From the NCBI GenBank assembly GCA_964554645.1, contig CAZKPK010000003.1, positions 4,256-68,255 of the forward strand: a DNA stretch of 64,000 bases, read 5' to 3'. The DNA comes from an uncultured Candidatus Saccharibacteria bacterium (lineage in GTDB: Bacteria; Patescibacteriota; Minisyncoccia; Phycocordibacterales; UBA9973). The number at the start of each line of letters is the position of its first letter. Positions within the stretch are counted from its first letter, which is position 1. Of the stretch, positions 1 to 64,000 are shown one piece after another. The notes below the pieces were generated by a model. That model saw only the letters and a program-made list of their open reading frames with translations, had not been told where the DNA came from and ran no database searches. The translations under genes and the position numbers were made by a program.

Positions 1-2
1 TT

Positions 3-323
3 GCGATAATCCAAACTGGCGGGAAGCAATACAAAGTCTCTGAAGGGAGCCTTGTTTCTATTGAAAAAATAAAAGGCGGCAAATCGGGTGAATATAAAAA
101 GGGAGATAAAATTTCTTTCGATAAAGTTCTGCTCGTTGATGATGGTAAAGACGCCACGATCGGCACCCCTTATATCGCTGGCGCAAAAGTGAACGCTGAA
201 ATTGCGGAAATCGGCCGGGCCAGAAAAATTCTCGTGGTAAAATATAAGCAAAAATCTCGGTATCTTCGCCGCCACGGCCACCGTCAGCCATTTTTTAAAG
301 TAAAAATTACCGGAATAAAATAG
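3..323 (+). CDS. rplU: 50S ribosomal protein L21 (5' truncated by window edge)
   Basis: Frame 3 translation AIIQTGGKQYKV...KYKQKSRYLRRHGHRQPFFKVKITGIK matches the L21 family, including the GHRQ C-terminal motif; stop TAG at 321-323. Confidence 0.8.
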   Translation, partial: AIIQTGGKQYKVSEGSLVSIEKIKGGKSGEYKKGDKISFDKVLLVDDGKDATIGTPYIAGAKVNAEIAEIGRARKILVVKYKQKSRYLRRHGHRQPFFKVKITGIK

Positions 324-328
324 TCTAT

Positions 329-607
329 ATGAGATATAATGTGGAGGGTCAACCTTCCGAAAAAGAAATAGTAAAGAAAAGATTACTTAAAATTAAACGA
401 GAATCTTTGGATGTAGATAAAGACAATATACAGCCTATCATAAAAGACTTGGAGTGGTATCTTGATTTAAAAAGGAAAGAAAAAGTAAATCTGCATATAC
501 CTATCAATGACCTTGATTTATGGAACACGATGAGTGTAGTGTATAAAGATTTTAACGAAGAAGAACTCGAGGACCTAATAAATCATCTGAAAGGTGCTAA
601 TAACTAA
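329..607 (+). CDS. hypothetical small protein (occupies the position normally held by rpmA after rplU)
   Basis: 92-aa ORF with normal composition, no recognisable motif. Confidence 0.35.
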   Translation: MRYNVEGQPSEKEIVKKRLLKIKRESLDVDKDNIQPIIKDLEWYLDLKRKEKVNLHIPINDLDLWNTMSVVYKDFNEEELEDLINHLKGANN

Positions 608-680
608 GTCTTGTCTTGTAAGATAAGATGCAGGGATAACCTCTCACCAGCTGGTTTCTTTAATTTGTAAAAAATATGTT

Positions 681-714
681 ATACTCAAATTATGCTATCG
701 CGGAATTTGAGTAT
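681..714. repeat. palindrome ATACTCAAATT-N12-AATTTGAGTAT overlapping the start codon of the 692 gene
   Basis: Perfect 11-bp arms; ATG at 692 lies inside the element. Confidence 0.7.
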
Positions 715-1192
715 TGGAGATAAAATTTTAAAACTTTTACTTGAGCCGACACACCGATATAAAGGCATACCGGTCAGTATGTTTGGCTTACCCATTTTAT
801 TTCCATACAAAAAGCAATCCATCTATAACACTCTTTCAAGATTAAATAAAGACGGTTATATATCAAAAGAAAATGATTATATATGCTTACTTCCAAGAGG
901 AAGAAAATATGTCGAAAATAAAAAAGTAAGATTTGCAACATTTGATTCACCTTATAAAAAAGAGTCTTCAAAAAATTTACTTTTAATGTTTGATATTCCA
1001 GAAGTCAAAAAAGCAGAAAGGGAATGGTTTCGTTTCCATTTGCGGCTGTTCAGTTATGAAATGATTCAGAAAAGTGTTTGGGTCGGACCGTCTCCACTGC
1101 CGAAGGATTTTATAGATTATGTAAAAGAAATCAAGCTTCAGGAATGCATTAAAACCTTCAAACTGGCTAAACCTTACAATACTCAAACTTAG
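692..1192 (+). CDS. winged-helix transcriptional regulator with C-terminal Cas2/VapD-like domain (PaaX-like architecture)
   Basis: N-terminal wHTH-like region. C-terminal LLLMFDIPE..KAEREWFRFHLRLFSYEMIQKSVWVGP fits the Cas2-like beta-alpha-beta pattern. Start and stop codons both lie inside flanking palindromes. Confidence 0.45.
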   Translation: MLSRNLSIGDKILKLLLEPTHRYKGIPVSMFGLPILFPYKKQSIYNTLSRLNKDGYISKENDYICLLPRGRKYVENKKVRFATFDSPYKKESSKNLLLMFDIPEVKKAEREWFRFHLRLFSYEMIQKSVWVGPSPLPKDFIDYVKEIKLQECIKTFKLAKPYNTQT

Positions 1193-1213
1193 CGATAGCA
1201 GAAATTGAGTATT
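1178..1213. repeat. inverted partner palindrome AATACTCAAACTT-N-AAATTGAGTATT overlapping the stop codon of the 692 gene
   Basis: Close reverse complement of the 681-714 element with the same GCGATAGC core; the TAG stop at 1190-1192 lies inside it. Confidence 0.7.
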
Positions 1214-1237
1214 TTGGTTCTTATTCTATTTGATTTT

Positions 1238-1864
1238 TTATTGCCTATTTTTTAGCGCGTTTTTAAGGGTGTCGTTGTCGGAATATTCCAACTCGGTGCC
1301 GGTCGAGAGGCCTCGACCGAGAGAGGAGATTTTTATTTTTAATTTTTCTGCTAAGTCTTTAATTTGTTCTCGAACATAAGAATCTGTATGATCACCCTGC
1401 GGGCTTAATGAAAAAGCCAGAATTACCTCTTTGAGATTTTCACTTTTTGCTATTTTTTCCTTCAATTCTTCAATTCTAATTCTTCTTTTTGTAGTTTTTT
1501 CAACGATGGGTATCAGTCCGCCTAGAATAAAATATTTGCCATTGTAGACTCGGCTTTTTTTTATACTCTCCAGATCAGAATCTTTTTCAATAATCATTAA
1601 AATAGAAGGGTCTGTGCTTGTGTTTGCGCAGATGTCGCACACTTGCCCGTCCTTTGGCGGGGTTTTTCCTTTGCCTAAAATAAAAAACCTAAAACATTCT
1701 TTGCATTGCGCTACTTCTTTTTTTAAATCCAAAATCATATTTGACAAATTTTCGTTGTAGGCAGAATTTCTAGACATCAAAAAATAAACAAAACGTTTTG
1801 CTTGCCGCTCCCCAATACCGGGAAACTCTTTAAAAATCTGGCTTAGTTTTTCTATGACGTCCAT
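1238..1864 (-). CDS. recR: recombination protein RecR
   Basis: N-terminal HhH region (FPGIGERQAKRF), C4 zinc finger (CKEC...CDIC), Toprim region. Confidence 0.9.
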   Translation of the reverse strand: MDVIEKLSQIFKEFPGIGERQAKRFVYFLMSRNSAYNENLSNMILDLKKEVAQCKECFRFFILGKGKTPPKDGQVCDICANTSTDPSILMIIEKDSDLESIKKSRVYNGKYFILGGLIPIVEKTTKRRIRIEELKEKIAKSENLKEVILAFSLSPQGDHTDSYVREQIKDLAEKLKIKISSLGRGLSTGTELEYSDNDTLKNALKNRQ

Positions 1865-1865
1865 A

Positions 1866-3266
1866 TTAAAATTCTTCCAAGCCTCCTTTTACTTTAGATG
1901 GAGCAAATTCGCTGATGTTACTTTTCTCTAAGGTTTGAAATGTGGTAGTTTTTTCATCAAAATAAAGTTCAATTTTTCCAGTCGGGCCATTTCGATGTTT
2001 TTCAATTAAAATTTCGGCAATATTTGTTTTTTCTGATTCTTCCTTTCCCTTATCTTCTCGATGAATAAACATTACCACATCCGCGTCTTGTTCGATAGAT
2101 CCTGAATCGCGAAGATCCGAAAGTCTTGGTTTTCCGCCCCTTGATTCTACTGCCCGAGAAAGCTGGGAGAGCGCCAAGACCGGCACGTTCAGCTCTTTTG
2201 CCAGGCTTTTTAGCGACCGGCTGATTTCGGTCACCTGATTCACCATTGAATCGTAATTTTTAGAAGTTGTCATCAGTTGCAAATAGTCAACCACAATAAG
2301 GTCAAGCCCTTTTTCCGCTTTCAATCTGCGAGAGAGGGCTTTCATCCGAACGATTGAATTTCCCGGCTGGTCATCGATATAGATTTTAGCCTTCGCAAGT
2401 TTATCGAGTGAATCTCTAAGTTTTGAAAATTCTCCGTCAGAGGACAAGCGGCCTGTGCGCAAGTTCCAAGCATTTACCCGACTCTCGGCGGAAAGCATCC
2501 TGTCCACTAATTGCTGGGAAGACATTTCCAGAGAGAATATCACTACGGATTTTTCATGAACAACGGAAGTCATACGAGCGATATCAAGCGCCAGGGTAGT
2601 TTTGCCCATACTTGGTCTGGCCGCGATAATAATTAAATCTTGCTTTTGCAAGCCCGAAAGAATGGTATCCAAATCTCGGAAGCCAGTCGGAAGTCCGCGC
2701 AACATTCCTTTGTGTTCATGCAGTTTTTCCAAACGTTCCCAAGCTTCCGGCAGGGCGTCTTTTAAATTTATAAATTTTTGATTCTTTGGAAACGAAACTA
2801 CGCTGAAAATTTTTTTCTCCGCCCTGTCCAGGATGTCGTTCATATGCTCATCGCCTTCCTCAAACGCAAGTTCCGACACATAGTCCGCCGCTTCTATTAA
2901 ACTTCTCAGAATATATTTTTTTTGCACTATGTCAGCATAGTGTTTGATATTAATGGAAGAGGGAACAACGTTCACTATTTCTGCCAGATAAACATTGCCT
3001 CCGATGCTGTCGAGCAACTTCTGTTCATTAAGCTTCGTAGAAAGTGAAAGCATATCTATTGGTTCGTTTTTGTTTGACAAGTCCAGCATTGCTTGAAAGA
3101 TTTTCTTATGCTTTTCAACGTAAAAGGATTCTGGTGACACCATATCCTCCACTTCATGCATCGCATCCTTACGGAGCATGATGGAGCCCAAGACCGCTTG
3201 TTCCGATTCAATGCTTTGAGGCGGAATGCGTAAATTGTTTTTATTGTTTTTAATTATCCTGACCAT
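1866..3266 (-). CDS. dnaB: replicative DNA helicase DnaB
   Basis: N-terminal DnaB domain (SIESEQAVLGSIM), Walker A (ARPSMGKTT) and RecA-like C-terminal region. Confidence 0.9.
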   Translation of the reverse strand: MVRIIKNNKNNLRIPPQSIESEQAVLGSIMLRKDAMHEVEDMVSPESFYVEKHKKIFQAMLDLSNKNEPIDMLSLSTKLNEQKLLDSIGGNVYLAEIVNVVPSSINIKHYADIVQKKYILRSLIEAADYVSELAFEEGDEHMNDILDRAEKKIFSVVSFPKNQKFINLKDALPEAWERLEKLHEHKGMLRGLPTGFRDLDTILSGLQKQDLIIIAARPSMGKTTLALDIARMTSVVHEKSVVIFSLEMSSQQLVDRMLSAESRVNAWNLRTGRLSSDGEFSKLRDSLDKLAKAKIYIDDQPGNSIVRMKALSRRLKAEKGLDLIVVDYLQLMTTSKNYDSMVNQVTEISRSLKSLAKELNVPVLALSQLSRAVESRGGKPRLSDLRDSGSIEQDADVVMFIHREDKGKEESEKTNIAEILIEKHRNGPTGKIELYFDEKTTTFQTLEKSNISEFAPSKVKGGLEEF

Positions 3267-3344
3267 AAAGTTATTCTAACACAGCCAAAAAATTAGCAAA
3301 CTGTAAAAGTGCGTAAAAAGTTAATAATATGTTATTATATTCGC

Positions 3345-4295
3345 ATGGGTAAAAAAGTATTTTTATCAGGTGTTCAGCCCTCAGGCAAGCCTCATATTGG
3401 CAACTATTTTGGGGCGATGAAGCAATTTGTTGATTTGCAAGGGGAACATGATGGTTATGTTTTTATTGCTGATTATCACGCTCTGCATTCTCTCAGAAAT
3501 CCTAAAGAAATAAATGAAAACATAAAGAATGTTCTGCTTGATTATTTGGCGATTGGCCTTGATCTGAAAAAAGTGACATTTTTCAAACAAAGCGATATTT
3601 CCGAGCACACTGAACTTGCTTGGATTTTTGATACGATTACCACCATGCCGTATTTGATGCGCGCGCATGCTTTTAAAGATGCGCAGGCGAAGGATAAAGA
3701 AATTGATGTGGGTACTTTTAATTATCCTGTTTTAATGGCGGCGGACATTTTACTTTACGGTCCGGATCTAGTGCCGGTAGGCGCTGATCAGAAACAACAT
3801 GTGGAGATAGCTCGCGATATTGCGGAAAAATTTAATCACGCATACGGAGAAACTTTTAAATTGCCAAATCCAATGATTCTGAAAGATACGGCGGTTGTGC
3901 TAGGGACCGATGGGCGCAAAATGTCCAAGAGTTACGGCAACACTATTCCACTTTTTGCCGAGTATGAAGAAATAAAAAAGTGTGTGATGAGTATTATCAC
4001 TGATTCCGGAGAGGGGATTCCCAAAAATGTCTACGCGATACACAACTTGCTTCGCCCGGCCTCCGAGCTTCTGCCTATCTATGAAAGCAAGGCAGGGAAG
4101 TATAAAGAATTAAAAGAGCTTTTAATAGAAGATTTAGAAAAATTTATCGCGCCGCTCCGGGAAAAACGAAAAGAATTTGCCAAGGATATTCCCAAAGTGC
4201 TGGCGATTCTCAAAGCCGGCGGTGAAAAAGCTAAAAAAATTGCTTCCAAAAAAATGAATGAAGTCCGCGAGAAAATCGGGGTGAAGGTGTATTAG
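3345..4295 (+). CDS. trpS: tryptophanyl-tRNA synthetase
   Basis: Class I signatures HIGN and KMSKS, TrpRS-like length; start placed at ATG 3345 (MGKKVFLSGVQPSG). Confidence 0.9.
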   Translation: MGKKVFLSGVQPSGKPHIGNYFGAMKQFVDLQGEHDGYVFIADYHALHSLRNPKEINENIKNVLLDYLAIGLDLKKVTFFKQSDISEHTELAWIFDTITTMPYLMRAHAFKDAQAKDKEIDVGTFNYPVLMAADILLYGPDLVPVGADQKQHVEIARDIAEKFNHAYGETFKLPNPMILKDTAVVLGTDGRKMSKSYGNTIPLFAEYEEIKKCVMSIITDSGEGIPKNVYAIHNLLRPASELLPIYESKAGKYKELKELLIEDLEKFIAPLREKRKEFAKDIPKVLAILKAGGEKAKKIASKKMNEVREKIGVKVY

Positions 4296-4304
4296 AATGA
4301 AATA

Positions 4305-4610
4305 TTGAAAAATATGAAGCACGCCAATAAAAAAATTCCTGAATACAGAAAAGAATTGGTGGAAATTTTTGCTAAAATTTTGGGCAATAGAGAATTGATG
4401 GGCCTATTTTTGAAGGACATACTTACGCCGAATGAATTTGAAGCTTTATCTTTGAGATGGCAAATAGTCAAAAAATTAAATAAAGGAGAAACGCATCGAT
4501 CGGTAGTAGAGGATTTGGGTCTTGGGATGAGCACAGTAACCCGCGGGTCTCGGATGCTTCGCAATAAAAACGGCGGTTTCAATCTGGTTTTTAAAAAGCT
4601 AGGCCAATAG
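4305..4610 (+). CDS. TrpR/YerC-YecD family DNA-binding protein
   Basis: LTPNEFEALSLRW...GETHRSVVEDLGLGMSTVTRGSR matches the Trp-repressor-like YerC/YecD HTH; sits immediately after trpS. Confidence 0.65.
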   Translation: MKNMKHANKKIPEYRKELVEIFAKILGNRELMGLFLKDILTPNEFEALSLRWQIVKKLNKGETHRSVVEDLGLGMSTVTRGSRMLRNKNGGFNLVFKKLGQ

Positions 4611-4663
4611 AGACCATAAAGAGTAATTTCGAGTTATCCACAGTCTATGGTTGCAAATTACTT

Positions 4664-4733
4664 TCCTTATGCTACTATGCACTAGTGCATAGTAGTAGAG
4701 AAGATAAGGAAAGTAAATATATACAATACAATA
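4664..4733. repeat. long nested imperfect palindrome (TTACTTTCCTTAT...CTACTATGCACTAGTGCATAGTAG...ATAAGGAAAGTAA)
   Basis: Perfect 24-bp central palindrome flanked by complementary TTACTTTCC/GGAAAGTAA arms. Confidence 0.7.
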
Positions 4734-4779
4734 TATGAAAAATGAATTTAAAATAAATAAATCAATAAATTCTTGGCGG

Positions 4780-4814
4780 GGCGCAAAAGCTTCAGTTTTT
4801 AAAGCTTTTGCGCC
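4780..4814. terminator. GC hairpin GGCGCAAAAGCTT-loop-AAGCTTTTGCGCC followed by a T-rich tract
   Basis: 13-bp perfect stem, downstream TGTTTGTTG. Confidence 0.55.
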
Positions 4815-4990
4815 TGTTTGTTGATTTCTTTACCTATTTAAACAAGGAATCCATTAAGTGGCGCAATGAAGCGTCACTTTTTGTTCTTTGATAATCTAAC
4901 GAAGTTTGTGAAAACTTCTGTAAAAATTCTCAGGTGATGGAATCTACCTGTAAGTGGTTCTAAAATTCAGTTATTTAACAAAGAGAAAGG

Positions 4991-5371
4991 TTGCATATGT
5001 GGGAAGGCGCAGATGATTATCCAGGTCCTGATTCCGAAATTTCGGATAAAAAAAATCGAGCACGCATTGGGAAAACAAGAACTATGACGCTACAAAAATT
5101 ACGTAAAGAATTTCCACTTGGGAATTTATCATGTAGATCTCAAAGCTGGAATTCCCCGGGGAATGTAGTAATTTTTTACATTTCTGTCTCCGAAGATCTA
5201 GTAGGAACTATCTATACAGAACTTCGTAAGGACGGAAGTCTAGAAGTTTTTAAAATACTTCCAGTAGTGGATCAAGAGGGATCTCAACCGCTTATAAAAA
5301 TAGCGGAACGGGAAAAAATACCGCAAGAAGTTTTCACCAAGGCTATTTTAAAACAAATAGCTGACTTATGA
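4991..5371 (+). CDS. hypothetical protein (weakly supported ORF)
   Basis: 126-aa ORF; the C-terminal two thirds have protein-like composition; no motif. Confidence 0.25.
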   Translation: MHMWEGADDYPGPDSEISDKKNRARIGKTRTMTLQKLRKEFPLGNLSCRSQSWNSPGNVVIFYISVSEDLVGTIYTELRKDGSLEVFKILPVVDQEGSQPLIKIAEREKIPQEVFTKAILKQIADL

Positions 5372-5439
5372 CGTTAAGACGCGCTCGGCATTCACCGAGC
5401 AAATAAAAAAGCCCCGAGGGTGGTATACCCTCAAAAAAC

Positions 5440-5476
5440 CAGCAACATCCGAAAAGAGAAAATGTTGCTGTTTTTT
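5440..5476 (+). terminator. rho-independent terminator CAGCAACAT-loop-ATGTTGCTG + T6
   Basis: 9-bp stem followed by TTTTTTATTTTT, just upstream of the aspS promoter. Confidence 0.65.
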
Positions 5477-5505
5477 ATTTTTATTTATGCTAAAATGTTT
5501 CTGCG

Positions 5506-6855
5506 ATGCGCAACAGGACTTATATCAAAGATTTAAAAGATAATGTCGGCAAAGAAATTATCATTGCTGGCTGGGTGGATGTCCGGCGCGATCAGGGGAA
5601 AATGGTTTTTTTTGATATGCGGGATATGACGGGCAAAGTGCAATGCGTGGCGTTGCCGACTAGAGCGGGAGTGATGGAAAAAGTGAAGGATATTAGGCTT
5701 GAATGGGTTTTAAAAGTTACCGGCATGGTCAACAAGCGTCCAATCAAAAATGTGAAGGCGGGATTTTTGAATGGCGATGTCGAACTTGAAGTGACAGACG
5801 TTGAAGTGTTCGCAAAGGCTGAACCACTTCCTTTTGATATGTCCCTTGACGGCTATAATTTAGAATTAACGACCGAGCTGGATAATCGCGCTCTGGTTTT
5901 GCGTCAACCGAAAGTGCAAGCGGTTTTCAAAGTGCAAGAGACAATCATAGATTCTTTTCGGGAATTTATGAAAAAAAATATGTTTTTCGAATTTCAGGCG
6001 CCGTCTATCACTCCGGCAGTTGCTGAAGGGGGTAGTGAAGTTTTTCAGCTTGATTATTTTGCTAAAAAAGCTTTCTTAACCCAGTCTCCTCAGTTGTATA
6101 AACAGATAGTTATGTCCGCTTTTGAAAGAGTTTTTTCCGTGAATAAAATTTTTCGCGCTGAACCAAGCGCGACCACCAGACATTTGACCGAAGTTGTATC
6201 ACTCGACGCGGAAATGGCTTTTATTGATGGCTGGGAAGATGTGCGGGATATGGCCGAAGCGACGGTTAAATTTATTTTGGAAAAAGTAGCCGAAAAAAAT
6301 TCCACCGAGTTGAAACTTTTAAAAGCGGAACTTCCGATAATGATAGAAAAAACCCCGACTTTTTCCCTGACGGAAGCGCAGGAAAAAATTTTTAAACATT
6401 TTAAGCGTGACGTGAGAGAAGAAAAAGATTTAAATCCGCAAGACGAAAGAGAGATATGTGAAATAGCAAAAAAAGAAACCGGTTCTGATTTCGTCTTTAT
6501 TTATGGCTATCCAACGCGCAAAAAACCTTTTTATGTTTATCCAAACCCAAAAAATCCAGAATTTAATGAGGGGATGGATTTATTGTGTCGCGGTTTGGAA
6601 TGGCTTTCTGGTGGACGCCGAATTAACAAATATGACCAGCTTTTGGAACACGTAAAATTATGGAAAATGGATCCCAAAAAAATTAAAATGTTTTTAGAAG
6701 CTTTCAAATACGGTGTCCCACCCGAAGGCGGTTTCGCTTTCGGCGCCGAGCGCATGACGATGCAACTTTTGGGACTTAAAAATATCCGGGAAGCTTGTAT
6801 GTTTCCCAGAGATATGGAGAGAATAGATGAAAGGCTCAATAGTGACGGTTACTAA
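5506..6855 (+). CDS. aspS: aspartyl-tRNA synthetase, archaeal/eukaryal short type (AsnRS not fully excluded)
   Basis: N-terminal OB fold; class II motifs FRAEPSATTRHLTEVVSLDAEMAF and GGFAFGAERMTMQLLGLKNIREACMFPRD; the LD.E signature favours AspRS. Confidence 0.75.
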   Translation: MRNRTYIKDLKDNVGKEIIIAGWVDVRRDQGKMVFFDMRDMTGKVQCVALPTRAGVMEKVKDIRLEWVLKVTGMVNKRPIKNVKAGFLNGDVELEVTDVEVFAKAEPLPFDMSLDGYNLELTTELDNRALVLRQPKVQAVFKVQETIIDSFREFMKKNMFFEFQAPSITPAVAEGGSEVFQLDYFAKKAFLTQSPQLYKQIVMSAFERVFSVNKIFRAEPSATTRHLTEVVSLDAEMAFIDGWEDVRDMAEATVKFILEKVAEKNSTELKLLKAELPIMIEKTPTFSLTEAQEKIFKHFKRDVREEKDLNPQDEREICEIAKKETGSDFVFIYGYPTRKKPFYVYPNPKNPEFNEGMDLLCRGLEWLSGGRRINKYDQLLEHVKLWKMDPKKIKMFLEAFKYGVPPEGGFAFGAERMTMQLLGLKNIREACMFPRDMERIDERLNSDGY

Positions 6856-6863
6856 GATAAAAC

Positions 6864-7193
6864 ATGGATTATGTAATTTCTGGCAAGGTAATAAAGGGCG
6901 ATGGATATGGCAGGAAAATTGGCTTTCCGACAATGAACTTGGAAGCTAATACAAAAGAATTGCCAAAAGCCGGAGTCTATGCGGGTATAGGGAATCTAGA
7001 CGGCATAGATTATCGAACAGGTATTGTTGTCGGTCCGGAGGATAAACTCGAAGCGCATTTGATAGGGTATAATGGAGACGCTTACGGAAAACAAGTAACT
7101 TTAAAAATAGAGAAATTCATAAGAGAATATAAGAAATTTAATACTGAAGAAGAATTGATTATTCAAATAAAAAAAGATTTAAAATTATGCTAA
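6864..7193 (+). CDS. riboflavin kinase domain protein
   Basis: GYGRKIGFPTMNL motif typical of the RibF kinase domain / monofunctional riboflavin kinase. Confidence 0.7.
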   Translation: MDYVISGKVIKGDGYGRKIGFPTMNLEANTKELPKAGVYAGIGNLDGIDYRTGIVVGPEDKLEAHLIGYNGDAYGKQVTLKIEKFIREYKKFNTEEELIIQIKKDLKLC

Positions 7194-8092
7194 AAGATTA
7201 CACAGGCCCTATTTTTATTCTTATCGCGGCAACGCTCTGGGCATTTGACGGTCTCATTCGACAGCATTTATATTCGCTTCCGCCCATTACCATCATATTT
7301 TTTGAACATCTTTTTGGTCTTATAATTCTGTCTCCTTTCGTTTACAAATATTTTTCTCAGACAAAACTTTCAAAAAGGGATTGGTGGCTTGTTATTTTGA
7401 TATCAATTTTAAGCGGCCTCTTCGGAACATTATGGTTCACGACCGCGCTCGGCAAAGTCCACTTCATTTCCATCTCAGTCGTATTCCTCTTGCAAAAACT
7501 TCAGCCGATATTTGCTATTATAACCGCGAGAATTTTTTTGAAGGAAAAAATGGATGGGCGATATATAAAATGGGCTGTGCTCGCAATTATCGCGGCCTAT
7601 TTTGTGACCTTCAAAAATGGATATGTAAATTTTGCGACGGGTGAGGGAACAATCATTGCGGCTCTGTACGCGCTTGGCGCGGCTTTTGCTTGGGGTTCTT
7701 CAACGACATTTTCAAAAATGCTTTTAGGAAAAATAGATGCCAGACTCTCCACCTTTTATAGATTTTTAGTCACAACTGCAATAGTTCTTCCAATCTTGTT
7801 TTTATCAGGAAAAGGACCAAGTTTATCCGCGCCAACTATTTCTCAATTCGGCTGGCTAGCGCTCATTGCCGTCTCGACTGGCATGGTTGCTTTGCTTATT
7901 TATTATAAAGGGCTGGCAAGGACCCCGGTGCATATTTCCACAATTTTGGAGCTGACTTTTCCTTTCATTGCCATTTTTCTGGATATGATAGTGAATCATA
8001 CTGTACTTTCTTTCACTCAATGGGTTGCGGCTTTAGTGCTTGTGTTTGGTATTTACAAGATTGCCAGATTGCGTGAGAACGTTTCTTTGTGA
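7187..8092 (+). CDS. EamA/DMT-superfamily transporter
   Basis: About 10 predicted TM helices in two repeated halves. Confidence 0.65.
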   Translation: MLKDYTGPIFILIAATLWAFDGLIRQHLYSLPPITIIFFEHLFGLIILSPFVYKYFSQTKLSKRDWWLVILISILSGLFGTLWFTTALGKVHFISISVVFLLQKLQPIFAIITARIFLKEKMDGRYIKWAVLAIIAAYFVTFKNGYVNFATGEGTIIAALYALGAAFAWGSSTTFSKMLLGKIDARLSTFYRFLVTTAIVLPILFLSGKGPSLSAPTISQFGWLALIAVSTGMVALLIYYKGLARTPVHISTILELTFPFIAIFLDMIVNHTVLSFTQWVAALVLVFGIYKIARLRENVSL

Positions 8093-8101
8093 AATTAATA
8101 A

Positions 8102-8135
8102 TTACTTAACTCTACCGGTCGGAAAAGTTAGGTAA
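8102..8135 (+). repeat. family C hairpin TTACTTAACT-N14-AGTTAGGTAA, 9 nt upstream of the 8145 start codon
   Basis: Second copy at 48361-48394 sits upstream of purQ in the same hairpin-TTTAAAAAG-ATG arrangement. Confidence 0.7.
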
Positions 8136-8144
8136 TTTAAAAAG

Positions 8145-8483
8145 ATGAAACAAACAGATTTGTTAAAGAAAAAATGTATATCGTGCGAGGGGAAAAGCAT
8201 TAAACCTCTAGATAGAGCTGGCGCGCAGGATTATTTAGATGAAACACCGGGTTGGGTTTTAGATAAAGATGTAAAGAAAATTTCCAAAGAATTTAAATTT
8301 AAGGATTTTATCGGAGCGATAAATTTCGTGGAAAAAGTGGCCGAGATTGCCGAAATGGAAGGGCATCATCCGGATATTCATATTCACTACAACAAAGTCT
8401 TGCTCGAACTCTGGACACACGCCATCGGCGGGCTTTCTGAAAACGACTTCATCGTCGCCGCCAAAATCGACGCACATAATTAG
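8145..8483 (+). CDS. pterin-4a-carbinolamine dehydratase
   Basis: EGHHPD...W.TH..GGLSE.D...A.KID signature of the PCD/DCoH family. Confidence 0.8.
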   Translation: MKQTDLLKKKCISCEGKSIKPLDRAGAQDYLDETPGWVLDKDVKKISKEFKFKDFIGAINFVEKVAEIAEMEGHHPDIHIHYNKVLLELWTHAIGGLSENDFIVAAKIDAHN

Positions 8484-8560
8484 TTTTTGAAATATGCATT
8501 TGACTTTTATTTTGTGGATGAATTATAATTATTTTATAAAAAATTTTCCAAAATAACAAT

Positions 8561-9235
8561 ATGTCACAAAGAGTAAAAATTAAAGTTCTCACAAAAACAA
8601 AACTTTGGTCTATCGTGCTTTTTTTACCCATTTTACCGGCGCTTATTTTCGGTGGTTGGCTTGCGCTTCATCAAGGTAATATATACATCTCATTTAAAAA
8701 TAGGCCACATGATATGCCGTATGCTGATAGTGCCAGGGACTATCAGGTCTGGGCAAAAATAGTGAATGGACCGTGGTTTGAAAACTTATTATTGGCAAAT
8801 GTGTATGATAATGGCTTAAATTCCTTTGGTTTAGATAAGAAATTTCCCATTTACACCAGATATCTTGACATAGATAATGATGGACAAAAAGAAATTGAAA
8901 TAATTGGAACTTATTATGGACCAGGTACAGTCAAATATTTATTAAAAAAGGAAGATGGAAAATATGAAATTGTGCATCATGTTGACGAGTGGGGCACCGA
9001 TAAAGAGGCTTTTTCTTCCGAGCAAATTAGTTTTTTAGATATGGATAATGATCTTCGACTAGAAGCGGCGACTGATTCCTTCCTTGATTACGAAAACGCT
9101 CCGGACCAGATTTGGACGAGTTACTATCGTTTCGATGGTGATCATTATCAATTTTACAAAAAAGATATAGTAAATTTCTCTGATTTTAAACGTCTCTTTG
9201 TTATGGCGCCGGATTATTATGCAAGTCGTCATTAG
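8561..9235 (+). CDS. hypothetical membrane-anchored protein with DxDxDG (FG-GAP/VCBS-like) motifs
   Basis: N-terminal TM segment; DIDNDGQKEIEI and DMDNDLRLE calcium-binding-like motifs; bracketed by a duplicated copy of the PCD gene 3' end. Confidence 0.45.
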   Translation: MSQRVKIKVLTKTKLWSIVLFLPILPALIFGGWLALHQGNIYISFKNRPHDMPYADSARDYQVWAKIVNGPWFENLLLANVYDNGLNSFGLDKKFPIYTRYLDIDNDGQKEIEIIGTYYGPGTVKYLLKKEDGKYEIVHHVDEWGTDKEAFSSEQISFLDMDNDLRLEAATDSFLDYENAPDQIWTSYYRFDGDHYQFYKKDIVNFSDFKRLFVMAPDYYASRH

Positions 9236-9243
9236 CAGTCCCT

Positions 9244-9290
9244 CCGAAAACGACTTCATCGTCGCCGCCAAAATAGATGCGCATAAATAA
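9244..9290 (+). repeat. diverged duplicate of the 3' end of the PCD gene (8439-8483)
   Basis: 29-bp identical core GAAAACGACTTCATCGTCGCCGCCAAAAT; the rest is about 80% identical. Confidence 0.8.
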
Positions 9291-9337
9291 AAACTTATAA
9301 CTCCACAATAGCAGAAACTTAAGTAAAAACACAAATT

Positions 9338-9367
9338 CCATAATAGCAACGGTCGTTGCTATTATGG
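9338..9367. repeat. family A intergenic palindrome CCATAATAGCAACGG-CCGTTGCTATTATGG type (copy 1)
   Basis: 14-bp perfect arms between convergent genes. Confidence 0.8.
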
Positions 9368-9589
9368 TAACAAGATTAAAAGTAAAAAATACAAAAGGGC
9401 GGGTCGTTTTCTTAAACGAGCACCGCCCAAGTTGTGCGTTTGGCAAGAACGCGATGTTAGGCCTTCTTTCTTTCCCCACAATGGACGCAGTAGAAGCCGG
9501 GGACACATCCCCAGTCACCCCTGGGCCACCTGATGCGATCTTCCTTGGTTTCTTTCCATATGTGTTTTCCCGTTGGGGATTTTTTACAT

Positions 9590-9976
9590 TCAGGCTTTTT
9601 CATTTTTTTCTTTCCCAATCGTTGTCCATTTTTCTGGTTCATGAATCATTGACCAAGCCCATTGGGCAGCTTGGTATGGGAAGGTTGCTATGCCACTCAT
9701 GAGATTAAAGGTGTAATCTCCTTGGCCAGGCTCGTTTGGGTTCATCATAAAAAAGCGCTTGCCTAGTTTTTGAATTTCAACAATACGCTCCTGTTGTGAA
9801 TCCCCCTTAACCATTATAACCACATCAGCATCCTCCGGTTTATCCACTTCTTTAATATCTCTTGAACGCAAGTTACTCACGAGCGTTTTAGATTTTGCGC
9901 GATCCAAAAGATTTTTACCGGAGACAAAAACATTGCCTTGATGTTTTTTCATATTTTGTTTTCGAACAACTATCAT
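9590..9976 (-). CDS. hypothetical protein
   Basis: ORF with protein-like composition; start placed at an internal Met (MIVVRK) because the upstream extension overlaps a terminator hairpin. Confidence 0.3.
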   Translation of the reverse strand: MIVVRKQNMKKHQGNVFVSGKNLLDRAKSKTLVSNLRSRDIKEVDKPEDADVVIMVKGDSQQERIVEIQKLGKRFFMMNPNEPGQGDYTFNLMSGIATFPYQAAQWAWSMIHEPEKWTTIGKEKNEKA

Positions 9977-10046
9977 ACTCTTATGGCGAGTAGCCATGCG
10001 TTTGTAACGGGACAACGGTCGCCTTCGCGTAAAGCTTCGGCAGACC

Positions 10047-10081
10047 AACGCAAAACCCCTTCCTAAAAACTTAGGAAGGGG
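10047..10081 (-). terminator. hairpin CCCCTTCCTAA-loop-TTAGGAAGGGG with a T-run on the minus strand
   Basis: 11-bp stem downstream of the 10113-10517 gene. Confidence 0.55.
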
Positions 10082-10112
10082 CTACATTACTTTCAGTATT
10101 TACCGCCTACGC

Positions 10113-10517
10113 TCAAGGCTTTGGCGTGTCAAAGAAATACAACCCTTTCCTAAGTTTGGAAGGGGTGTGATGGTTAAGACGATTCAAAATTAAACGGTAT
10201 CCGCCGAGAGATCCGCCTAGCCACTTGGCAATGCGGGCAATCGTGGAAGAGGACAGGCCGGTTCTTTCGCTGATGGCATTGTATTGCATATCTTGGGAAA
10301 GGAGGCGAGCGGCCTCCAAACGGTTTCCAAATTCTTTGATTTCGATCGGGGTCAAGAGGTCGCGCAGAAAGCGTTTTGCCTCATTTTCGTTTTTAAGCGC
10401 CAAAATTCCAGCCACCAGCTGCTTATTCTCTCGGGTTAACCAATCCGTGTCAGGCCCTATTTCTTTGATTAATCGGACTGTTTTTACTCTAGTATTATCA
10501 TTCATTCCTTTACTCAT
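10113..10517 (-). CDS. TrpR/YerC-YecD family DNA-binding protein (second paralog)
   Basis: FLRDLLTPIEIKEFGNRLEAARLL...ISERTGLSSSTIARI matches the TrpR-like HTH. Confidence 0.65.
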   Translation of the reverse strand: MSKGMNDNTRVKTVRLIKEIGPDTDWLTRENKQLVAGILALKNENEAKRFLRDLLTPIEIKEFGNRLEAARLLSQDMQYNAISERTGLSSSTIARIAKWLGGSLGGYRLILNRLNHHTPSKLRKGLYFFDTPKP

Positions 10518-10528
10518 ACATCTACTTT

Positions 10529-10562
10529 AGCAAACTAAAGTACTTTAGTCAAGTAAAGTAAA
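10529..10562. promoter_or_regulatory. candidate operator: overlapping palindromes CTTTAGcaaaCTAAAG and TACTTTAGtcaagTAAAGTA in the divergent promoter region
   Basis: Directly upstream of the TrpR-like gene start; TACTTT/AAAGTA half-sites. Confidence 0.4.
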
Positions 10563-10649
10563 CAAGGAGTGTGGATAACTCTATTTTATAAATCAAAAGT
10601 CTGGTATAGTAGAAGGAGTCGAAGATTTTACTGAAAAATACTCAATTAT

Positions 10650-11267
10650 ATGAAATACAACAAGCTCGCAACCAAAGAAGTTACTCAAAAAGTGATTGTT
10701 GCTCTTGCAACGAGAAATATTGAAGCAATTATAGTAGAAACTGGCGCTGAAGCGCTTGCAAAAATGAAGAAACTAATTCCCAAAGGCGCATCAGTTATGA
10801 ACGGAGCTTCGGTGACGCTCGAGCAGATCGGTTTTGTGGATTATCTTCAAGGTGATGATCATGGATGGAATAATTTGCATAAAGCGATAATTGCGGAAAA
10901 AGATCCTGTCAAGCAGTCGTTGCTTCGCAAACAAGCCGTACTTTCCGATTATTATTTAGGCAGTGTGCATGCTCTTGCCGCGACAGGTGAGTTTGTCATT
11001 GCATCGAACACCGGTAGCCAATTGCCACATATAGTTTTTACTTCTTCCAATCTTATTTTTGTAGTCAGCACAAAGAAAATTGTTCCGACTTTACCTGACG
11101 CTATGAAACGTCTGATGGAATATGTCGTGCCACTCGAAGATAAACATATGAAAGAAAAATATGGTGTCGGTACAGCAGTCAATAAAATTGTTACATTCAA
11201 CGGTGAAGGGAAGTTTTTAAAGAGAAAAGTGAGAATGATACTAGTAAACGAGGATCTTGGGTTTTAA
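10650..11267 (+). CDS. LUD-domain protein (LutC/YkgG-like)
   Basis: Overall similarity pattern to the DUF162/LUD family (VIVALATRN..., GASVMNGASVTLEQIG, FVIASNTGS). Confidence 0.5.
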   Translation: MKYNKLATKEVTQKVIVALATRNIEAIIVETGAEALAKMKKLIPKGASVMNGASVTLEQIGFVDYLQGDDHGWNNLHKAIIAEKDPVKQSLLRKQAVLSDYYLGSVHALAATGEFVIASNTGSQLPHIVFTSSNLIFVVSTKKIVPTLPDAMKRLMEYVVPLEDKHMKEKYGVGTAVNKIVTFNGEGKFLKRKVRMILVNEDLGF

Positions 11268-13750
11268 TTTAGAAATTTCCTTATTTCCTCAACATCTCTT
11301 TTAAGCCAAGCGACATTACTTTCGAGACGCTCTAGAACTTGCTCAATGGCGCGCTTGGCTCCCGGAGCTTCGTGGGTAGCGAAGAATTTCTGGAAAGATT
11401 TTAAATGATGCTTTTCCGCGCTGCCGGAGATAACTTTAACCAAGCGCGCAAGCGTATGTCCACCGTCGCCATAACGCGAGATAAGTGTTTTCCAATTCTT
11501 TTGGATAAAATTAAGCCAAATATCTCTACCTAAAGGATTTCCGGCGACTGACGAGATGATACTGATGGTGTCCTGCACTCGCACCTCTTTACTAAATGCA
11601 AATTCACAGACTTGTTTTAATATTTTTTTATCACGAAAATCTCCCAAAGCTACTCCAACTCTATTTTTTTCTTCGTGGAGAGTTTCTTTTTTATATTGTT
11701 TGATAAATATATCGTATTCTTTCTTTCCGCCCCATTTCGCAATGATGGAATATATAGCTCCGCGAAGATCCGGATTAATGTGTTTGTCTTTTTGCGTTTT
11801 TGAGAATTTTTCTCTTGCTTTGGCTATTATTTTTTTATCGCCCGAACGTCCAGCGCGGGAGATGGCGAGCGAGCGGAGGAGAGTATCGGTATGCAGCTCA
11901 TTTTTTTTCTTCTGCCAGCCGAGTTTTTTAGCAAGAGGGGAGAAGAGTTCAAGAATCAGTCCATCTAATTTTGGTTTTATTTTTTCTTTTGCCAACAACT
12001 GCTCTAATCTTCCGAGCCCCATTGCGAGCTCCAGCCAAACGCTGTAGTTTTCCTCGTTTTTATACGCAGACAAGAATTCTAGCGCGTCTGTGGTCGGGAT
12101 GGTGCCGGCTTCAGAAAGAGCAAAGAGGTCCCGGATGATGCCGAGCCTGTCGCGAGCGGAAATTATTTTTTTCTCCACTGGCATTTTTAATTTTTCTAAA
12201 AGTTCTCTGGAATACGCCGTCCTGTAAAATCCAGCTTCGCCTATATTTACTTTAATATATTTATCATTAATTAAAGAGATAGGCACTTGCCAGATAGTTT
12301 TATCTTTAGCCTTGGCTTTTGAAATAGGACTCGAGAAAAATCTTTCTTGCGATAAGGATAAATCTTTGTTTATAAGGTTGGCTTTTACGACGGGGTAGCC
12401 GGGTTTTGAAGTCCAATTATGCATTATTTTAGCAATCGGTTTTTTAGAAATTTTCTCAAATGCTTGCCAAAGATGGATAGTCTCGGTATTTTTATAGCTG
12501 TGCTTTTTTAAATAATATCGCAGTCCGTCTCTAAAATCCTTCTCGCCTAAGTAATCAGCCAACATGCGAATAATCGATGCGCCTTTTGAATATGATACTT
12601 CGTCGAATATTTCGCCGATTTCATCAGGATGATGCACGGGTATTTCAATAGGATGAGTATGAAAGAGGGCATCCAGTCGCAGCGCGACGCTCAAATCATT
12701 TGTTGAAAATTGCGTCCAAATATCCCATTTAGGAAAAAGTTTATCTACCGCCAGATATTCTATATAGGAAGCAAAACCCTCATTTAACCATAAATGCGTC
12801 CACCATTCCATCGTTACTAAATTACCAAACCATTGATGCGCTATCTCGTGCGCGATAACCAGTGCGACCCATTGTTTATTTGAAAGTGAGGAGTGATTTT
12901 CATCAACTAAAAGCGCGCTCTCGCGATAGGTAATTGCGCCCCAATTTTCCATCGCCCCGGAAGCAAAGTCCGGAATAGCGATCATATCCAGCACCGGCAG
13001 AGGATAAGCAATATCAAAATATTTTTCGTAAAATTCTAGAATTTTCACTGCGCAATTTAGTGCAAACTTTGCCTGGTGTTTTTTTCCGGGAGTGGTGAAG
13101 ATCCGCACCAGCACGTTATTTTTTGTTTTTGATTCCAAATATTCAAAATCGCCGACAATAAATGCGAGGAGATAAGTCGACATTTTTGGCGTGGGCGAGA
13201 ATTTTACGATTTGATATCCTGTTTCGTGTTCAGCTATGGAAATCGGCAAGGTGTTTGAAATGGCGGTTTTACCTTTTGGCACAATGAGCGAAACATTGAA
13301 TACGGCTTTTTGCGCCGGCTCGTCGAAACAAGGGAAGGCCCGCCGCGCGTCTGTGGCTTCGAATTGGGTCGTTGCCAGATGATATTCTTTTCTCTCGACA
13401 GTATATTTGCTTCTATAAAATCCCCGCATCTTGTCATTAAGTGTTCCCTTGAAAGCAATAGTTAATTTAGTTTCTTCCGCGAAAATAAATTTTGAAAATA
13501 AAAGACTGGCTGTTTCTGTTTTCTGATTGTAGGAAATTTTTTCAGCAAATAATTTTTCTTCCTCGAACAATATATGCGCAGTTTTTATTTCAAGCTCTTT
13601 GGAGTGGAGAGTCAGCACTTTCGTTCGCTCTAAAACAGAAAGGGTCAATGTTTCCGTGCCTTCAAAGGTAAAATCTTTCAGATTTGGTTTTATCTGTATA
13701 TTGTATTCTTTCGGAACGACATTTTTAGACAGTCTAATACCTTTTTTCAT
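11264..13750 (-). CDS. pepN: aminopeptidase N (M1 family)
   Basis: GAMENWG exopeptidase motif and HEIAHQWFGNLVTMEWW...E zinc-binding motif. Confidence 0.9.
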   Translation of the reverse strand: MKKGIRLSKNVVPKEYNIQIKPNLKDFTFEGTETLTLSVLERTKVLTLHSKELEIKTAHILFEEEKLFAEKISYNQKTETASLLFSKFIFAEETKLTIAFKGTLNDKMRGFYRSKYTVERKEYHLATTQFEATDARRAFPCFDEPAQKAVFNVSLIVPKGKTAISNTLPISIAEHETGYQIVKFSPTPKMSTYLLAFIVGDFEYLESKTKNNVLVRIFTTPGKKHQAKFALNCAVKILEFYEKYFDIAYPLPVLDMIAIPDFASGAMENWGAITYRESALLVDENHSSLSNKQWVALVIAHEIAHQWFGNLVTMEWWTHLWLNEGFASYIEYLAVDKLFPKWDIWTQFSTNDLSVALRLDALFHTHPIEIPVHHPDEIGEIFDEVSYSKGASIIRMLADYLGEKDFRDGLRYYLKKHSYKNTETIHLWQAFEKISKKPIAKIMHNWTSKPGYPVVKANLINKDLSLSQERFFSSPISKAKAKDKTIWQVPISLINDKYIKVNIGEAGFYRTAYSRELLEKLKMPVEKKIISARDRLGIIRDLFALSEAGTIPTTDALEFLSAYKNEENYSVWLELAMGLGRLEQLLAKEKIKPKLDGLILELFSPLAKKLGWQKKKNELHTDTLLRSLAISRAGRSGDKKIIAKAREKFSKTQKDKHINPDLRGAIYSIIAKWGGKKEYDIFIKQYKKETLHEEKNRVGVALGDFRDKKILKQVCEFAFSKEVRVQDTISIISSVAGNPLGRDIWLNFIQKNWKTLISRYGDGGHTLARLVKVISGSAEKHHLKSFQKFFATHEAPGAKRAIEQVLERLESNVAWLKRDVEEIRKFLN

Positions 13751-13772
13751 AAAGAAATGTTAGCATATAAAG

Positions 13773-14501
13773 GTGGAAAGAGATACTTACCAAATAAAAA
13801 TGTCCGGTTTTGAGGGTCCTTTTGGGCTGCTTTTGGATCTGATAGAAAAACGCAAGTTTTTTATCAATGATGTATCGCTTGCGGCCGTGACCGAAGACTA
13901 TCTAAACTATATGAATAAATTAGGCGGTCTGCATCCTTCGGAAATTGCCAGCTTTATCATTGTGGCGTCAACTCTTATTTTAATTAAATCAAAATCTCTT
14001 CTGCCGAATTTAAATCTTACAATGAAGGAAGAGGGTGATATAAAAAATTTAGAGGAACGCTTGCGTTTGTATGAACTTTTTACAAAACTTGGAATTAATA
14101 TAAAAAATAATTTTGGCAGAAAAATAATTTTTGCGCCACTAGAAAGAAAAAAAGAAATTTTGGTTTTTTTGCCGGATAAGGAGATCACGAAGGAGAATAT
14201 GATGGGTTTTGCAAAGAACATTCTTGGATCAATGCCCAAAAAAGCTTTTTTGCCCGAAGTGGAAGTGCAGAAAGTTATCAGTATCGAAGAAATGATAGAG
14301 AAGTTAACACAAAGAATCCAAAGTTCAATTAAAACAAGTTTTCAAGCTTGGCATGGTAAAATAGTTACTCGGGAAGAAAAAGTAATCGCGATAGTCGGCT
14401 TTTTGGCGTTACTGGAGTTGGTTAGACAAGGAATTCTGGACGCGGTGCAAGAGATTAATCATGGAGATATTATTTTTGAGAAACAAGAATTAATGAAATG
14501 A
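13773..14501 (+). CDS. scpA: segregation and condensation protein A
   Basis: ScpA N-terminal signature FEGPFGLLLDLIEKRKFFINDVSLAAVTEDYL. Confidence 0.8.
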   Translation: MERDTYQIKMSGFEGPFGLLLDLIEKRKFFINDVSLAAVTEDYLNYMNKLGGLHPSEIASFIIVASTLILIKSKSLLPNLNLTMKEEGDIKNLEERLRLYELFTKLGINIKNNFGRKIIFAPLERKKEILVFLPDKEITKENMMGFAKNILGSMPKKAFLPEVEVQKVISIEEMIEKLTQRIQSSIKTSFQAWHGKIVTREEKVIAIVGFLALLELVRQGILDAVQEINHGDIIFEKQELMK

Positions 14502-15070
14502 ATTTAGAATCAAAAATAGAAGCGATATTATTTTGGAAAGGAGAACCGGTTTCCTCAAAACGATTACAGGATATTTTGAAAGTTTCCAAAGAAGAAATTT
14601 TAAATGCTATTTCAAAACTGAAAGAAAATTTGGCAAATAGGGGAGTAGCGCTGGTAGAAAAAGACGGCGAATTTACGTTGGGCACTGCGCCGGAATTGAC
14701 CCAAATTATTGAAAATCTACAGAAAGAAGAATTAAACAAAGAACTTTCCAAGGCGAGTTTAGAAACATTATCTATTGTGCTTTATAAATCTGGAGTGAGC
14801 CGGGCGGAAATAGATTATATCCGGGGAGTGAATTCCAGTTTTACTTTACGCGCGTTGTCTGTCCGCGGACTTATAGAAAGGACAGAAGATCCTAAAGACC
14901 ATAGACGCTTTATATATAAACCCAATTTTGAGCTAATGTCTTATATGGGAATAAAATCTATAGAGGAATTACCGGATTATATGGAAGTGAAAAATTCGAT
15001 GGATATTGTAGCTAAAAATTTGGAAAATTTTTCTGACCAAGAAGCGGGAGAGAGTCAAAATGAAAACTGA
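14498..15070 (+). CDS. scpB: segregation and condensation protein B
   Basis: IEAILFWKGEPVSSKRL... tandem wHTH; overlaps scpA by 4 nt. Confidence 0.8.
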   Translation: MNLESKIEAILFWKGEPVSSKRLQDILKVSKEEILNAISKLKENLANRGVALVEKDGEFTLGTAPELTQIIENLQKEELNKELSKASLETLSIVLYKSGVSRAEIDYIRGVNSSFTLRALSVRGLIERTEDPKDHRRFIYKPNFELMSYMGIKSIEELPDYMEVKNSMDIVAKNLENFSDQEAGESQNEN

Positions 15071-15082
15071 TTGAGATAACAC

Positions 15083-15106
15083 AATAGCAACGGCCGTTCC
15101 TATTAT
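15083..15106. repeat. family A palindrome (copy 2, AATAGCAACGGCCGTTCCTATTAT)
   Basis: Sequence match to the other copies. Confidence 0.7.
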
Positions 15107-15119
15107 ACTATGATGCAAA

Positions 15120-16676
15120 GTGAAACCAAAATACGCTCTGGATTCCGGAATAATTATTTATTGCAACAAATGTTGGTGGAGCGACAAATGGGATGCAAAA
15201 AATTATGGAATGGATTATGATTTTTCCAGACCATTTTTTGTCCAATTCAGAGAACTCATAGGCAAAGTCCCGCATATTTCTGTGGTCAATGACGATGGCA
15301 TCGCGAGCGTAAACTGCGAATATACCCACGACTGGTGGTTTTCTAAGAATTGTTATATGAGTTTTTCCGGCTGGTATGTGGAAAATGTAATGTATAGCTT
15401 CTTTATGTTAGCTGGCCGAGACATGATGGACTGCATGAATATCAGATCAAAAAACGAATGGCTATATGAGTGCATGATTGCCAGAAGTTGCTATCAATTA
15501 AAATATTCTCAATTCTGCTGGGCTTGCATTGATTCACAATTTTTATTTGACTGTAGAAACTGTTCTAACTGCTTTATGTGTGCCGGTCTCAGGGGGAAAA
15601 AATATTATTTTAAAAACAAAGAATATTCAAAAGAAGAATATCAAAAGATTTTAGAAAGTTATCAACTTAACACATTTTCCGGAGTGGAAAAAGCGCAAAA
15701 AGAATATGATGAATTTATTTTGAAATACCCTCGAATGCACTTGCATTCCATTCAGAACGTTAATTGCATTGGTGATGTTGTCTCACTTTCTAAAAATGTG
15801 AAATATTGCTTTGTAGCCAGAGAATGTGAAAATTGTAGGTATTGCGATTTTTTTTCAAATGATAAAGAATGTTATGACCTAGTAATGACTGGCGAGACCT
15901 CAGAAAGTTATGAAGGAGTCGTAGTTGATCAATCTCAACTTAATCTTTTCGGAATTTTTTCCGTTAAAAGCCAAGATATAAAATATATGCAACATTGCCA
16001 TAATTGTAAGCATTGTTTTGGTTGTGTCGGGCTTCGCGATTCAAATTACTGCATTTTTAATAAGCAATATACTAAAGAAGAATATGAAAAATTGGCACCG
16101 AAAATTATAGAGCAGATGAATAACATGCCTTTTATAGACAAAATTGGAAATAAATATAAATATGGAGAATTTTATCCGATAGAACTTTAACCTTTTGGCT
16201 ACAATGAAACTTTAGCCATGGAAGATATAGTTTTATCAAAAGAAGGGGCTCTTAAAAGGGGATTCAACTGGCAGAACAATGTCCAACAAACTACTGGCAA
16301 AGAAACACTGAAAGCAGAAAATATTCCTGACAGCATAAATGAGATAGGGGATTCAATATTAAATGAAGTGTTTGCCTGCGTTGATTGTAAAAGAAATTAT
16401 AAAATTATTCCGAATGAACTTATTTTTTACAGAAAAATGAAAATTCCTATCCCACGGAGATGTTTCTATTGTCGGCATGCGAATAGATTAAAGAAAAGAA
16501 ATCCCTTTAAACTTTGGCATAGGACTTGTATGTGTGGTTCGACGGGTTCACCACAGGCGACAACGGATCATTCCCATGGAGAAAATAGATGCGAAGTGGA
16601 ATTTGAAACTTCCTATGCTCCAGACCGTCCGGAAATAGTGTATTGTGAAAAATGTTATCAGCAAGAAATATATTAG
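15120..16676 (+). pseudogene. degraded paralog of the 48403-50139 Cys-rich repeat protein: N-terminal zinc ribbon missing, single in-frame TAA at 16188-16190
   Basis: ORFs 15120-16190 and 16218-16676 are in the same frame and align end to end with the 578-aa protein (CRNCSNCFMCAGLRGKKYYFKNKEYSKEEY; C-terminal FKTSYAPDRPEIVYCEKCYQQEIY). They are separated only by a TAA. A family A repeat sits where the N-terminal 70 codons would be. Confidence 0.55.
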
Positions 16677-16719
16677 TTACCCATTTAGCAATAAGAAGCG
16701 GTCGCGTACTAATGCTGAG

Positions 16720-17532
16720 CTAAAGACAACTTGGATTAATACTAAGCACGTAGTCATTAATTAAGTCAAAAGAGAAAACATATTCATCTCCCAAGAAACC
16801 TTTGATATCTTCATTTTTGATTAAATTTTTATATTCCTGCATAAAAGTTTGCGAGAGGGGAAGATAAGACCAGTGCCATTTTTCTTCATTGTAGCCAGTT
16901 GGCCTAGCGCTGCCTTTCAGATCATATGTTTGGCAAAATCCAAATTGATAAGCATTTTTTGTAAGCCATTCATATTCTTTTTTTCCTTTCTGCGAATTAA
17001 AATACTGGGGGTTTGCATCATTTATATCTATATCCGTACCCCAGTGATGGCGCGACATGCCGGGAACAGCGCTGTATTCCAATATTTTTTCAAATCTTTC
17101 TTGCCCAGCAGGTGTGCTTTTTGACAAATCTTTCCCATCAATAATAGTAACTCCAGTCCATTTTTTTTCCCAGAGATCTTTCTGATAATCAAAATTTCTG
17201 GTGGCGGAGGCTATTCTCAGATTAATAGAATCCTTATTGGCGGCATTGCGCATTTGTAAGTATGCTCCATACGTTTCTTTTCTTAAATAAATTTTATTTG
17301 GAACAAGCGTATATTCAGGCGAGACTAAAATAAAATTTTCTCTTTGCGCCGGATCAAACTGGCCGGTCAAATAAATTTTTCGCTCCGCCTTTCTTTCATT
17401 TTCTTTTCTTATCATTTCTTCTTCTTTTTGCCTCAAATCCAGAAAGTCTGTCGTGAAGTAAGGCATAAACGTGATAAACACCAGCGAAAACACCAAGAGA
17501 GCCAGTGTAAGTTTTGAAATATTTTTTTCCAC
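16720..17532 (-). CDS. D-Ala-D-Ala carboxypeptidase (M15/VanY-like)
   Basis: SRHHWGTDIDI zinc-binding motif; N-terminal TM anchor. Confidence 0.7.
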   Translation of the reverse strand: MEKNISKLTLALLVFSLVFITFMPYFTTDFLDLRQKEEEMIRKENERKAERKIYLTGQFDPAQRENFILVSPEYTLVPNKIYLRKETYGAYLQMRNAANKDSINLRIASATRNFDYQKDLWEKKWTGVTIIDGKDLSKSTPAGQERFEKILEYSAVPGMSRHHWGTDIDINDANPQYFNSQKGKKEYEWLTKNAYQFGFCQTYDLKGSARPTGYNEEKWHWSYLPLSQTFMQEYKNLIKNEDIKGFLGDEYVFSFDLINDYVLSINPSCL

Positions 17533-17586
17533 CCAAAAACAATATCATATTAGTGTATTTTTATCAAAAAATGCTATACTCTTCCT

Positions 17587-18642
17587 ATGTATTTAGATTT
17601 AATTAAAATCTTTGTGCCAACGACACTTGCTTTCTTTTTAGGCATTTTTCTGACGCCAGTTGCAACGCATTTTTTTTACAAATACAAAATGTGGAAAAAA
17701 TATTCTCGAAGCGCGATTACAACCGCTTCGGATTTTTCAAAAATCCATAACGAAAAAGAAGAATTAAGGACTCCGCGCGTCGGCGGGGTAATAATCTGGC
17801 TTTCCGTTCTTACAACTGTGCTTATTTTTTATTCGGCGTCAATTTTATTTCCTTTCGGGAATATTTTTGAAATGAATTTTTTAAGTCGGAACCAAACTCT
17901 AATACCTATTTTTACGCTTTTAATTGGTTCGTTGATTGGATTTTGGGATGATTTGATTCAAATTTACGGAACAGGCAAATTTTCCCGCGATGACAAGTCT
18001 TGGCGTAAATGGAAAGTTTCTCTCGTCACATTTATATCACTCATTATCGGCATTTGGTTTTTTTATAAACTGGGCATGGTATCGTTTCATGTTCCGTTTG
18101 TCGGAGAAATATATTTAGGCATTTTAATTATCCCATTTTTTATAATAGTCGCGCTGGCAACTTTTTCTGGGGGAGTAATTGACGGGATAGACGGTCTTTC
18201 TGGAGGAGTTTTGGCTTCCATTTTTGCGGCGTATTCGGCGATAGCTTATGCTAATAATCAAATAGATTTGGCGGCGTTTTCCGGAGTCATAACCGGAGCC
18301 ATTTTGGCATTTCTCTGGTTCAATATTCCGCCAGCAAGATTTTATATGGGCGAAACAGGCATTATGGGTCTTACAATTACTTTAGCGACCCTAGTATTTC
18401 TAACCGATTCGGTTTTGATTCTTCCGATTGTAGCCTTGCCCCTTGTTGTTACGTCTCTTTCCGTTATTTTGCAAATGTTTTCAAAAAAGTTCAGAGATGG
18501 CAAAAGATTATTCAGACTGGCTCCGCTTCATCATCATCTCGAAGCGATTGGCTGGTCGTCTTATAAAGTGACTATGCGTTTTTGGATTTTTTCGGTCGTC
18601 TTTGCCATTATCGGCCTAATTTTAGCGATTATCAGCCGTTAA
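17587..18642 (+). CDS. mraY: phospho-N-acetylmuramoyl-pentapeptide transferase
   Basis: Polytopic membrane protein; LAPLHHHLEAIGW motif; followed by ftsW and murG. Confidence 0.8.
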   Translation: MYLDLIKIFVPTTLAFFLGIFLTPVATHFFYKYKMWKKYSRSAITTASDFSKIHNEKEELRTPRVGGVIIWLSVLTTVLIFYSASILFPFGNIFEMNFLSRNQTLIPIFTLLIGSLIGFWDDLIQIYGTGKFSRDDKSWRKWKVSLVTFISLIIGIWFFYKLGMVSFHVPFVGEIYLGILIIPFFIIVALATFSGGVIDGIDGLSGGVLASIFAAYSAIAYANNQIDLAAFSGVITGAILAFLWFNIPPARFYMGETGIMGLTITLATLVFLTDSVLILPIVALPLVVTSLSVILQMFSKKFRDGKRLFRLAPLHHHLEAIGWSSYKVTMRFWIFSVVFAIIGLILAIISR

Positions 18643-18655
18643 ATTTTAGAGAATC

Positions 18656-19759
18656 ATGCGAGAAAAAAAGATAGACAGATTTTTTCTAACCATAGCGCTA
18701 CTTCTTATTTTTATCGGGATTGCTGTTTTTGTTTCCGCATCTTTGGGAATCCTAGCCAAGAACGAAAAAACTTTTTACTCCGTGTTATTCAATCAATTAG
18801 TCCTCGGTTTCGGTTTGGGGCTGGTCGGCATGTATTTTTGTTTAAAAATTGATTATAAATTTTGGCGCAGATATTCTTTCTTGATTTTTTTAGGCTCTAT
18901 ATTATTGACGGCATTAGTTTTTGTCCCTTATTTGGGATGGAGCCACGGCGGAGCGCAGAGATGGATACAGTTCTGGGGTTTTTCTTTTCAACCAGTGGAG
19001 ATTTTAAAATTTGGATTCGTGATTTATTTTGCAGCCTGGTTATCCTGGGTAAAAAACAAAGTGCAGGATTTTAAATTTGGAATTTTGCCGTTTAGCATAA
19101 TGCTCATAATTATCGCTGTAATTTTATTTAAACAGCCAGACACCAAAAGTTTCATTTTGATTTTAGTGACGGGGATTATCATGCTTTTTATTTCTGGAGT
19201 TTCCTTGAGATATATTTTAGGACTTGGAGCGGTAACGGCAATTGCTCTGGGAATTCTTCTTTTTTTTACGCCGTATCTCCAAGAACGAATCAAAACTTTT
19301 ATTGATCCGTCGGTTGATCCGCAGGGATCTTCTTATCAAATTCAGCAGTCGCTTATCGCGTTCGGTTCAGGCGGAATATTCGGAAGGGGATTTGGCCAAA
19401 GCATCCAAAAATTCAATTATCTTCCGGAACCGCAGGGAGATTCCATTTTTGCTGTTTTTGGGGAAGAATTCGGTTTTGTCGGAGCAAGCGCGGTGATACT
19501 TCTTTACTTGCTTTTTGCTTTGCGCGGATTTCGGATTGCTAATAATTCTCCAGATCTCTTTAGTAGACTTTTAGTCTCTGGAATTGTTATACTAATTACA
19601 GTCCAGTCATTTATGCATATTGCTTCTGTTACCGGAGTTTTTCCGCTAACCGGAGTGCCGCTTCCTTTTATGAGTCATGGAGGAACTTCGCTCCTGGTAT
19701 ATCTTATAGCCATAGGCATTGTGCTAAATGTGTCAAAGTTTAGAAAAGTTAACGAGTGA
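18656..19759 (+). CDS. ftsW: SEDS-family peptidoglycan polymerase FtsW/RodA
   Basis: LPEPQGDSIFAVFGEEFGFVGA and C-terminal SEDS motifs; 10 TM segments. Confidence 0.85.
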   Translation: MREKKIDRFFLTIALLLIFIGIAVFVSASLGILAKNEKTFYSVLFNQLVLGFGLGLVGMYFCLKIDYKFWRRYSFLIFLGSILLTALVFVPYLGWSHGGAQRWIQFWGFSFQPVEILKFGFVIYFAAWLSWVKNKVQDFKFGILPFSIMLIIIAVILFKQPDTKSFILILVTGIIMLFISGVSLRYILGLGAVTAIALGILLFFTPYLQERIKTFIDPSVDPQGSSYQIQQSLIAFGSGGIFGRGFGQSIQKFNYLPEPQGDSIFAVFGEEFGFVGASAVILLYLLFALRGFRIANNSPDLFSRLLVSGIVILITVQSFMHIASVTGVFPLTGVPLPFMSHGGTSLLVYLIAIGIVLNVSKFRKVNE

Positions 19760-19778
19760 AACGAGTATAATTTTTCTA

Positions 19779-19832
19779 CCCTGTTAAATAACTTTTGCTT
19801 CACAAAAGTTGTCCGAAGGACATTTAACAGGG
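19779..19832 (+). other. multi-stem RNA-like structure (P1 CCCTGTTAAAT/ATTTAACAGGG enclosing AACTTTTG..CAAAAGTT and GTCCgaaGGAC)
   Basis: Three nested or adjacent perfect stems in the ftsW-murG intergenic region. Confidence 0.5.
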
Positions 19833-19870
19833 TGACATTTTAAAATCGCTTCGCTCATTTAAAATTAGTC

Positions 19871-21001
19871 ATGAAAATAGTTTTTACAGGTGGGGGGACA
19901 GGCGGGCATTTTTATCCTATTATTGCTATTGTCCAAAAGGTTAATCAAATAATTGACCGGGAAAATATATTAGGAGCAAAGCTTTATTATATTTCCGATG
20001 GTCCCTATGACAAAGAAATGCTTTCTGAGAACGGGCTTTTGTATGAAGAAGTAAGTAGTGGGAAAATGCGCACCTATTTTTCTTTTAAAAATTTTACGGA
20101 TGTTTTTAAGATTTTTTTCGGCACCCTCAATGCAATTTTTAAGATATTTTCGATTTATCCAGACATTGTTTTTGGCAAAGGCGGGTATGCTTCATTTCCA
20201 ACAATTTTAGCCGCCAGAATTTTGCATATCCCCGTTTTAATCCACGAGTCGGATTCTGTTCCCGGTCGGGTAAATAAGTGGGCCGGACATTTTGCAAAAA
20301 AAATTGCCGTTTCCTTTCTAGGAGCGGCTGATTATTTTCCGAAAAAAAAAGTCGCTTGGACGGGTCAGCCGATCAGGACTGAAATAGAAAGTCCCGCTCC
20401 CAGAAAAGAGGCGTTTAAATATTTTAAATTGGAAGAAGACATACCGGTTATTTTAGTTTTGGGAGGCTCTCAGGGCGCCGAACTTGTTAATAATACTATT
20501 TTGGATGCATTGCCGAGGCTGGTCAATAATTATCAAATTATCCATCAAACCGGTGTCAGGAATTTTGACATGGTTGCAAATAGAGCTGAAGTGGTGCTGG
20601 CTGACAATCAGTATAAATTAAGATATTTATCTATGCCTTTCCTTGGTCCTTTGCCTCTGAAAATGGCTGCTGGCGTAGCGACCATCGTTGTTTCCAGAGC
20701 TGGTTCAATGTTGTTTGAAATAGCCTCTTGGGGTGTGCCGTCCATTTTGATACCGATAACCAATACAAATATGGATCATCAGAAAAAAAACGCTTTTAAT
20801 TATGCTCGAGCGGGAGCTTGCAGCGTGATTGAAGAAATGAATATGACGGCTAATATTTTGAGTTCAGAAATTGAAAGAATTACCGGGGACAAGGCAAACT
20901 ATGAAGCGATGACGCGAAACGCCAAAGCTTTCAATAAACCCGATGCCGCCATGAAAATTGCCCGCGTGTTAGTGGATGTAGCTTTGAGCCACGAGAAATA
21001 A
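19871..21001 (+). CDS. murG: UDP-GlcNAc:lipid I N-acetylglucosaminyltransferase MurG
   Basis: N-terminal GGGTGGHFYP motif; GT28 architecture. Confidence 0.85.
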   Translation: MKIVFTGGGTGGHFYPIIAIVQKVNQIIDRENILGAKLYYISDGPYDKEMLSENGLLYEEVSSGKMRTYFSFKNFTDVFKIFFGTLNAIFKIFSIYPDIVFGKGGYASFPTILAARILHIPVLIHESDSVPGRVNKWAGHFAKKIAVSFLGAADYFPKKKVAWTGQPIRTEIESPAPRKEAFKYFKLEEDIPVILVLGGSQGAELVNNTILDALPRLVNNYQIIHQTGVRNFDMVANRAEVVLADNQYKLRYLSMPFLGPLPLKMAAGVATIVVSRAGSMLFEIASWGVPSILIPITNTNMDHQKKNAFNYARAGACSVIEEMNMTANILSSEIERITGDKANYEAMTRNAKAFNKPDAAMKIARVLVDVALSHEK

Positions 21002-21017
21002 ATGCTAAAATGTCCAC

Positions 21018-22325
21018 ATGGACACCAAAGTTGTAACTAGATTCGCGCCGTCGCCGACGGGTCAGTTTCATTTGGGCGGGGTTCGTTCGGCTCTGTATAA
21101 TTATCTTTTTGCCAAGCAAAATAAAGGCGTGTATATACTTCGCAGTGAAGATACCGACAAAGAACGGTCTAAAAAAGAGTATGAAGATGGTTTTTTAGAA
21201 CTTTTTGAGTGGTTGGGATTAAAACCGGACCAGTTTTTCAGGCAATCGGAACGAACAGAAATATATAAAAAATATCTGGAAAAAATGATTGCGGATGGTT
21301 TTGCTTATGTTTCAAAAGAAGAAATAAAAGAAGCAGGGCAGAGGAGTGAAGTAATTCGTTTTAAGAATCCAAACAAAAAAATCATTTTCAGTGATCTTGT
21401 TTTGGGCGAAATTAGTTTTGACACAACAGATTTGAAAGATTTCGTGATTGCCAGAAGTCTGACTGAACCGCTCTATCATTTGACGGTGGTGGTGGATGAT
21501 TATGAAATGGCAGTCACTCATGTCATACGCGGACAGGAGCATATTGCCAATACGCCACGGCAGATCCTTATTCAGGAAGCCATCGGTGCAAAACGACCAT
21601 TTTACGCTCATCTGCCTCTTATTTTAGGCAAAGACCGGGCGAAACTTTCCAAGAGGGATCCGGAAGTAATACCCGCTTTGGAATATAGGGATTTAGGGTA
21701 TTTACCGGCAGCCATTATAAATTTTATGGCGCTGATTGGATGGAATCCCGGCGGAGAACAGGAAATTTTCACGCTTGCCGAACTTATAGAGAAATTTGAT
21801 ATACATAAAATACAAAAAAGCGGGGGAGTGTTTAATTCTGAAAAACTTGATTGGATTAACAAAGAGCATATGAAATTGCTTCCGGCAAAGGAAATAGAAA
21901 AAAATATTTTAAAACGATTGCCGGAAAATATGCGAAATCCTAAACTTGTTCCGGTTATTTTTGAACGGATTGCAAAATGGGACGATATAAGAGAAATGGT
22001 TCAAAGAGGGGAGTTGAATTTCTTTTTTCAACATCCGGAATATTCAAAAGAAAAACTTTTATATAAAAATTCTTCGCCGAAGAAAATTGCTGACAATTTA
22101 AAATTAGCGATTAAGGCTCTAGAAGAATTGAGTGAAAAAGATTTTATAAAAGAAAATATAAAAAAGGTTTTGTTGAAAGTGGCTGATGATTTAGAGAACC
22201 GAGGCGAATTGCTGCACCCTGCGCGTTTCGCGTTATCAGGTCTAGATCAATCTCCAGACCCTTTTACCATAGCAGAGATTTTAGGAAGAAATGAAACTTT
22301 GTCCAGATTACAAAAAGCTGTTTAG
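21018..22325 (+). CDS. gltX: glutamyl-tRNA synthetase
   Basis: RFAPSPTGQFHLGG (HIGH) and KLSKR (KMSKS) class I motifs. Confidence 0.9.
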   Translation: MDTKVVTRFAPSPTGQFHLGGVRSALYNYLFAKQNKGVYILRSEDTDKERSKKEYEDGFLELFEWLGLKPDQFFRQSERTEIYKKYLEKMIADGFAYVSKEEIKEAGQRSEVIRFKNPNKKIIFSDLVLGEISFDTTDLKDFVIARSLTEPLYHLTVVVDDYEMAVTHVIRGQEHIANTPRQILIQEAIGAKRPFYAHLPLILGKDRAKLSKRDPEVIPALEYRDLGYLPAAIINFMALIGWNPGGEQEIFTLAELIEKFDIHKIQKSGGVFNSEKLDWINKEHMKLLPAKEIEKNILKRLPENMRNPKLVPVIFERIAKWDDIREMVQRGELNFFFQHPEYSKEKLLYKNSSPKKIADNLKLAIKALEELSEKDFIKENIKKVLLKVADDLENRGELLHPARFALSGLDQSPDPFTIAEILGRNETLSRLQKAV

Positions 22326-23580
22326 CATAATAGTTTTTATAACTTTGGTCACAGCGCCATTGATGTTTTCTTCTGCGCAGACGGTCGTTGATTTGCAAAA
22401 TAAAATCAGCCAAAAAAATTCCGATATAGATACCTTGGAACAAGAAATAGCGGCTTTTCAATCACAACTTGATAACTTGGGAAAACAAAAAAACTCTCTG
22501 AATAAATCAATCCAAGAACTCGATTTGACCCGGAAAAAATTAAATGCGGATATTGCTGTAACGCAAAAAAAAATTGATAAAACAAATTTCGAAATACAGG
22601 GCTTGAGTTCCGATATAAGCAGTAAAGAGAAATCTATTTCCAACAACATAGAATCTATCTCTCTGGGCATTAGGAATACGAATGAATTTGAAGAAAGCAA
22701 CATACTGGCCACTTTATTATCGGAAAATGATTTCACTGTTATTTGGAATGATCTAGATAATATAGCCGCTATTCGTGAAAAAATCAGAGATCATATAATT
22801 GAATTAAAACAAATAAAAGGTGAATTGGAAGATACCAGAAAAGAAACTATTGATGCGAAAAATGAACTTATTTTTCTTAAGTCCAAACTTGCGGATCAGC
22901 ATAAAATGGTAGTGCAAAACGCAAATGAAAAAAGCAAACTGTTAAAACAGACAAAAAACAATGAAGCTAATTACCAAAAATTGCTCAAAGACCGGCTTGC
23001 CAAAAAGGATGCGTTTGAGAAAGAACTGCGCGATTACGAAGCGCAATTGCAGTTTACTCTTGACCCATCCAAGCTTCCTTCCGCCGGAGTCCTAAGCTGG
23101 CCGCTCGATAAAATATACGTTACGCAAATGTTCGGGAAAACAGCTGATTCAAAAAGGCTTTATACTTCGGGAAGCCATAGCGGCACGGATTTTCGGGCCT
23201 CGGTTGGCACTCCAGTGAAAGCGATGGCCGATGGAGTAGTTTTGGGCACTGGCAATACTGATGATACCTGTGTTGGCACATCATTTGGCAAATGGATACT
23301 TATAAAATATAATAACGGTCTGGCAAGCGCTTATGGGCATTTATCTCTGATAAAGGCATTTGAGGGGCAGAAGGTGGCAAAAGGAGATGTTGTGGGTTAC
23401 AGCGGCAATACGGGGCATACAACAGGACCCCATCTGCATGTGTCGGTTTATGCGGGTAATGCGGTTAGCGTGCAAAAAAGGCCAAGCACGACCTGTGAGG
23501 GCAGGGTATATATTATGCCGATCGCTCCCGTTAATGCTTATTTTGACCCGCTTTATTATTTGCCAAAGTTGCCTTATTAG
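22291..23580 (+). CDS. M23 peptidase with N-terminal coiled-coil (EnvC-like)
   Basis: Signal/TM segment, long coiled-coil, C-terminal HSGTDF...GHTTGPHLH M23 motifs; the exact start is uncertain. Confidence 0.75.
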   Translation: MKLCPDYKKLFSIIVFITLVTAPLMFSSAQTVVDLQNKISQKNSDIDTLEQEIAAFQSQLDNLGKQKNSLNKSIQELDLTRKKLNADIAVTQKKIDKTNFEIQGLSSDISSKEKSISNNIESISLGIRNTNEFEESNILATLLSENDFTVIWNDLDNIAAIREKIRDHIIELKQIKGELEDTRKETIDAKNELIFLKSKLADQHKMVVQNANEKSKLLKQTKNNEANYQKLLKDRLAKKDAFEKELRDYEAQLQFTLDPSKLPSAGVLSWPLDKIYVTQMFGKTADSKRLYTSGSHSGTDFRASVGTPVKAMADGVVLGTGNTDDTCVGTSFGKWILIKYNNGLASAYGHLSLIKAFEGQKVAKGDVVGYSGNTGHTTGPHLHVSVYAGNAVSVQKRPSTTCEGRVYIMPIAPVNAYFDPLYYLPKLPY

Positions 23581-23588
23581 TTAAAATA

Positions 23589-23666
23589 AAAAAGTAAATA
23601 TAAAATTTTTCTGGGAGCAAAAAAGAATCCAGTTGCTCCAGGCGAAAAACTTTATATTTACTTTTT
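23589..23666. repeat. nested palindrome AAAAAGTAAATATAAA...GGAGCAA-loop-TTGCTCC...TTTATATTTACTTTTT
   Basis: 16-bp perfect outer inverted repeat enclosing a 7-bp GC hairpin. Confidence 0.7.
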
Positions 23667-23682
23667 TAAAAAAATTTAAGTT

Positions 23683-24378
23683 ATGGAAAAAAATTTGCCA
23701 AACAAAGGTAAAAATCTGGTAATAAAAGTTAAGGAAAAAAGTTACGAGCGTATTCCGATAAAAACGCACGTCATTACAAAAAATGATGAAATAATTGACG
23801 TTGCGCTTAAATACGCCAGTCCGCGCCTCAAGGAGAATGATCTTGTTTTTATAAGCGAGAGGGTAGTGGCGATTACCCAAGACAGAGCATTTCCTATAAA
23901 AGATATCCATCCCTCCGGTTTGGCAAAATTTTTAGTTAAATTTGTGCGCAAGTCGCCTCACGGAATCGGGCTTGGCAGTCCGTGGACGATGGAACTAGCC
24001 ATCAGAGACGCTGGCGCAACGAGAATACTTTTCGCGGCTCTTTGTTCCGCCTTCACCAAACCATTTGGCTGGAGGGGCGTATTTTATAAAGTTGTCGGCA
24101 GAAATATTAATGCCATTGATGGTCCGTGTTCCTATACGATTGCGCCTTATAATGAATACGCCAAATTAGGACCGTCTAATCCAGATAAAGTTGCCAGAGA
24201 TATTAAATCTAAAATAAAAAATGATTGCGTGATAATTGATGCTAACGATCTTGGAGTGAATGTTTTGGGCCGTTCAAATGAGAAAACATCAAACGCCTTT
24301 TGCGCTGCGGTGTTTAAGGATAATCCCTTGGGACAAGCGTCAGAGCAGACGCCTATTTGCATTGTCCGAGCCTTATAG
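23683..24378 (+). CDS. CofE-like (F420-0:gamma-glutamyl ligase family) protein
   Basis: LVFISERVVAITQDRAFPI and VIIDANDLGVNVLG resemble conserved CofE blocks. Confidence 0.45.
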   Translation: MEKNLPNKGKNLVIKVKEKSYERIPIKTHVITKNDEIIDVALKYASPRLKENDLVFISERVVAITQDRAFPIKDIHPSGLAKFLVKFVRKSPHGIGLGSPWTMELAIRDAGATRILFAALCSAFTKPFGWRGVFYKVVGRNINAIDGPCSYTIAPYNEYAKLGPSNPDKVARDIKSKIKNDCVIIDANDLGVNVLGRSNEKTSNAFCAAVFKDNPLGQASEQTPICIVRAL

Positions 24379-24397
24379 TTTATGATAAAATGAAGCT

Positions 24398-24634
24398 ATG
24401 AAAAATATTAAAAAAATACCAGCCCAAGGCTGGTCCGCCTCAGGCGGAAAAAATAAAAAAAGCGGCTTTTTAAAATTAATCATTGTTATAATCATTGCTC
24501 TTCTTTTGATGCGTTATTTTCATATTACCATATCCGACATTTTAAATTATTTTCAGCTTTCTTGGTCTGAAGTTATCGATTGGCTCAAAAAGGCTCTAAA
24601 CTGGCTCAAAGATTTATTTAATAGTGTGAAGTAA
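24398..24634 (+). CDS. small membrane protein; its N-terminus is encoded by a family D palindrome
   Basis: One TM segment; N-terminal PAQGWSASGGKNKK derives from the repeat. Confidence 0.3.
   Translation: MKNIKKIPAQGWSASGGKNKKSGFLKLIIVIIIALLLMRYFHITISDILNYFQLSWSEVIDWLKKALNWLKDLFNSVK
24419..24452. repeat. family D GC-rich palindrome (degenerate copy)
   Basis: CCAGCCcaaGGCTGG + TCCGCCTCAGGCGGA + A-run. Confidence 0.6.
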
Positions 24635-24649
24635 GATTTAAAATTGGAA

Positions 24650-24724
24650 CACAGATTGTGCGAGCATTAAAATAATGTCGCACAATCTGTGTTATCTTTT
24701 AGGTCGTATATATACGACCTAAAA
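24650..24724. terminator. two adjacent strong hairpins (CACAGATTGTGCGA..TCGCACAATCTGTG and TTTTAGGTCGTATA/TATACGACCTAAAA) between convergent genes
   Basis: 15-bp and 14-bp stems flanked by T- and A-runs; likely bidirectional. Confidence 0.65.
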
Positions 24725-24746
24725 GATATATTGTGCGACGTGGATT

Positions 24747-25151
24747 CTATCTGCACGAGTTCGAAAGCTCATATCCGGCCTTTTGCGCCTCTTCCCCTGT
24801 CGCGAAATAAACTCTATTTTCTTGTTTGATAGTTTTGCCGGCCGAACAGCCGATGGAATAATATTTTATTCCTCTATTTGAGGCAAAGAAATTTTTTCCA
24901 GCAGAATTTGAAATTATTGGAGAAATTTTTGTATCTATCCCTAATGAATTTTGAGACAAAATGGCGTTTGCAGATTGGTTTTCTGTTTGGTCTGGATATT
25001 CTATTTTTATGCCTGAAGCAGTATTTTCTTTAGATAATCTGCCCAATTCAAACGAGCTCAAACCCACTAGGATAACAATAATGACAATTAAAATATCTTT
25101 TCCCTTCTCGGATTCTATCCAGTTTTTTATGATTGGCTTGATTTTTTCCAT
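24747..25151 (-). CDS. membrane-anchored protein with C-terminal Ada-like metal-binding domain
   Basis: N-terminal TM segment; C-terminal YYSIGCSAGKTIKQENRVYFATGEEAQKAGYELSNSC motif. Confidence 0.4.
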   Translation of the reverse strand: MEKIKPIIKNWIESEKGKDILIVIIVILVGLSSFELGRLSKENTASGIKIEYPDQTENQSANAILSQNSLGIDTKISPIISNSAGKNFFASNRGIKYYSIGCSAGKTIKQENRVYFATGEEAQKAGYELSNSCR

Positions 25152-25230
25152 AGAATGAATTATACTTGATTTTGTTATTGCATTATATAATAACTAGCTC
25201 CCAGAAGCTATAACTTAGAACCTAATTTAT

Positions 25231-25506
25231 ATGGCACATAGAAAAGCCGGCGGGACCGCCAAAAACTTAAGAGATTCGCAACCTAAATACCTCGGTATTA
25301 AGCTTTCCGACGGGCAAAAAGCCCAATCTGGTTCTATTATCGTTCGTCAACGCGGAACAGTTGTTATGGCTGGCAATAATGTCGGTTTAGGCAAAGATCA
25401 CACTCTTTTTGCTCTCAAAAACGGCACCGTCAAATTCGGCTCTAGACGCAAAATTTCTTTTAACGGCAAAACCGCAGTCAAAAAAGTGGTGAATGTTGTA
25501 ATCTAA
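25231..25506 (+). CDS. rpmA: 50S ribosomal protein L27
   Basis: [22 protein letters not shown]...IIVRQRGT...GKDHTLFA is a canonical L27. Confidence 0.9.
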
Positions 25507-25529
25507 TACATAGGAGTTTCCTATGTATT
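25505..25529. terminator. hairpin AATACATAGGA-loop-TCCTATGTATT
   Basis: 11-bp stem directly after the rpmA stop. Confidence 0.5.
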
Positions 25530-26339
25530 TCTAAATAATTGTGTCGCGGAAGGTAATTTTTCCGGCGCGCCAGTTTTTTTATGCAATCTTATAACTGTTG
25601 GAGTTACCTGAATATCAATTTCCGGGAATCTGTCTCTAATAGCAGTTGCCCAGTTTTCTATTTTTGTTGTTATTGTCGTGTTGCTTAAATCTGCAATATA
25701 ATTGTATTGAATAAACATAAGACCATTTACATTTAATATATTGTACCAATTTCTGAAGATACGGTCTAAAATGGCCGGATTTTTATTAATGTAATCAAGG
25801 GGGTTTACCATTCTAGATATTATTAAATCGATTTTATTTGCGCCAAGTTTCTGGATAACCTTGATAAGGACCTCAGTATTTATTGGGTCTGTTATATTTC
25901 CTGTTATTACAGAGTGATTCCTTCCTTCGTCTTCTTCTTTTTGTTTTTCTTCTCGTATATCCTTCAAACAGACACCCACTGTTTGTCTAAAAAAAAGAGG
26001 TGTAAAACCTCTAAAGAGTCGAGACCCAGGTCCACCAAACTCTGCCGCGCATAAATCTTGTTTTTTTCCTTTGGGAGTCAGTGTTTTTTCTATGTATTCT
26101 TTTAAAATTTTTTCTGTGTTATTTTTTGAACTATCCACTAAATTTGTCCAGTTGGGTAAGGATTGTAAAAAAGTATGTCCGAATCCTTCAAATCCTTCAA
26201 GACGTGAATCGTAGATAGGCCATTCTTCTTCTTTATGAGAGTATCCTCCAGTTTCTCCCACGGTTTCTTTTGTTAGATTCTGGTTTATCTTTAAGGCTTT
26301 TCTTATTTCTCCAATTTTAACTTTTATTCCTTCTTTCAT
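25521..26339 (-). CDS. hypothetical protein (possible SAM-methyltransferase-like GxGxG region)
   Basis: 272-aa ORF; DLCAAEFGGPGSRL is weakly reminiscent of MTase motif I. Confidence 0.35.
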   Translation of the reverse strand: MKEGIKVKIGEIRKALKINQNLTKETVGETGGYSHKEEEWPIYDSRLEGFEGFGHTFLQSLPNWTNLVDSSKNNTEKILKEYIEKTLTPKGKKQDLCAAEFGGPGSRLFRGFTPLFFRQTVGVCLKDIREEKQKEEDEGRNHSVITGNITDPINTEVLIKVIQKLGANKIDLIISRMVNPLDYINKNPAILDRIFRNWYNILNVNGLMFIQYNYIADLSNTTITTKIENWATAIRDRFPEIDIQVTPTVIRLHKKTGAPEKLPSATQLFRNT

Positions 26340-26418
26340 AGTTTTTTATTTTACTTTATTTAACTAAAGTAATTATATTATCAGAAACATTGTTAGGTTT
26401 TTCCGTCATCTTTCAATC

Positions 26419-26892
26419 TTAAATTTTTTCCACCATTAGTTTAAACGAAGATTTTTTACCTTTTCCGCCAGAGGCGGACCCGCCTTGGGCGGGGATTTCT
26501 ACTGGAATTTCATGTTCCCCTATCGCTTTAATTGGTTTTTCTAAAACAATAAATTCCTCGCCAATATCCGCGTGATTTTGTTCTTTCATCGCTTCGATAA
26601 TTTCTTTCTTGTGAATGGCGGAAAAAAGATGTCCCAGCTCATTTGCTTTTCCTTTTAGGGTAATAGTTTTGCCTTTTATTTCTTCCAAATTTTTTAGGAG
26701 CAAACTTTCCCGCACTTCCCTTTCAATCGTGATCTCCTTTTTGCGCATTTCAAGCTCTGCCACAGCCTTTGGTGTGGCGACGACAGCCAATTTTTTAGGC
26801 AACAAAAAATTTACCGCATAGCCGTCGTTGACTTCCTTTAGGTCATACTTTTTCCCCACTCTTGGTATATCTTGTAAAAATATTATTCGCAT
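26419..26892 (-). CDS. rplI: 50S ribosomal protein L9; C-terminal region carries a family D repeat-encoded insert
   Basis: MRIIFLQDIPRVGKKYDLKEVNDGYAVNFLLP N-terminal domain and L9 C-terminal domain; AQGGSASGGK is encoded by the palindrome at 26461-26497. Confidence 0.85.
   Translation of the reverse strand: MRIIFLQDIPRVGKKYDLKEVNDGYAVNFLLPKKLAVVATPKAVAELEMRKKEITIEREVRESLLLKNLEEIKGKTITLKGKANELGHLFSAIHKKEIIEAMKEQNHADIGEEFIVLEKPIKAIGEHEIPVEIPAQGGSASGGKGKKSSFKLMVEKI
26461..26497. repeat. family D GC-rich palindrome TTTTCCGCCAGAGGCGGACCCGCCTTGGGCGGGGA
   Basis: CCGCC-N3-GGCGG twin hairpins; lies inside the rplI 3' coding region. Confidence 0.75.
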
Positions 26893-26949
26893 TGAATTAG
26901 TTGCTAGTGGCTAGAGATTTTTAATTCTCTAAAACCTAGAAACTAGAAC

Positions 26950-28188
26950 CTAATTACTTAATAATAACTCCACTGCTTTAGCCAATTGCGGATCCCCGCC
27001 TGCATCGCCTTGCGAAGCATTGCGGGCAGGCTTTTTATTTTCTACTACATAATCTGGAGTCAATCCCTTTTCGGAGATAGAAGTTCCATTAGGCGTGAGC
27101 CATTTAGCGACTGTAATTTTTAAAAGAGTATCCGGGGTGACTTTTATTGCCTCCTGCACAGAACCTTTGCCGAAACTTTGGCTGCCTACGATTTTTGCCC
27201 GTCCGTGGTCTTGCATCGCGCCAGCCACAATTTCCGATGCTGAAGCAGATCCGCCATCTATTAGAATAACAAATTTCAATTTGTCATTAAACACATTGTA
27301 ACCCTTGCTTCTGAATATTTCCGTTTTTTTGTCATCCCCGTAATCTTCCGTTACAACGGTTTTCCCATTTGGCAAAAACCAACTTGATATATCTATGGCC
27401 GAATCCAAATATCCGCCGGGATTTCCCCGCAAATCCAAGAGTAATTTTTCTGTTCCAGATTCTGCAAAACTTCTAATTGCATTGCGGAAAAGACCTGATG
27501 AGTTAGCAGAAAAACTATAAAGCTTTATTACAAAAATACCATCCGACCGGAGCTCTGTATCAAGAGTCGGTATATTGATGATATCGCGCACTATTTTTAT
27601 TTCTATTGGTTCCTTATCCCCTTCGCGAAAAATGGTGAGCGTGACTGTCGTTCCTTTTTCTCCCCTGATCAATTTAATTGCTTTTTCAATATCCAATCCT
27701 GAAGTAACCGTTTTATCAATTTTAAGAATTTTATCGCCCGGCTTGATATTCGCCCTGTAAGCGGGAGTATCTTTAAGCGGAGCAATAACTGTCAGGATCT
27801 TGTCTTTTATGCCAACTTCCATGCCAATTCCCGTGAAATTACCAGCTATTTCTTCCTCAAAAGCCTTGGCGTCGTCTGGATTGAAAAATACGCTGTATGG
27901 GTCATCTAACGAGCTTACAAGACCTGCAATAGCGCCATAAACCCTGTTCTGATCGGTTATTTTGTCAGCCTTCGGATATTTTTCATTGATAGCATTCCAA
28001 ACCTTCCAAAAAGGAGAAAAATCTGTCTCTGTTGCAACTTGCGCTTCTTTATTGGAGAGACCTATAATTTTGTCTATTTCTGGGCGATTGCGATCACCTA
28101 CATATACGCCTCCCAAAAAAGTGAGAAAAAAAAGAACAAGGAGGAAAATGACAGTGGCAATGTGTCTTGTTTTTAAAAAGTTTTGCAT
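26950..28188 (-). CDS. ctpA: C-terminal processing peptidase (S41 family)
   Basis: PDZ domain plus GNPGGYLDSAIDISS and S41 catalytic region. Confidence 0.85.
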   Translation of the reverse strand: MQNFLKTRHIATVIFLLVLFFLTFLGGVYVGDRNRPEIDKIIGLSNKEAQVATETDFSPFWKVWNAINEKYPKADKITDQNRVYGAIAGLVSSLDDPYSVFFNPDDAKAFEEEIAGNFTGIGMEVGIKDKILTVIAPLKDTPAYRANIKPGDKILKIDKTVTSGLDIEKAIKLIRGEKGTTVTLTIFREGDKEPIEIKIVRDIINIPTLDTELRSDGIFVIKLYSFSANSSGLFRNAIRSFAESGTEKLLLDLRGNPGGYLDSAIDISSWFLPNGKTVVTEDYGDDKKTEIFRSKGYNVFNDKLKFVILIDGGSASASEIVAGAMQDHGRAKIVGSQSFGKGSVQEAIKVTPDTLLKITVAKWLTPNGTSISEKGLTPDYVVENKKPARNASQGDAGGDPQLAKAVELLLSN

Positions 28189-28200
28189 TATTAGATATTA

Positions 28201-28425
28201 TTATATTTCTCCTTCGTTAAAAAACTTATTTTCTGAAAAATTATCAAAAGTTTTTTCTTCTTCGATTTCCCGTATTTTAGATTCCTTATACAACACGAAG
28301 CTTATATATATAAGCCCAAATCCGGAAAGAGTGATTAGAATATCCTTCCAGGAATATGGAAAACCCAAGTATGGCAACACTGCCACCCAAACTCCCAGTA
28401 TCAAAAGTATATACGCTTTACGCAT
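28201..28425 (-). CDS. small membrane protein
   Basis: Two hydrophobic helices; lies between PBP2 and ctpA. Confidence 0.3.
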   Translation of the reverse strand: MRKAYILLILGVWVAVLPYLGFPYSWKDILITLSGFGLIYISFVLYKESKIREIEEEKTFDNFSENKFFNEGEI

Positions 28426-28480
28426 AAATATATTATATCAAAAAACTAAGGGCATATGCAAGTTTGTGTCATATTGTAGT

Positions 28481-30283
28481 TTATCTAAAATATTCTGGAG
28501 TATAGATGGACATCCAGTCCAAAAGCTGTCGCATTACGGTAGATGCGTTGACGCTATTAACCGGGGGGCCGGCTTCCATCATGATCGTGAAGGCGTATCT
28601 GGGATTTTCTTCCGGAAAGAAGCCAATAACCCACGAATTAACTTTATTTTTATTTACGCCAAGTTGCGCTGTGCCAGTCTTGGCAGCGACTTTTACATAG
28701 GGCGCATTTAATGTTGCCGCAGTGCCGTAAGTTACCGCTTGCCTCATTCCATCGCGCACAATATCAAAATATTCTTTTTTAATATCTATAACAGAAACTC
28801 GATTTTCTTTTTCCTGGTCATCCAATCCAAAATGCGGAGTTACAAGTCTGCCGTTATTTGCAATTACTGAAACAGCGCGCGCCATTTCCATCGGAGTAAC
28901 CTGAAATCCGTATTGTCCAATGACTGTATGATAAGTGTCTCCAAGGCGCCAAACATCTCCCTTAAAGTTCGCTGTTTTCCACTCCGGACTTGGGATTATA
29001 CCTTTCGTCTCATTTGGCAAATCAATTCCGGTTTTATCTCCAAGTCCGAAAAGTTTCGCATATTTTTCAATATTTACGATTCCCATTCCCTTCTGATCTT
29101 CAAAACCTCCGCCGATAGAGTAAAAATAGATGTCTGAGGATACAGCCAGCGCTTGCGCCATATCTGTCCAGCCATTTGCCCTCCAGTCTGTAAAAATAGT
29201 TTTTTGGTTTTTTAAATAAGGATTTGGAATTGAAATGGAACCGGTTGAGAGGATCTTTTTATCCGGATCGATTACATTTTCTGCCAAAGCGCCTAAAGCT
29301 AAAAATGGTTTTACGATTGAACCCGGAGTGTAAAGCCCCGAAACAGTTTTATCCAGAAAAATTTTTCTTTTATCAGTTATATAGCTATTAATTTTTTTTA
29401 TATCCTTGCCTAGAGATAAAATTTCAGAATCATATTCTGGAAAACTGGTGGAAGTTATAATCTCTCCATTTTGCACGTCCATTATGATTCCCGCTCCGCC
29501 TGCAAATCTATTGCTTTCTGTTAAATTTTTAATGGAAGTGAATAATTTTGTTTGCACTCGCGAATCGATGCTCGTTATTAAATCGCTCCCCTGTTTTGGG
29601 GCATTTATGATATTTTCTGAATGGATAACTCCCTGCGCATTTGTTTCTATTATCTTTGATCCATTCCCCCCCTTTATTTTTTTGTCATATTTTTTTTCTA
29701 ATCCATCGATGCCTTCAAATTCAGTTTGCCAATAATTCCCGGCGCTGTCCTTTGTTGGATAACTCACATAACCCAATATATGCGAGAATCCGGGTGATGC
29801 ATAAGCGCGTGTATACAATATAGATGAATCCAACTTGGTAGTCGGAGCGCCACTTGGCGCTCCGACTACCAAGTTCGCTTCCCCTTCTGTTTTTTCATTC
29901 CAAGCCAATTTTTTTCCATTTCGGTCATAAATTATGCCTCTTTCCGCGAAGATATTTACTTTTTCCAGAATATTTTCTTCACTTCTTTTCCGATAGATGT
30001 CTCCTTTTTGTATTTGAAGATAAGAAAGGCGAATTCCGAATATTAGAATTATAAAAAGAAAAAAAGCGCCGAGAAAATTGATAGTTTTTTTGGGAATTGG
30101 CTTTTCTATCCGCCCTTCAAATTGCTGGCGGTTGAAATTTTGCAAATTTTTTGAATCCAGAAAAATTTCATCCGGCTCCACGAAAGTATTTCTAACTTTA
30201 TTCATCCTAAATTTTTTGAAAATCATCTTTATTTTAGGCGGAATCTTAGTTGTTTCTTTAATAACTCTAAGATTATAAAACAA
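28481..30283 (-). CDS. mrdA: penicillin-binding protein 2 (class B transpeptidase)
   Basis: N-terminal TM anchor and dimerisation domain; SIVKP (SxxK) and KTGTAQ motifs. Confidence 0.85.
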   Translation of the reverse strand: MFYNLRVIKETTKIPPKIKMIFKKFRMNKVRNTFVEPDEIFLDSKNLQNFNRQQFEGRIEKPIPKKTINFLGAFFLFIILIFGIRLSYLQIQKGDIYRKRSEENILEKVNIFAERGIIYDRNGKKLAWNEKTEGEANLVVGAPSGAPTTKLDSSILYTRAYASPGFSHILGYVSYPTKDSAGNYWQTEFEGIDGLEKKYDKKIKGGNGSKIIETNAQGVIHSENIINAPKQGSDLITSIDSRVQTKLFTSIKNLTESNRFAGGAGIIMDVQNGEIITSTSFPEYDSEILSLGKDIKKINSYITDKRKIFLDKTVSGLYTPGSIVKPFLALGALAENVIDPDKKILSTGSISIPNPYLKNQKTIFTDWRANGWTDMAQALAVSSDIYFYSIGGGFEDQKGMGIVNIEKYAKLFGLGDKTGIDLPNETKGIIPSPEWKTANFKGDVWRLGDTYHTVIGQYGFQVTPMEMARAVSVIANNGRLVTPHFGLDDQEKENRVSVIDIKKEYFDIVRDGMRQAVTYGTAATLNAPYVKVAAKTGTAQLGVNKNKVNSWVIGFFPEENPRYAFTIMMEAGPPVNSVNASTVMRQLLDWMSIYTPEYFR

Positions 30284-30495
30284 ATAAATGCCGCTATAAA
30301 AGAAACGAAAACTACATTAAAAAATTTTGGTTCAGGCGTTCCGTAAAGCAAATCTGATAGAAAAAATAGGAAAACAGCCTCCAGAAAAAATGAAAAGTAG
30401 GCCATACCTATCAACGCTAAAACAACTGATACCCAAAAAGGCATGAAAAGCACAGATATGAGCAACAAAATACCAGATATAATTCTAAGTGCCAT
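30229..30495 (-). CDS. small polytopic membrane protein (possibly MreD-like)
   Basis: 88 aa with 3 TM segments, immediately upstream of PBP2. Confidence 0.3.
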   Translation of the reverse strand: MALRIISGILLLISVLFMPFWVSVVLALIGMAYFSFFLEAVFLFFLSDLLYGTPEPKFFNVVFVSFIAAFICFIILELLKKQLRFRLK

Positions 30496-30542
30496 TCTTC
30501 CATATTACACGCTTAATTTTCAAAAAACAAATTTCAGTTTTT

Positions 30543-30584
30543 CCATAATAACATAATAGACACGGCCGTTGTCATAGTGTTATC
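30543..30584. repeat. family A palindrome (copy 3, ..ATAATAGACACGGCCGTTGTCATAGTGTTAT..)
   Basis: Downstream of the purB stop. Confidence 0.65.
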
Positions 30585-30591
30585 TCATAAA

Positions 30592-31965
30592 TTACATACT
30601 AGCGAGCTTGGACGCCAGACCGGTATAATTTTCTGGCGTAATTTTCAATAACTCTCTTTTTATTTTTTCACTGATTTCCAGAGCGCCGATAAATTTATGA
30701 ATTTCAGAAAGGGTAACCTGTTTGCCGCGGGTCAGTTCTTTTAATTTTTCATACGGCATTTTTATGCCCTCTCGCCTAAGAATAGTTTGAATGGCCTCGG
30801 TGATAACTTCCGGATGGGCAAATAAATTTTCTTTTATTTTTAATTCATTTACGCTGATTTTACTCAACCCTTTCAAAAGTGAAACATAAGCTAAATATGA
30901 ATGGCCGAAAGCAGTACCAAACGAGCGTTCTACTGTAGAATCTGAAAGATCTCGCTGAAGTCTAGAGATAGAAAGTTTTCGAGCAAAAAATTCAAACAAT
31001 GCATTTGCGATGCCAAGGTTTCCTTCACTATTTTCAAAATCAATCGGGTTTATTTTATGTGGCATAGTTGAAGAACCTATCTCCCCTTTTTTTGTTTTTT
31101 GTTCGACCCAGCCATCAGAAATATATCTCCACATGTCTTGATTGAAATCTAGAAGAATTGTGTTTATTCTTTTTAATGCGTCGAATATCATCACATAACT
31201 GTCATGGGGCTCTATTTGAGTGGTGATAAGATTCGCTTGTAGTTTTTGTGAGCGATTTTTGTTAAAATTATCAATATATTTTTTACTAAAATTAATCCAG
31301 TCAATATTTGGATAAGCTACAATATGTGCATTATAATTTCCAGTAGCGCCGTTTAATTTTGCTTCTATTTTAATATCCGAAAGATTCTCAAGTTGTTTAT
31401 TTAATCGAGCTACGAAAACTCCCATTTCTTTTCCAAAAGTGGTTGGAGAGGCTGATTGGCCGTGTGTACGTGCGAGCATCGGTAAATTTTTGTATTTTTT
31501 TGCCAGAGCGTCTAATTCTTCTGATATTTTAGAAATTGTGGGCACTATCTCATATTCTAAAGCATCAGACAATATGAGCGCGTAGGCAATATTGTTTGTG
31601 TCCTCTGATGTCAATCCAAAATGAATCCATTCAATACTATCTTTTAGAGATGTTTTTGAAAGTTTTTCTTTTAAAAAATATTCAACCGCTTTAACATCAT
31701 GATTTGTAACTGCCTCGGTCTTTTTTATTTCTTCATAAGAAACATCATCAAATTTTTCACATAAATTTTTGATTATTTTTATTTCATTTGCTGTAAATTT
31801 ACACAGAGCTGTTTTTCCTAAAGTCGATAATGCAATCAGATATTCCCCTTCCATCATCACTCTATATTTCATCAAAGCTTGCTCGGAAAAATAAGGCGCC
31901 AAGGTGCGAGTCTTTTCAAAATATCTTCCGTCTAATGGATTTATGGCGTTAGTTATCATGGTCAT
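30592..31965 (-). CDS. purB: adenylosuccinate lyase
   Basis: NPLDGRY start and fumarate-lyase signature region; typical 457-aa length. Confidence 0.9.
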   Translation of the reverse strand: MTMITNAINPLDGRYFEKTRTLAPYFSEQALMKYRVMMEGEYLIALSTLGKTALCKFTANEIKIIKNLCEKFDDVSYEEIKKTEAVTNHDVKAVEYFLKEKLSKTSLKDSIEWIHFGLTSEDTNNIAYALILSDALEYEIVPTISKISEELDALAKKYKNLPMLARTHGQSASPTTFGKEMGVFVARLNKQLENLSDIKIEAKLNGATGNYNAHIVAYPNIDWINFSKKYIDNFNKNRSQKLQANLITTQIEPHDSYVMIFDALKRINTILLDFNQDMWRYISDGWVEQKTKKGEIGSSTMPHKINPIDFENSEGNLGIANALFEFFARKLSISRLQRDLSDSTVERSFGTAFGHSYLAYVSLLKGLSKISVNELKIKENLFAHPEVITEAIQTILRREGIKMPYEKLKELTRGKQVTLSEIHKFIGALEISEKIKRELLKITPENYTGLASKLASM

Positions 31966-32012
31966 ATATTATCATCACAACCCTGAGTTTGTGAATGGGT
32001 CACTTTTTTATT

Positions 32013-33254
32013 TTAAATTACTGATCGTTTCCAATTATTTAATATAATTAAACCAATGATAACAAATATAGTCATAGCACCTACGGCGACACGATAAGCA
32101 ATGATTCGGGTGTCCATAGCCCAAATTATTCCTCCCCAAGTCAGTGGTCCAACTAAAGTTGCAAAACGTTCGGCTATTGTATAAAAAGAAAATCCATATC
32201 CCATATCCTTTTTTGGTAAGACAAGAGTCAAGTATGCGCGAGTAACCGTCCATACAGAACCCACAAGTAACCCAATAAGAGGTGTTAATATGGACACTGT
32301 GAGAAAATTGGGCGCCAGTGCTAGTAAAGGAAGGGCAACAATCCAACCCAACAAAATAAATTTTAAAGTCTTCAATGCGCCTATTTTGTCTCCCAACCAA
32401 CCAGCAATAATACTTCCAATGGCAGACATTATTAAAATTACAAGAAGTAAAATTGATTTAGCATTGTCTGGGGTCTGAAAAACCCTTTCTAGATAAATTG
32501 AATAGTTGTTGCTAACAGTCAATAATGCATCATTAAAAAAGAAGAAAGCAATTAGCATGGGAGTAGCGGCTGAAGCTGTAAAAAATATAATCATTTTTTT
32601 AATTGAAGTTCTTATTTCATTTTGAATTAAAGAAGATCTGATTTGTTCAACATATTTTTTTGATTCTTTAAAAAATATCATCATGGGAAGCGCAAGAATA
32701 AAGAAGACCGGTACAGATATCAGTAAAGGTGTAATACGAGAACCGGCAAATGGAAGTGTAATCAAAATACCCACCACAAAACCCAAAGAGCTTAAAAAAT
32801 TTCCGATTCCTGAAACTCGAGATTTATTGGTTTCATCTGTAATATCGTCTAACATTGGATTATAAAAAACAAAAGAAAGCTGATAAAAATATTGTCCAAT
32901 TAGAAAGAAAAGAGCGATCAATAAAATATTACTCTCCATCTTTGCCAAAATAGCAACTAGCCCATAGGACAGAAAAGTGCCAATTGTGGCAATATTTAGC
33001 CAATATTTTCTACCGCCACGTAAATCAGTTCGAGTTGCTAATATTGGAGCTGTAAACAAAAGAATAATCGTAGTTATTGCAAAAATCGCATTATACCAAA
33101 AGTCTGACAATCCACCATCGACTACAATCCAGACCGCAAAATAAAGGATGAAGTTTATATAAACAATAGAATTTGCAAAATCATAAAGTGACCAAAAGAA
33201 TAGTTGTTTTTTATTCATATACATAATTCTATCATAAAATAAATGCTGTATCAA
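32013..33254 (-). CDS. polytopic transporter, probably MFS
   Basis: About 12 TM helices, two-fold repeat. Confidence 0.5.
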   Translation of the reverse strand: MIQHLFYDRIMYMNKKQLFFWSLYDFANSIVYINFILYFAVWIVVDGGLSDFWYNAIFAITTIILLFTAPILATRTDLRGGRKYWLNIATIGTFLSYGLVAILAKMESNILLIALFFLIGQYFYQLSFVFYNPMLDDITDETNKSRVSGIGNFLSSLGFVVGILITLPFAGSRITPLLISVPVFFILALPMMIFFKESKKYVEQIRSSLIQNEIRTSIKKMIIFFTASAATPMLIAFFFFNDALLTVSNNYSIYLERVFQTPDNAKSILLLVILIMSAIGSIIAGWLGDKIGALKTLKFILLGWIVALPLLALAPNFLTVSILTPLIGLLVGSVWTVTRAYLTLVLPKKDMGYGFSFYTIAERFATLVGPLTWGGIIWAMDTRIIAYRVAVGAMTIFVIIGLIILNNWKRSVI

Positions 33255-33313
33255 AAAAACAAAATGTTTTCTAATGACACATTATGCGATAGCAAAATTT
33301 GTCGCTACTGTTA

Positions 33314-34282
33314 TTAGATTGCGTATTTTTTTAGATTATTTTTGATTCTTTTTTCAATATTTCCGGTTTCGGCTACAAAAGGGATTCCGGTAATTTGCTC
33401 ATATATTTGTATATATCGGCGGGATAATTCCGCAATCATTTCCGGCGGAGCCGGAGGCATCACTTTGTCTTTATATGGATCAGAATGTTCTTTGAACCAT
33501 AAACGTAGAAATTCTTTGTCAAAATTTTCCGGCTCTAAGCCTTTATTTATTCTATCTTGATACGAATTCGCTTGCCAATATCTGGAAGAATCGGGCGTAT
33601 GAATCTCGTCTATCAGCACCACCTCTCCATTTTTCGCGAGTCCAAATTCATATTTTGTATCCACTAAAATCAATCCTTTCTTTAAAGCGATTTCCTGTCC
33701 ACGGGCAAAAAGTTTCAAAGCTGCGCTGGAAACTTTTTGCCAAACTTCCGGCGTCATTATTTTTTCCTCTAAAATAATTTTACTAGTCAGTGGTCTGTCG
33801 TGGGCTTCAAATTTTGTGGTAGGTGTAAGGACTGGCTTGTTTAGTTTTTGATTTTTATGCATGCCGTCGGGCAGAGTAAAATCTCCAAAATTTCTTTCTC
33901 CTTTTTGATACAAGGTCCAAAGAGAAGTTCCGGTTACTCCAGTAATATAACCTCGCGCCACCATTTCTACGGGAATTACCGCGCATTTCTTACCCACTAC
34001 CACATTCGGATCGGGAAAATCTAGAGCATGATTTTTCACGATATCTTTGGTGTTTTCAAACCAAAACTTGCTGATTTGCGTCAGCACTTGCCCTTTGCCA
34101 GGTATTAATGCTAAATTGCGATCAAAAGCCGAGTATCGGTCTGTGGAAATCAGAATGATTTTATCACCTTGGCTATAAACATCTCTGACTTTGCCAGTAT
34201 ATTTTTCTCCTAGGTTCAAATTTTTTCCGCCCGAGGCGGATCCGCCTTTGGCGGAGAAATTTGTTTTTTCAAGTATATTCAT
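33314..34282 (-). CDS. purC: SAICAR synthetase; the called N-terminus likely over-extends into a family D repeat
   Basis: KVRDVYSQGDKIILISTDRYSAFD... SAICAR synthetase core. The true start is probably the TTG near 34206 (MNLGEKYTGKVRDVY); the upstream AKGGSASGGK is repeat-encoded. Confidence 0.85.
   Translation of the reverse strand: MNILEKTNFSAKGGSASGGKNLNLGEKYTGKVRDVYSQGDKIILISTDRYSAFDRNLALIPGKGQVLTQISKFWFENTKDIVKNHALDFPDPNVVVGKKCAVIPVEMVARGYITGVTGTSLWTLYQKGERNFGDFTLPDGMHKNQKLNKPVLTPTTKFEAHDRPLTSKIILEEKIMTPEVWQKVSSAALKLFARGQEIALKKGLILVDTKYEFGLAKNGEVVLIDEIHTPDSSRYWQANSYQDRINKGLEPENFDKEFLRLWFKEHSDPYKDKVMPPAPPEMIAELSRRYIQIYEQITGIPFVAETGNIEKRIKNNLKKYAI
34221..34258. repeat. family D GC-rich palindrome TTTTCCGCCCGAGGCGGATCCGCCTTTGGCGGAGAAA
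   Basis: Lies between purM and the purC core. Confidence 0.75.
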
Positions 34283-34313
34283 TTCATTTTATTAAAATTT
34301 TAATTAATAATAA

Positions 34314-35435
34314 TTATTTTCCCGGAGGTGTAAGAATTATTTTTTCCGGTTCAAAAATAACTTGCCGTTTGCCTTTTTCCACCATGCCAATATCCGCAAG
34401 CTCATATCCGATATTTTTACCTATTTTTAATATTTTAGCAATCTCTTCTTTCGGAGCAAAAATATAGTAACCCACTCCCCAGTTAAAAGTTTTTAAACAA
34501 TCCTGAATCGCGATGCCTATGTCTTTATGGAAATATTCCATTAAAAGAGGAATTTTTAACCAGGAATGAATTCTATAAGTGAATGGTCGTTTGTCAAAAG
34601 CGATTTTACCAAGGCCATCGCCTGTGCCGGGCAGAAGCGCATGAATTTTAATTTTTGCTTTCAGTAATGCTTCAACAAGCGCAACATATGAGCGGGTGGG
34701 AATAAGCGCTTCATCACCTAAAGTATTTCCATTGGAAAGTTTTGTTAAAAATTGCCGAGGCAGTTCTAGAGTCTTTTTTATCACTAAACTAATACCGTTC
34801 GCATGAAGACCCGATGATGCAATTCCGACAATATGATCACCAACAGTCAAATTTCGACCAGTAATCAAATTTTCTTTTGGCGCTACTATGCCAATGACCG
34901 AACCGCTCAAACTGGCTATTTCTCGGACTGGACTTTTTGGATTAATTAAATAAGTGACGCTGGCGGACTCTCCGGCTGGCAAGGCCATACCGACTTCTTT
35001 ACAAATTTTTAAAAATCCCCTAGCAAAATCCCCCGCTCTTTTTTTGTCTGCATACCATGCGCTTCCGCTTGCTTCTAATTGGTCGGTAAAAACTACCGGC
35101 AGAGCCCCTTGCGCGATAACATCATTTACCACAATTAATGCCGTATCGATGGCGATAGAATCGTGGTAAGATTTTCCAGTCTTTTGATACATCCATTCCG
35201 CGATCCAATTTTTATTTCCGAGGTCCTCTTGCGTCTGACACCAAATAGGAGTTCCCTTCCCCCGATATTCAAACACCGCTCCGTGCGCGTGTGTGGCATT
35301 CTCGTTGATGAATACTCCCCTTTTATTTGGGAATTTTAGTGTTTTTTTACCAGCTTTAATCATGGTCATTTTAAATGGTTCCATGACCGTATAATCTACC
35401 CCTGCTTTGGCGTATTCGCTTTTTTTATTACTCAT
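34314..35435 (-). CDS. purM: AIR synthetase (PurM family)
   Basis: AKAGVDYTVMEP N-terminus and PurM N/C domains; somewhat longer than typical. Confidence 0.75.
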   Translation of the reverse strand: MSNKKSEYAKAGVDYTVMEPFKMTMIKAGKKTLKFPNKRGVFINENATHAHGAVFEYRGKGTPIWCQTQEDLGNKNWIAEWMYQKTGKSYHDSIAIDTALIVVNDVIAQGALPVVFTDQLEASGSAWYADKKRAGDFARGFLKICKEVGMALPAGESASVTYLINPKSPVREIASLSGSVIGIVAPKENLITGRNLTVGDHIVGIASSGLHANGISLVIKKTLELPRQFLTKLSNGNTLGDEALIPTRSYVALVEALLKAKIKIHALLPGTGDGLGKIAFDKRPFTYRIHSWLKIPLLMEYFHKDIGIAIQDCLKTFNWGVGYYIFAPKEEIAKILKIGKNIGYELADIGMVEKGKRQVIFEPEKIILTPPGK

Positions 35436-35956
35436 TATTTATTCTGCAAATATTTTTTAAATCCAATTTTCAAAAGTTTCTCGCCTTTTATTTTTATTTC
35501 TTCGCTCATTTTTTGTTTATACGCAATCATTTTATTTTCTAAATTTTTATCGCTTGTCGCCAATATTTGCGCAGCTAAAAGTCCGGCGTTTTTTCCGGCG
35601 TTTATTCCAACAGTGGCGACTGGCACTCCGGGAGGCATTTGAACAGTAGAAAGCAGAGAATCAAGTCCATCCAAAGTTTTTGCCTTAACTGGAACACCAA
35701 TAACTGGCAGAGTTGTCAAGGATGCTATGACACCCGCTAAATGCGCCGCGCCTCCGGCGCCGGCAATGATAATTTTAATCCCTCGATTTTTTGCGTTGGT
35801 TGCATATTTATGCGTAATTTCCGGTGCGCGATGCGCCGAAGCGACCGTCATTTCATAAGGTATGTCAAATTCTTCAAGCACTTTTGCTGATTCAGACATT
35901 ATTTCTAAATCTGTATCTGAGCCCATAACTATGCCAACTTGAAGATTTTTTGTCAT
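35435..35956 (-). CDS. purE: N5-CAIR mutase / AIR carboxylase catalytic subunit
   Basis: VGIVMGSDTDLEIM...SAHRAPE...IIIAGAGGAAHLAG is canonical PurE. Confidence 0.9.
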   Translation of the reverse strand: MTKNLQVGIVMGSDTDLEIMSESAKVLEEFDIPYEMTVASAHRAPEITHKYATNAKNRGIKIIIAGAGGAAHLAGVIASLTTLPVIGVPVKAKTLDGLDSLLSTVQMPPGVPVATVGINAGKNAGLLAAQILATSDKNLENKMIAYKQKMSEEIKIKGEKLLKIGFKKYLQNK

Positions 35957-35980
35957 GGGTTTATCTTATCATTATTATGG

Positions 35981-36016
35981 AAAATAAAAAAGGGACCGAA
36001 GAATTTTCGTCGGTCC
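35981..36016 (-). terminator. hairpin GGACCGACG-loop-CTTCGGTCC followed by a T-run (minus strand)
   Basis: Lies between purH and purE. Confidence 0.55.
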
Positions 36017-36317
36017 TTGCTAGGTCGATAGTTTTTGTTCATCCGCCTAAAGAACAATCAATCTCACCTTCCGGAAAATGAAATGGCACCCCCTCCATGT
36101 CCATCAAAGGCGGTGCCTTCTTGTAAGGAGGTTTCGTAGATTCAATTTCGCATTCATGAATTTGAGCTGGCGGTGTTGGAAGTTGCTCGTTTTTTTCTTT
36201 TTGCATATTTTTGCGATTTTCTGACTCCTATTCAAAGAACAACCTAAAAAGTTCAAGGAACAAAAGCCAAGATTAAAATTAACAGAATATCTAAATAAAA
36301 TCAAGTAAATGTATTTT

Positions 36318-36338
36318 GCGTTAGGTCTTGCCTAACGC
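36318..36338. repeat. family B hairpin GCGTTAGGtcttgCCTAACGC (copy 1, just downstream of purH)
   Basis: Identical 21-mer at 44305-44325. Confidence 0.75.
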
Positions 36339-36345
36339 AAGGTTG

Positions 36346-37899
36346 TTAATGCTTAAAATGTCGAAAGCCGGTTGTGACCATGGCAATTTTATATTTATTC
36401 GCCATGTCTATTGATGCTTGGTCATTTTTTGATCCGCCGGGCTGGATAATCGCGCTGATGCCGTTCTTACCGGCCAGTTCTACACAATCCGGGAAAGGAA
36501 AAAATGCTTCAGAAGAAAGCGCCGCGCCTTTGAGGGAGAATTTGAATTTTTTTGCTTTGTCAATCGCTTGTTTCAAAGCGTCGATGCGCGATGTCTGTCC
36601 GCAACCCATAGAAATGAGCGCGCCATTTTTTACCAGAGCGACCGAATTTGATTTAAGATGTTTTGTCGCTACTGAGGCTATCAGCATATCTCCTACTTCT
36701 TTTTTTGTTGGCTTTCTTTTGGTAACTGTCGTGAGGTCAGATTCTTTTTCTATTTGCGTGTCGCGATCTTGTGTGAGAATTCCAGTAAAGCAAGTCCGGA
36801 TTTGTTTTTTAGGAAGAGCTGGGTTCTTCCATTTCAAAATTCGGCAATTTTTTTTCTCCTTGAATATTTCCAAAGCTTTTTCTGTAAAATCCGGAGCGAT
36901 AATTACTTCCACAAATAGATTTTGTTTTTTTACAAGCTTGGCAATATCTTCGCCAATAGTCCTATTAGTAGCAAGTATTCCGCCAAACGCCGAAAGCGGG
37001 TCAGCTTTGTAAGCAGATTTATAGGCTTCCAGAAGTTGACTTTCTTTTTTACACACAGCTAAACCGCAGGCATTCAGATGCTTGATGATAGCGAAAGCAG
37101 GCTCCTTAAAATCATAAACAATCATAATGGCTGATTCCGTGTCTATGAGATTATTGTAAGAAAGCTCTTTGCCGTGGAGTTGGACGAAATTTTCCCCTAG
37201 ATTGCCTATAAATTCCCCTTTCTGATGCGGATTTTCTCCGTAGCGTAGCGCGGTGTTACTGTCAAAGGGCACCTTTGACACACTTTGAAAATATCCGCGA
37301 ATGGCAGTGTCGTAAGCGCTAGTTATTTCAAAAGCGTTGCCGGCAAATTTTTTTCTTTCTTCTAATGTGGTTTCGTTACCATTTTTCAATATTGAGCAGA
37401 ACTCCTGATATTGGTGTTTTGAAGGAATGATAACCACATCGTTAAAATTTTTTGCTGCCGCGCGGATAAGCGCTACTCCGCCAATATCAATTTTTTCAAT
37501 GATTTCTTCCTTCGCCTCGCCGGAGCTTTGTGCGAAGGTAGGTTCTTTTGTATATTTTGCCAGCGTTTCTTCAAATGGATAAAGATCCACAATCACCAGA
37601 TCAATGTTTGCTATTTTATATTTAATTTTTTCTTTTTGATCTTCGCTATTATCCCGCCGATTTAAAATACCGCCAAAAATCTGCGGTTGAAGCGTTTTTA
37701 CTCTCCCGCCGAAAATTGCGGGGAAATTAGTGACAGTCTCCACTTCGGTTACAGGAATTTTCAGTTTGCGGATAAATTCCGCCGTGCCGCCGGTAGAAAT
37801 AATTTTTACGTTATGTTTAGCCAGAAGCCTGACAATTTCATCAAGTCCCTCTTTATTAAAAACCGAAATAAGCGCGCTAGAAATTTTCTTCGAATTCAT
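36346..37899 (-). CDS. purH: AICAR transformylase / IMP cyclohydrolase
   Basis: ALISVFNKEGLDEIVRLLAKHNVKIISTGGTA MGS domain plus AICARFT region. Confidence 0.9.
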   Translation of the reverse strand: MNSKKISSALISVFNKEGLDEIVRLLAKHNVKIISTGGTAEFIRKLKIPVTEVETVTNFPAIFGGRVKTLQPQIFGGILNRRDNSEDQKEKIKYKIANIDLVIVDLYPFEETLAKYTKEPTFAQSSGEAKEEIIEKIDIGGVALIRAAAKNFNDVVIIPSKHQYQEFCSILKNGNETTLEERKKFAGNAFEITSAYDTAIRGYFQSVSKVPFDSNTALRYGENPHQKGEFIGNLGENFVQLHGKELSYNNLIDTESAIMIVYDFKEPAFAIIKHLNACGLAVCKKESQLLEAYKSAYKADPLSAFGGILATNRTIGEDIAKLVKKQNLFVEVIIAPDFTEKALEIFKEKKNCRILKWKNPALPKKQIRTCFTGILTQDRDTQIEKESDLTTVTKRKPTKKEVGDMLIASVATKHLKSNSVALVKNGALISMGCGQTSRIDALKQAIDKAKKFKFSLKGAALSSEAFFPFPDCVELAGKNGISAIIQPGGSKNDQASIDMANKYKIAMVTTGFRHFKH

Positions 37900-37956
37900 T
37901 ATGCTGAAATACTACCATAATTAAATTTTTACTCAAATTAAAAAAAATAATACTAG

Positions 37957-37989
37957 CATAATGGCAACAGCCGTTGCCATTAGTGAAAA
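37957..37989. repeat. family A palindrome (copy 4, TAATGGCAACagccGTTGCCATTA)
   Basis: 10-bp perfect arms. Confidence 0.7.
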
Positions 37990-38041
37990 AAGCCAGTGCA
38001 TTCCTCCTTGTGGGAGGGGTTAGACTGGCTCTTCCTGCGAG

Positions 38042-38647
38042 TTAATTAGTAACTCGCAACTTTGGCTGAACATTCGGCACCACCTTGCTGGGTGTGGGCT
38101 GAGAGAAACTTACTGGTGACCGCACTAGCAAGGTGTGGAGACACCAGTCTGCCAGCGGTAGCACCACATTGAAGTTCCGGTGCATGTATCGGTGATGAAG
38201 CAGGTGATGCCCGTTGAGCCGGAAAAAGATTCCGATACGTTCCACTCTCCGGCTAGGAGATTTGGGTAGATGCATACACCAATGCAGATACTCATACATT
38301 GAATAGTATGCAATACCAGCGGTGATTGAACCCAAAAGGAGCCACCAATTGCTTACTAAAAGGCAGGTGACTAAAAAGGGATATTGACAAACCATGATTA
38401 AAACAGGTCCGTTCCACCAGGCCATGGGGATTTTTTGCTTGTCCTGTTTATTTTCATCGATGAGATGGTAATTTCTTTCTGAACCATATTCACGATGATG
38501 TATCTTCGCGTGCGCCTCAAAGGCGTATGTGAAAGTGAAACCGAAAATTTTGACTGGCTTATGCATCACATAGCGATGCAATGTCCATTCAAAAAATGAG
38601 TCGACAAACATGCCGACAATGAAACCAACTAGAAGGAACAAAATCAT
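38042..38647 (-). CDS. fatty-acid hydroxylase / sterol-desaturase superfamily membrane protein (GC-rich, likely acquired)
   Basis: Histidine boxes HRYVMH, HAKIHH, HHLLHH; visibly higher GC than flanking DNA; flanked by diverged direct repeats. Confidence 0.6.
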   Translation of the reverse strand: MILFLLVGFIVGMFVDSFFEWTLHRYVMHKPVKIFGFTFTYAFEAHAKIHHREYGSERNYHLIDENKQDKQKIPMAWWNGPVLIMVCQYPFLVTCLLVSNWWLLLGSITAGIAYYSMYEYLHWCMHLPKSPSRRVERIGIFFRLNGHHLLHHRYMHRNFNVVLPLADWCLHTLLVRSPVSFSQPTPSKVVPNVQPKLRVTN

Positions 38648-38743
38648 AATTTTTTTTATATTGTTGAGGTTTTGGTTATTCTTTTTTTAAATAACCATTT
38701 GTTCATTGTATTATAGCACATCAAAAAATTTTTGTGCTACTCA

Positions 38744-38895
38744 AACTTTATTAAAAACCGAAATAAGCGCGGAGTTAATCTTTTTCTTCATGATGAAGAA
38801 ATATTAACACAATTTTGTTTTTACTCAAACAAAAAAGCCAGTACTTGATTTTCCTCCTTTCGGGGTGCACTGGACTTTTCGAAAGTTAATCAGGA
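38744..38895. repeat. diverged duplicate of the purH 5' end and upstream region (compare 37851-38050)
   Basis: 26-bp identical run CTTTATTAAAAACCGAAATAAGCGCG, then about 65-70% identity including a remnant MKKKINSALISVF reading frame. Confidence 0.7.
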
Positions 38896-38918
38896 TTTCA
38901 GCCTGGCTCAAAAAACGA

Positions 38919-39167
38919 TTACCAAAACACATTGCCGTTCCCATCAACGATTTCTCGAACCTCTCTGCCTTCTAATATAGAAACAGAACCATCCGACACT
39001 ATCTTGATTTTTTTTCGGTCGAACAGCTTTGGTGTTTGGATGGCAAATCCGTTTTCCACTATTTTCTTGTTTCCATTCATCATTTTGACTACAAACGGAG
39101 CTTTTACTACCCAACATGACGCAGTGTTTATGCAAGGAAGCATGTCAAAAGTTTTTTCATTTTTCAC
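38919..39167 (-). CDS. hypothetical small protein
   Basis: 82-aa ORF, no motif. Confidence 0.2.
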   Translation of the reverse strand: MKNEKTFDMLPCINTASCWVVKAPFVVKMMNGNKKIVENGFAIQTPKLFDRKKIKIVSDGSVSILEGREVREIVDGNGNVFW

Positions 39168-39200
39168 AATTTGTGCCTTTCTCTAAATAGTATACACCCT

Positions 39201-40811
39201 TTATTCAAATTCGGTCGTGGCTGGGGGTTTGGGAGTCATATCAAAAAATACGCGGACGATGTTTTTGTGTTTGGTGAGAGCGCTGGTGATTTCATTCACC
39301 ACTTCTTCGGGAAAATAATAGCCCTTGGCGGTCATAAAATCAGATGTTTGCACGGCACGCACAACCAGAGAATGGCCATAGACTCTTTCGTCCCCTTTCA
39401 CTCCGACGGAATTAATGCCCAGAAGCGCGACGATAAGTTGGGAAATATTTTTGGTGAGATTATATTTTTTTAGAATATCGGTTACGGTTTTGTCCGCTTG
39501 GCGCACTAGTTCAATATTCTCTTTTGAGACTGGCGCGCCGACTACTCGCAGGTATAGACCCGGACCGGGAAAAGGATGGCGTTCATATACAGCGGGCGGA
39601 AGATTAAGCGCGCGGGCAAGTTCGCGGATTTCATATTTGAATAAATTTCTGAATGGATGCAAATCATTCACTTTCCACGAAAGTCCCACATTGTGGTGCG
39701 TTTTTATCATTGTTGATTCCCCTGCTTTGCCACTTTCAATGATGTCGGTCGCCAAGGTCCCCTGCGCAATAAAGCCGGCATTATATTTTATTATTTCTTT
39801 TTCGAATATTTTTTGATACACAGCGCGAAACTTCGCGCGTTTTTTTTCTCCGTCGATTGTCGCGCTGATATTTTTTATAAACTCCTTTCCGGCTCTAATC
39901 ACAACAAGTTTTTTTATTCCCGCATTTCTTGTATTTTCTTTCAATTCTTCAATCTCATTCGCTCGCAATCCACCAGTGTCTATCGCCACGCCAATCAGCC
40001 TTTTTCTCAAAACTGGAGCCAGAATAGCAGCCAGAGTGGTTGAATCCACTCCGCCCGAAACGCCCAAAATCATATTTTGTTTTTTTACCTCACCCTTTCT
40101 TCCTCTCCTATCAGGAGAGGGCTGGGGAGAGGTTACTATTGCCAAAACCTCTTTCTGAATCTGGTGAATCAAATTTCTTGGATCCCAATCTTTTCTACAA
40201 TCAGCAATGTTCAAGAAATTCTGTAGCATTTTTTTGCCCTCTCTTGTATTAACAACTTCGGGATGAAATTGGATTCCCATTACCCTATTACTCATATCAG
40301 CCATGGCTGATATGCTGCCGGATGCGCCAATTGAAATAAAGTTTTTTGGAAGTTTAGTGACAGTATCTCCATGACTTGCCCAGACTTCTGTTTTTTTCTG
40401 CACTCCACCAAAGAGAGGATGTGTAGTATCTAGTGTAACTTCAGCTGGTCCATACTCACGGTGTTCGTGCGGTTTACTCACCAGACCCCCAAGCTTATGC
40501 GCCAGAAGTTGCATACCGTAACAAATACCCAAGATGAAATATTTTTTACCGGAAACATCAAGCGAGTTTGGAAATTCCGGAGCCTCATGGCTATGAACAC
40601 TCCAATTACTGCCGGAAAGAATAACCGCTTTGGGAGTGTTATTTTTTAGCCACCGGTCTGCTTTTTTTAGCGGTAATATTATACTTCGCACGCCAAGCTC
40701 GCGCAGAGTTCTTCCGATAACTAGCGTGTATTGCGATCCGTAATCCACGATCAAGATTTGTATGTTATCCATAATAGAAAATTTATTTATAAAAATCTTT
40801 ACGGTGTCCAA
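39201..40811 (-). CDS. guaA: GMP synthase (glutamine-hydrolysing)
   Basis: Class I GATase (GICYGMQ...H) plus PP-loop SGGVDS and GMP synthase C-terminal domain. Confidence 0.9.
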   Translation of the reverse strand: MDTVKIFINKFSIMDNIQILIVDYGSQYTLVIGRTLRELGVRSIILPLKKADRWLKNNTPKAVILSGSNWSVHSHEAPEFPNSLDVSGKKYFILGICYGMQLLAHKLGGLVSKPHEHREYGPAEVTLDTTHPLFGGVQKKTEVWASHGDTVTKLPKNFISIGASGSISAMADMSNRVMGIQFHPEVVNTREGKKMLQNFLNIADCRKDWDPRNLIHQIQKEVLAIVTSPQPSPDRRGRKGEVKKQNMILGVSGGVDSTTLAAILAPVLRKRLIGVAIDTGGLRANEIEELKENTRNAGIKKLVVIRAGKEFIKNISATIDGEKKRAKFRAVYQKIFEKEIIKYNAGFIAQGTLATDIIESGKAGESTMIKTHHNVGLSWKVNDLHPFRNLFKYEIRELARALNLPPAVYERHPFPGPGLYLRVVGAPVSKENIELVRQADKTVTDILKKYNLTKNISQLIVALLGINSVGVKGDERVYGHSLVVRAVQTSDFMTAKGYYFPEEVVNEITSALTKHKNIVRVFFDMTPKPPATTEFE

Positions 40812-41034
40812 ATTTTAGAAAATAGGCATTGCCTTTTTTAATGTCAAAAGAGGCTCTGTAGTCTCCTATCCTCATACGATAATCTCCATACTCAAAATAT
40901 TCCAGCCTTTTAGCAAAATTTAGCGGATTATTATTTTCAAAAATAAAATCCAGTTTATTAAGAATTCTTTTTTGAATTAATTTTGGAAGTAAGGCTAAAG
41001 TTTTTATTCCCTCTTCAGTAACAAAATAACGCAT
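40783..41034 (-). CDS. RelE/ParE-family toxin
   Basis: 83 aa with ...YRMRIGDYRASFDI...FGHRKDFY, characteristic of RelE/ParE. Confidence 0.55.
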   Translation of the reverse strand: MRYFVTEEGIKTLALLPKLIQKRILNKLDFIFENNNPLNFAKRLEYFEYGDYRMRIGDYRASFDIKKGNAYFLKFGHRKDFYK

Positions 41035-41037
41035 AGA

Positions 41038-41262
41038 TTAAATTAAACCTAGTTTCTTGTATACTTGTTGACCAGTGTAAAACTTTTTAGAACTTCTAGC
41101 TCGAGCAATACTTTTTCTGTAATTTACAGAAGCGTACATCTCCAAGTCTTCTTGCATTTCCTCAAATCTAGCTCGCATTTTTTCCCAAGTGTTTGTTGGT
41201 ATTACAACAACAGGCTTACGATTAAGCGTCCCAATATTTATTTTTTTCAATAAAATGTTCAT
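41038..41262 (-). CDS. putative antitoxin
   Basis: 74-aa ORF immediately upstream of the toxin with a 3-nt gap. Confidence 0.4.
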   Translation of the reverse strand: MNILLKKINIGTLNRKPVVVIPTNTWEKMRARFEEMQEDLEMYASVNYRKSIARARSSKKFYTGQQVYKKLGLI

Positions 41263-41387
41263 ATTTTAAGAATACAGCATTTTCTAAAAAGTTGCAACAA
41301 GTTTCTTTAGCAAGAACGTACTTTTTTGTAACTACCAAAAAGGTATTTACGAGAAATCTATTTATATGCTATCATACACAATATATT

Positions 41388-42878
41388 ATGTCTTCGAAAG
41401 CAAGAGAAAAAAAAGAAGAAAAATTCACAGAGGGTCTTACTTATGATGATGTTTTGCTTATACCGCAATATTCAGAAGTTTTGCCTCGGGAAGTTGATAT
41501 TTCTTCTTTTCTCACCAGAAAAATAAAACTCAATGTTCCGATTGTTTCGGCTGCGATGGACACGGTGACTGAAGCGGCTTTGGCGATCGCCATGGCGCAG
41601 GAAGGAGGAATAGGGATTCTGCACAAAAATATGAGCATTGAGAAGCAAGCGGCTGAAGTGCGCAAGGTTAAGCGCTCCGAAAGCGGAATGATTCATGATC
41701 CGATAACTCTCAAAGAAGACGCGTTGCTAAAAGAAGCGCTGCGACTTATGAAGGAAAATAAAATTGGCGGAATACCGATCGTTGACAAAAATATGCGACT
41801 CAAAGGTATTTTAACTAATCGCGATTTAAGATTTCAGAAAAATTTAGAACTTCCAGTCGGCGAGATAATGACCAAAACAAATTTAATCACTGGCAGTCTT
41901 GGGACAGATTTGCGGGAAGCGGAAAAAATACTCACAAAATATAAAGTTGAAAAATTGCCTTTGGTGGATAAACAAAATAAACTTATTGGTCTGATCACTT
42001 ACAAAGACATAATGAAAGTAAAGTCTCGACCAAATTCTTGCCGAGATTATTTCGGTCGTTTGCGAGTAGGCGCCGCGGTAGGAATAATGGCTGATACATT
42101 AGAGAGAGTAAAAGCGCTTGAACAAAACGGAGTCGATGTGATAGTTATTGATACGGCTCACGGCCATTCAAGAGGAGTGATTGAAATGTTGAAGAAAATA
42201 AAAAAAGAATTTCCAAAATTAGAAGTTATCGTCGGAAACATTGCTACCGGAGAAGCGGCTAAAGATTTAGTTAAAGCCGGAGCGGACGCGATAAAGGTGG
42301 GCATCGGACCGGGGTCAATTTGCATCACCCGCGTAATTGCCGGCGTAGGTTTTCCGCAGTTTTCCGCCGTTTATGAAGTGGCGCGAACGATTAAAGATTC
42401 AGGCGTACCAATTATCGCGGATGGAGGAATTCGGCATACCGGAGATATTCCAAAAGCTATCGCGGCCGGGGCCAGTTCGATTATGACAGGTTCTCTTTTT
42501 GCTGGAGTGGAAGAATCTCCGGGCGAGACAATAATTTTAGAAAGCAGAAAATATAAAACTTATCGCGGCATGGGCTCGGTTGAAGCCATGAAGCAAGGTT
42601 CCAAGGACAGGTATTTCCAAGATGCAGAGGATGACATTAAAAAACTTGTGCCGGAAGGGATCGTAGGCCGAGTCTCTTTCAAAGGCGGGCTTTCGGAAGT
42701 AATTTATCAACTAGTGGGAGGTCTCCGATCCGGCATGGGATATTGCGGGGCAAAAGATATCAAGACTTTACAAAAAAAAGCAAAATTTATCAGAATCACG
42801 CAATCCGGCATAGAGGAGAACCACCCGCATGATGTTATAATTACCAAAGAAGCTTCCAATTATAGCGTGGGAGAATAA
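41388..42878 (+). CDS. guaB: IMP dehydrogenase
   Basis: [11 protein letters not shown] start, tandem CBS pair, [11 protein letters not shown] catalytic loop; start set at ATG 41388. Confidence 0.9.
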
Positions 42879-42929
42879 GATAAAATGACCCATTCGACAA
42901 ACTCAGGGTCATGGTGATAAAATAGAACC

Positions 42930-44249
42930 ATGAAAAATGGATTTATTGATGTGGTTGTCGGCTTGCAATGGGGGGATGAAGGAAAAGGCAAAAACATAGA
43001 TGAACTTCTTTCGCATAAAGTTTATTCCGCAGTGGCGCGTTTTCAGGGTGGAGCGAATGCCGGGCACACTATTAAATTAGGAAATGCGACCTTTGTTGGA
43101 CATATTGTGCCCTCCGGTTGTTTCCAAAGAAATATAGAATTATATATTGGCAATGGTGTGGTGGTTGATGCTGTGTCTTTGATTAAAGAAATAGAACAGC
43201 TTAAAAATTTAGGTTTTGATGTTACCAAACGTCTTTATATTTCAAATCGGGCGAAATTAGTTTCATATTTGCATCCTTTCTTAGATCAAGCGGACGAATA
43301 TCATGGGAGCAATTTAGGAACAAAAATAGGCTCGACTTCCAGAGGTATAGGTCCGGCTTATAGCGATGCGCGAGCGCGCAGAGGGCTCTTGCTCGGCGAT
43401 CTTTTATTGCCTGATTTCAAACAAAAAGAATCCGCTCTTTCAAAATTTCATCTGAATTTTTTGAAAATGTATGAAGAAAAATATGGTTTTAAAGTTGATC
43501 TGGAAAAAATAAAAGAAGCGAAAGAAAAATGGCTACAGGCCCTAAAAGAGGTGAAGAAACTAAAAATTTGCGATTTATCATTTTTAATCCAAAAAAGATT
43601 GAGAGAAGGGAAAAATATTTTAGCTGAAGGCGCGCAGGGCGCAATGCTCGATATTGATTTTGGAGATTATCCGAATGTGACTAGTTCCAATACTCTGCCG
43701 GTAAATGTTTGTCTGGGTCTGGGTGTGCCTCATATTTATTTACGAGATATTTATGGTGTGATAAAAGCTTATACCACGAAAGTGGGTGGCGGAAACTTCC
43801 CAGCCAGAATTAAAGACGAAGCGCTAGAGAAATTTTTTCAAAAGGCGGGCAATGAATTCGGAGCTACCACCGGACGGCCCAGAATGTGCGGCTGGCTTGA
43901 TTTATTTGCGCTTCGTTATGCAATTACCCTCTCGGGCGCTAATAAAATTTTTATCAATAAGGCCGATATTTGCTTGAGCGACAAAGTAAAAGTTGTAACC
44001 GGGTATAAAAATAATAAAAAGATTTTTAAAGAATTTCCGCTTTATTTAAATCAAGTAACAAGTGTCGTTACCGAAGAAATACCAGGCTGGGGCAATACTA
44101 ATTTTAGAGTTAAAGATAAGAAAAAAGTTTCCAAAGAGCTTAAATCGTATTTAGACTATATCAAAAAGAAACTTTCCGATCTGGATGTGAAAATCATCTC
44201 CGTCGGCACCGGCCAAGACCGCGAGGATTTTTTTAATTGGGATAAATAA
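42930..44249 (+). CDS. purA: adenylosuccinate synthetase
   Basis: VVVGLQWGDEGKGK and GANAGHT motifs. Confidence 0.9.
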   Translation: MKNGFIDVVVGLQWGDEGKGKNIDELLSHKVYSAVARFQGGANAGHTIKLGNATFVGHIVPSGCFQRNIELYIGNGVVVDAVSLIKEIEQLKNLGFDVTKRLYISNRAKLVSYLHPFLDQADEYHGSNLGTKIGSTSRGIGPAYSDARARRGLLLGDLLLPDFKQKESALSKFHLNFLKMYEEKYGFKVDLEKIKEAKEKWLQALKEVKKLKICDLSFLIQKRLREGKNILAEGAQGAMLDIDFGDYPNVTSSNTLPVNVCLGLGVPHIYLRDIYGVIKAYTTKVGGGNFPARIKDEALEKFFQKAGNEFGATTGRPRMCGWLDLFALRYAITLSGANKIFINKADICLSDKVKVVTGYKNNKKIFKEFPLYLNQVTSVVTEEIPGWGNTNFRVKDKKKVSKELKSYLDYIKKKLSDLDVKIISVGTGQDREDFFNWDK

Positions 44250-44266
44250 ATTTAAATTTAGTAATG

Positions 44267-44296
44267 CCATAATAACAACGGCCGTTGCTATTATGG
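44267..44296. repeat. family A palindrome (copy 5, CCATAATAACAACGGCCGTTGCTATTATGG)
   Basis: Lies between convergent purA and purD. Confidence 0.8.
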
Positions 44297-44304
44297 TATC
44301 TTCT

Positions 44305-44325
44305 GCGTTAGGTCTTGCCTAACGC
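44305..44325. repeat. family B hairpin (copy 2); encodes the last five codons and stop of purD
   Basis: Reverse strand reads GCG TTA GGC AAG ACC TAA = ALGKT*. Confidence 0.75.
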
Positions 44326-45594
44326 GCTTTTGCCTATATCTCTCCTATATTGCATCCCTTTAAAAGAAATTTTATCTATAGCTTTATAGGTCTTATCGAG
44401 CGTTTCTTGTAAAGTATTTCCGACAGCCGAAACTCCAAGCACTCGCCCGCCATTAGTTACTAGTTTGCCTTTTTCCATTTTTGTGCCGGCGTGAAAGATC
44501 ACGATATCACCACCCCCTCCCCCCTCCTCAATGAAGATGGGGTTCCCCTTCTCATAATTTCCCGGATAGCCACCAGAAGCAAGTGCAATGTTGCATGCAA
44601 AAGTATCCTTTTTCCATTTTATTTCTAAATTATTCAATTTCCCATCAATACTCGCATCTATAATATCTAGCAAATCAGTATCTAATAATCTCATATATGT
44701 TTGCGTTTCTGGATCGCCAAAGCGCGCATTGAATTCAAAAACCTTCGGGCCGTTTTTGGTCAGCATTATTCCCGGATATAATATGCCGACAAATGGTCTG
44801 CCTTCTTTGGTCATACCCGCCAATGTCGGCGCGACGATTTCTTTTTCAATACGGGCTAGGAGTATATTATTTACAAAAGGAAGCGGAGCGATCACTCCCA
44901 TTCCGCCGGTATTGGGTCCCGCATTGCCGTCGAATATGCGTTTATGATCTTGCGAGCTAGGAAATATTTTAAAGTTTTTACCATCGGAAATTGCGTGAGT
45001 GGAAATTTCTACGCCCTCTAAGTATTCTTCGATGACCACTTCATTTCCGCCTACTCCAAAAATCTTATCTATAAAAATTTTTTGGAGTGCTTCGATTGCT
45101 TTTTCTTTTGTTTGCGCGACGGTTACCCCTTTGCCGAGCGCGAGCCCGCTTGCTTTTATTACCACTGGCACTTGTCCCTTTTCCACATAAATTTTTGCTT
45201 TTTCAAAATCGTTAAAAACCGCGTATTTTGCTGTGGGAATATTATGTCTTTTCATAAAATCCTTGGCATAGGCCTTAGACCATTCTAGTTCGCTTGCTCC
45301 CTTGCTCGGTCCCCAAACTCTTAATCCAACTTTTTGAAATTCATCCACCATACCCACAGATAAGGGATTATCAGAAACTACGAGCGTGAGGTCAATTTTT
45401 TCTTTTCTTGTGAATTCTAAAAGTTTCAAAATTTCTGTTTCTTTAATATCTAAATTAGTTCCCAGCTTCGCCGTACCGGCATTACCTCGGGCAAAAAATA
45501 ATTCTCCGACTCTTTCCGACTGCGCTATTTTCCAGCCCAAAGCATGCTCCCGTCCCCCTCCCGCTCCGATTATTAAAATTTTTTGTTTTTGCAT
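44308..45594 (-). CDS. purD: phosphoribosylamine-glycine ligase
   Basis: MQKQKILIIGAGGREHA N-terminus and ATP-grasp domain; start trimmed to MQKQK. Confidence 0.85.
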   Translation of the reverse strand: MQKQKILIIGAGGGREHALGWKIAQSERVGELFFARGNAGTAKLGTNLDIKETEILKLLEFTRKEKIDLTLVVSDNPLSVGMVDEFQKVGLRVWGPSKGASELEWSKAYAKDFMKRHNIPTAKYAVFNDFEKAKIYVEKGQVPVVIKASGLALGKGVTVAQTKEKAIEALQKIFIDKIFGVGGNEVVIEEYLEGVEISTHAISDGKNFKIFPSSQDHKRIFDGNAGPNTGGMGVIAPLPFVNNILLARIEKEIVAPTLAGMTKEGRPFVGILYPGIMLTKNGPKVFEFNARFGDPETQTYMRLLDTDLLDIIDASIDGKLNNLEIKWKKDTFACNIALASGGYPGNYEKGNPIFIEEGGGGGDIVIFHAGTKMEKGKLVTNGGRVLGVSAVGNTLQETLDKTYKAIDKISFKGMQYRRDIGKSALGKT

Positions 45595-45602
45595 AAAAAT
45601 TG

Positions 45603-46166
45603 TTAAACACTCGGTGTTGAACATAATTTTTCTAAAATTTCCACATACATTTTATTCTCTTTCTTTTTTAGTCTAGCATACAAAGATTCGATAGTATCAT
45701 CGGCCTCAACTTTTTCAAAAGTTCTTCCCAAGACTGGCCCGAAATCAAAATTCAAAGTCAGAAAATGAACAGAAGAACCCGCGTAAGTAGATTTTTGGTC
45801 CAAGAAATTCTGGATAGCTTTATTGCCGTACATTCCTTTATTCCATAAAGCTTTAGTGCCATCTGGATTTTCCACAGTTCCATCAATCGTGTTTGGAATG
45901 AGTCCCGGATGTAAATTCAAGATTTTATTTTGATATTTTTTAATCATTTCATCAGGGATAATTTTCTTCCAACCGCTGAGGCACATGTAATCTGGCGATA
46001 TTTTGTCTATTATCGGTTTAGGATTCTCTTTATCAGAAACCACCGCAGAAATTTCAGCATTAATTTTACCTTTATCAATTGCATCTCTAATTGCTCTGAG
46101 GTTGGTTTGAGTACCCCCTTCATGAACTAAAAGCACTAATTTTAATTTAATCTTTTGGAACATCAT
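45603..46166 (-). CDS. purN: phosphoribosylglycinamide formyltransferase
   Basis: NLHPGLIP motif and formyl-transferase fold length. Confidence 0.75.
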   Translation of the reverse strand: MMFQKIKLKLVLLVHEGGTQTNLRAIRDAIDKGKINAEISAVVSDKENPKPIIDKISPDYMCLSGWKKIIPDEMIKKYQNKILNLHPGLIPNTIDGTVENPDGTKALWNKGMYGNKAIQNFLDQKSTYAGSSVHFLTLNFDFGPVLGRTFEKVEADDTIESLYARLKKKENKMYVEILEKLCSTPSV

Positions 46167-47547
46167 AATTTACTTCGTTTTTGCGTTCTTTTAAATCAAT
46201 TGGGTAAATGCCTGTGAAGCATGAAGTGGATAAATGCTCTTCTGGCAAGCCGATCGATTTTATTAAGCCGCCAAGCGAAAGATAATGCAACGAGGTGGCC
46301 CCGAGAAATTTGCGGATTTTTTCTACAGTTTTGCGAGAGGCAATCAATTCGTTTTGGTCTGGAGTATCCATGCCGTAAAAGTCCGGAAAACGTATCGGTG
46401 GAGAAGAGATTAGAAGATGCACTTCTTTGGCGCCTGATTTAAAAAATGTTTTTACCAGTCTTTTGCAGGTATTTCCTCTGACGATAGAGTCATCTATCAC
46501 CGCTATTTTTTTGCCCTTTAAAACTTGCGGAAGAGGAATAAGTTTCAGCGCCACACTATGCCGACGGGATTTCTTATCGGGTTCGATAAAAGTTCTGTGG
46601 ACATAGCGATTTTTCACTAAAGCCATTTCGATCGGAATACCGGAAACTTCGCTATAGCCTAAGGCAACGGGAGTTGCCGTATCAGGCACCGGCACTATGG
46701 CATCGACTTTTAGTTTAAATTCTTCAGCCAGAACTTTTCCGAAATTTTTTCTGACTTCATATATCAATTTGCCGTTCAGCACGCTGTCCGGCCGGGCAAA
46801 ATAAACATATTCAAATATGTCATGTTTTGGATTCGATTTTTCCAATTGCGCGCTTTTAATTCCCTTTTCATTTATCACAACCATTTCTCCCGGTTTTATT
46901 TCTCTGGAAAGTTTTGCGCCGATAGTTTTAAGCGCGCAGGTTTCCGATACAACAATAAAGCCCTTGCCGATTTTCCCTAGCGCGAGCGGGCGCATTCCAT
47001 AAGTGTCCCGCACGGCGATCAAGGTATCCTTATTCATCATTACTAACGAAAATGCCCCAGTCATCAGAGGAAAAACTTTTTCCACAGATTTTTCCAGCGA
47101 GTGGCCTTCTTTTATAAAAAAATTTATGCTATCGGCTATTAGTTCTGAATCCGATCTGTTTTCTTGCAATATCTTCTGCTCTATCAGAAATTTTTGGAGC
47201 AGTTTAACGCTGGGTAAGTTGCCATTGTGCGCGAGCGCAAAAGCATTATCCATCATATCCACCACTGGTTGGGCGTGATCGAGAGCGCTCCCGCCGGAAG
47301 TGGAATATCGGTTGTGTCCAATGCCTATATGCCCTTTTAAATTTTCTATATCTTTTTCTTTATAAACTTGCGCCACGAGTCCCGCACCTTTGTGAGTGTG
47401 AAGTTTTTTACCATCGCTCGTGGTAATGCCGGATGCCTCTTGTCCCCTATGCTGTAAAGCAAACAAGGCAAAAAAAGCCAGTTTAGAGACAGGCAAACCC
47501 TTTCCGTATATGCCTACGATTCCGCATTTTTCTTTCAGTTCGCTCAT
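46147..47547 (-). CDS. purF: amidophosphoribosyltransferase
   Basis: MSELKEKCGIVGIYG Ntn-GATase start plus PRTase domain. Confidence 0.9.
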   Translation of the reverse strand: MSELKEKCGIVGIYGKGLPVSKLAFFALFALQHRGQEASGITTSDGKKLHTHKGAGLVAQVYKEKDIENLKGHIGIGHNRYSTSGGSALDHAQPVVDMMDNAFALAHNGNLPSVKLLQKFLIEQKILQENRSDSELIADSINFFIKEGHSLEKSVEKVFPLMTGAFSLVMMNKDTLIAVRDTYGMRPLALGKIGKGFIVVSETCALKTIGAKLSREIKPGEMVVINEKGIKSAQLEKSNPKHDIFEYVYFARPDSVLNGKLIYEVRKNFGKVLAEEFKLKVDAIVPVPDTATPVALGYSEVSGIPIEMALVKNRYVHRTFIEPDKKSRRHSVALKLIPLPQVLKGKKIAVIDDSIVRGNTCKRLVKTFFKSGAKEVHLLISSPPIRFPDFYGMDTPDQNELIASRKTVEKIRKFLGATSLHYLSLGGLIKSIGLPEEHLSTSCFTGIYPIDLKERKNEVNYDVPKD

Positions 47548-47549
47548 AA

Positions 47550-48350
47550 TTATTTTCCGCCAAAGGCGGATCCGCCTTGGGCGGAAAAGTATTCAACTGC
47601 GTTTTTAAAAATTTGAAGCCCTTTTCCCTCTTTTGAAACTTTTTTATTCCCACCAGAGGAACGGGCAAGCATTTGCCACATCGGACTTTGGTGAGAAAAC
47701 ATTGCCCGTTCCGGATGAGGCATCATTCCCAAAACTCTTCCATTATAGGCTAAAACTCCCGCAATGCAAAAGTCTGAGCCATTTGGATTATATTCTAAAT
47801 TTTGAAATTTACAAATTTCTCCTTTTATATAAATGAAAGCTGTTTGGTTATTTTTCTTCAAATTTTTATATCCTCCTGCGCCTATCACATAACGTCCTTC
47901 GCCATGCGCTATCGGGAGCGATATTTTTTTGATTCCCTTCAGCCAGGGGCTATTTCCAATCGACTCTAAGTCGACCCATCTATCAATATATTTGCCATTT
48001 TTATTGTAAGTCAAAGCCCCCGGCAGAATTCCTAAATTAGTCATAATTTGAAATCCATTGCAGATGCCTATGGCCAGAGTGTCGCGCGATAAAAATTCCG
48101 CTAGTTCTTTTGCCAAATGATTTTTTAATTTATTAGCGTAGGCTTTCCCGCTGCCAGTATCGTCGCCGTAAGAAAATCCTCCCGGGAAAGCCAAAATCTG
48201 GTATTCAGACAGCATTTTTGGTTTGGCAATGAGATCATTGATATGCACGATGTCCGCGTTTCCCCCAACCGACTCAAAAGCGAATTTTGTTTCTTCTTCG
48301 CAATTGAGCCCGTAGCCGGACATTATTATAACTTTTGGTTTATTTTTCAT
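47550..48350 (-). CDS. purQ: FGAM synthase glutaminase subunit PurQ; C-terminal tail encoded by a family D repeat
   Basis: GICNGFQ, HGEGR and MPHPER motifs; ends ...YFSAQGGSAFGGK*, which is repeat-derived. Confidence 0.8.
   Translation of the reverse strand: MKNKPKVIIMSGYGLNCEEETKFAFESVGGNADIVHINDLIAKPKMLSEYQILAFPGGFSYGDDTGSGKAYANKLKNHLAKELAEFLSRDTLAIGICNGFQIMTNLGILPGALTYNKNGKYIDRWVDLESIGNSPWLKGIKKISLPIAHGEGRYVIGAGGYKNLKKNNQTAFIYIKGEICKFQNLEYNPNGSDFCIAGVLAYNGRVLGMMPHPERAMFSHQSPMWQMLARSSGGNKKVSKEGKGLQIFKNAVEYFSAQGGSAFGGK
47553..47588. repeat. family D GC-rich palindrome TTTTCCGCCAAAGGCGGATCCGCCTTGGGCGGAAAAG
   Basis: Clearest copy; inside the purQ 3' end, 3 nt before the purF start. Confidence 0.8.
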
Positions 48351-48360
48351 CTTTTTTAAA

Positions 48361-48394
48361 TTACCTAACTCTACCGGTCGAAAAAGTTAAGTAA
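48361..48394 (-). repeat. family C hairpin (copy 2), 10 nt upstream of the purQ start codon on the transcribed strand
   Basis: On the minus strand it reads TTACTTAACT-N14-AGTTAGGTAA-TTTAAAAAAG-ATG, the same as copy 1. Confidence 0.7.
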
Positions 48395-48402
48395 TTATAT
48401 AT

Positions 48403-50139
48403 TTAATAAATTTCTTGCTGATAACATCTTTCACAATAAACTATTTCAGGGCGATCTGGAGTATAGCTGGTTTTAAATTCTACTTTACATTTTTCTTGTC
48501 CATGAAAATGATTTTCTTTTTTACACATACAAATTCTATCCCAAAGCTTTAAGGGATTCCTTAAATTGATCCGCTGATAATGCCTGCAATTCGGGCATAA
48601 TCTAGGCAGAGGCAAGTTCATTCTTTTATAAAACTTGAATTCTTCCGGAATAATTTTAAAGGCTTCGGTGCACTGATCTTTACATTGGCCACTGTGCCCG
48701 CAAGCAATTACTTTATTCACTATATCATCTTTTATATCTTCAATATTATCTAGTATATTTTTATTTTCTATATCAATTTTATAATTTCTTTCTTCCGTAT
48801 TTTGCCAAGAATATCCCTGTTTTAAGGCTTCTTCCTTGGTTAAGGGAAAATATTCTTGCGCAATTGTTTCATTATAGGCAAATGGCGAAAGCTCGGACGG
48901 AAAAAATTCTCCGTATTTATAAACTCTTCCCTTCCTATCTACATAGGGTATTATATTCATCTGTTTTATAATTTTTGGCAAAAGTTCTTCATATTCTTCT
49001 TTCGTATATTGTTTGTTTAATATGCAGTATTGTTTTTTACGCAAACCTTCACAACCAAAAATATTTTTGCAGTCTCGGCATTCCTCATTATATCTGGTAT
49101 CTTGGTTGAAAATGTTTCTCATCCCAAAAGCCATATTTGATCCACCAAACCCGTTAGTGATTTCATAAACAAGTTCACTGTTCCAACCTTGAAATGAGGT
49201 GTCGTAAGCATCCTTGGCGTGATTTCTGATATAAAATAAATATTTTGAGTCTTCTGTCTGACCAGAGCTGAATGAATAGTGAGTATTGCGTGCTTCGGAC
49301 AAATCATCTCCATCTGAGGCGACTGATTTATAAATGCGGGCATATCTATGAGGTAAAGTTAATTCTAATTCTTCTAATTTTTTCAGAAACTCAAGATGTC
49401 TTTTATGGCTTCCCTTATTTTCTTTTATAAAGTTACCGTATTCCTCTTTTGAATGTGGTTTGTTAAAAATATAATATTGTTTATTTACTAGCCCGACACA
49501 ACCGAAACAATTCATGCAATTTCGGCAATCGATCAAATAAGAACTGTCCACACAATCAAAAGAATATCTGCTAAAAAATAATTTATTTGTTCTCATGCAT
49601 TCAAAATTCTCATAACTGAATTCATTTTTTTCGCAAAAAGCTACATCTAAAGAATCACGAGAGTCTCTGACTTGATTTCCAAAATAAACTCTTTCATTTC
49701 CTTTTCCCCCGAATAATAAATAACATTCTTTAAAATCCAGACCGTAATTGCAATAATCGCTTAATACAAAATTATCTCTGTATAAATTTGCTCTCGGGAC
49801 TGTTCTCTGGAGTGATTGAAATTGAGTGAAGAATGGGATTGAAAAATCATAATCGCGTTTATAACTCATTACATCCCATTTGTCTGAAAACCAACAATCA
49901 TAACAATAAACAATATATGGGCGTTCTTTATGATATAAACCTATAATTGATTTTTGACATAAGGCGCATTCTCGTTTGTAAAATACTCTGTTGTTTCTAA
50001 ACAGTAATCTTCTTTGGAATCTACACTCCGGACAGAATGTCGGCGGAGGAACTTTTAGTTTTTCATAAAAATTAAAATCTTCCGATTCGATGATGAAATC
50101 TTTTTGGCAATTTTTACAGATTTTTTCTTTATTACTCAT
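48403..50139 (-). CDS. cysteine-rich repeat protein with N- and C-terminal zinc-ribbon modules; unknown function; embedded in the purQ-purL interval
   Basis: Many CxxC pairs; internal repeats CRNCMNCFGCVGL..Y.I.NK.Y.KEEY; terminal modules F.I..E.F.FY.K...P.P..CP.CR. Confidence 0.6.
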   Translation of the reverse strand: MSNKEKICKNCQKDFIIESEDFNFYEKLKVPPPTFCPECRFQRRLLFRNNRVFYKRECALCQKSIIGLYHKERPYIVYCYDCWFSDKWDVMSYKRDYDFSIPFFTQFQSLQRTVPRANLYRDNFVLSDYCNYGLDFKECYLLFGGKGNERVYFGNQVRDSRDSLDVAFCEKNEFSYENFECMRTNKLFFSRYSFDCVDSSYLIDCRNCMNCFGCVGLVNKQYYIFNKPHSKEEYGNFIKENKGSHKRHLEFLKKLEELELTLPHRYARIYKSVASDGDDLSEARNTHYSFSSGQTEDSKYLFYIRNHAKDAYDTSFQGWNSELVYEITNGFGGSNMAFGMRNIFNQDTRYNEECRDCKNIFGCEGLRKKQYCILNKQYTKEEYEELLPKIIKQMNIIPYVDRKGRVYKYGEFFPSELSPFAYNETIAQEYFPLTKEEALKQGYSWQNTEERNYKIDIENKNILDNIEDIKDDIVNKVIACGHSGQCKDQCTEAFKIIPEEFKFYKRMNLPLPRLCPNCRHYQRINLRNPLKLWDRICMCKKENHFHGQEKCKVEFKTSYTPDRPEIVYCERCYQQEIY

Positions 50140-50175
50140 AATAGTATAATAGACACGGCCGTTGCTATTGTGCTA
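50136..50175. repeat. family A palindrome (copy 6, ..ATAATAGACACGGCCGTTGCTATTGTG..)
   Basis: Downstream of the purL stop. Confidence 0.65.
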
Positions 50176-50201
50176 TTTGATTATAATTTTAATTAATTCC
50201 T

Positions 50202-53090
50202 TCATTTTTGTGAGTTGGAAAATTTATGATAAACTTTGTGCAGTTTTTTTACATTCGTTTCAATTACTTTACTTTTACCGTCTGTAATTATAACTTTACC
50301 ATTCTTTTCTACTTTTCCAAGTTTAACATAGGAAATTCCTTTGCATATTTTTTCAAATTCTTTTGTGTTTTTGGGAGACACAGATACTAAAATTCTACCT
50401 TGGCTTTCGGAAAAAAGCTTAACATCTATAGATAAAACGGAAGCAAGGCTTCCGTTTTGGAGATTTTTTATGGAAACATTACAGCCCAGCATTCCGCCGA
50501 CACAGGCTTTGGCCAACGCAATTCCTAATCCTCCCGAAGTTACCGAAATTGAAGAAACTACGAGTTCTTTTTGAATGGCTTTTTCTAACGCCAGATAAGT
50601 TTTTAGATTTTTCTCTAAATTAACCTTCGGCACGAGTTCGTCGTTTGTTTCCCCTAATAAATAAATATAGTCACCACTATTTTTAAATTCTGGTGAGACA
50701 GTTTTATACAGATCGGGCATTACGCTGATTGCGGAAATAAGAAGCGTCGGTGGAATAGAAATAGCAACCGGATTCCCTTTCTCATCATAGCCTTTAAAAT
50801 CATTAAACATGCTGTCTTTGCCCGAAATAAATGGAGTGCCGTAGCCTACGGCATAGTCGTAGCAGGCTTTTACTGCCTCTACGAGCTGGTATAGACGTTT
50901 CGGGTCATTAGAAGAGCACCAGCAAAAATTGTCCAGTATCGCGAGATGTTTAAGCGTTCCTCCAGTGGCAATTACGTTTCGGATGGCGGTATCCAGAGCG
51001 CAAGCCGCCATATGATATGCGCTAATATCTCCGTAAGAAGGATAAATGCCATAGGATAAAACAACTCCCTTATTTGAATCTAGAACCGGGCGAAATACTT
51101 GCGTGTTGGTATTTATGCGTCCTGGACCAGAAAGTGGCTTCAACACAGAAGACGCCTGCACTTCATGGTCATATTGCTCGGAAATAAAAGAAAATCCAGA
51201 AATATTTTTGTCGGCAAGTAAATTTTCTAAAGTTTTTGTGTACACCTCACCCGGCTTTTCGAGATTTGGGTCCCACCCCAAATCTCCCCTTTCCTTAATA
51301 AGGAGAGGGGCTGGGGGTGAGGTTCTAAGTTGCTGTTTCGGCAATCCGTTATGCAAAAACTCCATATCCAATTCCATAATCTTTTTTTTCTTGTATTGCA
51401 CAATAACTTTTCCGGAATTTGTAAATTCCCCTATCACCATTGCTTCCACTCCCCGACTTTCCATTAATTTTTGGAATGTTCCCCATTTATTTTTAGGAAC
51501 AGATAAAGTCATGCGTTCTTGCGATTCGGAAATCCAAATTTCCCACGGACGCAGACCCGTATATTTAAGCGGAACTTTTTCTAAAAAAACTTTCGCTCCA
51601 TCACATTCTTTTGCCATTTCTGCCACTGAACAAGATAATCCTCCGGCGCCGTTATCAGTAATGCTGTTATATAAATTCAGATTGCGAGCTTCTTTGACTA
51701 TTGTGTCGCTTAATTTTTTTTGCGTAATCGGGTCGCCGATTTGCACGGCGGTTGCAGGCGAGGCTGAATCAAGCGTTACGGAAGAAAATGTTGCTCCATG
51801 GATTCCATCTAATCCGACTCTTCCGCCGATCATGACTATGTAATCGCCCACCTGCGCTTTTTTTTCATGAGCAGGTTTTTTTCCTCCCGAAACAGATAAA
51901 TTTCTTGGAATTAGACCTATGGTTCCAGCAAAAACCATCGGTTTGGCCCGGTAACGGTCGTCAAATTTTATAAAACCAGAAAGGGTGGGAATACCGGAGC
52001 AATTTCCTCCAACATTGATGCCTTTTATTACCCCGTTCATTATCCTTTTAGATGAAAGCATCGATTGAGTGAGATTTTTGTCTTTAAAAAGTTTTCGTGC
52101 ATCGTTCGGCTGGCTAAAACAAAATCCGTAAGTATTGGCAACCGGTTTGGCTCCTAATCCAAAACCGATTGTATCGCGGTTCACTCCGACAATGCCAGTT
52201 ACGGCGCCGCCAAATGGATCAAGCGCCGAAGGGCTGTTGTGGGTTTCCACTTTGTGAGTGATTAAATAATCTTCATCAAAAACTATCCCGCCGGCATTAT
52301 CAGAAAAAACAGAAACACAAAAATCTTTGCCACCCTTTTTCTTGCGTATTAGATTTGTCGCTCCCTTTATGTAAGTTTTATATAATCCATCTTTAATATC
52401 GTCAATCGGATTTGCAAAAATAGTGTGTTTACAGTGTTCGGACCAAGTTTGGGCGAGAGACTCTAATTCAACATCAGTTGGATTTCTTTTTAATCTCGCA
52501 AAATGTTCCTTAATGATACGCATTGAAGATAAATCTAAGGCTAACGGTCCTCTCCGTTTTCCTGTTTCGTCCATTATTCCTTCTTTGCCTATTTTGATTA
52601 ACTCTTGTTCACTTACTCCAAGATCCACATTTATTACAGATTTTCTTTTTTTGAGCGCCACTTTAGGAACTTTTTTTGGAAAATTTATTTTACCAGCTTG
52701 AACGCGCGCCATATAAGCTCTTTCAATCAGTGAATTGTATAAAGTAAGAGAATATTTTTGAACATCTTCGAGTTTGCGCGATTTAATAAAAAAAATTTTT
52801 GAAGTATATACCTGAAATTTTGTATTGTTTTTTAAGTTAAGCAAATCTCGCGCAATTTCTTTGACAGTGTGTCCAACATTATCCGTCACTCCGGGCAAGA
52901 ATCCTATTTCAATTGCATAAGAAAAATCTCGCGCCGGCGGAGATTCATTAATAAAATAATTTTCTAAAATTGGATTAGTGAGCGCCTCGGCGATTTTAAC
53001 GAGTTTCTTTTTGGATAATTTAGAATCAATAAGATAGGAATTTGTCTTTTCACCTCCTCCTTTAAGCATTACATATATACGGGAAATCAT
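50202..53090 (-). CDS. purL: FGAM synthase large subunit PurL (with extended N-terminal region, possibly a fused PurS-like domain)
   Basis: AIR-synthase-related N/C domain pairs duplicated; 962 aa. Confidence 0.85.
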   Translation of the reverse strand: MISRIYVMLKGGGEKTNSYLIDSKLSKKKLVKIAEALTNPILENYFINESPPARDFSYAIEIGFLPGVTDNVGHTVKEIARDLLNLKNNTKFQVYTSKIFFIKSRKLEDVQKYSLTLYNSLIERAYMARVQAGKINFPKKVPKVALKKRKSVINVDLGVSEQELIKIGKEGIMDETGKRRGPLALDLSSMRIIKEHFARLKRNPTDVELESLAQTWSEHCKHTIFANPIDDIKDGLYKTYIKGATNLIRKKKGGKDFCVSVFSDNAGGIVFDEDYLITHKVETHNSPSALDPFGGAVTGIVGVNRDTIGFGLGAKPVANTYGFCFSQPNDARKLFKDKNLTQSMLSSKRIMNGVIKGINVGGNCSGIPTLSGFIKFDDRYRAKPMVFAGTIGLIPRNLSVSGGKKPAHEKKAQVGDYIVMIGGRVGLDGIHGATFSSVTLDSASPATAVQIGDPITQKKLSDTIVKEARNLNLYNSITDNGAGGLSCSVAEMAKECDGAKVFLEKVPLKYTGLRPWEIWISESQERMTLSVPKNKWGTFQKLMESRGVEAMVIGEFTNSGKVIVQYKKKKIMELDMEFLHNGLPKQQLRTSPPAPLLIKERGDLGWDPNLEKPGEVYTKTLENLLADKNISGFSFISEQYDHEVQASSVLKPLSGPGRINTNTQVFRPVLDSNKGVVLSYGIYPSYGDISAYHMAACALDTAIRNVIATGGTLKHLAILDNFCWCSSNDPKRLYQLVEAVKACYDYAVGYGTPFISGKDSMFNDFKGYDEKGNPVAISIPPTLLISAISVMPDLYKTVSPEFKNSGDYIYLLGETNDELVPKVNLEKNLKTYLALEKAIQKELVVSSISVTSGGLGIALAKACVGGMLGCNVSIKNLQNGSLASVLSIDVKLFSESQGRILVSVSPKNTKEFEKICKGISYVKLGKVEKNGKVIITDGKSKVIETNVKKLHKVYHKFSNSQK

Positions 53091-53156
53091 ACAAACATAG
53101 TATAATATATCAAAATTAAAGACAAATTTGAAATTTTTTGATAGAATAAAGTTGTT

Positions 53157-54026
53157 ATGGAAGATTTTTTACTACATGGAAATTCAGAATATGGTCCAGC
53201 TAAAACCCAATTTCTAAAGGATTTAGCTGCTTTGCGGAAAATTTACCCAGAAGAAATTTTAGCTTTGGTTCATAAAAACATGGATATCTTGCTTAAAAAT
53301 TATGTCGCCTGGCAACAGTCTTTGGGAGTTCTGGCAAAAAATTTTGGGATTGAAACAGCTGATGTAAATAAAATTCCGGGAGTAATAGAACAAATTTCTT
53401 TTGAAAAAGCCAAAAAAACACTTTTAAAGAGAAGGGCGGAAAAAATTATTTTGGGAATTTCCGGTCCCGGAGCCGTGGGAAAAGAAATCGTTAAGGATGC
53501 TTTGGGATTCGACACAGTAGTCAATACCACCACTCGACCCAAAAGAGATTATGAAAAAGAAGATCAGCATTATCATTTTGTGACAGAAGCTCAATTTAGA
53601 GATATTCTGGCCCAAGGCGGTTTTGTAATAGACATGGAAAGAAAAGGCCGAGGTCAATACGGAATTCAGAAACAAGATGTTGATCAAGTTTTATCGCGTT
53701 CTAAAATCTCAATAATCGAAGAAAATCCGGAAAATTTAGCAAGTTTAGGCAAATATATAAAAATACACCCAGAATGTCAATTTATTTTAATTTATATCCT
53801 GCCGCCTTCTCCAATTTTACTGCACTTGGCAGCAAGACTGGCTGGCCGATGTCAAAAAACCGGTGAAAATTTCAGATCAGCGATTATTTCAACTTTAGGG
53901 ATCAGGCAATTGAAAGAATTTAATTCTATCTCGATCGCCATAAAAAAAGAAATTCTTGTAGTTTTCGCTGTTAATGATGATGTTGAATGTATTGTTAAAA
54001 AAATAAAAGATTTAGTTACCATATAA
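53157..54026 (+). CDS. guanylate-kinase-like protein with N-terminal extension
   Basis: P-loop GISGPGAVGK; TTTRPKR...G..Y.F fits the GMP kinase fold. Confidence 0.5.
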   Translation: MEDFLLHGNSEYGPAKTQFLKDLAALRKIYPEEILALVHKNMDILLKNYVAWQQSLGVLAKNFGIETADVNKIPGVIEQISFEKAKKTLLKRRAEKIILGISGPGAVGKEIVKDALGFDTVVNTTTRPKRDYEKEDQHYHFVTEAQFRDILAQGGFVIDMERKGRGQYGIQKQDVDQVLSRSKISIIEENPENLASLGKYIKIHPECQFILIYILPPSPILLHLAARLAGRCQKTGENFRSAIISTLGIRQLKEFNSISIAIKKEILVVFAVNDDVECIVKKIKDLVTI

Positions 54027-54031
54027 TCTTT

Positions 54032-55009
54032 ATGAAAAACATCGTGACTATTGGCGGAGGGACAGGCAGTTACACCGTTTTGTCGGGTTTGAAAAAACTG
54101 TCGGATGTTTCTTTGACTGCTCTTGTTTCAATGGCGGACGATGGCGGTTCTACTGGGGTATTGCGAGATGAACTAGGTGTGTTGCCGGGAGGAGATGTAA
54201 GACAATGCCTCGTTGCTCTTTCTGAACATAGCGAAGTGGTGCGCGAACTCATGAATTACCGATTTGATGAGGGGGTTTTAAAGGGACATAATTTTGGCAA
54301 TATTTTTTTGGCTACTTTAGAAAAAGTGACAGGTGATTTTGTCAGAGGCGTGGAAATAGCGTCGGAAATTCTAAAAGTTAAAGGCAAGGTAATACCGGTG
54401 ACAAAAAATAAAGCGCAATTATCTATTTTGCTTTCAGATGAAAAATTAATTGAGGGAGAAAATAGAATTAATCATTCCAATTTTCAAAATATTGGTATTA
54501 AAAAGATTTTTTATAAAAATAACGTGGAATTGAATGAGAATGCAAAACACGCAATTCTGGAAGCGGATTATCTTATCCTTGGTCCGGGAAATTATTATTG
54601 TTCTGTTGTTCCTAATCTCATCGTGAATGGTTTTAAAGAAGCTATCGGTAAAACTAAGGCGCAAATAATTTTACCGATTAATCTTACAAATAAATCAGGA
54701 CATACAATGTTTTGGAAAGTTAGTGATTATGTTCGAGTGATGGAAAAATATCTTGGAAAATCTGTCGATTTTATTTTAGTTAATACTGAAATGCCATCTT
54801 CTGAGCAAATAGAGCGTTACAAATTAAAAGAAGGGGATGGAGTGCTTGTGAATGATGATTTAAAAGATGAAAGAGTGATTAGAGAATCGCTATTATCACA
54901 CTTATTTTTTTCACACAGTAAAGCGGATAAATTGCAAAATATTAGAAGTTTTATCCGCCATGATTCAAAAAAATTAGCGGAATGCATTAAGAAAATAATA
55001 AATAAGTAA
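54032..55009 (+). CDS. YvcK/CofD-family protein (UPF0052)
   Basis: IVTIGGGTGSYTVLSGL and VLPGGDVRQCLVAL signatures. Confidence 0.7.
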   Translation: MKNIVTIGGGTGSYTVLSGLKKLSDVSLTALVSMADDGGSTGVLRDELGVLPGGDVRQCLVALSEHSEVVRELMNYRFDEGVLKGHNFGNIFLATLEKVTGDFVRGVEIASEILKVKGKVIPVTKNKAQLSILLSDEKLIEGENRINHSNFQNIGIKKIFYKNNVELNENAKHAILEADYLILGPGNYYCSVVPNLIVNGFKEAIGKTKAQIILPINLTNKSGHTMFWKVSDYVRVMEKYLGKSVDFILVNTEMPSSEQIERYKLKEGDGVLVNDDLKDERVIRESLLSHLFFSHSKADKLQNIRSFIRHDSKKLAECIKKIINK

Positions 55010-55022
55010 TCTATTACGTAAT

Positions 55023-55589
55023 ATGAAATTTATTTTTGATTTTGATGATGTGTTGTTTCAGACAAAAAAATTTATAGAACATGAATATGTATATTTAGTA
55101 AAAATTGGTATTTCTCGTAGTGTTGCGGAAGAATTTTATAAAAAAACAAGAGGCGGAGAATTTTCTTTAAAAAATTTTATATCCAATCTTTTTAATCAAG
55201 AGAAAATAAAAGAAGTTAAAGCAAAAGATGTATATGAACATATAATTAATAAAAGTTCCGATTTTGTTAATAAAGAATTATTAAAGATAGTGCAGAAGTT
55301 AAGAAAAGAAAATTGTTATTTGGTAACATATGGATATGAAGAATTTCAGATAGATAAAATTAAAAAAGCTGGTATTGAATCTTTTTTTTCTGAGATCATC
55401 GTGGTGTCGGAAAGTAAAAAAGAAGCAGTAGAAAAAATATGCGCTAAACATAAAGATGAAACAGTAATTTTTGTAGACGATAAAGCCAAGCATTTTGAAG
55501 ACCTTGATTTCCAAAAATGCCCAAATTTAAAGACAATTCTTTATGACGAAAAAGGTCTTGAGAAACTTAAAGTGGAAACTAAAAAATAG
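55023..55589 (+). CDS. HAD-superfamily hydrolase
   Basis: FDFDDVL motif I and downstream HAD motifs. Confidence 0.6.
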   Translation: MKFIFDFDDVLFQTKKFIEHEYVYLVKIGISRSVAEEFYKKTRGGEFSLKNFISNLFNQEKIKEVKAKDVYEHIINKSSDFVNKELLKIVQKLRKENCYLVTYGYEEFQIDKIKKAGIESFFSEIIVVSESKKEAVEKICAKHKDETVIFVDDKAKHFEDLDFQKCPNLKTILYDEKGLEKLKVETKK

Positions 55590-55819
55590 TAGGCAATCTG
55601 CTAGTCTTCTCTCATTTTAAAAACTAAAAAAGATAGTTTTTTAGAAAAATTTATTATATCAAATTTACTAACTGGGAGACTTAGAATTAGATCTAAATTA
55701 TCACCACTGCTAGGAGTTTGGTGCGACGTTGGAACCGCTTTGATGTTTAAAAAAGATTTATTATAGATATCCACAGCACTATTTGTAATAGAAACAATAA
55801 AAGCGTATAATTCTCGAAT

Positions 55820-56122
55820 ATGAAAAGATATAAAAATATTTTGATTCCGTTAGGGTCTTATCTTATTGCTTTTGTTTGGTACCTTATTTTTATGTCCTCC
55901 TCATCGTCATTCTCACAATTTGTTCCCTATAAAAGTGGAGATATAATGAACAAAGTGGTAATAAGTGTTTATTTTTTATTTATTATCGTTGGACTATTTT
56001 TTGGATTCAAAAGTAAAACAAAAGACTCTTCTCTTCTAAATAATTTAGTAGTTTTAATCGGTCTATTGTTGTTGATAGGATCTTTTCTGCTTTATAGTTT
56101 TTCTGCAGGTTGGACTGTTTAA
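55820..56122 (+). CDS. small 3-TM membrane protein (tandem paralog 1)
   Basis: About 40-bp promoter/5' end (CGTATAATTCTCGAATATGAAAA.ATATAAAAATAT) duplicated at 56138. Confidence 0.4.
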   Translation: MKRYKNILIPLGSYLIAFVWYLIFMSSSSSFSQFVPYKSGDIMNKVVISVYFLFIIVGLFFGFKSKTKDSSLLNNLVVLIGLLLLIGSFLLYSFSAGWTV

Positions 56123-56153
56123 GGTCTTCAATGAAGACGTATAATTCTCGAAT

Positions 56154-56459
56154 ATGAAAAAATATAAAAATATTTGTATTGCTTTTGCTTTATACGTAAT
56201 TGCCGTTTTAGTTTTTTTTTCATGGACGTTTTTCGTACCAGCCGCTAGCTCTCCAGGTATAGCTAATTCAATTGGATTAGGTTTAGGTGTTATATTGATT
56301 TTGTCCGGAATATTTTTTGGTCTTAGAAGTGTAGTAGCAAAAGAATCTACATGGGCTGGTTATATTGTGATAATTGTTGGTATTCTTACATTTGTCGCAC
56401 CTTCTATTCTAAGTAGCTATACATTTTGGGGGTTTCTATATAATTTAGGCATACATTAA
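56154..56459 (+). CDS. small 3-TM membrane protein (tandem paralog 2)
   Basis: Same duplicated promoter/start block; leaderless -10 TATAAT 7 nt before the ATG. Confidence 0.4.
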   Translation: MKKYKNICIAFALYVIAVLVFFSWTFFVPAASSPGIANSIGLGLGVILILSGIFFGLRSVVAKESTWAGYIVIIVGILTFVAPSILSSYTFWGFLYNLGIH

Positions 56460-56506
56460 AAAGAGCCCGCCGAAGCGAGCTCTCTATGTTTTGATAACCG
56501 ATTTTG

Positions 56507-64000: not shown

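What the first reader, a model, noticed from the sequence alone, without database searches (positions are those of the whole stretch)
681..1213. Regulator gene exactly bounded by mutually inverted palindromes that contain its own start and stop codons
The PaaX-like/Cas2-like wHTH gene (692-1192) begins inside ATACTCAAATT-ATGCTATCGCGG-AATTTGAGTAT. It ends inside the reverse-complementary AATACTCAAACT-TAGCGATAGCAG-AAATTGAGTATT. Each is itself a palindrome, and the two are inverted copies of one another. An extended -10 (TGTTATACT) sits 6 nt before the ATG, so the transcript is leaderless and the 5' palindrome covers +1. This layout suggests an autoregulatory operator pair or a gene cassette delimited by recombination sites. 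The Cas2-like fold with no CRISPR array in the window is itself a little unusual.
Basis: partly seen in the sequence, partly recalled or inferred. Interest (0 to 1): 0.55.

Follow-up and report, generated by a model that had tools for sequence, protein, structure and literature searches.

The report
Regulator gene bracketed by own operators
A small PaaX-like DNA-binding regulator gene in a Candidatus Nomurabacteria genome has the same 34-bp palindrome over its start and its stop; this start-and-stop layout recurs in relatives, each with its own palindrome, so the two sites are most likely the protein's own operators, not recombination sites.

Summary
A 34-bp palindrome at 681-714 contains the ATG, and a second copy at 1179-1212 contains the TAG. 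No other copy occurs in 64 kb (0.01 expected).

The gene (692-1192) encodes a winged-helix domain plus a PaaX_M (Cas2-like) domain. It is a short PaaX-type regulator, not a CRISPR Cas2.

Among 80 homologous loci from other Patescibacteria, at least 64 have a site of this geometry at the 5' end, 62 at the 3' end, and 52 at both. The core GC-nATn-GC is constant. The outer 7-9 bp differ between paralogs but match between the two ends of each gene (15.3/18 against 8.1/18; 0 of 10,000 permutations).

Each paralog type has its own conserved gene neighbourhood, so the unit is not mobile. The relative orientation of the two sites is not conserved, so they are not recombination sites. Stem positions 8-13 pair poorly and show no G:U bias, which argues against an RNA hairpin.

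The 5' site overlaps a conserved extended -10 and a leaderless start, which implies autorepression. ATACTCAA-type sites also lie inside miaA and upstream of Cys-rich protein genes and ruvC in relatives, which suggests a small regulon.

The role of the 3' site is unresolved; looping or a roadblock are the candidates. This is a new variant of a known kind.

The parts
677..685 (+). Extended -10 promoter element TGTTATACT (TG at 677-678, hexamer TATACT at 680-685). Its last 5 bases are the first 5 bases of the 5' palindrome.
   Evidence: Sequence. TGyTATACT is conserved in 9 of 10 ATACTCAA-type genes. Across the family, -10-like hexamers lie 4-9 nt before the ATG in 52 of 63 genes, against 14.6% for control ATGs.
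681..714 (.). 5' operator: a 34-bp palindrome (15+4+15), ATACTCAAATTATGC-TATC-GCGGAATTTGAGTAT. It covers the -10, the predicted +1 and codons 1-8.
   Evidence: The same site sits at the same position in 8 of the 10 orthologous loci L001-L010.
692..1192 (+). CDS of 166 aa, a short PaaX-like regulator. The ATG at 692 is the predicted first base of a leaderless mRNA. The TAG stop is at 1190-1192.
   Evidence: The ATG departs from the family's inner consensus CTGC and is conserved only at the regulator's own 5' sites.
713..925 (+). [quoted passage not shown] The predicted recognition helix is residues 41-53 and the wing is 57-66. This is the variable, specificity-determining part.
   Evidence: AF2 model. 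Mean pairwise identity among 74 family members is 0.39. The recognition-helix motif tracks the arm type.
971..1177 (+). C-terminal Cas2-like (PaaX_M) ferredoxin-fold domain (residues about 94-162), presumed to mediate dimerisation. It is nearly invariant among paralogs.
   Evidence: PF20803 at E 6.5e-11. Beta-alpha-beta-beta-alpha-beta topology in the model. Foldseek hits to PaaX, VapD and Cas2. Mean pairwise identity 0.73.
1179..1212 (.). 3' operator: a second 34-bp copy, ATACTCAAACTTAGC-GATA-GCAGAAATTGAGTAT. It contains the last codons (NTQT) and the TAG stop, and fills most of the 45-bp gap to the convergent recR gene.
   Evidence: A 3' site is present in 62 of 80 family loci. No intrinsic terminator is called here.
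33273..33306 (.). Possible operator of a different paralog (AGTGACA type): AATGACACATTATGC-GATA-GCAAAATTTGTCGCT, with 11 of 15 positions paired. It lies between the purC stop and the start of an MFS transporter gene. It is not bound by the protein under study; it is listed as evidence that such sites also serve other genes.
   Evidence: It is weaker than the two main sites and fails the strict outer-arm filter.

Best explanation
The gene encodes a short PaaX-type transcription factor: an N-terminal winged helix and a Cas2-like dimerisation domain, with no C-terminal ligand domain.

The protein probably binds as a dimer to a 34-bp operator. The two winged helices would read the outer 7-9 bp (ATACTCAAA and TTTGAGTAT), which lie about 2.5 helical turns apart. 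The invariant centre GC-nATn-GC would be read by a part of the protein shared by all paralogs; I infer this is the nearly invariant Cas2-like core.

The 5' operator covers the extended -10 and the +1/ATG of a leaderless promoter. Bound protein would therefore exclude RNA polymerase, giving negative autoregulation, as is known for PaaX at its own Px promoter.

The second operator at the stop codon is kept by selection. It most likely acts in one of two ways. It could cooperate with the 5' site through a loop of about 500 bp. Or it could act as a protein roadblock that closes the transcription unit against the convergent recR gene. This step is inferred only.

The same operator type also controls a few other genes in related genomes. 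The family has diversified into dozens of paralog classes, and each class is bracketed by its own cognate operator.
For: Shown by computation:
- Domain identity.
- Family-wide bracketing. Of 80 loci, 64 have a 5' site, 62 a 3' site and 52 both. These are lower bounds, because variants with a non-GC core are missed.
- Outer arms match within a locus at 15.3/18, against 8.1/18 between loci (0 of 10,000 permutations). Inner positions match barely above background, at 9.8/12 against 8.6/12. This points to selection on binding, not recent copying.
- Pairing is 84-100% at positions 1-7 but only 46-76% at positions 8-13. Mismatches show no G:U bias (45 vs 35 at 3' sites; 38 vs 44 at 5' sites). This fits a bipartite protein site and not a hairpin.
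- The recognition-helix motif tracks the arm type. The nearest neighbour by N-domain identity has the same arm type in 43 of 74 cases, against 6% for random pairs.
- The N-terminal domain averages 39% identity and the C-terminal domain 73%. This parallels variable arms and an invariant core.
- The operator overlaps or abuts a conserved leaderless extended -10 promoter in every class.
- ATACTCAA sites occur at conserved positions in other genes. They impose the peptide YSKSAIALFEY inside miaA, while a miaA without the site reads differently at that position.

From the literature:
- PaaX represses its own promoter by steric hindrance, and it binds widely spaced inverted half-sites, TGATTC-N27-GAATCA (PMC9493321).
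Against: - No binding or expression data exist; everything here is comparative and comes from metagenome-assembled genomes.
- Operator position relative to the promoter varies between classes. Site centres fall at about +6 here and at about -27, -37 and -45 elsewhere. Repression is therefore inferred most safely for this orthologue group only, and activation in other classes is not excluded.
- The helical-phasing test for looping is inconclusive.
- Nothing tested here distinguishes looping from a roadblock at the 3' site.
- The correlation between arm type and the N-terminal domain is confounded by phylogeny.
- The strictly conserved Cas2-type Asp (D101) leaves a catalytic role open.
Confidence: 0.7

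Rival explanations
1. The two palindromes are recombination or transposition ends. On this reading they are lox-like 13-8-13 sites or terminal inverted repeats, and the gene is an invertible or excisable cassette.
For: The sites are 34 bp with symmetric arms around an asymmetric centre, and in the window they are in inverted orientation. The gene is bounded exactly by them. Cys-rich genes in relatives also sit between family-type palindromes, for example between purL-like and purQ-like genes in L105 and L168.
Against: - The orthologue group keeps the order rplU - gene - recR - dnaB - trpS down to about 55-60% identity of the housekeeping proteins. The gene has the same orientation in all loci.
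- Every other arm type also has its own conserved neighbourhood. For example, 10 of 10 pairs share neighbours within the AGTGACA group, against 21 of 872 pairs between groups.
- The relative orientation of the cores is mixed: 20 inverted, 15 direct, 7 symmetric.
- No recombinase or transposase lies adjacent.
- The ORF created by a hypothetical inversion is not conserved; it runs 2 to 72 codons.
Confidence: 0.05
2. The palindromes act as RNA hairpins. They could be a bidirectional terminator or a stabiliser at the 3' end, or a processing or translation element at intergenic sites. The Cas2/VapD-like domain might bind or cut the hairpin.
For: The 3' element folds at -12.6 kcal/mol (z = -3.0) and -16.2 kcal/mol on the other strand, and is followed by UUUUGG. 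In 35 of 61 loci the 3' site fills a tight gap between convergent genes, where a terminator is expected. VapD and Cas2 relatives are nucleases.
Against: - Stem positions 8-13 pair in only 46-76% of sites, and mismatches show no G:U preference on either strand.
- The outer arm sequence is conserved as sequence within a type, with no compensatory drift.
- In most paralogs the 5' site lies upstream of the -10, so it is not part of the gene's own mRNA.
- No terminator is called at the 3' site, and U-tracts are not consistent across loci.
- A hairpin alone does not explain why the arms must match the paralog's recognition helix.
Confidence: 0.1
3. The protein is a site-specific nuclease or nickase. 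The Cas2-like domain would be catalytically active and would cut at the conserved GC-nATn-GC core.
For: The Cas2-type Asp at the end of strand beta-1 (D101 in MFDIPE) and many neighbouring residues are invariant across paralogs. The C-terminal domain is far more conserved than the DNA-binding domain. Weak Cas2 profile matches exist.
Against: - The sites sit at stable, conserved chromosomal positions, including inside an essential-type gene (miaA), with no sign of breakage or rearrangement.
- The closest structural and profile match is the PaaX repressor, in which this domain is a dimerisation module.
- The sites coincide with promoters.
Confidence: 0.05
4. The palindrome is a generic dispersed intergenic repeat (REP/BIME-like) that happens to flank this gene.
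For: In a metagenome scan, 47 of 114 ATACTCAA-type occurrences have no family gene nearby.
Against: - Those occurrences fall into a few conserved contexts: 22 inside miaA at one codon position, 10 upstream of Cys-rich genes, 3 at the 3' ends of such genes, 2 between ruvB and ruvC, and 9 other.
- The window holds only the two copies in 64 kb.
- Arm type co-varies with the adjacent protein.
Confidence: 0.03

Closest known systems
PaaX, the GntR-type phenylacetyl-CoA-responsive repressor of the paa catabolon (E. coli W, Pseudomonas; PDB 8a39, 3l09)
   Same: - It has an N-terminal winged helix followed by the Cas2-like middle domain. PF20803 is met, and 8a39 is the best Foldseek hit.
- It represses its own promoter by steric hindrance.
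- Its operator is made of two short inverted half-sites far apart, TGATTC-N27-GAATCA (PMC9493321). This compares with 7-9 bp arms spaced 16-20 bp apart here.
   Different: - The protein here has no PaaX C-terminal ligand domain; it ends at residue 166.
- TIGR02277 scores 22.7 bits against a cutoff of 264.55.
- No paa genes lie nearby.
- The operator is 34 bp with a conserved central GC-nATn-GC.
- There are two operators, one at each end of the gene.
- The family is expanded into many paralogs with different specificities in Patescibacteria.
CRISPR-associated Cas2 (and VapD)
   Same: The C-terminal domain has the ferredoxin-like beta-alpha-beta-beta-alpha-beta fold and the beta-1 Asp motif. Several sources annotate family members as 'Cas2'.
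   Different: Cas2 profiles score below their cutoffs: PF09827 at 19.4 bits against 23.8, and TIGR01573 at 20.9 against 24.5. The domain is fused to a wHTH. The window has no CRISPR array, and no cas1 lies among the ORFs within about 6 kb. The 'Cas2' annotation is a misnomer.
Auxiliary-operator (looping) repressors such as LacI (O1 and O2 about 400 bp downstream) and GalR (OE and OI); named from general knowledge
   Same: A second cognate operator lies hundreds of bp downstream of the promoter-proximal one. Here the distance is 498 bp, and 498-625 bp across the family.
   Different: Here the distal operator sits at or after the stop codon of the regulator's own gene, and this holds across a whole family. 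Tetramerisation is unknown, and phasing evidence is inconclusive.
Roadblock repression by intragenic operators (for example CcpA cre sites or CodY and PurR boxes inside coding regions); named from general knowledge
   Same: ATACTCAA-type sites lie inside the miaA coding sequence in about 22 metagenomic contigs. The regulator's own 3' site lies at the end of its transcription unit.
   Different: No transcript data are available. This is an analogy only.

Membership tests
PaaX-like regulators (Pfam PaaX_M, PF20803) | Central Cas2-like domain scoring above the Pfam gathering threshold | tested here: met
   42.6 bits against a cutoff of 24, E 6.5e-11, residues 97-159. All listed homologues carry PF20803.
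PaaX-like regulators | [quoted passage not shown] | tested here: met
   The AF2 model has helices 8-17, 41-53 and 68-78, with a beta wing at 57-66. Foldseek aligns both domains to PaaX 8a39 and to Rv0674 3kfw. There is a weak PadR hit at residues 40-61.
PaaX proper (TIGR02277 equivalog, phenylacetyl-CoA sensor) | Full-length match including the C-terminal ligand-binding domain | tested here: not met
   22.7 bits against a cutoff of 264.55. Only model positions 33-148 of 279 are matched, and the protein ends at residue 166.
PaaX proper | Association with paa catabolic genes | tested here: not met
   The neighbours are rplU, a 92-aa ORF, recR, dnaB and trpS, in the window and in the orthologues.
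Autoregulated repressor with a palindromic operator | Cognate palindrome overlapping the regulator's own promoter or +1 | tested here: met
   The site at 681-714 covers the -10 (680-685) and the ATG (692). This is conserved in the orthologues. In other classes the site abuts the -10.
Autoregulated repressor with a palindromic operator | Protein binds the operator and lowers transcription | not testable with these tools
   This needs EMSA or footprinting and in vitro transcription or a reporter assay.
CRISPR Cas2 | Profile match above threshold, and association with cas1 or a CRISPR array | tested here: not met
   PF09827 scores 19.4 against 23.8, and TIGR01573 scores 20.9 against 24.5. The window has no array and no CRISPR-DR Rfam hit.
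Site-specific recombination cassette (lox/dif/attC-like) | Consistent relative orientation of the asymmetric cores, plus evidence of rearrangement or variable context | tested here: not met
   Orientation is 20 inverted, 15 direct, 7 symmetric and 10 other. Gene neighbourhood is conserved. No recombinase lies adjacent.
REP/RAYT-type or IS200/IS605-type palindrome-flanked elements | HUH transposase, and many dispersed copies of the palindrome | tested here: not met
   The protein is wHTH plus PaaX_M. There are 2 copies in 64 kb. Extra copies in relatives sit at a few conserved positions.
Intrinsic (Rho-independent) terminator, for the 3' element | GC-rich stem followed by a U-tract | tested here: not met
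   The scan calls no terminator in 550-1350. The stem has internal mismatches, and the tail is UUUUGG only. Tails are not consistently U-rich across loci.

The most novel reading that the evidence does not exclude
In Patescibacteria, a large family of wHTH plus Cas2-like proteins may use pairs of cognate 34-bp operators to bracket transcription units. The promoter-proximal copy would act as a repressor site. The distal copy would act as a protein-dependent boundary, either a roadblock terminator or insulator, or a loop anchor, in genomes with almost no intergenic space. The invariant Cas2-like dimer itself would read the invariant GC-nATn-GC centre of the site, and the variable winged helices would read the variable arms. 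That would be a previously undescribed DNA-binding use of the Cas2 fold and a natural recognition-code series of 30 or more specificities.
Probability: 0.2. Interest if true: 0.7.

Novelty: new variant of a known kind. Interest (0 to 1): 0.5.

Why it matters
Almost nothing is known about transcription control in Patescibacteria (the Candidate Phyla Radiation). This family supplies three things.
- A recognisable regulator class, currently mis-annotated as 'Cas2' or 'hypothetical'.
- Predicted operators and promoters (leaderless, extended -10) that can be tested with cloned DNA, without culturing the organism.
- A natural series of 30 or more protein-operator pairs. In these pairs the variable winged helix tracks the variable arms and the invariant Cas2-like domain tracks the invariant core, which suits the derivation of a recognition code.

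The conserved second operator at the stop codon of the regulator's own gene is an unusual architecture, and its function (looping or roadblock) is open.

Tried and rejected
- **Other family genes in the window.** tblastn found none. A weak hit at 14534-14860 proved to be ScpB.
- **Mobile cassette or invertible switch.** Rejected on conserved gene neighbourhood, mixed core orientation and a non-conserved post-inversion ORF.
- **RNA hairpin or terminator.** No G:U bias and poorly paired inner stem positions. No terminator call.
- **Helical phasing of the distance between the 5' and 3' sites, as a looping signature.** Inconclusive. Distances cluster at 541-566 bp because gene lengths are similar, and the Rayleigh p-value depends on the period chosen.
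- **Correlation of arm identity with domain identity.** Weak and confounded by phylogeny (rho 0.21 for the N-terminal domain against 0.16 for the C-terminal domain). The nearest-neighbour and motif table is more informative.
- **Literature.** Searches for PaaX with Cas2 and winged helix, PaaX with Patescibacteria, CPR regulators with palindromes, and Cas2-like with HTH found no description of this family.
- **PDB sequence search.** No hit.
- **PHROGs and PADLOC.** PHROGs gave no hit. PADLOC gave only weak Cas2 matches to the C-terminal domain.
- **ATACTCAA sites at the window's own Cys-rich genes.** Absent. Those genes carry a different palindrome.
Full report
**1. The observation**

The sequence is as described. 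The 5' element at 681-714 is ATACTCAAATT-ATGCTATCGCGG-AATTTGAGTAT. Its 11-bp arms are perfect (I12), and the ATG lies at 692. The 3' element at 1179-1212 is ATACTCAAACTTAGCGATAGCAGAAATTGAGTAT. It holds the last codons (N-T-Q-T) and the TAG at 1190-1192.

The two elements match as an inverted repeat over 36 nt at 86%. They also match as a direct repeat over 35 nt at 80%. Each is almost self-symmetric, so the 'inverted' relation rests mainly on the central TATC versus GATA.

The pattern TACTCAA-N(12-22)-TTGAGTA occurs exactly twice in 64 kb, against 0.01 expected. A geometry-based scan finds 2 sites against 0.13 in shuffles.

The best description of each element is a 34-bp site of 15+4+15 bp. 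GC sits at positions 14-15 and 20-21, around a central nATn.

**2. The protein**

ORF 692-1192 (166 aa) matches PaaX_M, the 'PaaX central Cas2-like domain' (PF20803; 42.6 bits against a cutoff of 24). It matches PaaX (TIGR02277) and Cas2 (PF09827, TIGR01573) only below their cutoffs.

An AlphaFold2 model (mean pLDDT 78.7) shows two domains:
- A winged helix: helices 8-17, 41-53 and 68-78, with a wing at 57-66.
- A beta-alpha-beta-beta-alpha-beta ferredoxin-like domain at residues 94-162.

Foldseek ranks E. coli PaaX (8a39) first, then the PaaX-like Rv0674, VapD and many Cas2 chains. The E-values are weak, but they agree with the profile hit.

The window contains no CRISPR array and no CRISPR-DR RNA family. 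The protein is therefore a truncated PaaX-type regulator. The 'Cas2' names given by some sources are misnomers.

The exact protein is on record from a Candidatus Nomurabacteria MAG (HYW72_01900). The family is large. It has more than 1,500 hits in the 90% clusters. In the 50% clusters it has 1,469 representatives at E ≤ 1e-3 and 360 at E ≤ 1e-10, and the best-scoring ones listed are mostly 150-200 aa.

**3. The key comparative result**

I fetched 80 homologous loci from GTDB species genomes. All are Patescibacteria, and several genomes carry 2-3 paralogs. I scanned them for 34-bp sites of the same geometry.

- 64 loci have such a site at the 5' end, 62 at the 3' end, and 52 at both.
- These are lower bounds. 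Some loci with a different core, such as AAAC-GATC-GTTT in L077, also carry matching palindromes on both sides.

The core is shared across the family (GC-nATn-GC, mostly TATC or GATA). The outer 7-9 bp differ from paralog to paralog. Examples are ATACTCA, TGACACA, AGTGACA, TACTTAA, GTTAACA, ATAATCA, CTCACCA and TACATAT; 40 distinct outer 7-mers occur among 74 genes.

Within a locus, the 5' and 3' arms agree at 15.3 of 18 positions. Between loci they agree at 8.1 of 18 (0 of 10,000 permutations). The less constrained inner positions agree barely above background (9.8/12 against 8.6/12). The two copies are therefore kept alike by selection on the arms, and not by recent duplication or gene conversion.

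**4. DNA operator or hairpin**

Per-position analysis of 126 sites gives the following:
- Positions 1-7 pair in 84-100% of sites.
- Positions 8-13 pair in only 46-76% of sites.
- Mismatches show no G:U preference on either strand (45 vs 35 at 3' sites; 38 vs 44 at 5' sites).

Within a type, the arm is conserved as sequence, with no compensatory drift. This is the signature of a bipartite protein-binding site. It does not fit a selected RNA or DNA stem.

The protein mirrors the split in the DNA. The N-terminal domain is variable (mean pairwise identity 0.39) and the Cas2-like domain is nearly invariant (0.73). The predicted recognition-helix motif changes with arm type:
- YKKQS-INNxLxRLNK goes with ATACTCA.
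- YSKRS-LRSSxDRL goes with TGACACA.
- YKRNS-INxALxRLKKK goes with AGTGACA.
- YSxNS-LSGTLSY goes with TACTTAA.

The nearest neighbour by N-domain identity has the same arm type in 43 of 74 cases, against 6% for random pairs. This correlation is partly phylogenetic.

Known PaaX binds two 6-bp inverted half-sites 27 bp apart and represses its own promoter by steric hindrance (review PMC9493321). The geometry here, outer arms about 16-20 bp apart, is of the same kind.

**5. Promoter context**

In the window's orthologue group, TGyTATACT is conserved in 9 of 10 ATACTCAA-type genes, 6 nt before the ATG. The -10 therefore overlaps the left arm, and the predicted +1 is the A of the ATG.

In the other paralog classes the site lies just upstream of an extended -10 (TGnTATAAT or TATACT). 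The site ends 6-7 nt or about 15 nt before the hexamer, and the hexamer is followed by 4-9 nt and then the ATG.

Across the family, 52 of 63 genes have TAnnnT 4-9 nt before the ATG, against 14.6% of control ATGs. None has a Shine-Dalgarno-like motif.

In the window, the operator covers the -10 through +23, which is a repressor position.

The ATG itself departs from the family's inner consensus (CTGC becomes ATGC). This departure is seen only at the regulator's own 5' sites, which supports 692 as the true start.

**6. Not mobile, not a recombination cassette**

The orthologue group keeps the order rplU - (variable) - gene - (variable) - recR - dnaB - trpS. The gene orientation is the same throughout, down to about 55-60% identity of the flanking housekeeping proteins.

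Other arm types each have their own conserved neighbourhood. For example, 10 of 10 pairs share neighbours within AGTGACA and 16 of 28 within TGACACA, against 21 of 872 pairs between types.

The relative orientation of the asymmetric cores is 20 inverted, 15 direct, 7 symmetric and 10 other. 'Mutually inverted' is therefore not a rule of the family.

A hypothetical inversion between the cores gives an ORF of 72 codons in the window but only 2-36 codons in orthologues.

**7. The palindrome is not private to the gene**

A metagenome scan for TACTCAA-N5-GCnATnGC-N5-TTGAGTA found 106 stretches. The 114 occurrences break down as follows (protein identities):
- 17 are 5' sites of a family gene.
- 28 are 3' sites of a family gene.
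- 22 are too close to a contig end to judge.
- 47 have no family gene nearby.

Those 47 fall into a few conserved contexts:
- 22 lie inside miaA (IPPT) at one codon position.
- 10 lie 8-47 nt upstream of genes for Cys-rich proteins of about 560 aa.
- 3 lie at the 3' ends of such genes.
- 2 lie between ruvB and ruvC.
- 9 are in other contexts.

Inside miaA the palindrome imposes the peptide YSKSAIALFEY. A miaA without the site reads LASDHVLMLRL at that position, and the synonymous positions that vary still keep GCnATnGC.

Other genes also end in '...TQT*' inside an ATACTCAA left arm (L105 and L168). A stop codon inside the palindrome therefore reflects tight gene packing and is not special to this gene.

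This pattern fits a small regulon.

In the window's own genome segment, the two Cys-rich paralogs lack ATACTCAA sites and carry a different palindrome.

**8. The 3' site**

The downstream neighbour is convergent in 35 of 61 loci, often 1-30 nt from the site, and co-directional in 26. The 3' copy is therefore not generally a promoter operator for the next gene.

It is not a canonical terminator. Its arms are nevertheless under the same selection as those of the 5' copy.

The two mechanisms I consider most likely are cooperative looping with the 5' operator (498 bp apart here; 498-625 bp in the family) and a protein roadblock that closes the unit. The intragenic miaA sites make a roadblock capability plausible. 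The phasing test is inconclusive. This step is inference only.

**9. Verdict**

The recombination reading and the 'odd Cas2' reading are not supported.

I found no description of this family or its bracketing architecture in the searchable literature. I rate it a new variant of a known kind (a PaaX-type autoregulated repressor) and of moderate interest. The main open question is what the conserved distal operator and the invariant Cas2-like domain do.

Noticed in passing
window 9337-9370, 15077-15110, 44265-44298, 50142-50175: A second palindrome class has the core AGCAACGG(C/T)CGTTGCT, with 7 strand-matches against 0.13 expected. The copies at 15077 and 50142 sit directly upstream of the two Cys-rich paralog genes. 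Each is followed by TATTATACT, a few nt and then the ATG, which looks leaderless. The copies at 9337 and 44265 (CCATAATAnCAACGGyCGTTGCTATTATGG) lie in intergenic or convergent gaps. This is probably the operator of another, unidentified regulator.
   Followed up: partly
window 33273-33306: A family-type 34-bp site of a different specificity (AGTGACA-like, 11 of 15 positions paired) lies between the purC stop and the start of an MFS transporter gene (32013-33254, minus strand). It implies that another paralog of the regulator exists elsewhere in this genome.
   Followed up: partly
L081 2252-2285 and about 21 other metagenome loci (for example L083, L085, L099, L135, L138, L152): An ATACTCAA-type palindrome is embedded in the miaA coding sequence and imposes the peptide YSKSAIALFEY. 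It is absent from the miaA of L097, which reads differently at that position. It may be an intragenic roadblock operator.
   Followed up: partly
L105 1061-2821, L159 7780-9569, L097 2518-4443, L168 3980-5709: Genes for Cys-rich proteins of about 560 aa (weak treble-clef zinc-finger matches) are flanked by family-type palindromes of two different specificities: ATACTCAA at the 5' end and AGTGACA or TGACACA at the 3' end. In L105 and L168 the gene sits between purL-like and purQ-like genes.
   Followed up: partly
window 15120-16190 and 16218-16676: The second Cys-rich paralog aligns as one protein (tblastn residues 71-568) but is split into two ORFs. This could be a frameshift, a pseudogene or an assembly error.
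   Followed up: no
window 59743-59853 (minus strand): A LOOT RNA (RF03000) scores 74.7 bits against a gathering score of 46.4. A tRNA lies at 62605-62675.
   Followed up: no
window 329-607: A 92-aa ORF between rplU and the regulator has no Pfam, NCBIfam or PHROG match. This interval is variable in the orthologous loci.
   Followed up: no
window 40293-40314: A perfect 22-bp palindrome, CATATCAGCCATGGCTGATATG, was found during the core-motif scan.
   Followed up: no
window 707-715: The right arm TTGAGTATT aligns with the ATGAGTATT (M-S-I) start of most paralogs. This orthologue group therefore carries a 5-residue N-terminal extension (MLSxN), created by placing the ATG inside the operator. Some database entries start at the MSI position instead.
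   Followed up: partly

What the first reader, a model, noticed from the sequence alone, without database searches (positions are those of the whole stretch)
8439..9290. Second insertion footprint: hypothetical membrane protein gene flanked by duplicated 3' end of the PCD gene
The last 45 bp of the pterin-4a-carbinolamine dehydratase gene (8439-8483, encoding ...ENDFIVAAKIDAHN*) reappear at 9244-9290 immediately after the stop of the 8561-9235 ORF. A 29-bp core is identical. The architecture matches the purH case: one cargo gene between direct repeats of a neighbouring gene end. Two independent examples in one window point to a recurring integration mechanism that targets gene termini and regenerates them.
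Basis: seen in the sequence. Interest (0 to 1): 0.55.

Follow-up and report, generated by a model that had tools for sequence, protein, structure and literature searches.

The report
Displaced gene end marks accessory-gene insertion
A 64-base leftover of the original end of a housekeeping gene (PCD) sits just after an inserted accessory membrane-protein gene in a Nomurabacteria genome, showing that new genes are added at this spot while the housekeeping gene is kept intact with a replacement end; this is a known kind of footprint, here with no integrase in sight.

Summary
Window 8420-8483 (end of the PCD gene) recurs at 9227-9290 with 81% identity and a 29-nt exact core (8439-8467 = 9246-9274), far beyond chance (z=25). 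Three independent assemblies agree. A close relative (L091) has PCD followed directly by the sequence that follows copy 2 here, with no cargo. So copy 2 is the displaced original PCD end. The ~0.75-kb stretch 8484-9226 (strong promoter plus a 224-aa membrane ORF, dN/dS ~0.09) is an insertion that came with a replacement PCD terminus. All five tail differences are third-codon changes, and both tails occur as real PCD ends in relatives, so the copies are two alleles rather than a decayed in-situ duplication. The cargo family is rare, sits in other slots elsewhere, and has a clipped 3' end here. Two more relatives (L007, L024) carry different cargo at the same PCD edge with duplicated PCD-terminal codons, and L019 keeps an internally deleted PCD remnant. 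No integrase, inverted repeats, attC or shared core were found. The most likely mechanism is host homology-anchored recombination at the edge of a conserved gene block. A decayed integrase-borne island of the e14/icd type is the main rival. The purH case is a mirror image at a 5' end. Interest is moderate.

The parts
8145..8483 (+). Intact pterin-4a-carbinolamine dehydratase (PCD) gene, 112 aa. It is the last gene of the conserved block AspRS-RibK-EamA-PCD.
   Evidence: Pfam PF01329 E=5.7e-32; NCBIfam 4a-hydroxytetrahydrobiopterin dehydratase; synteny in ~40 relatives.
8420..8483 (+). Copy 1 of the repeat, the working 3' end of PCD. Arm 8420-8438, exact core 8439-8467, tail 8468-8483 (IDAHN*).
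   Evidence: The tail is identical to the PCD tail of relative L005.
8500..8529 (+). Near-consensus sigma-70-type promoter (TTGACT-18-TATAAT, 11/12) for the cargo, inside the inserted segment 8484-9226.
   Evidence: The segment 8484-8560 has no counterpart downstream of PCD in L091.
8561..9235 (+). Cargo: a 224-aa ORF with an N-terminal membrane helix and FG-GAP-like DxDxDG motifs. The family is rare (4 homologs). The last 3 codons and the stop are read from PCD-derived sequence.
   Evidence: Pfam shows only weak FG-GAP_3. 4 homologs among 5.8e9 proteins. They sit in other genomic contexts. dN/dS 0.09 vs L085. Family homology ends at 9226.
9227..9290 (+). Copy 2, the displaced original PCD 3' end, now a gene fragment. 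Arm 9227-9245 (diverged, 12/19), exact core 9246-9274, tail 9275-9290 (IDAHK*).
   Evidence: The tail plus downstream is collinear with L091 and L007. Tail differences from copy 1 are all at third-codon positions.
9291..9436 (.). Ancestral sequence downstream of PCD: a spacer, the palindromic hairpin 9338-9367, and the terminator (hairpin ~9397-9428) of the minus-strand slot gene.
   Evidence: Orthologous to L091 8331-8440 and L007 5316-5440. Hairpin dG -12.2, z=-7.6.
9437..10051 (-). Neighbouring variable slot, holding a 61-aa Cys-containing ORF (9457-9642) and a 120-152-aa ORF (9590-10048). L091, L019 and L006 have PRA-CH here, and L092-L101 have a 68-aa gene.
10052..10084 (-). Terminator hairpin of the TrpR-family gene (10113-10517, minus strand), 97% conserved. 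It forms the right border of the variable slot.
37851..37944 (-). Second example, copy 1: the working 5' end of purH (gene 36346-37899) plus its promoter region. Exact core 37851-37876.
38042..38647 (-). Second example, cargo: a 201-aa membrane ORF that NCBI names 'fatty acid hydroxylase'.
38746..38836 (-). Second example, copy 2: a remnant purH promoter plus the first 15 codons (MKKKINSALISVFNK) followed by a stop. It adjoins the upstream neighbours (82-aa ORF, guaA).
   Evidence: z=15.

Best explanation
What it is (shown): 9227-9290 is the original 3' end of the PCD gene. It was pushed downstream when ~0.75 kb of foreign DNA (a strong promoter plus one accessory membrane-protein gene) was added at the outer edge of the conserved AspRS-RibK-EamA-PCD block. 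The incoming DNA brought another allele of the PCD terminus, so PCD stays full length. The old end remains as a 64-nt gene fragment, like icdC next to prophage e14 in E. coli.

How it happened (inferred): the host's own homologous recombination acted on DNA from a related Nomurabacterium, with no dedicated integrase. The most likely topology is a Campbell-type single crossover within the shared PCD-end sequence (the 29-nt identical core). This duplicates the homologous piece on both sides of the insert. A one-sided-homology event with an illegitimate joint at the cargo's clipped 3' end is a close variant.

The PCD end is hit repeatedly because it is where homology between related genomes stops. 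Accessory genes therefore accumulate and are exchanged there and in the adjoining slot between two conserved terminators. The two 29-nt direct repeats could also delete the cargo again and restore a single PCD ending in ...AHK.
For: 1. Empty sites: L091 (PCD 85% aa, same flanking genes) and L006 have PCD followed by PRA-CH and TrpR, with no cargo.
2. Ancestral context: copy 2 plus its downstream sequence aligns to L091's PCD end plus downstream, including the terminator. Copy 1's downstream does not.
3. Two alleles: all 5 tail differences are at third-codon positions (P=0.004). Both tails exist as real PCD ends in relatives: L005 matches copy 1 at 16/16 and L010 matches copy 2 at 15/16.
4. The cargo moves and its joints are imprecise. 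Homologs lie between trpS and a small TrpR gene (L086-L089) or next to an unrelated gene (L085). The cargo's 3' end is clipped here and its 5' end is clipped in L085.
5. Recurrence without a common site. L007 has PCD, then a GHKL-ATPase gene, then a 15-nt PCD tail remnant (13/15 to copy 2, P~9e-6), then the same palindrome and terminator block. L024 has a 30-nt exact repeat that starts in PCD's last codons and brackets 2.5 kb of 55-57% GC DNA. L019 has an internally deleted PCD remnant.
6. No recombinase: none in the insert, and no integrase or transposase family recurs among 98 PCD-adjacent variable ORFs. There are no terminal inverted repeats and no attC-like fold.
7. The adjoining slot is swapped between conserved terminators.
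8. Precedents: single crossover of a circle with partial homology gives a duplication of the homologous piece, whereas HFIR usually gives deletions (PMC3240628). Natural competence and homology-driven integration have been shown in Patescibacteria (PMC10633639).
Against: - The 19-nt arm of copy 2 carries 7-8 changes, including replacements of invariant PCD residues (AIGGLS to VISSPS), while the adjacent 29-nt core has none (Fisher P=0.0007). A single recent event copying a working PCD allele does not predict this. It needs either a long-lived non-coding arm (as in an element) or an old event whose core and tail were later refreshed by gene conversion or recombination. The arm is also 72% similar to the reverse complement of PCD 8425-8449, so its origin is ambiguous.
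- The core is also identical in L091. Its identity between the copies may therefore reflect local conservation rather than a crossover.
- 29 nt is near the lower limit for RecA-type recombination (own knowledge).
- L007's remnant is only ~15 nt with no identical core, which a single crossover cannot explain without later trimming.
- No donor, circular form or empty-site allele was found: there are 0 core matches in JGI metagenomes and viral contigs, and a K-ending PCD is absent from the protein collection.
- The rest of the MAG could not be searched for an integrase acting in trans.
Confidence: 0.5

Rival explanations
1. It is the remnant of an integrase-borne island of the e14/icd or tRNA-island type. 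An element with a tyrosine integrase inserted into the PCD 3' end by site-specific recombination within the 29-nt core and supplied a replacement gene end. It later lost its integrase and most of its cargo by deletion, leaving attL, one gene and attR (a CIME-like relic). Alternatively it is mobilised in trans.
For: - The layout is exactly attL/attR-like. Copy 1 has a host-type arm, the core and a different allele's tail. Copy 2 has a non-PCD-like arm, the core, a PCD-type tail and the ancestral downstream sequence.
- A long-lived element explains why the arm is decayed while the core and tail are pristine.
- The clipped cargo end fits an internal deletion that ran up to attR.
- The architecture matches icd/icdC around e14 (PMC13626634).
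- The purH site has the same logic at a 5' end.
Against: - No integrase lies in the insert or next to it.
- No integrase family recurs in the PCD-adjacent regions of relatives.
- The inserts at the same edge in L007 and L024 use different repeat segments with no shared core.
- The PCD and purH cores are unrelated.
- The only recombinase in the window is a large serine recombinase beside tRNA-Gln. That type exchanges strands at a 2-bp crossover and does not produce 29-64-nt repeats (own knowledge).
- The cargo family is never seen with a PCD end elsewhere.
Confidence: 0.25
2. It arose in two steps. A second PCD allele arrived together with the cargo just upstream of the resident PCD, by ordinary recombination with a relative. 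A later deletion then removed the redundant resident PCD from the cargo's last codons to 64 nt before the PCD stop.
For: - L019 shows this process caught midway at the same locus. It has an intact PCD plus a second PCD reduced to its first 11 and last 13 codons.
- The deletion joint would explain the clipped cargo end.
- Remnant lengths vary: 64 nt here and 15 nt in L007.
- The tail differences look allelic.
Against: - The remnant's arm should then be ordinary PCD coding sequence, but it is not, while the core next to it is perfect.
- It needs two events at both PCD and purH, each ending 45-65 nt from a gene terminus.
- No relative with two full PCD copies flanking a cargo was found among ~45 loci.
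Confidence: 0.13
3. It is an in-situ duplication. The insertion happened at staggered breaks, or by template switching, which copied the 64-nt PCD end on both sides (a long target-site duplication). The copies then diverged.
For: - L024's repeat is a perfect 30-mer around clearly foreign high-GC DNA. That is hard to explain by prior homology.
- The arm's similarity to the reverse complement of PCD, with a 7-nt exact inverted match, could be a template-switch scar.
Against: - All five third-codon positions of the tail differ, while none of about ten in the core do.
- Both tails are natural PCD alleles.
- Neutral decay of copy 2 would not spare the core and tail while changing 40% of the arm.
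Confidence: 0.07
4. It is not a footprint. Copy 2 is a functional element (a small ORF, regulatory RNA or recombination switch), or a mis-assembly.
For: A 30-aa ORF (9198-9290) can be drawn over it.
Against: - Three independent assemblies are identical.
- It has no fold beyond chance (z=0.27) and no Rfam match.
- Its differences from copy 1 are not adenine-specific, and no reverse transcriptase is present, so it is not a DGR.
- The fragment is absent from close relatives.
Confidence: 0.03

Closest known systems
Prophage e14 (and phage 21) in the E. coli icd gene, with the icdC C-terminal pseudogene
   Same: An intact housekeeping gene runs into the inserted DNA, which supplies a replacement 3' end. 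The original 3' end is left as a gene fragment on the far side. The two ends differ mainly by synonymous or conservative changes. Recombination between them would restore a chimeric but working gene (PMC13626634; window).
   Different: e14 is a 15-kb prophage with its own integrase and a defined att site. Here the insert is ~0.75 kb with one gene and no recombinase. The neighbouring genomes use different repeat segments, and the cargo's end is clipped.
Campbell-type single-crossover integration of a circular molecule with partial homology, as distinct from homology-facilitated illegitimate recombination (HFIR)
   Same: It produces an insert flanked by a duplication of part of the homologous locus. 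In E. coli conjugation experiments, 56 of 60 candidate events were of this type, with duplications of 109-950 bp (PMC3240628). It uses host recombination only.
   Different: The homology here is only 64 nt with 29 identical, shorter than in those experiments. No circular intermediate is known. HFIR proper usually deletes recipient DNA rather than duplicating it.
Minimal mobile elements of Neisseria (different genes exchanged between conserved flanking genes through transformation and homologous recombination)
   Same: The slot between the terminator at ~9397-9428 and the TrpR terminator at 10052-10084 holds PRA-CH, a 68-aa gene, or the 61-aa plus 120-aa ORFs in different relatives. Its flanks are conserved and there is no mobility gene. 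The concept is described in PMC3787668 (the definition of MMEs is partly from my own knowledge).
   Different: Minimal mobile elements are clean replacements that leave no duplicated gene end. The PCD-cargo-PCD' structure is additive.
tRNA- and gene-end-targeting genomic islands that leave partial target repeats, including integrase-less relics (CIMEs; cargo-only islands in Prochlorococcus tycheposon hotspots) - from my own knowledge
   Same: Hotspots accumulate accessory genes between direct repeats of a target-gene end. Some units lack an integrase.
   Different: Those hotspots reuse one att core per integrase family. No shared core and no integrase were found here.

Membership tests
Integrase-mediated integrative element that regenerates its target gene end (e14/icd type) | Direct repeats (attL/attR) with an identical core at the insert borders | tested here: met
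   The 29-nt exact core is 8439-8467 = 9246-9274.
Integrase-mediated integrative element that regenerates its target gene end (e14/icd type) | The target gene is kept intact by an element-borne replacement terminus, and the original terminus is displaced with the ancestral flank | tested here: met
   PCD is full length. Copy 2 plus its downstream sequence is orthologous to L091's PCD end plus downstream.
Integrase-mediated integrative element that regenerates its target gene end (e14/icd type) | An integrase (tyrosine or serine recombinase) gene lies within the element | tested here: not met
   The only ORF between the repeats is the 224-aa cargo, which has no recombinase domain. No recombinase family recurs next to PCD in relatives.
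Integrase-mediated integrative element that regenerates its target gene end (e14/icd type) | The same att core is reused by independent insertions | tested here: not met
   The window's repeat covers -64 to 0, L007's covers about -15 to 0 (12/15, no identical run), and L024's covers -8 to +22 with a different sequence. The purH core is unrelated.
Campbell-type single-crossover (host recombination) insertion | The insert is flanked by a duplication of the homologous segment, and the hybrid copies carry allelic differences on opposite sides of an identical tract | tested here: met
   Experimental precedent is in PMC3240628.
Campbell-type single-crossover (host recombination) insertion | A circular donor molecule and dependence on RecA | not testable with these tools
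   This needs read-level junction searches or genetics. No donor was found in the collections.
Homology-facilitated illegitimate recombination | One homologous end and one illegitimate joint at 3-10 bp microhomology, usually with deletion of recipient DNA | tested here: inconclusive
   The cargo end is clipped at 9226/9227, but no clear microhomology is visible. Recipient DNA is duplicated rather than deleted (one search gives the norm).
Integron gene cassette | A promoterless ORF followed by an attC (structured imperfect inverted repeat), with an integron integrase and attI nearby | tested here: not met
   The cargo has its own 11/12 promoter. 9225-9300 has no fold beyond chance (z=0.27). No intI was found in the annotated genes.
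IS element, transposon or MITE | Terminal inverted repeats, a short (2-14 bp) target duplication, and a transposase | tested here: not met
   There are no terminal inverted repeats at the insert borders. The repeat is 64 nt long. There is no transposase.
Diversity-generating retroelement (template/variable repeat at a gene's 3' end) | Adenine-specific differences between the repeats, and a reverse transcriptase nearby | tested here: not met
   The differences are C>A, C>T, A>G, T>A and G>A. No reverse transcriptase was found among the annotated ORFs.
Minimal mobile element (replacement between conserved flanks) | Different gene content between the same conserved flanks in related genomes, with no mobility genes | tested here: met
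   This holds for the adjoining slot 9437-10051 only. The PCD-cargo-PCD' unit itself is additive, not a replacement.

The most novel reading that the evidence does not exclude
The cargo units are recombinase-free mobile cassettes that carry a spare copy of a housekeeping gene's terminus as a portable homology arm. Recombination between the two repeats releases a circle made of the cargo plus one gene end. After uptake by a related, naturally competent Patescibacterium, that circle re-inserts by a single crossover into the same gene end, always regenerating the gene. The arm on the cargo side is never expressed and therefore decays, while the core and tail are kept functional by selection each time they become the working gene end. 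This matches the asymmetry seen here. It would be a self-propagating form of gene mobility that needs only host RecA and conserved gene ends.
Probability: 0.12. Interest if true: 0.7.

Novelty: new variant of a known kind. Interest (0 to 1): 0.4.

Why it matters
How the tiny, streamlined genomes of CPR/Patescibacteria gain accessory genes is poorly known, and few mobile elements have been described in them. This locus gives a concrete, datable example. A surface or membrane ORFan gene was added at the edge of a conserved gene block while the housekeeping gene was kept intact. The same edge is occupied by different accessory genes in related genomes: a restriction-enzyme-like ATPase in L007 and high-GC foreign DNA in L024. 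If host recombination alone does this, conserved gene ends act as general docking sites for gene flow between related episymbionts. Displaced gene-end fragments could then be used as markers to find and date such events. If an unseen integrase is responsible, PCD and purH ends would be new attachment sites in this phylum. In either case the structure itself is a known type of footprint, so the value lies in the setting and in the absence of a recombinase rather than in a new principle.

Tried and rejected
- Extending PCD homology upstream of 9227: nothing beyond 63-64 nt at DNA or protein level.
- Searching for the donor or empty site. The exact core gave 0 hits in JGI metagenomes and 0 in viral contigs. 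The cargo has no viral relatives. A hypothetical ancestral PCD ending in K is not in the 15-billion-protein collection.
- Linking the palindrome CCATAATAGCAACGGNCGTTGCTATTATGG to the insertion. It occurs at 5-6 intergenic sites and near both inserts. However, L091 has a degenerate copy and L007 a perfect copy at the orthologous place in the ancestral downstream block. It is therefore not part of the insert.
- Structure of the cargo. AlphaFold2 on the 5-sequence alignment gave a mean pLDDT of 35, which is unusable, so no fold search was run.
- purH comparison. Only one close relative was found (L102, 74% aa), and its upstream region is not syntenic, so the ancestral context of the purH remnant could not be tested.
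- Defence-system annotation of the window's cargo, the 120-aa and 61-aa ORFs and the purH cargo: no PADLOC hits.
- A third footprint candidate downstream of purB (z=5.3) is AT-rich chance similarity.
- Rejected readings: integron cassette, IS/MITE, DGR and mis-assembly (see membership tests).
- The repeats in L016, L018 and L035 between 'after PCD' and 'upstream of TrpR' are copies of an operator-like palindrome (TACTTTAG...CTAAAGTA), not gene-end remnants.
- First attempt at the remnant census timed out. It was rerun successfully.
Full report
**Observation.**
The window comes from a Candidatus Nomurabacteria (Patescibacteria) MAG, GCA_016186455.1, contig JACPLP010000015.1. The last 64 nt of a 112-aa pterin-4a-carbinolamine dehydratase gene recur at 9227-9290. 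The gene is PCD, 8145-8483, with Pfam PF01329 at E=5.7e-32. The repeat is 63/64 nt at 81% identity without gaps, and its 29-nt exact core is 8439-8467 = 9246-9274.

The match is far beyond chance (z=25.9). In a scan of all 33 intergenic regions of the window against nearby gene termini, only this site and the purH site stand out. The NCBI contig and Logan assemblies of two other sequencing runs are identical over 8145-9600, so it is not a mis-assembly.

**Anatomy.**
I divide each copy into three pieces:
- **Arm** (19 nt, 8420-8438 / 9227-9245): 12/19 identical.
- **Core** (29 nt): 29/29 identical.
- **Tail** (16 nt including the stop, 8468-8483 / 9275-9290): 11/16 identical.

Between the copies lie a near-consensus promoter (TTGACT-18-TATAAT, 8500-8529) and a 224-aa ORF (8561-9235). 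The ORF has an N-terminal hydrophobic helix and weak FG-GAP-like motifs.

The ORF is a real gene. Its dN/dS against its closest homolog (L085, 77% aa) is about 0.09. The family is very rare, with four homologs among 5.8 billion clustered proteins. A structure prediction was unusable (pLDDT 35).

**Which copy is original.**
Across about 40 related MAGs the order AspRS-RibK-EamA-PCD-[variable]-(TrpR)-(LUD)-PepN-ScpA-ScpB is conserved. In some relatives PCD abuts PepN directly. None of the 80 loci has the cargo.

The closest relative found is L091 (PCD 85% aa), which has the same genes upstream. It reads PCD -> <- PRA-CH <- TrpR, with no cargo. L091's PCD end and the 110 nt after it, including a terminator, align to the window's copy 2 and its downstream sequence (9243-9436). 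They do not align to the sequence after copy 1.

Copy 2 is therefore the original PCD end, still attached to its ancestral flank. The segment 8484-9226 is inserted, together with the terminus that now completes PCD. This is the layout of icd / e14 / icdC in E. coli (PMC13626634).

**The copies are two alleles, not a decayed duplicate.**
All five tail differences are at third-codon positions (ATC/ATA, GAC/GAT, GCA/GCG, AAT/AAA, TAG/TAA; P=0.004). Both tails exist as working PCD ends in relatives: L005 equals copy 1's tail at 16/16, and L010 matches copy 2's tail at 15/16. An in-situ target duplication followed by neutral decay does not predict this.

The core is not generally conserved; relatives differ from it at 2-11 of 29 positions. 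It is, however, identical in L091. Its identity between the copies may therefore reflect either a crossover tract or local conservation in this sub-clade.

**The joints are imprecise and the cargo moves.**
Cargo-family homology ends at 9226 (...GATTATTATGCAAG|). The closest homologs continue R-K-stop or R-P-K-stop. The window's gene reads S-R-H-stop from PCD-derived sequence.

Elsewhere the cargo sits in different places:
- In L086-L089 it lies between the tRNA-synthetase gene and a small TrpR-family gene. Those two genes are adjacent in this window at 3309-4610.
- In L085 it lies against an unrelated gene that clips its 5' end, with no PCD fragment nearby.

There are no terminal inverted repeats at the insert's borders. 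The fragment has no attC-like fold. No recombinase lies between the repeats.

**Recurrence at the same edge.**
- **L007** (PCD 82% aa) has an intact PCD, then a 499-aa GHKL-ATPase gene resembling BbrUII/HgiDII-type restriction enzymes. Next come 27 nt and then GAAGCGCATAACTAA (EAHN*). This matches the window's copy-2 tail at 13/15 (P~9e-6). It is followed, collinearly, by TTAAGTAAAAA, the same palindrome, the same terminator and a homolog of the window's 61-aa ORF.
- **L024** has a perfect 30-nt repeat that begins in PCD's last codons. It brackets 2.5 kb of 55-57% GC DNA in a ~37% GC genome, with no integrase and no RNA gene.
- **L019** keeps a second PCD reduced to its first 11 and last 13 codons, 1.3 kb from the intact gene.

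The three repeats share no common core. A Pfam scan of 98 variable ORFs next to PCD in relatives found ordinary metabolic genes: PRPP synthetase, nitroreductase, biopterin-dependent hydroxylase, GTP cyclohydrolases, PTPS, SAM synthetase and PRA-CH. No integrase or transposase family recurred.

Beside the insert, the stretch 9437-10051 lies between two conserved terminators. It holds PRA-CH, a 68-aa gene, or the 61-aa and 120-aa ORFs in different lineages. This is a clean replacement slot of the Neisseria 'minimal mobile element' kind.

**The purH case.**
purH is on the minus strand (36346-37899). The repeat (37851-37944 vs 38746-38836; 26-nt exact core, 78-83% elsewhere, one 3-nt indel) covers its first 16 codons and its promoter region. 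A 201-aa membrane ORF with its own promoter lies between the copies.

The remnant encodes a plausible alternative purH start (MKKKINSALISVFNK, then stop) and adjoins the upstream neighbours. The logic is therefore the mirror image of the PCD case. The two inserts share no sequence apart from the palindrome. The only close purH relative (L102) is not syntenic upstream, so the ancestral context could not be tested.

Genuine gene-terminus remnants are rare. I counted about 4 in 675 genes of Nomurabacteria-like loci and 2 in 763 genes of control loci. Two in one 64-kb window is notable, but the phenomenon is not clearly a clade-wide habit.

**Mechanism.**
Shown:
- This is an insertion relative to close relatives.
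- The gene end was displaced and replaced.
- The two ends are different alleles.
- The cargo joint is imprecise.
- The site is hit recurrently, with different cargo and different repeat extents.
- No recombinase is visible.

Inferred: host homologous recombination with DNA from related Nomurabacteria, anchored in the conserved block whose homology ends at PCD's stop.

A Campbell-type single crossover within the shared PCD-end sequence best fits the duplication. In E. coli, such events gave duplications of the homologous piece in 56 of 60 cases, whereas HFIR typically deletes recipient DNA (PMC3240628). Natural competence and homology-driven integration are demonstrated in Patescibacteria (PMC10633639).

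The main rival is a decayed integrase-borne island. That reading explains one awkward fact better. Copy 2's arm has 7-8 changes in 19 nt, including replacements of invariant PCD residues, next to a flawless 29-nt core (P=0.0007). A non-coding element arm would decay in that way. Alternatively, the event is old, as the shared remnant in L007 may suggest, and the core and tail were later refreshed by gene conversion or recombination with insert-free relatives. The arm is also 72% similar to the reverse complement of PCD 8425-8449, which leaves its origin open.

**Verdict.**
The idea of a dedicated terminus-targeting mechanism is not supported. The structure is a known kind of footprint (e14/icd-like, Campbell-type) in an unusual form and setting: one gene, no recombinase, at both a 3' and a 5' gene end, in a CPR genome. 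Interest is moderate.

Noticed in passing
window 9338-9367, 15076-15111, 37958-37985, 44264-44299, 50146-50171, ~30555-30585; L007 5339-5368: A family of perfect or near-perfect palindromes (CCATAATAGCAACGGNCGTTGCTATTATGG). There are 5 sites against 0.02 expected, plus a degenerate sixth after purB. All lie just after gene ends in intergenic DNA, and they form strong hairpins (z=-7.6 and -5.1). One site (37958) shows changes on both arms that keep pairing. Among 181 loci the core was found only in this genome and L007. They could be generic terminator-like hairpins or a REP-like element.
   Followed up: partly
window 59743-62675: A small integrated element beside tRNA-Gln. It has a rolling-circle Rep (REP_ORF2-G2P, 60401-61153, E=4.8e-19) and a 504-aa large serine recombinase (61150-62664) whose 3' end overlaps tRNA-Gln (62604-62675, minus strand). 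A LOOT RNA (RF03000, 74.7 bits) lies at 59743-59853.
   Followed up: no
window 9437-10084; L091 8441-8956; L092 8397-8768: A gene slot bounded by two conserved terminators holds different genes in close relatives: PRA-CH in L091, L019 and L006; a 68-aa gene in L092-L101; and 61-aa plus 120-152-aa ORFs here. The TrpR terminator hairpin (10052-10084) is 97% conserved, while the flanking coding DNA is 70-85%.
   Followed up: partly
window 9457-9642 (-) and 9590-10048 (-): A 61-aa ORF ending ...DWGCVPGFYCVHCGERKKA is homologous to the C-terminus of a 142-aa membrane protein in L007. It overlaps the 3' end of the larger ORF in another frame. The GC-rich 9450-9584 stretch is coding sequence, not an RNA. 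Neither ORF has a Pfam match.
   Followed up: partly
L019 4683-4757: An internally deleted PCD pseudogene, with MSNLLRKRCVP* fused to NDFILAAKIDAHT*. It lies after ribH, 1.3 kb upstream of the intact PCD, with PRA-CH and TrpR in between.
   Followed up: yes
L024 6336-6365 / 8887-8916 and 8934-8981 / 9679-9737: A perfect 30-nt direct repeat starts in PCD's last codons and gives PCD an odd ...GNKTYL* end. It brackets 2.5 kb of 55-57% GC DNA containing a 426-aa ORF with no Pfam match and a HAD-like gene. Just beyond it, the 5' end of a Ser_hydrolase gene is repeated downstream of that gene.
   Followed up: partly
L034 5651-5798 / 6352-6499; L036 5581-5679 / 6578-6676: In two other relatives the PCD gene itself is flanked by long direct repeats (148 nt at 93%; 99 nt at 95%). 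The L034 repeat contains a hairpin with compensatory changes (CTAGCGAAGCTTCGCTAG vs CTGGCGGAGCTCCGCCAG). PCD may itself be a movable unit there.
   Followed up: no
L012 1099-1174 and 4865-4940: A 76-nt element (97% identical copies). Each copy sits inside a different ~19-nt inverted repeat, as if a small element had inserted into the loops of two unrelated hairpins.
   Followed up: no
window 10523-10560; L016 7577-7601, L018 6198-6227, L035 6100-6135: Operator-like palindromes (TACTTTAG..CTAAAGTA) lie upstream of the TrpR-family gene. A second copy occurs just after PCD in three relatives. They are probably binding sites of that regulator.
   Followed up: partly
window 5506-6855 and orthologous positions in L005-L058: The AspRS gene at the same syntenic position falls into three identity classes against the window's protein (34-39%, 47-54%, 76-84%), while neighbouring genes stay at 60-88%. 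This suggests in-place replacement by distant versions of the gene.
   Followed up: no
window 35957-36345: About 390 nt, including a 55-aa ORF, separate purH from purE here. In the relative L102, purE follows purH after 8 nt. This may be another small insertion inside the purine cluster.
   Followed up: no
window 9223-9254 vs 8425-8449: The arm of copy 2 is 72% similar (18/25) to the reverse complement of the PCD arm and core start. There is a 7-nt exact inverted match, AAGTCGT / ACGACTT, spanning the cargo-PCD joint. It could be a template-switch scar or chance.
   Followed up: no
window 34219-34262 and 47548-47593: A second family of twin palindromes (..TTCCGCCnnAGGCGGATCCGCCTTnGGCGGA..) occurs at two intergenic sites inside the purine-biosynthesis gene cluster.
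   Followed up: no
window 55795-56459: Two tandem paralogous ORFs of 100 and 101 aa (55820-56122, 56154-56459) have repeated upstream and 5' regions (75 nt, 79%). Neither has a Pfam match.
   Followed up: no

What the first reader, a model, noticed from the sequence alone, without database searches (positions are those of the whole stretch)
15120..16676. Cysteine-rich repeat-protein family: intact copy inserted between purQ and purL, second copy truncated and carrying an in-frame TAA
The 578-aa protein at 48403-50139 has about 40 Cys in CxxC pairs and an N-/C-terminal repeated zinc-ribbon module F.I..E.F.FY.K...P.P..CP.CR...R. It also has two internal modules C.NC.NCFGCVGL....Y.I.NKQYTKEEY. 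It sits inside the otherwise contiguous purF-purQ-[X]-purL block, which suggests a functional link to FGAM synthase or purine metabolism. The paralog at 15120-16676 aligns along its whole length. It lacks the first 70 codons, which are replaced by a family A palindrome. It contains a single same-frame TAA at 16188-16190, so it is a recent pseudogene or a sequencing error. It is not recoding, since TGA and TAA terminate the other genes normally. I do not recognise this family.
Basis: partly seen in the sequence, partly recalled or inferred. Interest (0 to 1): 0.65.

Follow-up and report, generated by a model that had tools for sequence, protein, structure and literature searches.

The report
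Uncharacterised zinc-ribbon protein family; one copy dead
The window, from a tiny-genome Nomurabacteria (Patescibacteria) bacterium, holds one intact and one recently broken copy of a large cysteine-rich protein family that nobody has described; the family's link to purine synthesis looks like inherited gene order rather than shared function.

Summary
Copy A (48403-50139, minus strand, 578 aa) lies between purL and purQ. Copy B (15120-16676) is its 43%-identical paralogue and has an in-frame TAA at 16188-16190.

Two details are wrong. A has 31 Cys, not about 40. B's 5' end was not replaced by a palindrome: B keeps its own ATG and 7 codons, followed by a frameshifting deletion of about 185 nt.

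Both lesions are 100% identical in the NCBI MAG. Five independent per-run assemblies carry the TAA and two of them reach the deletion. B is therefore a real disrupted gene. It shows no other decay, so the disruption is recent.

A and B belong to two old orthologue groups of a Paceibacteria-restricted family with 3689 clusters at 50% identity. All members are annotated "hypothetical". Nothing reaches the curated threshold in Pfam or NCBIfam, and there is no PDB sequence or fold match. Some genomes carry up to 9 tandem paralogues.

The architecture is: zinc-ribbon pair, two duplicated beta-rich modules, zinc-ribbon pair.

The purL-A-purQ order is kept in five related genomes. Equally close A orthologues sit next to dnaJ or inside paralogue arrays with no pur genes nearby. 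The commonest neighbour is a soluble VirD4/HerA-like ATPase; its long forms carry a zinc finger of the type seen weakly in A and B. A role in FGAM synthase is not supported.

Most likely function (about 0.3, inferred): a non-enzymatic zinc-stabilised adaptor or scaffold for those ATPases.

The parts
48403..50139 (-). Copy A: intact 578-aa member of the family, 100% identical to NCBI HYW72_01635 'hypothetical protein' (Candidatus Nomurabacteria)
49855..50139 (-). A residues 1-95: N-terminal pair of zinc ribbons. The first is C8/C11...C36/C39 (zf_Tbcl-like). The second is C58-x2-C61-x17-C79-x2-C82 (CxxC-x17-CxxC spacing).
   Evidence: Pfam PF13451 17.7 bits, below the cut-off of 24; hhalign against the C-terminal pair E 3e-18; pLDDT about 90; BFVD zinc-ribbon domain hits
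49426..49797 (-). A residues 115-238: central module M1. Short beta strands end in C205-x2-C208-x2-C211-x2-C214-G-L...FNKxxSKEEY.
   Evidence: hhalign M1 against M2 E 1e-33; DSSP string and pLDDT 66-78
48979..49353 (-). A residues 263-387: central module M2, a duplicate of M1, ending in C354...C363-G-L...YCILNKQYTKEEY
48406..48729 (-). A residues 471-578: C-terminal pair of zinc ribbons, a duplicate of the N-terminal pair
15110..15131 (+). Remnant of B's native start: ATG ATG CAA AGT GAA ACC AAA A (MMQSETK). It is out of frame with the rest of B. The deletion junction is at about 15131/15132.
   Evidence: The 57-nt stretch of upstream region plus first codons of B is 79% similar to that of A (I4); frame translations and comparison with L086
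15120..16190 (+). B fragment 1: mechanical ORF (GTG start, 356 aa) matching A residues 69-418; ends at the in-frame TAA
16188..16190 (+). In-frame TAA replacing the conserved Ser (TCT/TCG in orthologues) of motif ELSPF
   Evidence: identical in 6 assemblies
16191..16676 (+). B fragment 2: in-frame continuation (ORF from ATG 16218, 152 aa) encoding the linker and the C-terminal zinc-ribbon pair
15075..15110 (.). Degenerate copy of the 36-nt intergenic palindrome, between the scpB stop (15070) and B's native ATG
50140..50175 (.). Degenerate copy of the same palindrome, between the purL stop (50202) and A's ATG (50139)
50202..53090 (-). purL: small-PurL type with a 197-aa N-terminal extension that Pfam hits on orthologues mark as FGAR-AT linker; upstream neighbour of A
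47550..48350 (-). purQ: stand-alone glutaminase subunit; downstream neighbour of A
14498..15070 (+). scpB: conserved upstream neighbour of B orthologues (the order scpA-scpB-B-vanY-mraY is also seen in L003, L004, L086 and L088)

Best explanation
A and B are members of two anciently diverged orthologue groups of one large protein family. The family is restricted to Paceibacteria (Parcubacteria) and has not been characterised.

Shown:
- Each full-length member has a pair of zinc ribbons at each end. The two pairs are duplicates of each other.
- Between them lie two duplicated beta-rich modules of about 125 aa, each ending in a Cys cluster, and then a conserved region of about 60 aa.
- No signal peptide is evident at the N-terminus and there is no transmembrane segment.
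- No conserved catalytic-type motif is evident by inspection of the conserved columns.
- Orthologues evolve as slowly as the flanking housekeeping enzymes.
- A is the intact orthologue that a Nomurabacteria sublineage carries between purL and purQ.
- B is the orthologue that normally follows scpA-scpB. In this population it was recently inactivated by a frameshifting deletion of about 185 nt, which removed most of the N-terminal zinc-ribbon pair, and by a Ser-to-TAA nonsense change.

Inferred:
- A's position in the pur operon reflects inherited gene order and probably co-transcription. It does not indicate a role in FGAM synthase.
- Mechanism (about 0.3 probability): family members are cytoplasmic, zinc-stabilised, non-enzymatic adaptors or scaffolds. 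The conserved zinc-ribbon ends would dock onto a common partner, the co-expanded soluble VirD4/TraD/HerA-like ATPases; the long forms of these carry a CxxC-x17-CxxC finger, the type A and B match only weakly. The more variable central modules would give each paralogue its own protein or nucleic-acid target.
For: Paralogy and architecture.

Family size and range:
- More than 7,900 clusters at 90% identity scored.
- 3689 clusters at 50% identity; the 150 best listed are mostly 540-610 aa.
- At least 596 matching stretches in the GTDB species-representative genomes. Nearly all kept loci are Patescibacteria or Parcubacteria lineages; three with other labels look like binning errors.

No curated family or structure. 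BFVD gives only zinc-ribbon domain hits.

Two orthologue groups in one genome with conserved synteny.

Same rate as housekeeping genes, window against L001/L003: A 74% against PurL 75%, PurQ 79%, PurD 79%; B 73% against ScpA 75%, ScpB 73%, FtsW 77%.

B lesions. They are reproduced in 6 assemblies. B has 0 singleton substitutions at 99 otherwise invariant columns among 112 orthologues.

Context:
- Tandem arrays of up to 9 paralogues in about 20 kb.
- The ATPase is the commonest neighbour, present in 31 of 83 loci (two of the 83, L011 and L084, are the same region). About half of the 52 ATPase genes directly abut a family gene.
- The long ATPase forms hit zf_Tbcl_2/TIGR04272. That finger aligns weakly to family-profile positions 49-89.
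- Arrays lie between dnaK and dnaJ.

Conservation pattern: the termini are the most conserved across paralogue groups (34-42% of positions identical in both groups). M1 and M2 are less so (17-22%), and group-specific conserved positions are concentrated in M1.
Against: - No experiment or homology ties the family to any activity. The ATPase link is association only, and no such ATPase lies in this 64-kb window.
- purL-A-purQ is a tight, same-strand arrangement kept down to 64% identity, with a 4-nt overlap in L085. A lineage-specific role with the pur enzymes is therefore not excluded.
- The Cx2Cx2Cx2C clusters could bind Fe-S rather than zinc.
- The beta-module parts of the model have only moderate confidence (pLDDT 66-78).
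- B's lack of decay also fits continued use of its fragments.
Confidence: 0.55

Rival explanations
1. One reading: A is an accessory subunit, assembly factor or regulator of FGAM synthase (PurL/PurQ) or of purine synthesis, which is why it sits inside the operon.
For: - purL-A-purQ-purF is on one strand with gaps of 62 and 52 nt in the window.
- The same order is found in L001, L002, L005, L006, L014 and L085 at 64-75% identity.
- purL and A overlap by 4 nt in L085.
- L014 branches at the base of the A clade in the NJ tree, so the linkage may be old.
Against: - A orthologues at 66-72% identity in the same clade lie after dnaJ or in paralogue arrays, with no pur gene within 10 kb (L008-L013, L029, L084).
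- Other paralogues also occur inside the pur operon (L006) and inside the scpAB and dnaK-dnaJ operons.
- PurL already carries an N-terminal extension with the FGAR-AT linker, and PurQ is a normal stand-alone subunit.
- A shows no similarity to PurS or to any pur protein.
Confidence: 0.1
2. B is not dead. The two ORFs (356 aa from GTG 15120, and 152 aa from ATG 16218) are still expressed as a split, N-terminally shortened protein.
For: - B has 0 singleton substitutions at 99 otherwise invariant columns.
- The post-stop part is as conserved as in intact orthologues: 79-80% against 75-82%.
- An in-frame ATG lies 28 nt after the TAA.
- Both lesions appear fixed in six assemblies.
Against: - The deletion removes C8, C11, C36 and C39, which are invariant across the family.
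- The native ATG is out of frame.
- No promoter-like or terminator-like signal exceeds chance.
- Orthologues that gene callers report as short (P0138, 523 aa) are in fact full length in the DNA. A natural short form was therefore not seen in the one such case checked.
- Absence of decay is expected for any recent pseudogene.
Confidence: 0.15
3. The TAA and the deletion are sequencing or assembly errors, or the TAA is recoded.
For: Single-base nonsense changes are a common MAG artefact, and the coding sequence is otherwise undecayed.
Against: - All five separate per-run Logan assemblies and the NCBI MAG carry the TAA.
- The two Logan assemblies that reach the junction carry the deletion, at 100% identity.
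- There are two independent lesions.
- TAA is the commonest ordinary stop in the window, 28 of 47.
Confidence: 0.03
4. The family is a selfish or mobile gene, or a secreted effector family. That would explain tandem arrays, insertion into housekeeping operons and association with conjugation-type coupling ATPases.
For: - Arrays of up to 9 copies.
- Copies sit inside the pur, scpAB and dnaK-dnaJ operons.
- The neighbouring ATPases resemble VirD4/TraD/CedD.
- Copy number varies between close relatives: L086 has an extra copy after B.
Against: - Orthologues keep their position and evolve like housekeeping enzymes.
- Paralogues are only 30-50% identical, so the duplications are old.
- No homologue is found in phage or plasmid collections, and only one partial hit in 2.9 million viral contigs.
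- The only integrase among the Pfam-annotated neighbours is about 7 kb from B in L003, and no transposase is seen. Most neighbour ORFs in the 83 loci were not annotated.
- There is no secretion signal or transmembrane segment.
- The ATPases lack an evident N-terminal membrane anchor (sequence).
Confidence: 0.1
5. The family binds Fe-S clusters or is a redox protein, rather than a zinc-structural adaptor.
For: - Cx2Cx2Cx2C clusters at the end of M1 (C205, C208, C211, C214) are at least 90% conserved.
- Each protein has 31-33 Cys.
Against: - The spacing is not the ferredoxin CxxCxxCxxxCP pattern.
- The M2 cluster is degenerate in A.
- In the most diverse alignment (A4), C205 and C208 are neither invariant nor 90% conserved.
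- The best-conserved Cys are the four-Cys ribbons typical of zinc sites.
- No Fe-S family hit was found.
Confidence: 0.1

Closest known systems
zf_Tbcl (PF13451) and zf_Tbcl_2 (PF23477) / TIGR04272 'CxxC-x17-CxxC domain' proteins: probable treble-clef zinc ribbons of unknown function
   Same: - The terminal modules have the same Cys spacing: C58-x2-C61-x17-C79-x2-C82, and C551-x17-C569-x2-C572.
- They give weak hits to these models.
- Some family members carry a precomputed PF13451 hit (P0417, P0420).
- The AF2 model matches viral 'zinc-ribbon domain' proteins: 41 aligned residues at rmsd 0.7, probability 1.0.
   Different: - The scores of A and B are below the curated cut-offs: 17.7 against 24 bits, and 13.7 against 27 bits.
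- These domains cover only about 35% of the protein.
- The two beta modules and the region 388-445 have no counterpart.
- The known families are themselves functionally uncharacterised.
Soluble VirD4/TraD/HerA-type P-loop ATPases with their partner proteins (coupling-protein and adaptor/substrate logic)
   Same: Family genes directly abut such ATPases in many loci. The long ATPase forms carry a CxxC-x17-CxxC finger, the type A and B match weakly.
   Different: - The comparison is by analogy only.
- The ATPases score far below the cut-offs of all conjugation families and lack an evident N-terminal membrane anchor.
- No other type IV secretion component was noticed in the annotated loci.
- No interaction has been shown.
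- No such ATPase is in this window.
Left-handed beta-helix proteins (LpxA, PglD, gamma-carbonic anhydrase CcmM)
   Same: These are among the top ten weak Foldseek matches to the improved model. The central modules are predicted as runs of short strands, about one every 10-14 residues.
   Different: E-values are 2.8-8 with probability 0.01, which is not significant. There is no hexapeptide-repeat Pfam hit. The repeat period and the Cys pattern differ.
PurS, the small subunit of the FGAM synthase complex that lies beside purQ/purL in many bacteria
   Same: Position in the operon next to purL and purQ.
   Different: There is no sequence similarity. A is 578 aa, against about 80 aa for PurS (size from general knowledge). 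PurL here already has an N-terminal extension with the FGAR-AT linker. A orthologues also occur without pur genes nearby.

Membership tests
zf_Tbcl (PF13451) | Whole-protein HMM score at or above the Pfam gathering cut-off (24 bits) | tested here: not met
   A scores 17.7 bits (E 0.0035, residues 4-44). The B C-terminal piece scores 12.6 bits. Two other family members do carry a precomputed PF13451 hit.
zf_Tbcl (PF13451) | Two CxxC pairs forming a four-Cys ribbon, conserved across relatives | tested here: met
   C8, C11, C36, C39, C515 and C518 are invariant in 107 sequences, and C480 is also invariant. The model matches viral zinc-ribbon domain proteins.
CxxC-x17-CxxC domain (TIGR04272 / PF23477 zf_Tbcl_2) | Score above the curated cut-off (36 or 27 bits) | tested here: not met
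   The B C-terminal piece scores 13.7 bits in Pfam and has no NCBIfam hit. The neighbouring long ATPases do pass, at 43-54 bits.
CxxC-x17-CxxC domain (TIGR04272 / PF23477 zf_Tbcl_2) | CxxC, 17 residues, CxxC spacing | tested here: met
   A has C58-x2-C61-x17-C79-x2-C82 and C551-x17-C569-x2-C572 (sequence; alignment). The second ribbon is degenerate in many other paralogues.
FGAM synthase complex component (PurS/PurQ/PurL) | Homology to a known subunit | tested here: not met
   No Pfam or NCBIfam hit to PurS, PurQ or PurL.
FGAM synthase complex component (PurS/PurQ/PurL) | Gene neighbourhood with purL/purQ conserved across orthologues | tested here: not met
   Conserved in 6 loci from five related genomes, but absent in about 10 loci with A orthologues of equal identity.
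Pseudogene (copy B) | Full-length intact orthologues exist, and the copy carries disabling lesions | tested here: met
   Orthologues are 566-615 aa. P0138, called short at 523 aa, is full length in the DNA. B has a frameshifting deletion of about 185 nt and a TAA.
Pseudogene (copy B) | The lesions are real, not assembly artefacts | tested here: met
   100% identical in the NCBI MAG and in 5 Logan per-run assemblies over the parts they cover. Read-level allele frequencies were not available.
Pseudogene (copy B) | Relaxed selection (excess changes at conserved sites) | tested here: not met
   0 singleton changes at 99 otherwise invariant columns. The post-stop segment is as conserved as in intact orthologues. 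This implies very recent inactivation or residual function.
DnaJ-type Cys-rich zinc-finger domain (CxxCxGxG) | Pfam DnaJ_CXXCXGXG hit | tested here: not met
   No hit at E up to 1. Only the genomic neighbourhood with dnaJ and dnaK is shared.
Anti-phage defence proteins (PADLOC) | Hit to any defence-system model | tested here: not met
   A gives 0 families. The neighbouring ATPases give only weak mad8/HerA matches.
Left-handed beta-helix fold | Significant structural match | tested here: inconclusive

The most novel reading that the evidence does not exclude
The family and the soluble VirD4/HerA-like ATPases, whose long forms carry a zinc finger, form a previously undescribed machinery specific to Paceibacteria and often embedded in the dnaK-dnaJ operon. 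Many slowly evolving paralogous zinc-ribbon-capped beta-module proteins would act as target-specific adaptors for ATP-driven handling of nucleic acids or proteins. The family may take up a noticeable share of these very small genomes (copy number per genome was not measured). A second, separate possibility is that the central modules represent a new fold.
Probability: 0.3. Interest if true: 0.75.

Novelty: categorically new. Interest (0 to 1): 0.5.

Why it matters
Patescibacteria have some of the smallest bacterial genomes. Even so, Paceibacteria keep many paralogues of this 570-aa protein, up to nine in a row, and these evolve as slowly as core enzymes. That pattern implies an important, lineage-specific cellular function that no curated resource describes.

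Defining that function, and its link to the co-expanded ATPases and the chaperone operon, would fill a visible gap in the biology of this uncultured group.

For this window specifically:
- The result corrects a tempting but unsupported annotation, a supposed purine-synthesis accessory protein.
- It documents a real, very recent loss of one paralogue in a natural population.

The sequences themselves are already public as "hypothetical proteins". What is new is recognising the family, its architecture and its genomic associations. No function has been demonstrated.

Tried and rejected
- Split large PurL. I tested whether A had split an ancestral large purL into purL and purQ. Rejected: PurL matches the small-PurL model best (461 bits, residues 198-957) and PurQ matches the stand-alone PurQ models best.
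- N-terminal loss as a natural short isoform. I considered this because several B orthologues are called at 523-536 aa. The one checked (P0138/L087) encodes the full N-terminus in frame upstream of the called start, so the short length there is a gene-calling artefact.
- Palindrome as the cause of the truncation, or as a regulatory RNA for the family. The element has six copies, all just after stop codons. Four of them are unrelated to family genes. The copies beside A and B fold weakly (z about 0), whereas the copies between convergent genes fold strongly.
- First MAFFT DNA alignment. It suggested that the scpB tail aligns with B's start. I treated this as unreliable low-complexity alignment once the retained ATG downstream of the palindrome was found.
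- Defence-system, phage, plasmid and viral-contig searches for A: nothing.
- Literature searches: six searches and one paper read found no description of the family.
- Promoter and terminator scans around A and B: nothing above chance.
Full report
**1. What is in the sequence**

The window has 38% G+C and uses the standard genetic code. Stop codons of the 47 long ORFs checked are TAA 28, TAG 11 and TGA 8.

Copy A (48403-50139, minus strand) is an intact 578-aa ORF. It is 100% identical to NCBI protein HYW72_01635, a 'hypothetical protein' of a Candidatus Nomurabacteria MAG. It lies between purL (50202-53090) and purQ (47550-48350), followed by purF, purN and purD.

Copy B (15120-16676, plus strand) aligns with A residues 69-578 at 43% identity, E 2e-141. 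One in-frame TAA at 16188-16190 interrupts it.

A has 31 Cys and B has 33.

No further copy is present in the window.

**2. The lesions in B**

Orthologues of B are 566-615 aa and carry an N-terminal module of about 65 aa that the window copy lacks. One orthologue called at 523 aa (P0138) was checked and encodes the full N-terminus in frame, so its short length is a gene-calling artefact.

The upstream regions and first codons of A and B are 79% similar over 57 nt (I4). This shows that B keeps its own ATG at 15110/15113 and about seven codons (MMQSETK).

A deletion then joins these codons to the codon for Tyr70 of orthologue L086. The deletion corresponds to about 185 nt and shifts the frame. 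The palindrome at 15075-15110 is therefore the normal intergenic element and not a replacement of the coding sequence.

The TAA replaces the Ser of the conserved motif ELSPF. This Ser is TCT or TCG in three orthologues, so one TCA-to-TAA step from a synonymous intermediate is enough.

Both lesions are real. The 152-aa downstream ORF is found on the NCBI contig and on five Logan assemblies of different sequencing runs. All are 100% identical to the window over the part of 15001-16700 that they cover. All five Logan assemblies carry the TAA, and the two that reach the junction carry the deletion.

Apart from these two lesions B shows no decay:
- It has no singleton substitution at 99 columns that are otherwise invariant among 112 orthologues.
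- The part after the stop is as conserved as in intact orthologues.

The inactivation is therefore recent. The alternative, which I rate less likely, is that the fragments are still used.

**3. The family**

- A and B each retrieve thousands of relatives at 65-83% identity. All are unnamed or called 'hypothetical', apart from one evidently wrong toxin-antitoxin label, and none has a precomputed Pfam hit.
- Contig lengths shared between the A and B hit lists suggest that several contigs carry one A-type and one B-type gene. For one relative this was confirmed with conserved neighbours: purL-A-purQ-purF, and scpA-scpB-B-vanY-mraY-ftsW.
- An exhaustive HMMER search finds 3689 clusters at 50% identity (1450 below E 1e-30). 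The 150 best listed are mostly 540-610 aa.
- A scan of GTDB species-representative genomes gives at least 596 matching stretches. Nearly all kept loci come from Parcubacteria/Paceibacteria lineages: Nomura-, Staskawicz-, Giovannoni-, Lipton-, Wolfe-, Jorgensen- and Sungiibacteriota. The few loci labelled otherwise (L029, L068, L083) look like binning errors; two of them are very short contigs.
- The family is strongly expanded. There are 202 genes in 83 loci, with tandem arrays of up to nine paralogues within about 20 kb.
- Between the window and its relative, A (74%) and B (73%) are as conserved as PurL (75%), PurQ (79%), ScpA (75%) and FtsW (77%).
- There are no homologues in the phage or plasmid collections, and only one partial hit in 2.9 million viral contigs.

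**4. Architecture and fold**

- Profile-profile comparison shows that the N-terminal 95 residues and the C-terminal 108 residues are duplicates (E 3e-18). Residues 115-238 and 263-387 are also duplicates (E 1e-33).
- The ends give sub-threshold hits to zf_Tbcl and zf_Tbcl_2 and have the CxxC-x17-CxxC spacing.
- No curated Pfam, NCBIfam or PADLOC family is matched at or above threshold. There is no PDB sequence match.
- AlphaFold2 with 107 diverse sequences gives pLDDT 85 and pTM 0.85. The termini and residues 370-480 are confident. The two central modules, made of short strands, have moderate confidence.
- Foldseek finds nothing significant in the PDB. The best E is 0.69, and weak hits to left-handed beta-helix proteins have E 2.8 or worse. 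In BFVD it finds only small zinc-ribbon domains.
- There is no transmembrane segment and no evident signal peptide.
- Conserved residues are mostly Cys, aromatic and Gly/Pro, with a few polar ones. By inspection there is no recognisable catalytic motif.
- The termini are the parts most conserved between the A and B groups (34-42% of positions identical in both). The central modules are less conserved (17-22%), and positions conserved within each group but different between them are concentrated in M1.

**5. Is A tied to purine synthesis?**

The order purL-A-purQ is kept in L001, L002, L005, L006, L014 and L085 at 64-75% identity. In L085, purL and A overlap by 4 nt.

Against a functional tie:
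- A orthologues of the same clade, at 66-72% identity, lie after dnaJ (L008, L011/L084, L029) or in paralogue arrays (L009, L010, L012, L013). None has a pur gene within 10 kb.
- PurL is of the small type with an N-terminal extension, and PurQ is a normal stand-alone subunit. Nothing is visibly missing from the enzyme.

I conclude that the position is inherited gene order in one sublineage. It probably brings co-transcription, but it is not evidence of a shared function. A lineage-specific role cannot be excluded; I give it about 0.1.

**6. Genomic associations of the family**

I clustered all neighbouring ORFs in the 83 loci.
- The commonest neighbour is a soluble P-loop ATPase of the VirD4/TraD/HerA type. 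It is found in 31 of 83 loci (52 genes), and about half of these genes directly abut a family gene on the same strand.
- Long forms of this ATPase carry a zf_Tbcl_2 / CxxC-x17-CxxC finger at 43-54 bits. That finger aligns weakly with the second ribbon of the family profile.
- The next commonest neighbours are dnaK (13 loci), an AI-2E transporter (13), dnaJ (12) and a sigma70-region-4/HARE-HTH protein (10).
- In L084 the order is dnaK, ATPase, paralogue, a 194-aa ORF, paralogue, ATPase, dnaJ, A orthologue.
- No such ATPase is in this window.

**7. Mechanism**

Shown: a cytoplasmic, Cys-rich, internally duplicated protein with four-Cys ribbons at both ends, under strong purifying selection, co-expanded and co-located with finger-bearing ATPases.

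Inferred (about 0.3): the ribbons are structural zinc sites that dock to a common partner, namely the ATPases and possibly the DnaK system. The central modules would give each paralogue its own target, so the paralogues act as adaptors or scaffolds rather than enzymes.

Rivals, detailed in the Rival explanations section: an FGAM synthase accessory protein, Fe-S or redox proteins, mobile or effector genes, and a still-functional split B.

**8. Verdict**

- The pur interpretation is not supported.
- The pseudogene is real, recent and in itself ordinary.
- The family is large, lineage-restricted, absent from curated resources and without a detectable structural relative. That is the part worth following up.

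Noticed in passing
window 9334-9369, 15075-15110, 30547-30582, 37952-37987, 44263-44298, 50140-50175; L001:15856: A 36-nt palindrome family (core ATAATAGCAACGGCCGTTGCTATTAT). All six copies are intergenic, 5-100 nt after a stop codon. The copies between convergent genes fold into strong 13-bp hairpins (-16 to -18 kcal/mol, z -3.5 and -6.4). The copies 5' of A and B are degenerate. Only one match was found in 1.39 Mb of related loci, at the equivalent purD/purA gap. It looks like a terminator-like or REP-like element that has spread in this genome.
   Followed up: partly
window 24411-24451, 26456-26496, 34218-34258, 47548-47588 (weak copy at 57333-57373): A second, G+C-rich palindromic repeat (about 41 nt, CCGCC..GGCGGATCCGCC..GGCGG). 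The copy at 47548-47588 encodes the last 12 residues of PurQ (FSAQGGSAFGGK). PurQ is 266 aa here but 245 aa in the relative L001, so the element may have extended the ORF. Another copy overlaps the 3' end of ORF 26419-26892.
   Followed up: no
window 36346-53090: A large block of de novo purine genes. purF, purN, purD, purL, purQ and purA were matched directly. IMP dehydrogenase, guaA and purH are placed only by position, by analogy with L001 and L085. From general knowledge and the paper read, most CPR bacteria are thought to lack nucleotide synthesis, so this lineage is an exception. PurL is the small type with a 197-aa N-terminal extension.
   Followed up: partly
L084:1527-3602 and 7797-9293; L045:3878-6379; 31 of 83 related loci: Soluble VirD4/TraD/HerA-like ATPases of about 490 aa are co-expanded with the family. 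Forms of 610-830 aa add a CxxC-x17-CxxC finger and an unmatched C-terminal extension of 200-350 aa. They are often inserted together with family genes between dnaK and dnaJ.
   Followed up: partly
L086:7753-9480 compared with window 16676-16720: The closest long-contig relative has a second family paralogue (575 aa) between B and vanY. The window has only 43 nt there. Relative to that genome, this lineage lacks one paralogue entirely and has a disrupted B, which may point to ongoing contraction of the family here.
   Followed up: no
L006:14933-16687 and L005/L006 between purL and A: In some relatives the pur operon holds extra inserts: small ORFs of 123-217 aa between purL and A, and a second family paralogue between purN and purD.
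   Followed up: no

What the first reader, a model, noticed from the sequence alone, without database searches (positions are those of the whole stretch)
37851..38895. GC-rich hydroxylase gene inserted upstream of purH, bracketed by diverged direct copies of the purH 5' region
About 180 bp containing the purH start (reverse strand MNSKKISSALISVF) and its upstream sequence recurs at 38744-38895. The second copy begins with a 26-bp identical run and continues at roughly 65-70% identity, including a ghost MKKKINSALISVF frame. Between the copies lies a single fatty-acid-hydroxylase-family gene that is visibly more GC-rich than its surroundings. The flanking direct repeat of a gene end is the footprint expected from Campbell-type single-crossover integration of a circular molecule carrying a homologous fragment, or from site-specific integration at an att site overlapping the purH 5' end. 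The divergence suggests an old event.
Basis: seen in the sequence. Interest (0 to 1): 0.6.

Follow-up and report, generated by a model that had tools for sequence, protein, structure and literature searches.

The report
Acquired hydroxylase gene flanked by purH-start duplication
A foreign-looking membrane hydroxylase gene has been spliced into the purine operon of an uncultured Candidatus Nomurabacteria bacterium, leaving a short dead copy of the start of the next gene as a scar; it is a clear but ordinary example of gene gain by homology-anchored recombination.

Summary
A 26-nt exact run (37851-37876 = 38746-38771) sits inside a 150-190 nt diverged direct repeat. The repeat brackets a 201-aa His-box (fatty-acid-hydroxylase superfamily) gene that has the most atypical GC3 and codon usage of 47 ORFs in the window.

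Relatives show the ancestral state: guaA is followed directly by purH (4-29 nt apart) in five lineages. The window lineage therefore gained about 1.3 kb there (orf82 plus the hydroxylase).

Each repeat copy is a terminator, then a relic of guaA's last codons (TTTGAGTAA), the native 29-nt spacer and purH codons 1-15. A third guaA-end relic (TTTGAGTAG) abuts the ghost's codon 15. The 895-bp unit therefore looks like a circularly permuted guaA-end/hydroxylase/purH-start segment taken from a genome that carried the hydroxylase in the same slot.

The ghost resembles the nearest relative's live purH start (86%) more than it resembles its own partner (79%), and it still looks selected (dN 0.03, dS 0.46). 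The divergence therefore more likely reflects donor-recipient difference than age.

No integrase, att-type element or riboswitch was found. Three other lineages carry different cargo at this junction; two of them also have duplicated flanks. Verdict: a homology-anchored (Campbell-type or HFIR-like) insertion, which is a known kind of event.

The parts
39201..40811 (-). guaA (GMP synthase). It ends ...GAATTTGAATAA at 39201-39212.
   Evidence: Pfam GATase and GMP_synt_C; 85% amino-acid identity to guaA of L090; end sequence read.
38919..39167 (-). orf82, a small accessory ORF occupying the first 'slot' after guaA. Its 5' flank (extended -10-like GGTGTATAC) and 3' flank are homologous to the flanks of an unrelated 78-aa ORF in L097.
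   Evidence: A few homologues of 77-88 aa at 38-52% identity; no Pfam or NCBIfam family; flank homology to L097 (window 39260-39188 = L097 4478-4550 at 86%; window 38905-38883 = L097 4877-4900 at 96%).
38831..38906 (-). Copy B, upstream part: conserved 5' flank (CAGGCTGAAATCCTGATTAACTT) and terminator-like hairpin B ending ACTGGCTTTTTT. The hairpin is weak.
   Evidence: fold -19.5 kcal/mol, z = -1.2.
38792..38829 (-). Copy B junction: relic of guaA's last codons and stop (TTTGAGTAA, 38821-38829) plus the native 29-nt guaA-purH spacer. It reads as a promoter-like -35 TTGAGT / 16 nt / -10 TAATAT, 9 nt before the ATG.
   Evidence: Matches the live guaA-stop/spacer/purH-start of L131 and L090. Promoter function is inferred; the site falls below the tool's threshold.
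38741..38791 (-). Ghost purH start: ATG plus 15 purH codons, then V and stop (MKKKINSALISVFNKV*). Contains the 26-nt exact run at 38746-38771.
   Evidence: MKKKINSALISVFNK begins about a dozen of the 120 purH relatives listed (for example P0126-P0128) and close variants begin many more.
38737..38745 (-). Third guaA-end relic (TTTGAGTAG), directly abutting ghost codon 15. This is the illegitimate junction (purH codon 15 joined to the last 9 nt of guaA) and the left end of the 895-bp unit.
   Evidence: 16/20 match to copy B's junction (family D5). L129's guaA ends GAGTTTGAGTAG, the same 11-mer.
38648..38736 (-). 5' flank of the hydroxylase: extended -10-like TGCTATAAT (38710-38718) and two small hairpins, with no terminator. 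The last ~44 nt are shared with the closest homologue's locus, L008.
38042..38647 (-). 201-aa His-box protein of the fatty-acid hydroxylase / sterol desaturase superfamily, compositionally atypical. Its last 5 codons and stop are supplied by the flanking hairpin.
38037..38057 (-). 8-bp hairpin with CUAAU loop (GCGAGTTA-CTAAT-TAACTCGC). The hydroxylase stop codon lies in the loop. L115 has GAGGATTA-CTAAT-TAATCCTC at the same place, with 3 compensatory pair changes.
37986..38036 (-). Copy A terminator: strong hairpin followed by a U-run, homologous to terminator B.
   Evidence: fold of hairpin plus terminator -38.7 kcal/mol, z = -5.2.
37938..37985 (-). Segment present only in copy A, containing a member of a genome-wide palindrome family (ATGGCAACGGCTGTTGCCAT, 37961-37980), inserted in the terminator's T-run.
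37900..37937 (-). Copy A junction: guaA-end relic TTTGAGTAA (37929-37937) plus the 29-nt spacer; promoter-like -35 TTGAGT / 16 nt / -10 TAGTAT.
36346..37899 (-). Live purH (MNSKKISSALISVFNK...). Codons 7-15 form the 26-nt exact run at 37851-37876. The body is closest to L090 along its whole length.
   Evidence: Pfam AICARFT_IMPCHas and MGS; sliding-window identity.

Best explanation
The window comes from a Candidatus Nomurabacteria (CPR) genome. Its purine gene cluster ancestrally had guaA followed directly by purH. In this lineage the guaA|purH junction has become a slot for accessory genes.

The hydroxylase arrived as an 895-bp unit. The unit starts with the last 9 nt of a guaA gene (TTTGAGTAG). 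It continues through a promoter-like element, the hydroxylase, a small hairpin, a strong terminator, a second guaA-end relic with the 29-nt spacer, and purH codons 1-15. That is the circular permutation of a guaA-end / hydroxylase / purH-start segment from a genome that already carried the hydroxylase in the same slot.

The unit joined the resident chromosome by two exchanges:
- One homologous exchange inside the shared terminator/junction/purH-start segment. The 26-nt run is the only stretch of perfect identity longer than about 12 nt.
- One illegitimate joint, between purH codon 15 and the guaA end.

This is equivalent to Campbell-type single-crossover integration of a small circle, or to homology-facilitated illegitimate recombination of a linear fragment.

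The resident purH start was left behind as a 16-codon ghost (copy B). The live purH received the incoming terminator, junction and first ~6 codons (copy A).

Functional consequences (inferred, not shown): the hydroxylase can be transcribed from its own extended -10 element and from the resident junction. It is insulated from purH by terminator A. purH keeps a full junction copy in front of it.

The enzyme is predicted to be an O2-dependent membrane di-iron lipid hydroxylase/desaturase. Its substrate is unknown.

Shown: the insertion, the repeat, the junction anatomy and the compositional atypicality. Inferred: the order of events, which copy is the newcomer, and promoter function.
For: - Ancestral adjacency of guaA and purH (4-29 nt) in L010, L122, L129/L130, L131 and the P0133 contig.
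- Both copies align to the live guaA-stop/spacer/purH-start of relatives. For example, L131 has GAATTTGAGTAA + 29 nt + ATG.
- TTTGAGTAG lies exactly at the end of the ghost. The motif with up to 1 mismatch occurs 48 times in 128,000 strand positions (about 4e-4 per position).
- The hydroxylase's left flank carries GTGCTATAATAC, like the slot promoter GTGTATAATAC of L097 and GTGTATAC of orf82.
- Junction-segment identities are B-L090 86%, B-L115 85%, A-B 79% (70% without the run) and A-L090 78%.
- There are 12 A-unique against 5 B-unique changes, and only 1 shared derived site.
- Over its 15 codons the ghost has dN 0.028 and dS 0.46 against L090. Neighbouring live genes have dS 0.5-0.8.
- The purH body is L090-like immediately after the run.
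- The hydroxylase has GC3 0.505 and the most atypical codon usage of 47 ORFs.
- The nearest homologue (78%) is on a Nomurabacteria-like contig in a different context. The next are 57-65% identical, and the named ones are Verrucomicrobiota.
- Single crossover of a circular molecule is experimentally known to leave 109-950 bp duplications of the homologous locus (PMC3240628).
Against: - No donor genome with a single guaA-hydroxylase-purH slot was found. No hydroxylase homologue above 78% exists outside this strain.
- The A-unique versus B-unique excess is not significant (binomial p = 0.14).
- The segments are short (85-190 nt), so their phylogeny is weak.
- Terminators A and B share an inner CCCC...GGAGG stem that L097 and L115 lack. 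This fits a sister relationship and hence an in-situ duplication.
- The 26-nt identity is also what conservation alone would give. L090 and L115 each differ from it at only 1 position, so it does not by itself mark a crossover.
- Promoter calls are below the scan threshold.
Confidence: 0.6

Rival explanations
1. In-situ duplication. A tandem duplication within this genome copied the terminator/junction/purH-start (or the whole 895-bp slot). The two copies then diverged over a long time, and the hydroxylase's arrival is a separate event.
For: - The illegitimate joint (purH codon 15 | guaA end) is also what a head-to-tail tandem duplication would give.
- Terminators A and B share an inner CCCC/GGAGG stem absent from L097 and L115.
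- No donor was found.
Against: - A neutral ghost should have decayed more than the live copy. The reverse is seen: 5 B-unique against 12 A-unique changes.
- The ghost keeps an intact ATG and frame and shows dN/dS of about 0.06 against L090. At the neutral rate about 8-10 non-synonymous changes would be expected if it dated from the split (my estimate from the dS values).
- A and B share only 1 derived site relative to four other species.
- B is closer to L090, L115 and L097 than to A.
Confidence: 0.22
2. Site-specific integration. A small integrative element with an attP mimicking the purH 5' end (or the guaA end TTTGAGTAA) integrated through a recombinase that has since been lost or is encoded elsewhere.
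For: - TTTGAGTA(A/G) recurs at every block boundary: 39201, 38821, 38737 and 37929.
- Four lineages carry different cargo at the same junction.
- There is a 26-nt identical core.
Against: - TTTGAGTAA is simply guaA's last codons and stop, inherited with the junction.
- There is no recombinase in the unit or among the genes called within 10 kb on either side.
- Breakpoints differ between lineages: a 60-73 nt guaA 3' ghost in L097 and a 45-nt palindrome/-35 duplication in L090.
- The hairpins do not fit the integron attC core sites RYYYAAC/GTTRRRY (read by eye).
Confidence: 0.08
3. Artefact or chance: a chimeric MAG assembly, or similarity no better than expected for AT-rich intergenic DNA.
For: The source is a metagenome-assembled genome, and the region is AT-rich.
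Against: - Seven independent assemblies are 100% identical across the region.
- Alignment scores lie far outside the shuffled and real low-GC controls.
- The 26-nt run is not expected by chance.
Confidence: 0.01

Closest known systems
Campbell-type single-crossover integration of a circular molecule carrying a short homologous fragment (for example, the lacZ duplications of 109-950 bp described in PMC3240628)
   Same: The insert is bracketed by direct repeats of the homologous target segment (about 150-190 bp). The downstream gene is reconstituted and a truncated copy is left upstream.
   Different: - The repeats here are 21-30% diverged, so the exchange was homeologous.
- The presumed circle is only 895 bp, with no replicon or selectable element.
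- The circle itself is inferred, not observed.
Homology-facilitated illegitimate recombination during natural transformation (Acinetobacter, S. pneumoniae, P. stutzeri), as used to explain orphan immunity-gene arrays in Vibrio cholerae T6SS clusters (PMC5361080)
   Same: - One homologous anchor plus one illegitimate joint.
- New cargo displaces older material, which is kept alongside.
- Repeated events at one locus build arrays with relic gene ends.
   Different: - Classical HFIR usually deletes recipient DNA rather than duplicating it.
- Competence of this organism is not shown.
- Microhomology at the joint is at most about 2 nt, and only if the donor's guaA ended like L129's.
Flexible genomic islets, or replacement hotspots between conserved core genes
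   Same: Different cargo sits between the same two core genes with conserved flanks in different lineages: hydroxylase, orf82, a 153-aa ORF, a HEPN/nucleotidyltransferase-like gene and a sugar transferase.
   Different: The scale is very small (single genes). The site lies inside a biosynthetic operon of a reduced CPR genome. Two slot alleles stand in tandem.
Fatty acid hydroxylase / sterol desaturase superfamily (Pfam PF04116)
   Same: The size, the conserved His boxes (HxxxxH, HxxxHH, HxxxH, HHxxHH), and homologues that pass the Pfam threshold.
   Different: - The window protein itself does not reach the Pfam threshold.
- No solved structure is detectable by sequence.
- The substrate is unknown.
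- The C-terminal tail is truncated and replaced by flank-encoded residues.

Membership tests
Fatty acid hydroxylase superfamily (PF04116) | Conserved histidine boxes (HX3-4H, HX2-3HH, HX2-3HH) that bind the di-iron centre | tested here: met
   The His-box histidines H24, H29, H46, H50, H51, H122, H126, H147, H148, H151 and H152, plus H61, are each conserved in at least 59 of 60 homologues.
Fatty acid hydroxylase superfamily (PF04116) | Match to the Pfam HMM at or above the gathering score | tested here: not met
   The window protein gives no hit at E <= 0.01. Homologues P0002 (78% identity, 31.6 bits) and P0004 (35.6 bits) pass the 31-bit cut-off, and 23 of 30 aligned homologues match. Membership is therefore transitive.
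Fatty acid hydroxylase superfamily (PF04116) | Hydroxylase/desaturase activity on a lipid substrate | not testable with these tools
   No solved relative by sequence. No conserved neighbourhood in two Verrucomicrobia-type contigs.
Campbell-type (single-crossover) integration footprint | Insert bracketed by direct repeats of a segment homologous to the target | tested here: met
   Copies A and B. Both are homologous to the live guaA|purH junction of relatives.
Campbell-type (single-crossover) integration footprint | Relatives with an empty site | tested here: met
   guaA and purH are adjacent in five lineages.
Campbell-type (single-crossover) integration footprint | A circular donor molecule, or a donor genome with the same cargo and flanks | tested here: not met
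   No hydroxylase homologue above 78% outside this strain. The 78% homologue sits next to an M23 peptidase, not in the slot.
Homology-facilitated illegitimate recombination | One illegitimate joint, usually at 3-10 nt of microhomology | tested here: inconclusive
   The joint AATAAAG|TTTGAGTAG is identified. Microhomology is 0-2 nt, depending on the unknown donor sequence (compared with L129).
Site-specific integrative element (att site at a gene end) | Integrase/recombinase gene in or next to the element | tested here: not met
   The only credible ORF in the unit is the hydroxylase. There are no recombinase Pfam families among the genes called within 10 kb on either side.
Integron gene cassette | attC site with RYYYAAC/GTTRRRY cores and an intI/attI platform | tested here: not met
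   The hairpin sequences do not fit the core consensus by inspection. No integrase is present.
ZTP or other purine-pathway riboswitch upstream of purH | Match to an Rfam covariance model | tested here: not met
   No relevant Rfam hit in 37700-39300 at E <= 5, and none at gathering score in the whole window.
Intrinsic terminator | GC-rich hairpin followed by a U-run | tested here: met
   Terminator A: -38.7 kcal/mol, z = -5.2, followed by UUUUUU. Terminator B is weak (z = -1.2). Neither was picked up by the simple scan, whose loop limit is 8 nt.

The most novel reading that the evidence does not exclude
The guaA|purH junction of Nomurabacteria may be a dedicated cassette slot, with guaA stop, extended -10 promoter, variable ORF, CUAAU-loop hairpin, terminator and purH. 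In this reading it is serviced by an unrecognised, integrase-independent or trans-encoded site-specific mechanism that targets the guaA-end motif TTTGAGTAA and generates long flank duplications. It would be an integron-like gene-capture system in ultra-small CPR genomes.
Probability: 0.06. Interest if true: 0.7.

Novelty: new member of a known kind. Interest (0 to 1): 0.35.

Why it matters
CPR/Patescibacteria have tiny genomes and are thought to depend on hosts for lipids and, often, nucleotides. How they gain genes is poorly documented.

- **A resolved gene-gain event.** This locus gives a base-pair-resolved example of gene gain inside a core operon. The scar points to homology-anchored recombination with DNA from a diverged relative, not to a mobile element. 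That fits the idea that these organisms acquire DNA by uptake and recombination.
- **A hotspot.** Four lineages carry different cargo at this junction. Three of them, including this one, also have duplicated flank fragments there.
- **The cargo.** A probably O2-dependent membrane di-iron hydroxylase is an unusual function for a Nomurabacteria genome. It could modify scavenged lipids.

None of this changes current concepts. It is a well-documented case, not a new mechanism.

Tried and rejected
- **Riboswitch or leader upstream of purH.** Rfam gave nothing relevant.
- **Mosaic purH.** A sliding-window comparison with six relatives showed L090 closest along the whole gene, so no imported tract extends beyond about codon 15.
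- **A donor with hydroxylase next to purH.** The protein search found only this strain (100%) and one 78% homologue in another context. Look-ups of purH relatives with A-like N-termini (P0135, P0131, P0133) all showed empty sites.
- **Exact-pattern scan of metagenome contigs with the purH codon 10-15 sequence.** It gave 37 loci. Only about 11 were purH loci (6 from close relatives), and none had a second copy.
- **Conserved neighbourhood of the hydroxylase in Verrucomicrobia-type contigs.** None was found.
- **Solved-structure relatives by profile.** None was found.
- **Flank duplications around the toxin-antitoxin insertion (guaB|guaA) and in the purH|purE gap.** None was convincing.
- **Segment phylogeny of terminator, promoter and N-terminus.** The signals conflict and the segments are too short to be decisive.
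- **The simple promoter/terminator scan.** It did not flag the elements I describe, so promoter function remains an inference.
Full report
**Source and layout.** The 201-aa protein is encoded, with identical surroundings, on GCA_016186455.1 contig JACPLP010000015.1 and on six Logan assemblies of related samples. NCBI names the source organism Candidatus Nomurabacteria bacterium. The 4.6 kb around the locus is 100% identical in the four contigs that span it, and the whole overlap is identical in the three shorter ones, so the arrangement is not an assembly artefact.

All relevant genes are on the minus strand:
- guaA, 39201-40811
- orf82, 38919-39167
- repeat copy B, about 38746-38906
- the 201-aa gene, 38042-38647
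- repeat copy A, 37851-38057
- purH, 36346-37899

- The 26-nt run CGCGCTTATTTCGGTTTTTAATAAAG occurs exactly twice in 64 kb, and none is expected by chance.
- It is flanked by ungapped blocks at 83% (41 nt) and 78% (50 nt) identity, 892-895 nt apart.
- With gaps the copies are about 66-72% identical. There is a 3-nt indel in the coding part and a 42-nt segment found only in copy A.
- Without the exact run the local alignment still scores 46. The maximum was 33 in 2000 shuffles and 35 against 1144 real low-GC segments of the window.
- The ghost reads MKKKINSALISVFNKV*.

**The gene between the copies.**
- Its GC3 is 0.505, the highest of 47 ORFs of at least 150 aa (mean 0.345, sd 0.057).
- Its synonymous codon usage is the least typical of the 47 (z = -2.6).
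- It gives no Pfam hit of its own, but 23 of 30 aligned homologues match PF04116.
- The histidines of all the His boxes (12 positions) are conserved in at least 59 of 60 homologues. It is therefore an intact member of the fatty-acid hydroxylase / sterol desaturase superfamily by transitive homology.
- No solved structure is detectable by sequence.
- The nearest homologue (78% identity) lies next to an M23 peptidase on a 3.3-kb, 39% GC contig. The only taxon-named close relative of that peptidase is from Candidatus Nomurabacteria.
- The next homologues are 57-65% identical, and the named ones are Verrucomicrobiota. Two such contigs have 50-63% GC.
- The conserved part of the protein ends at ...VPNVQPK. 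Homologues then carry variable tails, whereas here the last five codons and the stop are supplied by a flanking hairpin. This places the right edge of the hydroxylase-specific DNA near 38058.

**Relatives show an insertion.** The pur cluster is syntenic in related CPR genomes (purD, purA, guaB, guaA, purH, purE, purM, purC, purB).
- guaA is followed directly by purH in L010 (18 nt), L122 (4 nt), L129/L130 (26 nt), L131 (29 nt) and the P0133 contig (26 nt).
- L102 and L107 have 108 nt between the two genes.
- L091 (purH 81% identical) has a 95-nt gap upstream of purH and a divergent, oppositely oriented guaA.
- The nearest relative, L090 (purH 86% amino-acid identity), has a different 153-aa ORF there. 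That ORF is bracketed by a 45-nt direct repeat.
- L097 has a 1.5-kb insertion containing a 285-aa protein. I read this protein by eye as a nucleotidyltransferase/HEPN fusion; no family search was run on it. The insertion also has a 60-73 nt ghost of the guaA 3' end (19 residues, 100% identical) and a 78-aa ORF.
- L115 has about 1.3 kb with a small ORF and a 191-aa ORF. I read the 191-aa ORF as a sugar transferase; again no family search was run.
- The junction is therefore a recurrent insertion point. Duplicated flank fragments recur there in three lineages, including this one.

**What the repeat is made of.** The live junction of L131 reads ...GAATTTGAGTAA + 29 nt + ATG, that is, guaA's last codons (EFE, stop), the spacer and the purH start. 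Both window copies align to this over 85-88 nt. The 'TTTGAGTAA' in each copy (37929-37937 and 38821-38829) is therefore a relic of the guaA end. Upstream of it each copy has a homologous hairpin ending ACTGGCTTTTTT. Hairpin A is strong (-38.7 kcal/mol, z = -5.2) and hairpin B is weak. L097 and L115 have homologous terminators in front of the same junction.

A third relic, TTTGAGTAG (38737-38745), directly abuts ghost codon 15. The motif with up to 1 mismatch occurs at about 4e-4 per strand position, so this placement is unlikely to be chance. L129's guaA ends GAGTTTGAGTAG, the same 11-mer.

Downstream of this relic comes GTGCTATAATAC. This resembles the GTGTATAATAC that follows the guaA ghost in L097 and the GTGTATAC after the real guaA stop in the window. 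The 895-bp unit therefore has the content of a complete slot: guaA end, promoter-like element, ORF, hairpin, terminator, junction and purH start. It is joined head-to-tail at purH codon 15 | guaA end.

**Age versus origin.**
- Junction-segment identities:

| Pair | Identity |
|---|---|
| B - L090 | 86% |
| B - L115 | 85% |
| B - L097 | 82% |
| A - B | 79% (70% without the run) |
| A - L090 | 78% |

- Where at least three of four other species agree, A has 12 unique states, B has 5, and A and B share 1 derived state. The binomial p is 0.14, so this is suggestive only.
- Window versus L090 dS is 0.50-0.78 for guaB, guaA and purH.
- Over its 15 codons the ghost has dN 0.028 and dS 0.46 against L090.
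- If the ghost had been neutral since the split, I estimate that about 8-10 non-synonymous changes would be expected. One is seen.
- The ghost therefore behaved as a selected purH start until relatively recently. It is the copy that matches the nearest relative.
- The live copy A is the outlier. Its TCT-AGC serine codons and extra codon resemble the L129 type.
- The purH body is L090-like from just after the run onward.
- The 26-nt run is itself strongly conserved between species, with 1 mismatch to L090 and to L115. It is therefore both the expected island of identity between diverged alleles and the most plausible site of exchange. It is not proof of a crossover.

**Mechanism.**
- The simplest account needs one illegitimate joint and one homologous exchange between two diverged slot alleles.
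- Three routes could give this:
  - Campbell-type integration of a small circle.
  - Homology-facilitated illegitimate recombination of a linear fragment.
  - Tandem duplication of the slot followed by allelic replacement of one copy.
- These routes give the same product, and I cannot separate them.
- Single crossover of circular molecules is known experimentally to produce 109-950 bp duplications of the homologous locus (PMC3240628).
- HFIR has been invoked for arrays of displaced genes with relic gene ends in Vibrio cholerae (PMC5361080).
- No recombinase is present in the unit or among the genes called within 10 kb on either side. Breakpoints also differ between lineages. I therefore rate site-specific integration as unlikely.
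- No riboswitch is present.

**Expression (inferred).**
- Each junction reads TTGAGT / 16 nt / TAATAT (B) or TAGTAT (A), with the ATG 9 nt after the -10 hexamer.
- The hydroxylase has TGCTATAAT at 38710-38718.
- There is no terminator between the ghost and the hydroxylase.
- These elements fall below the simple scan's threshold and need experimental support.

**Verdict.** This is a real, well-resolved gene-gain scar in a CPR genome. The insertion and the homology-anchored mechanism are supported. The att-site idea and the 'old event' reading are not. It is a new example of a known kind of event and of moderate interest.

Noticed in passing
window 59743-59853 (-): Rfam LOOT RNA (RF03000) match at 74.7 bits against a gathering score of 46.4 (E = 3e-12), covering the full-length model.
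   Followed up: no
window 9343-9362, 15084-15103, 37961-37980, 44272-44291 (weaker: 46661-46680): A family of near-perfect palindromes, (cc)ataATAGCAACGGCCGTTGCTATtat(gg). Five matches were found against 0.26 expected. Four are intergenic and lie downstream of genes. The copy at 37961 lies in the 42-nt segment present only in repeat copy A, inside the terminator's T-run. It could be a REP-like element or a protein-binding site.
   Followed up: partly
window 38037-38057 (-) and L115 (as oriented) about 7363-7383: An 8-bp hairpin with an identical CUAAU loop just upstream of the terminator in two lineages. Three stem pairs are changed on both sides: GCGAGTTA/TAACTCGC against GAGGATTA/TAATCCTC. 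This suggests a conserved structured element of unknown role.
   Followed up: partly
window 40783-41262 (-): A pair of small ORFs (83 aa with a weak ParE_toxin match, E = 7e-4, below the cut-off; and 74 aa) sits between guaB and guaA. Relatives have only about 26 nt there. No flanking duplication was found.
   Followed up: partly
window 32013-33224 (-) and 36039-36206 (-): Further lineage-specific insertions in the pur cluster. An MFS transporter lies between purC and purB and is absent in L090, L129 and L131. The purH|purE gap is variable: a 55-aa ORF here, 51 aa in L090 and 234 aa in L131.
   Followed up: no
window about 33300-48350 (whole pur/gua cluster): A CPR genome carries an apparently complete de novo purine pathway cluster. 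Outside its CPR relatives, its purH is closest to Bacteroidota (51-55% identity) among 185,579 species representatives. Whether the cluster itself was once acquired was not examined.
   Followed up: no
L097 3571-4537: A related Nomurabacteria-like contig has a 285-aa ORF inserted after guaA on the opposite strand. By eye it looks like a nucleotidyltransferase/HEPN fusion; no family search was run. It is followed by a 60-nt ghost of the guaA 3' end that encodes 19 residues identical to the query guaA C-terminus.
   Followed up: partly
L090 4667-4710 and 5433-5480: The nearest relative has a 153-aa ORF of unknown function in the same slot. It is bracketed by a direct repeat of a different palindrome (TAYYATCTYGAACATATGT..AAGATARTA) plus the guaA-end motif TTTGAATAA. 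L097 carries the same palindrome once.
   Followed up: partly
window 38919-39167 (-): orf82 has only a handful of homologues among 1.8 billion representative proteins (77-88 aa, 38-52% identity). It also matches repeated units inside much larger proteins, for example 7 stretches in a 1268-aa protein. It is probably a real small domain protein of unknown function.
   Followed up: partly
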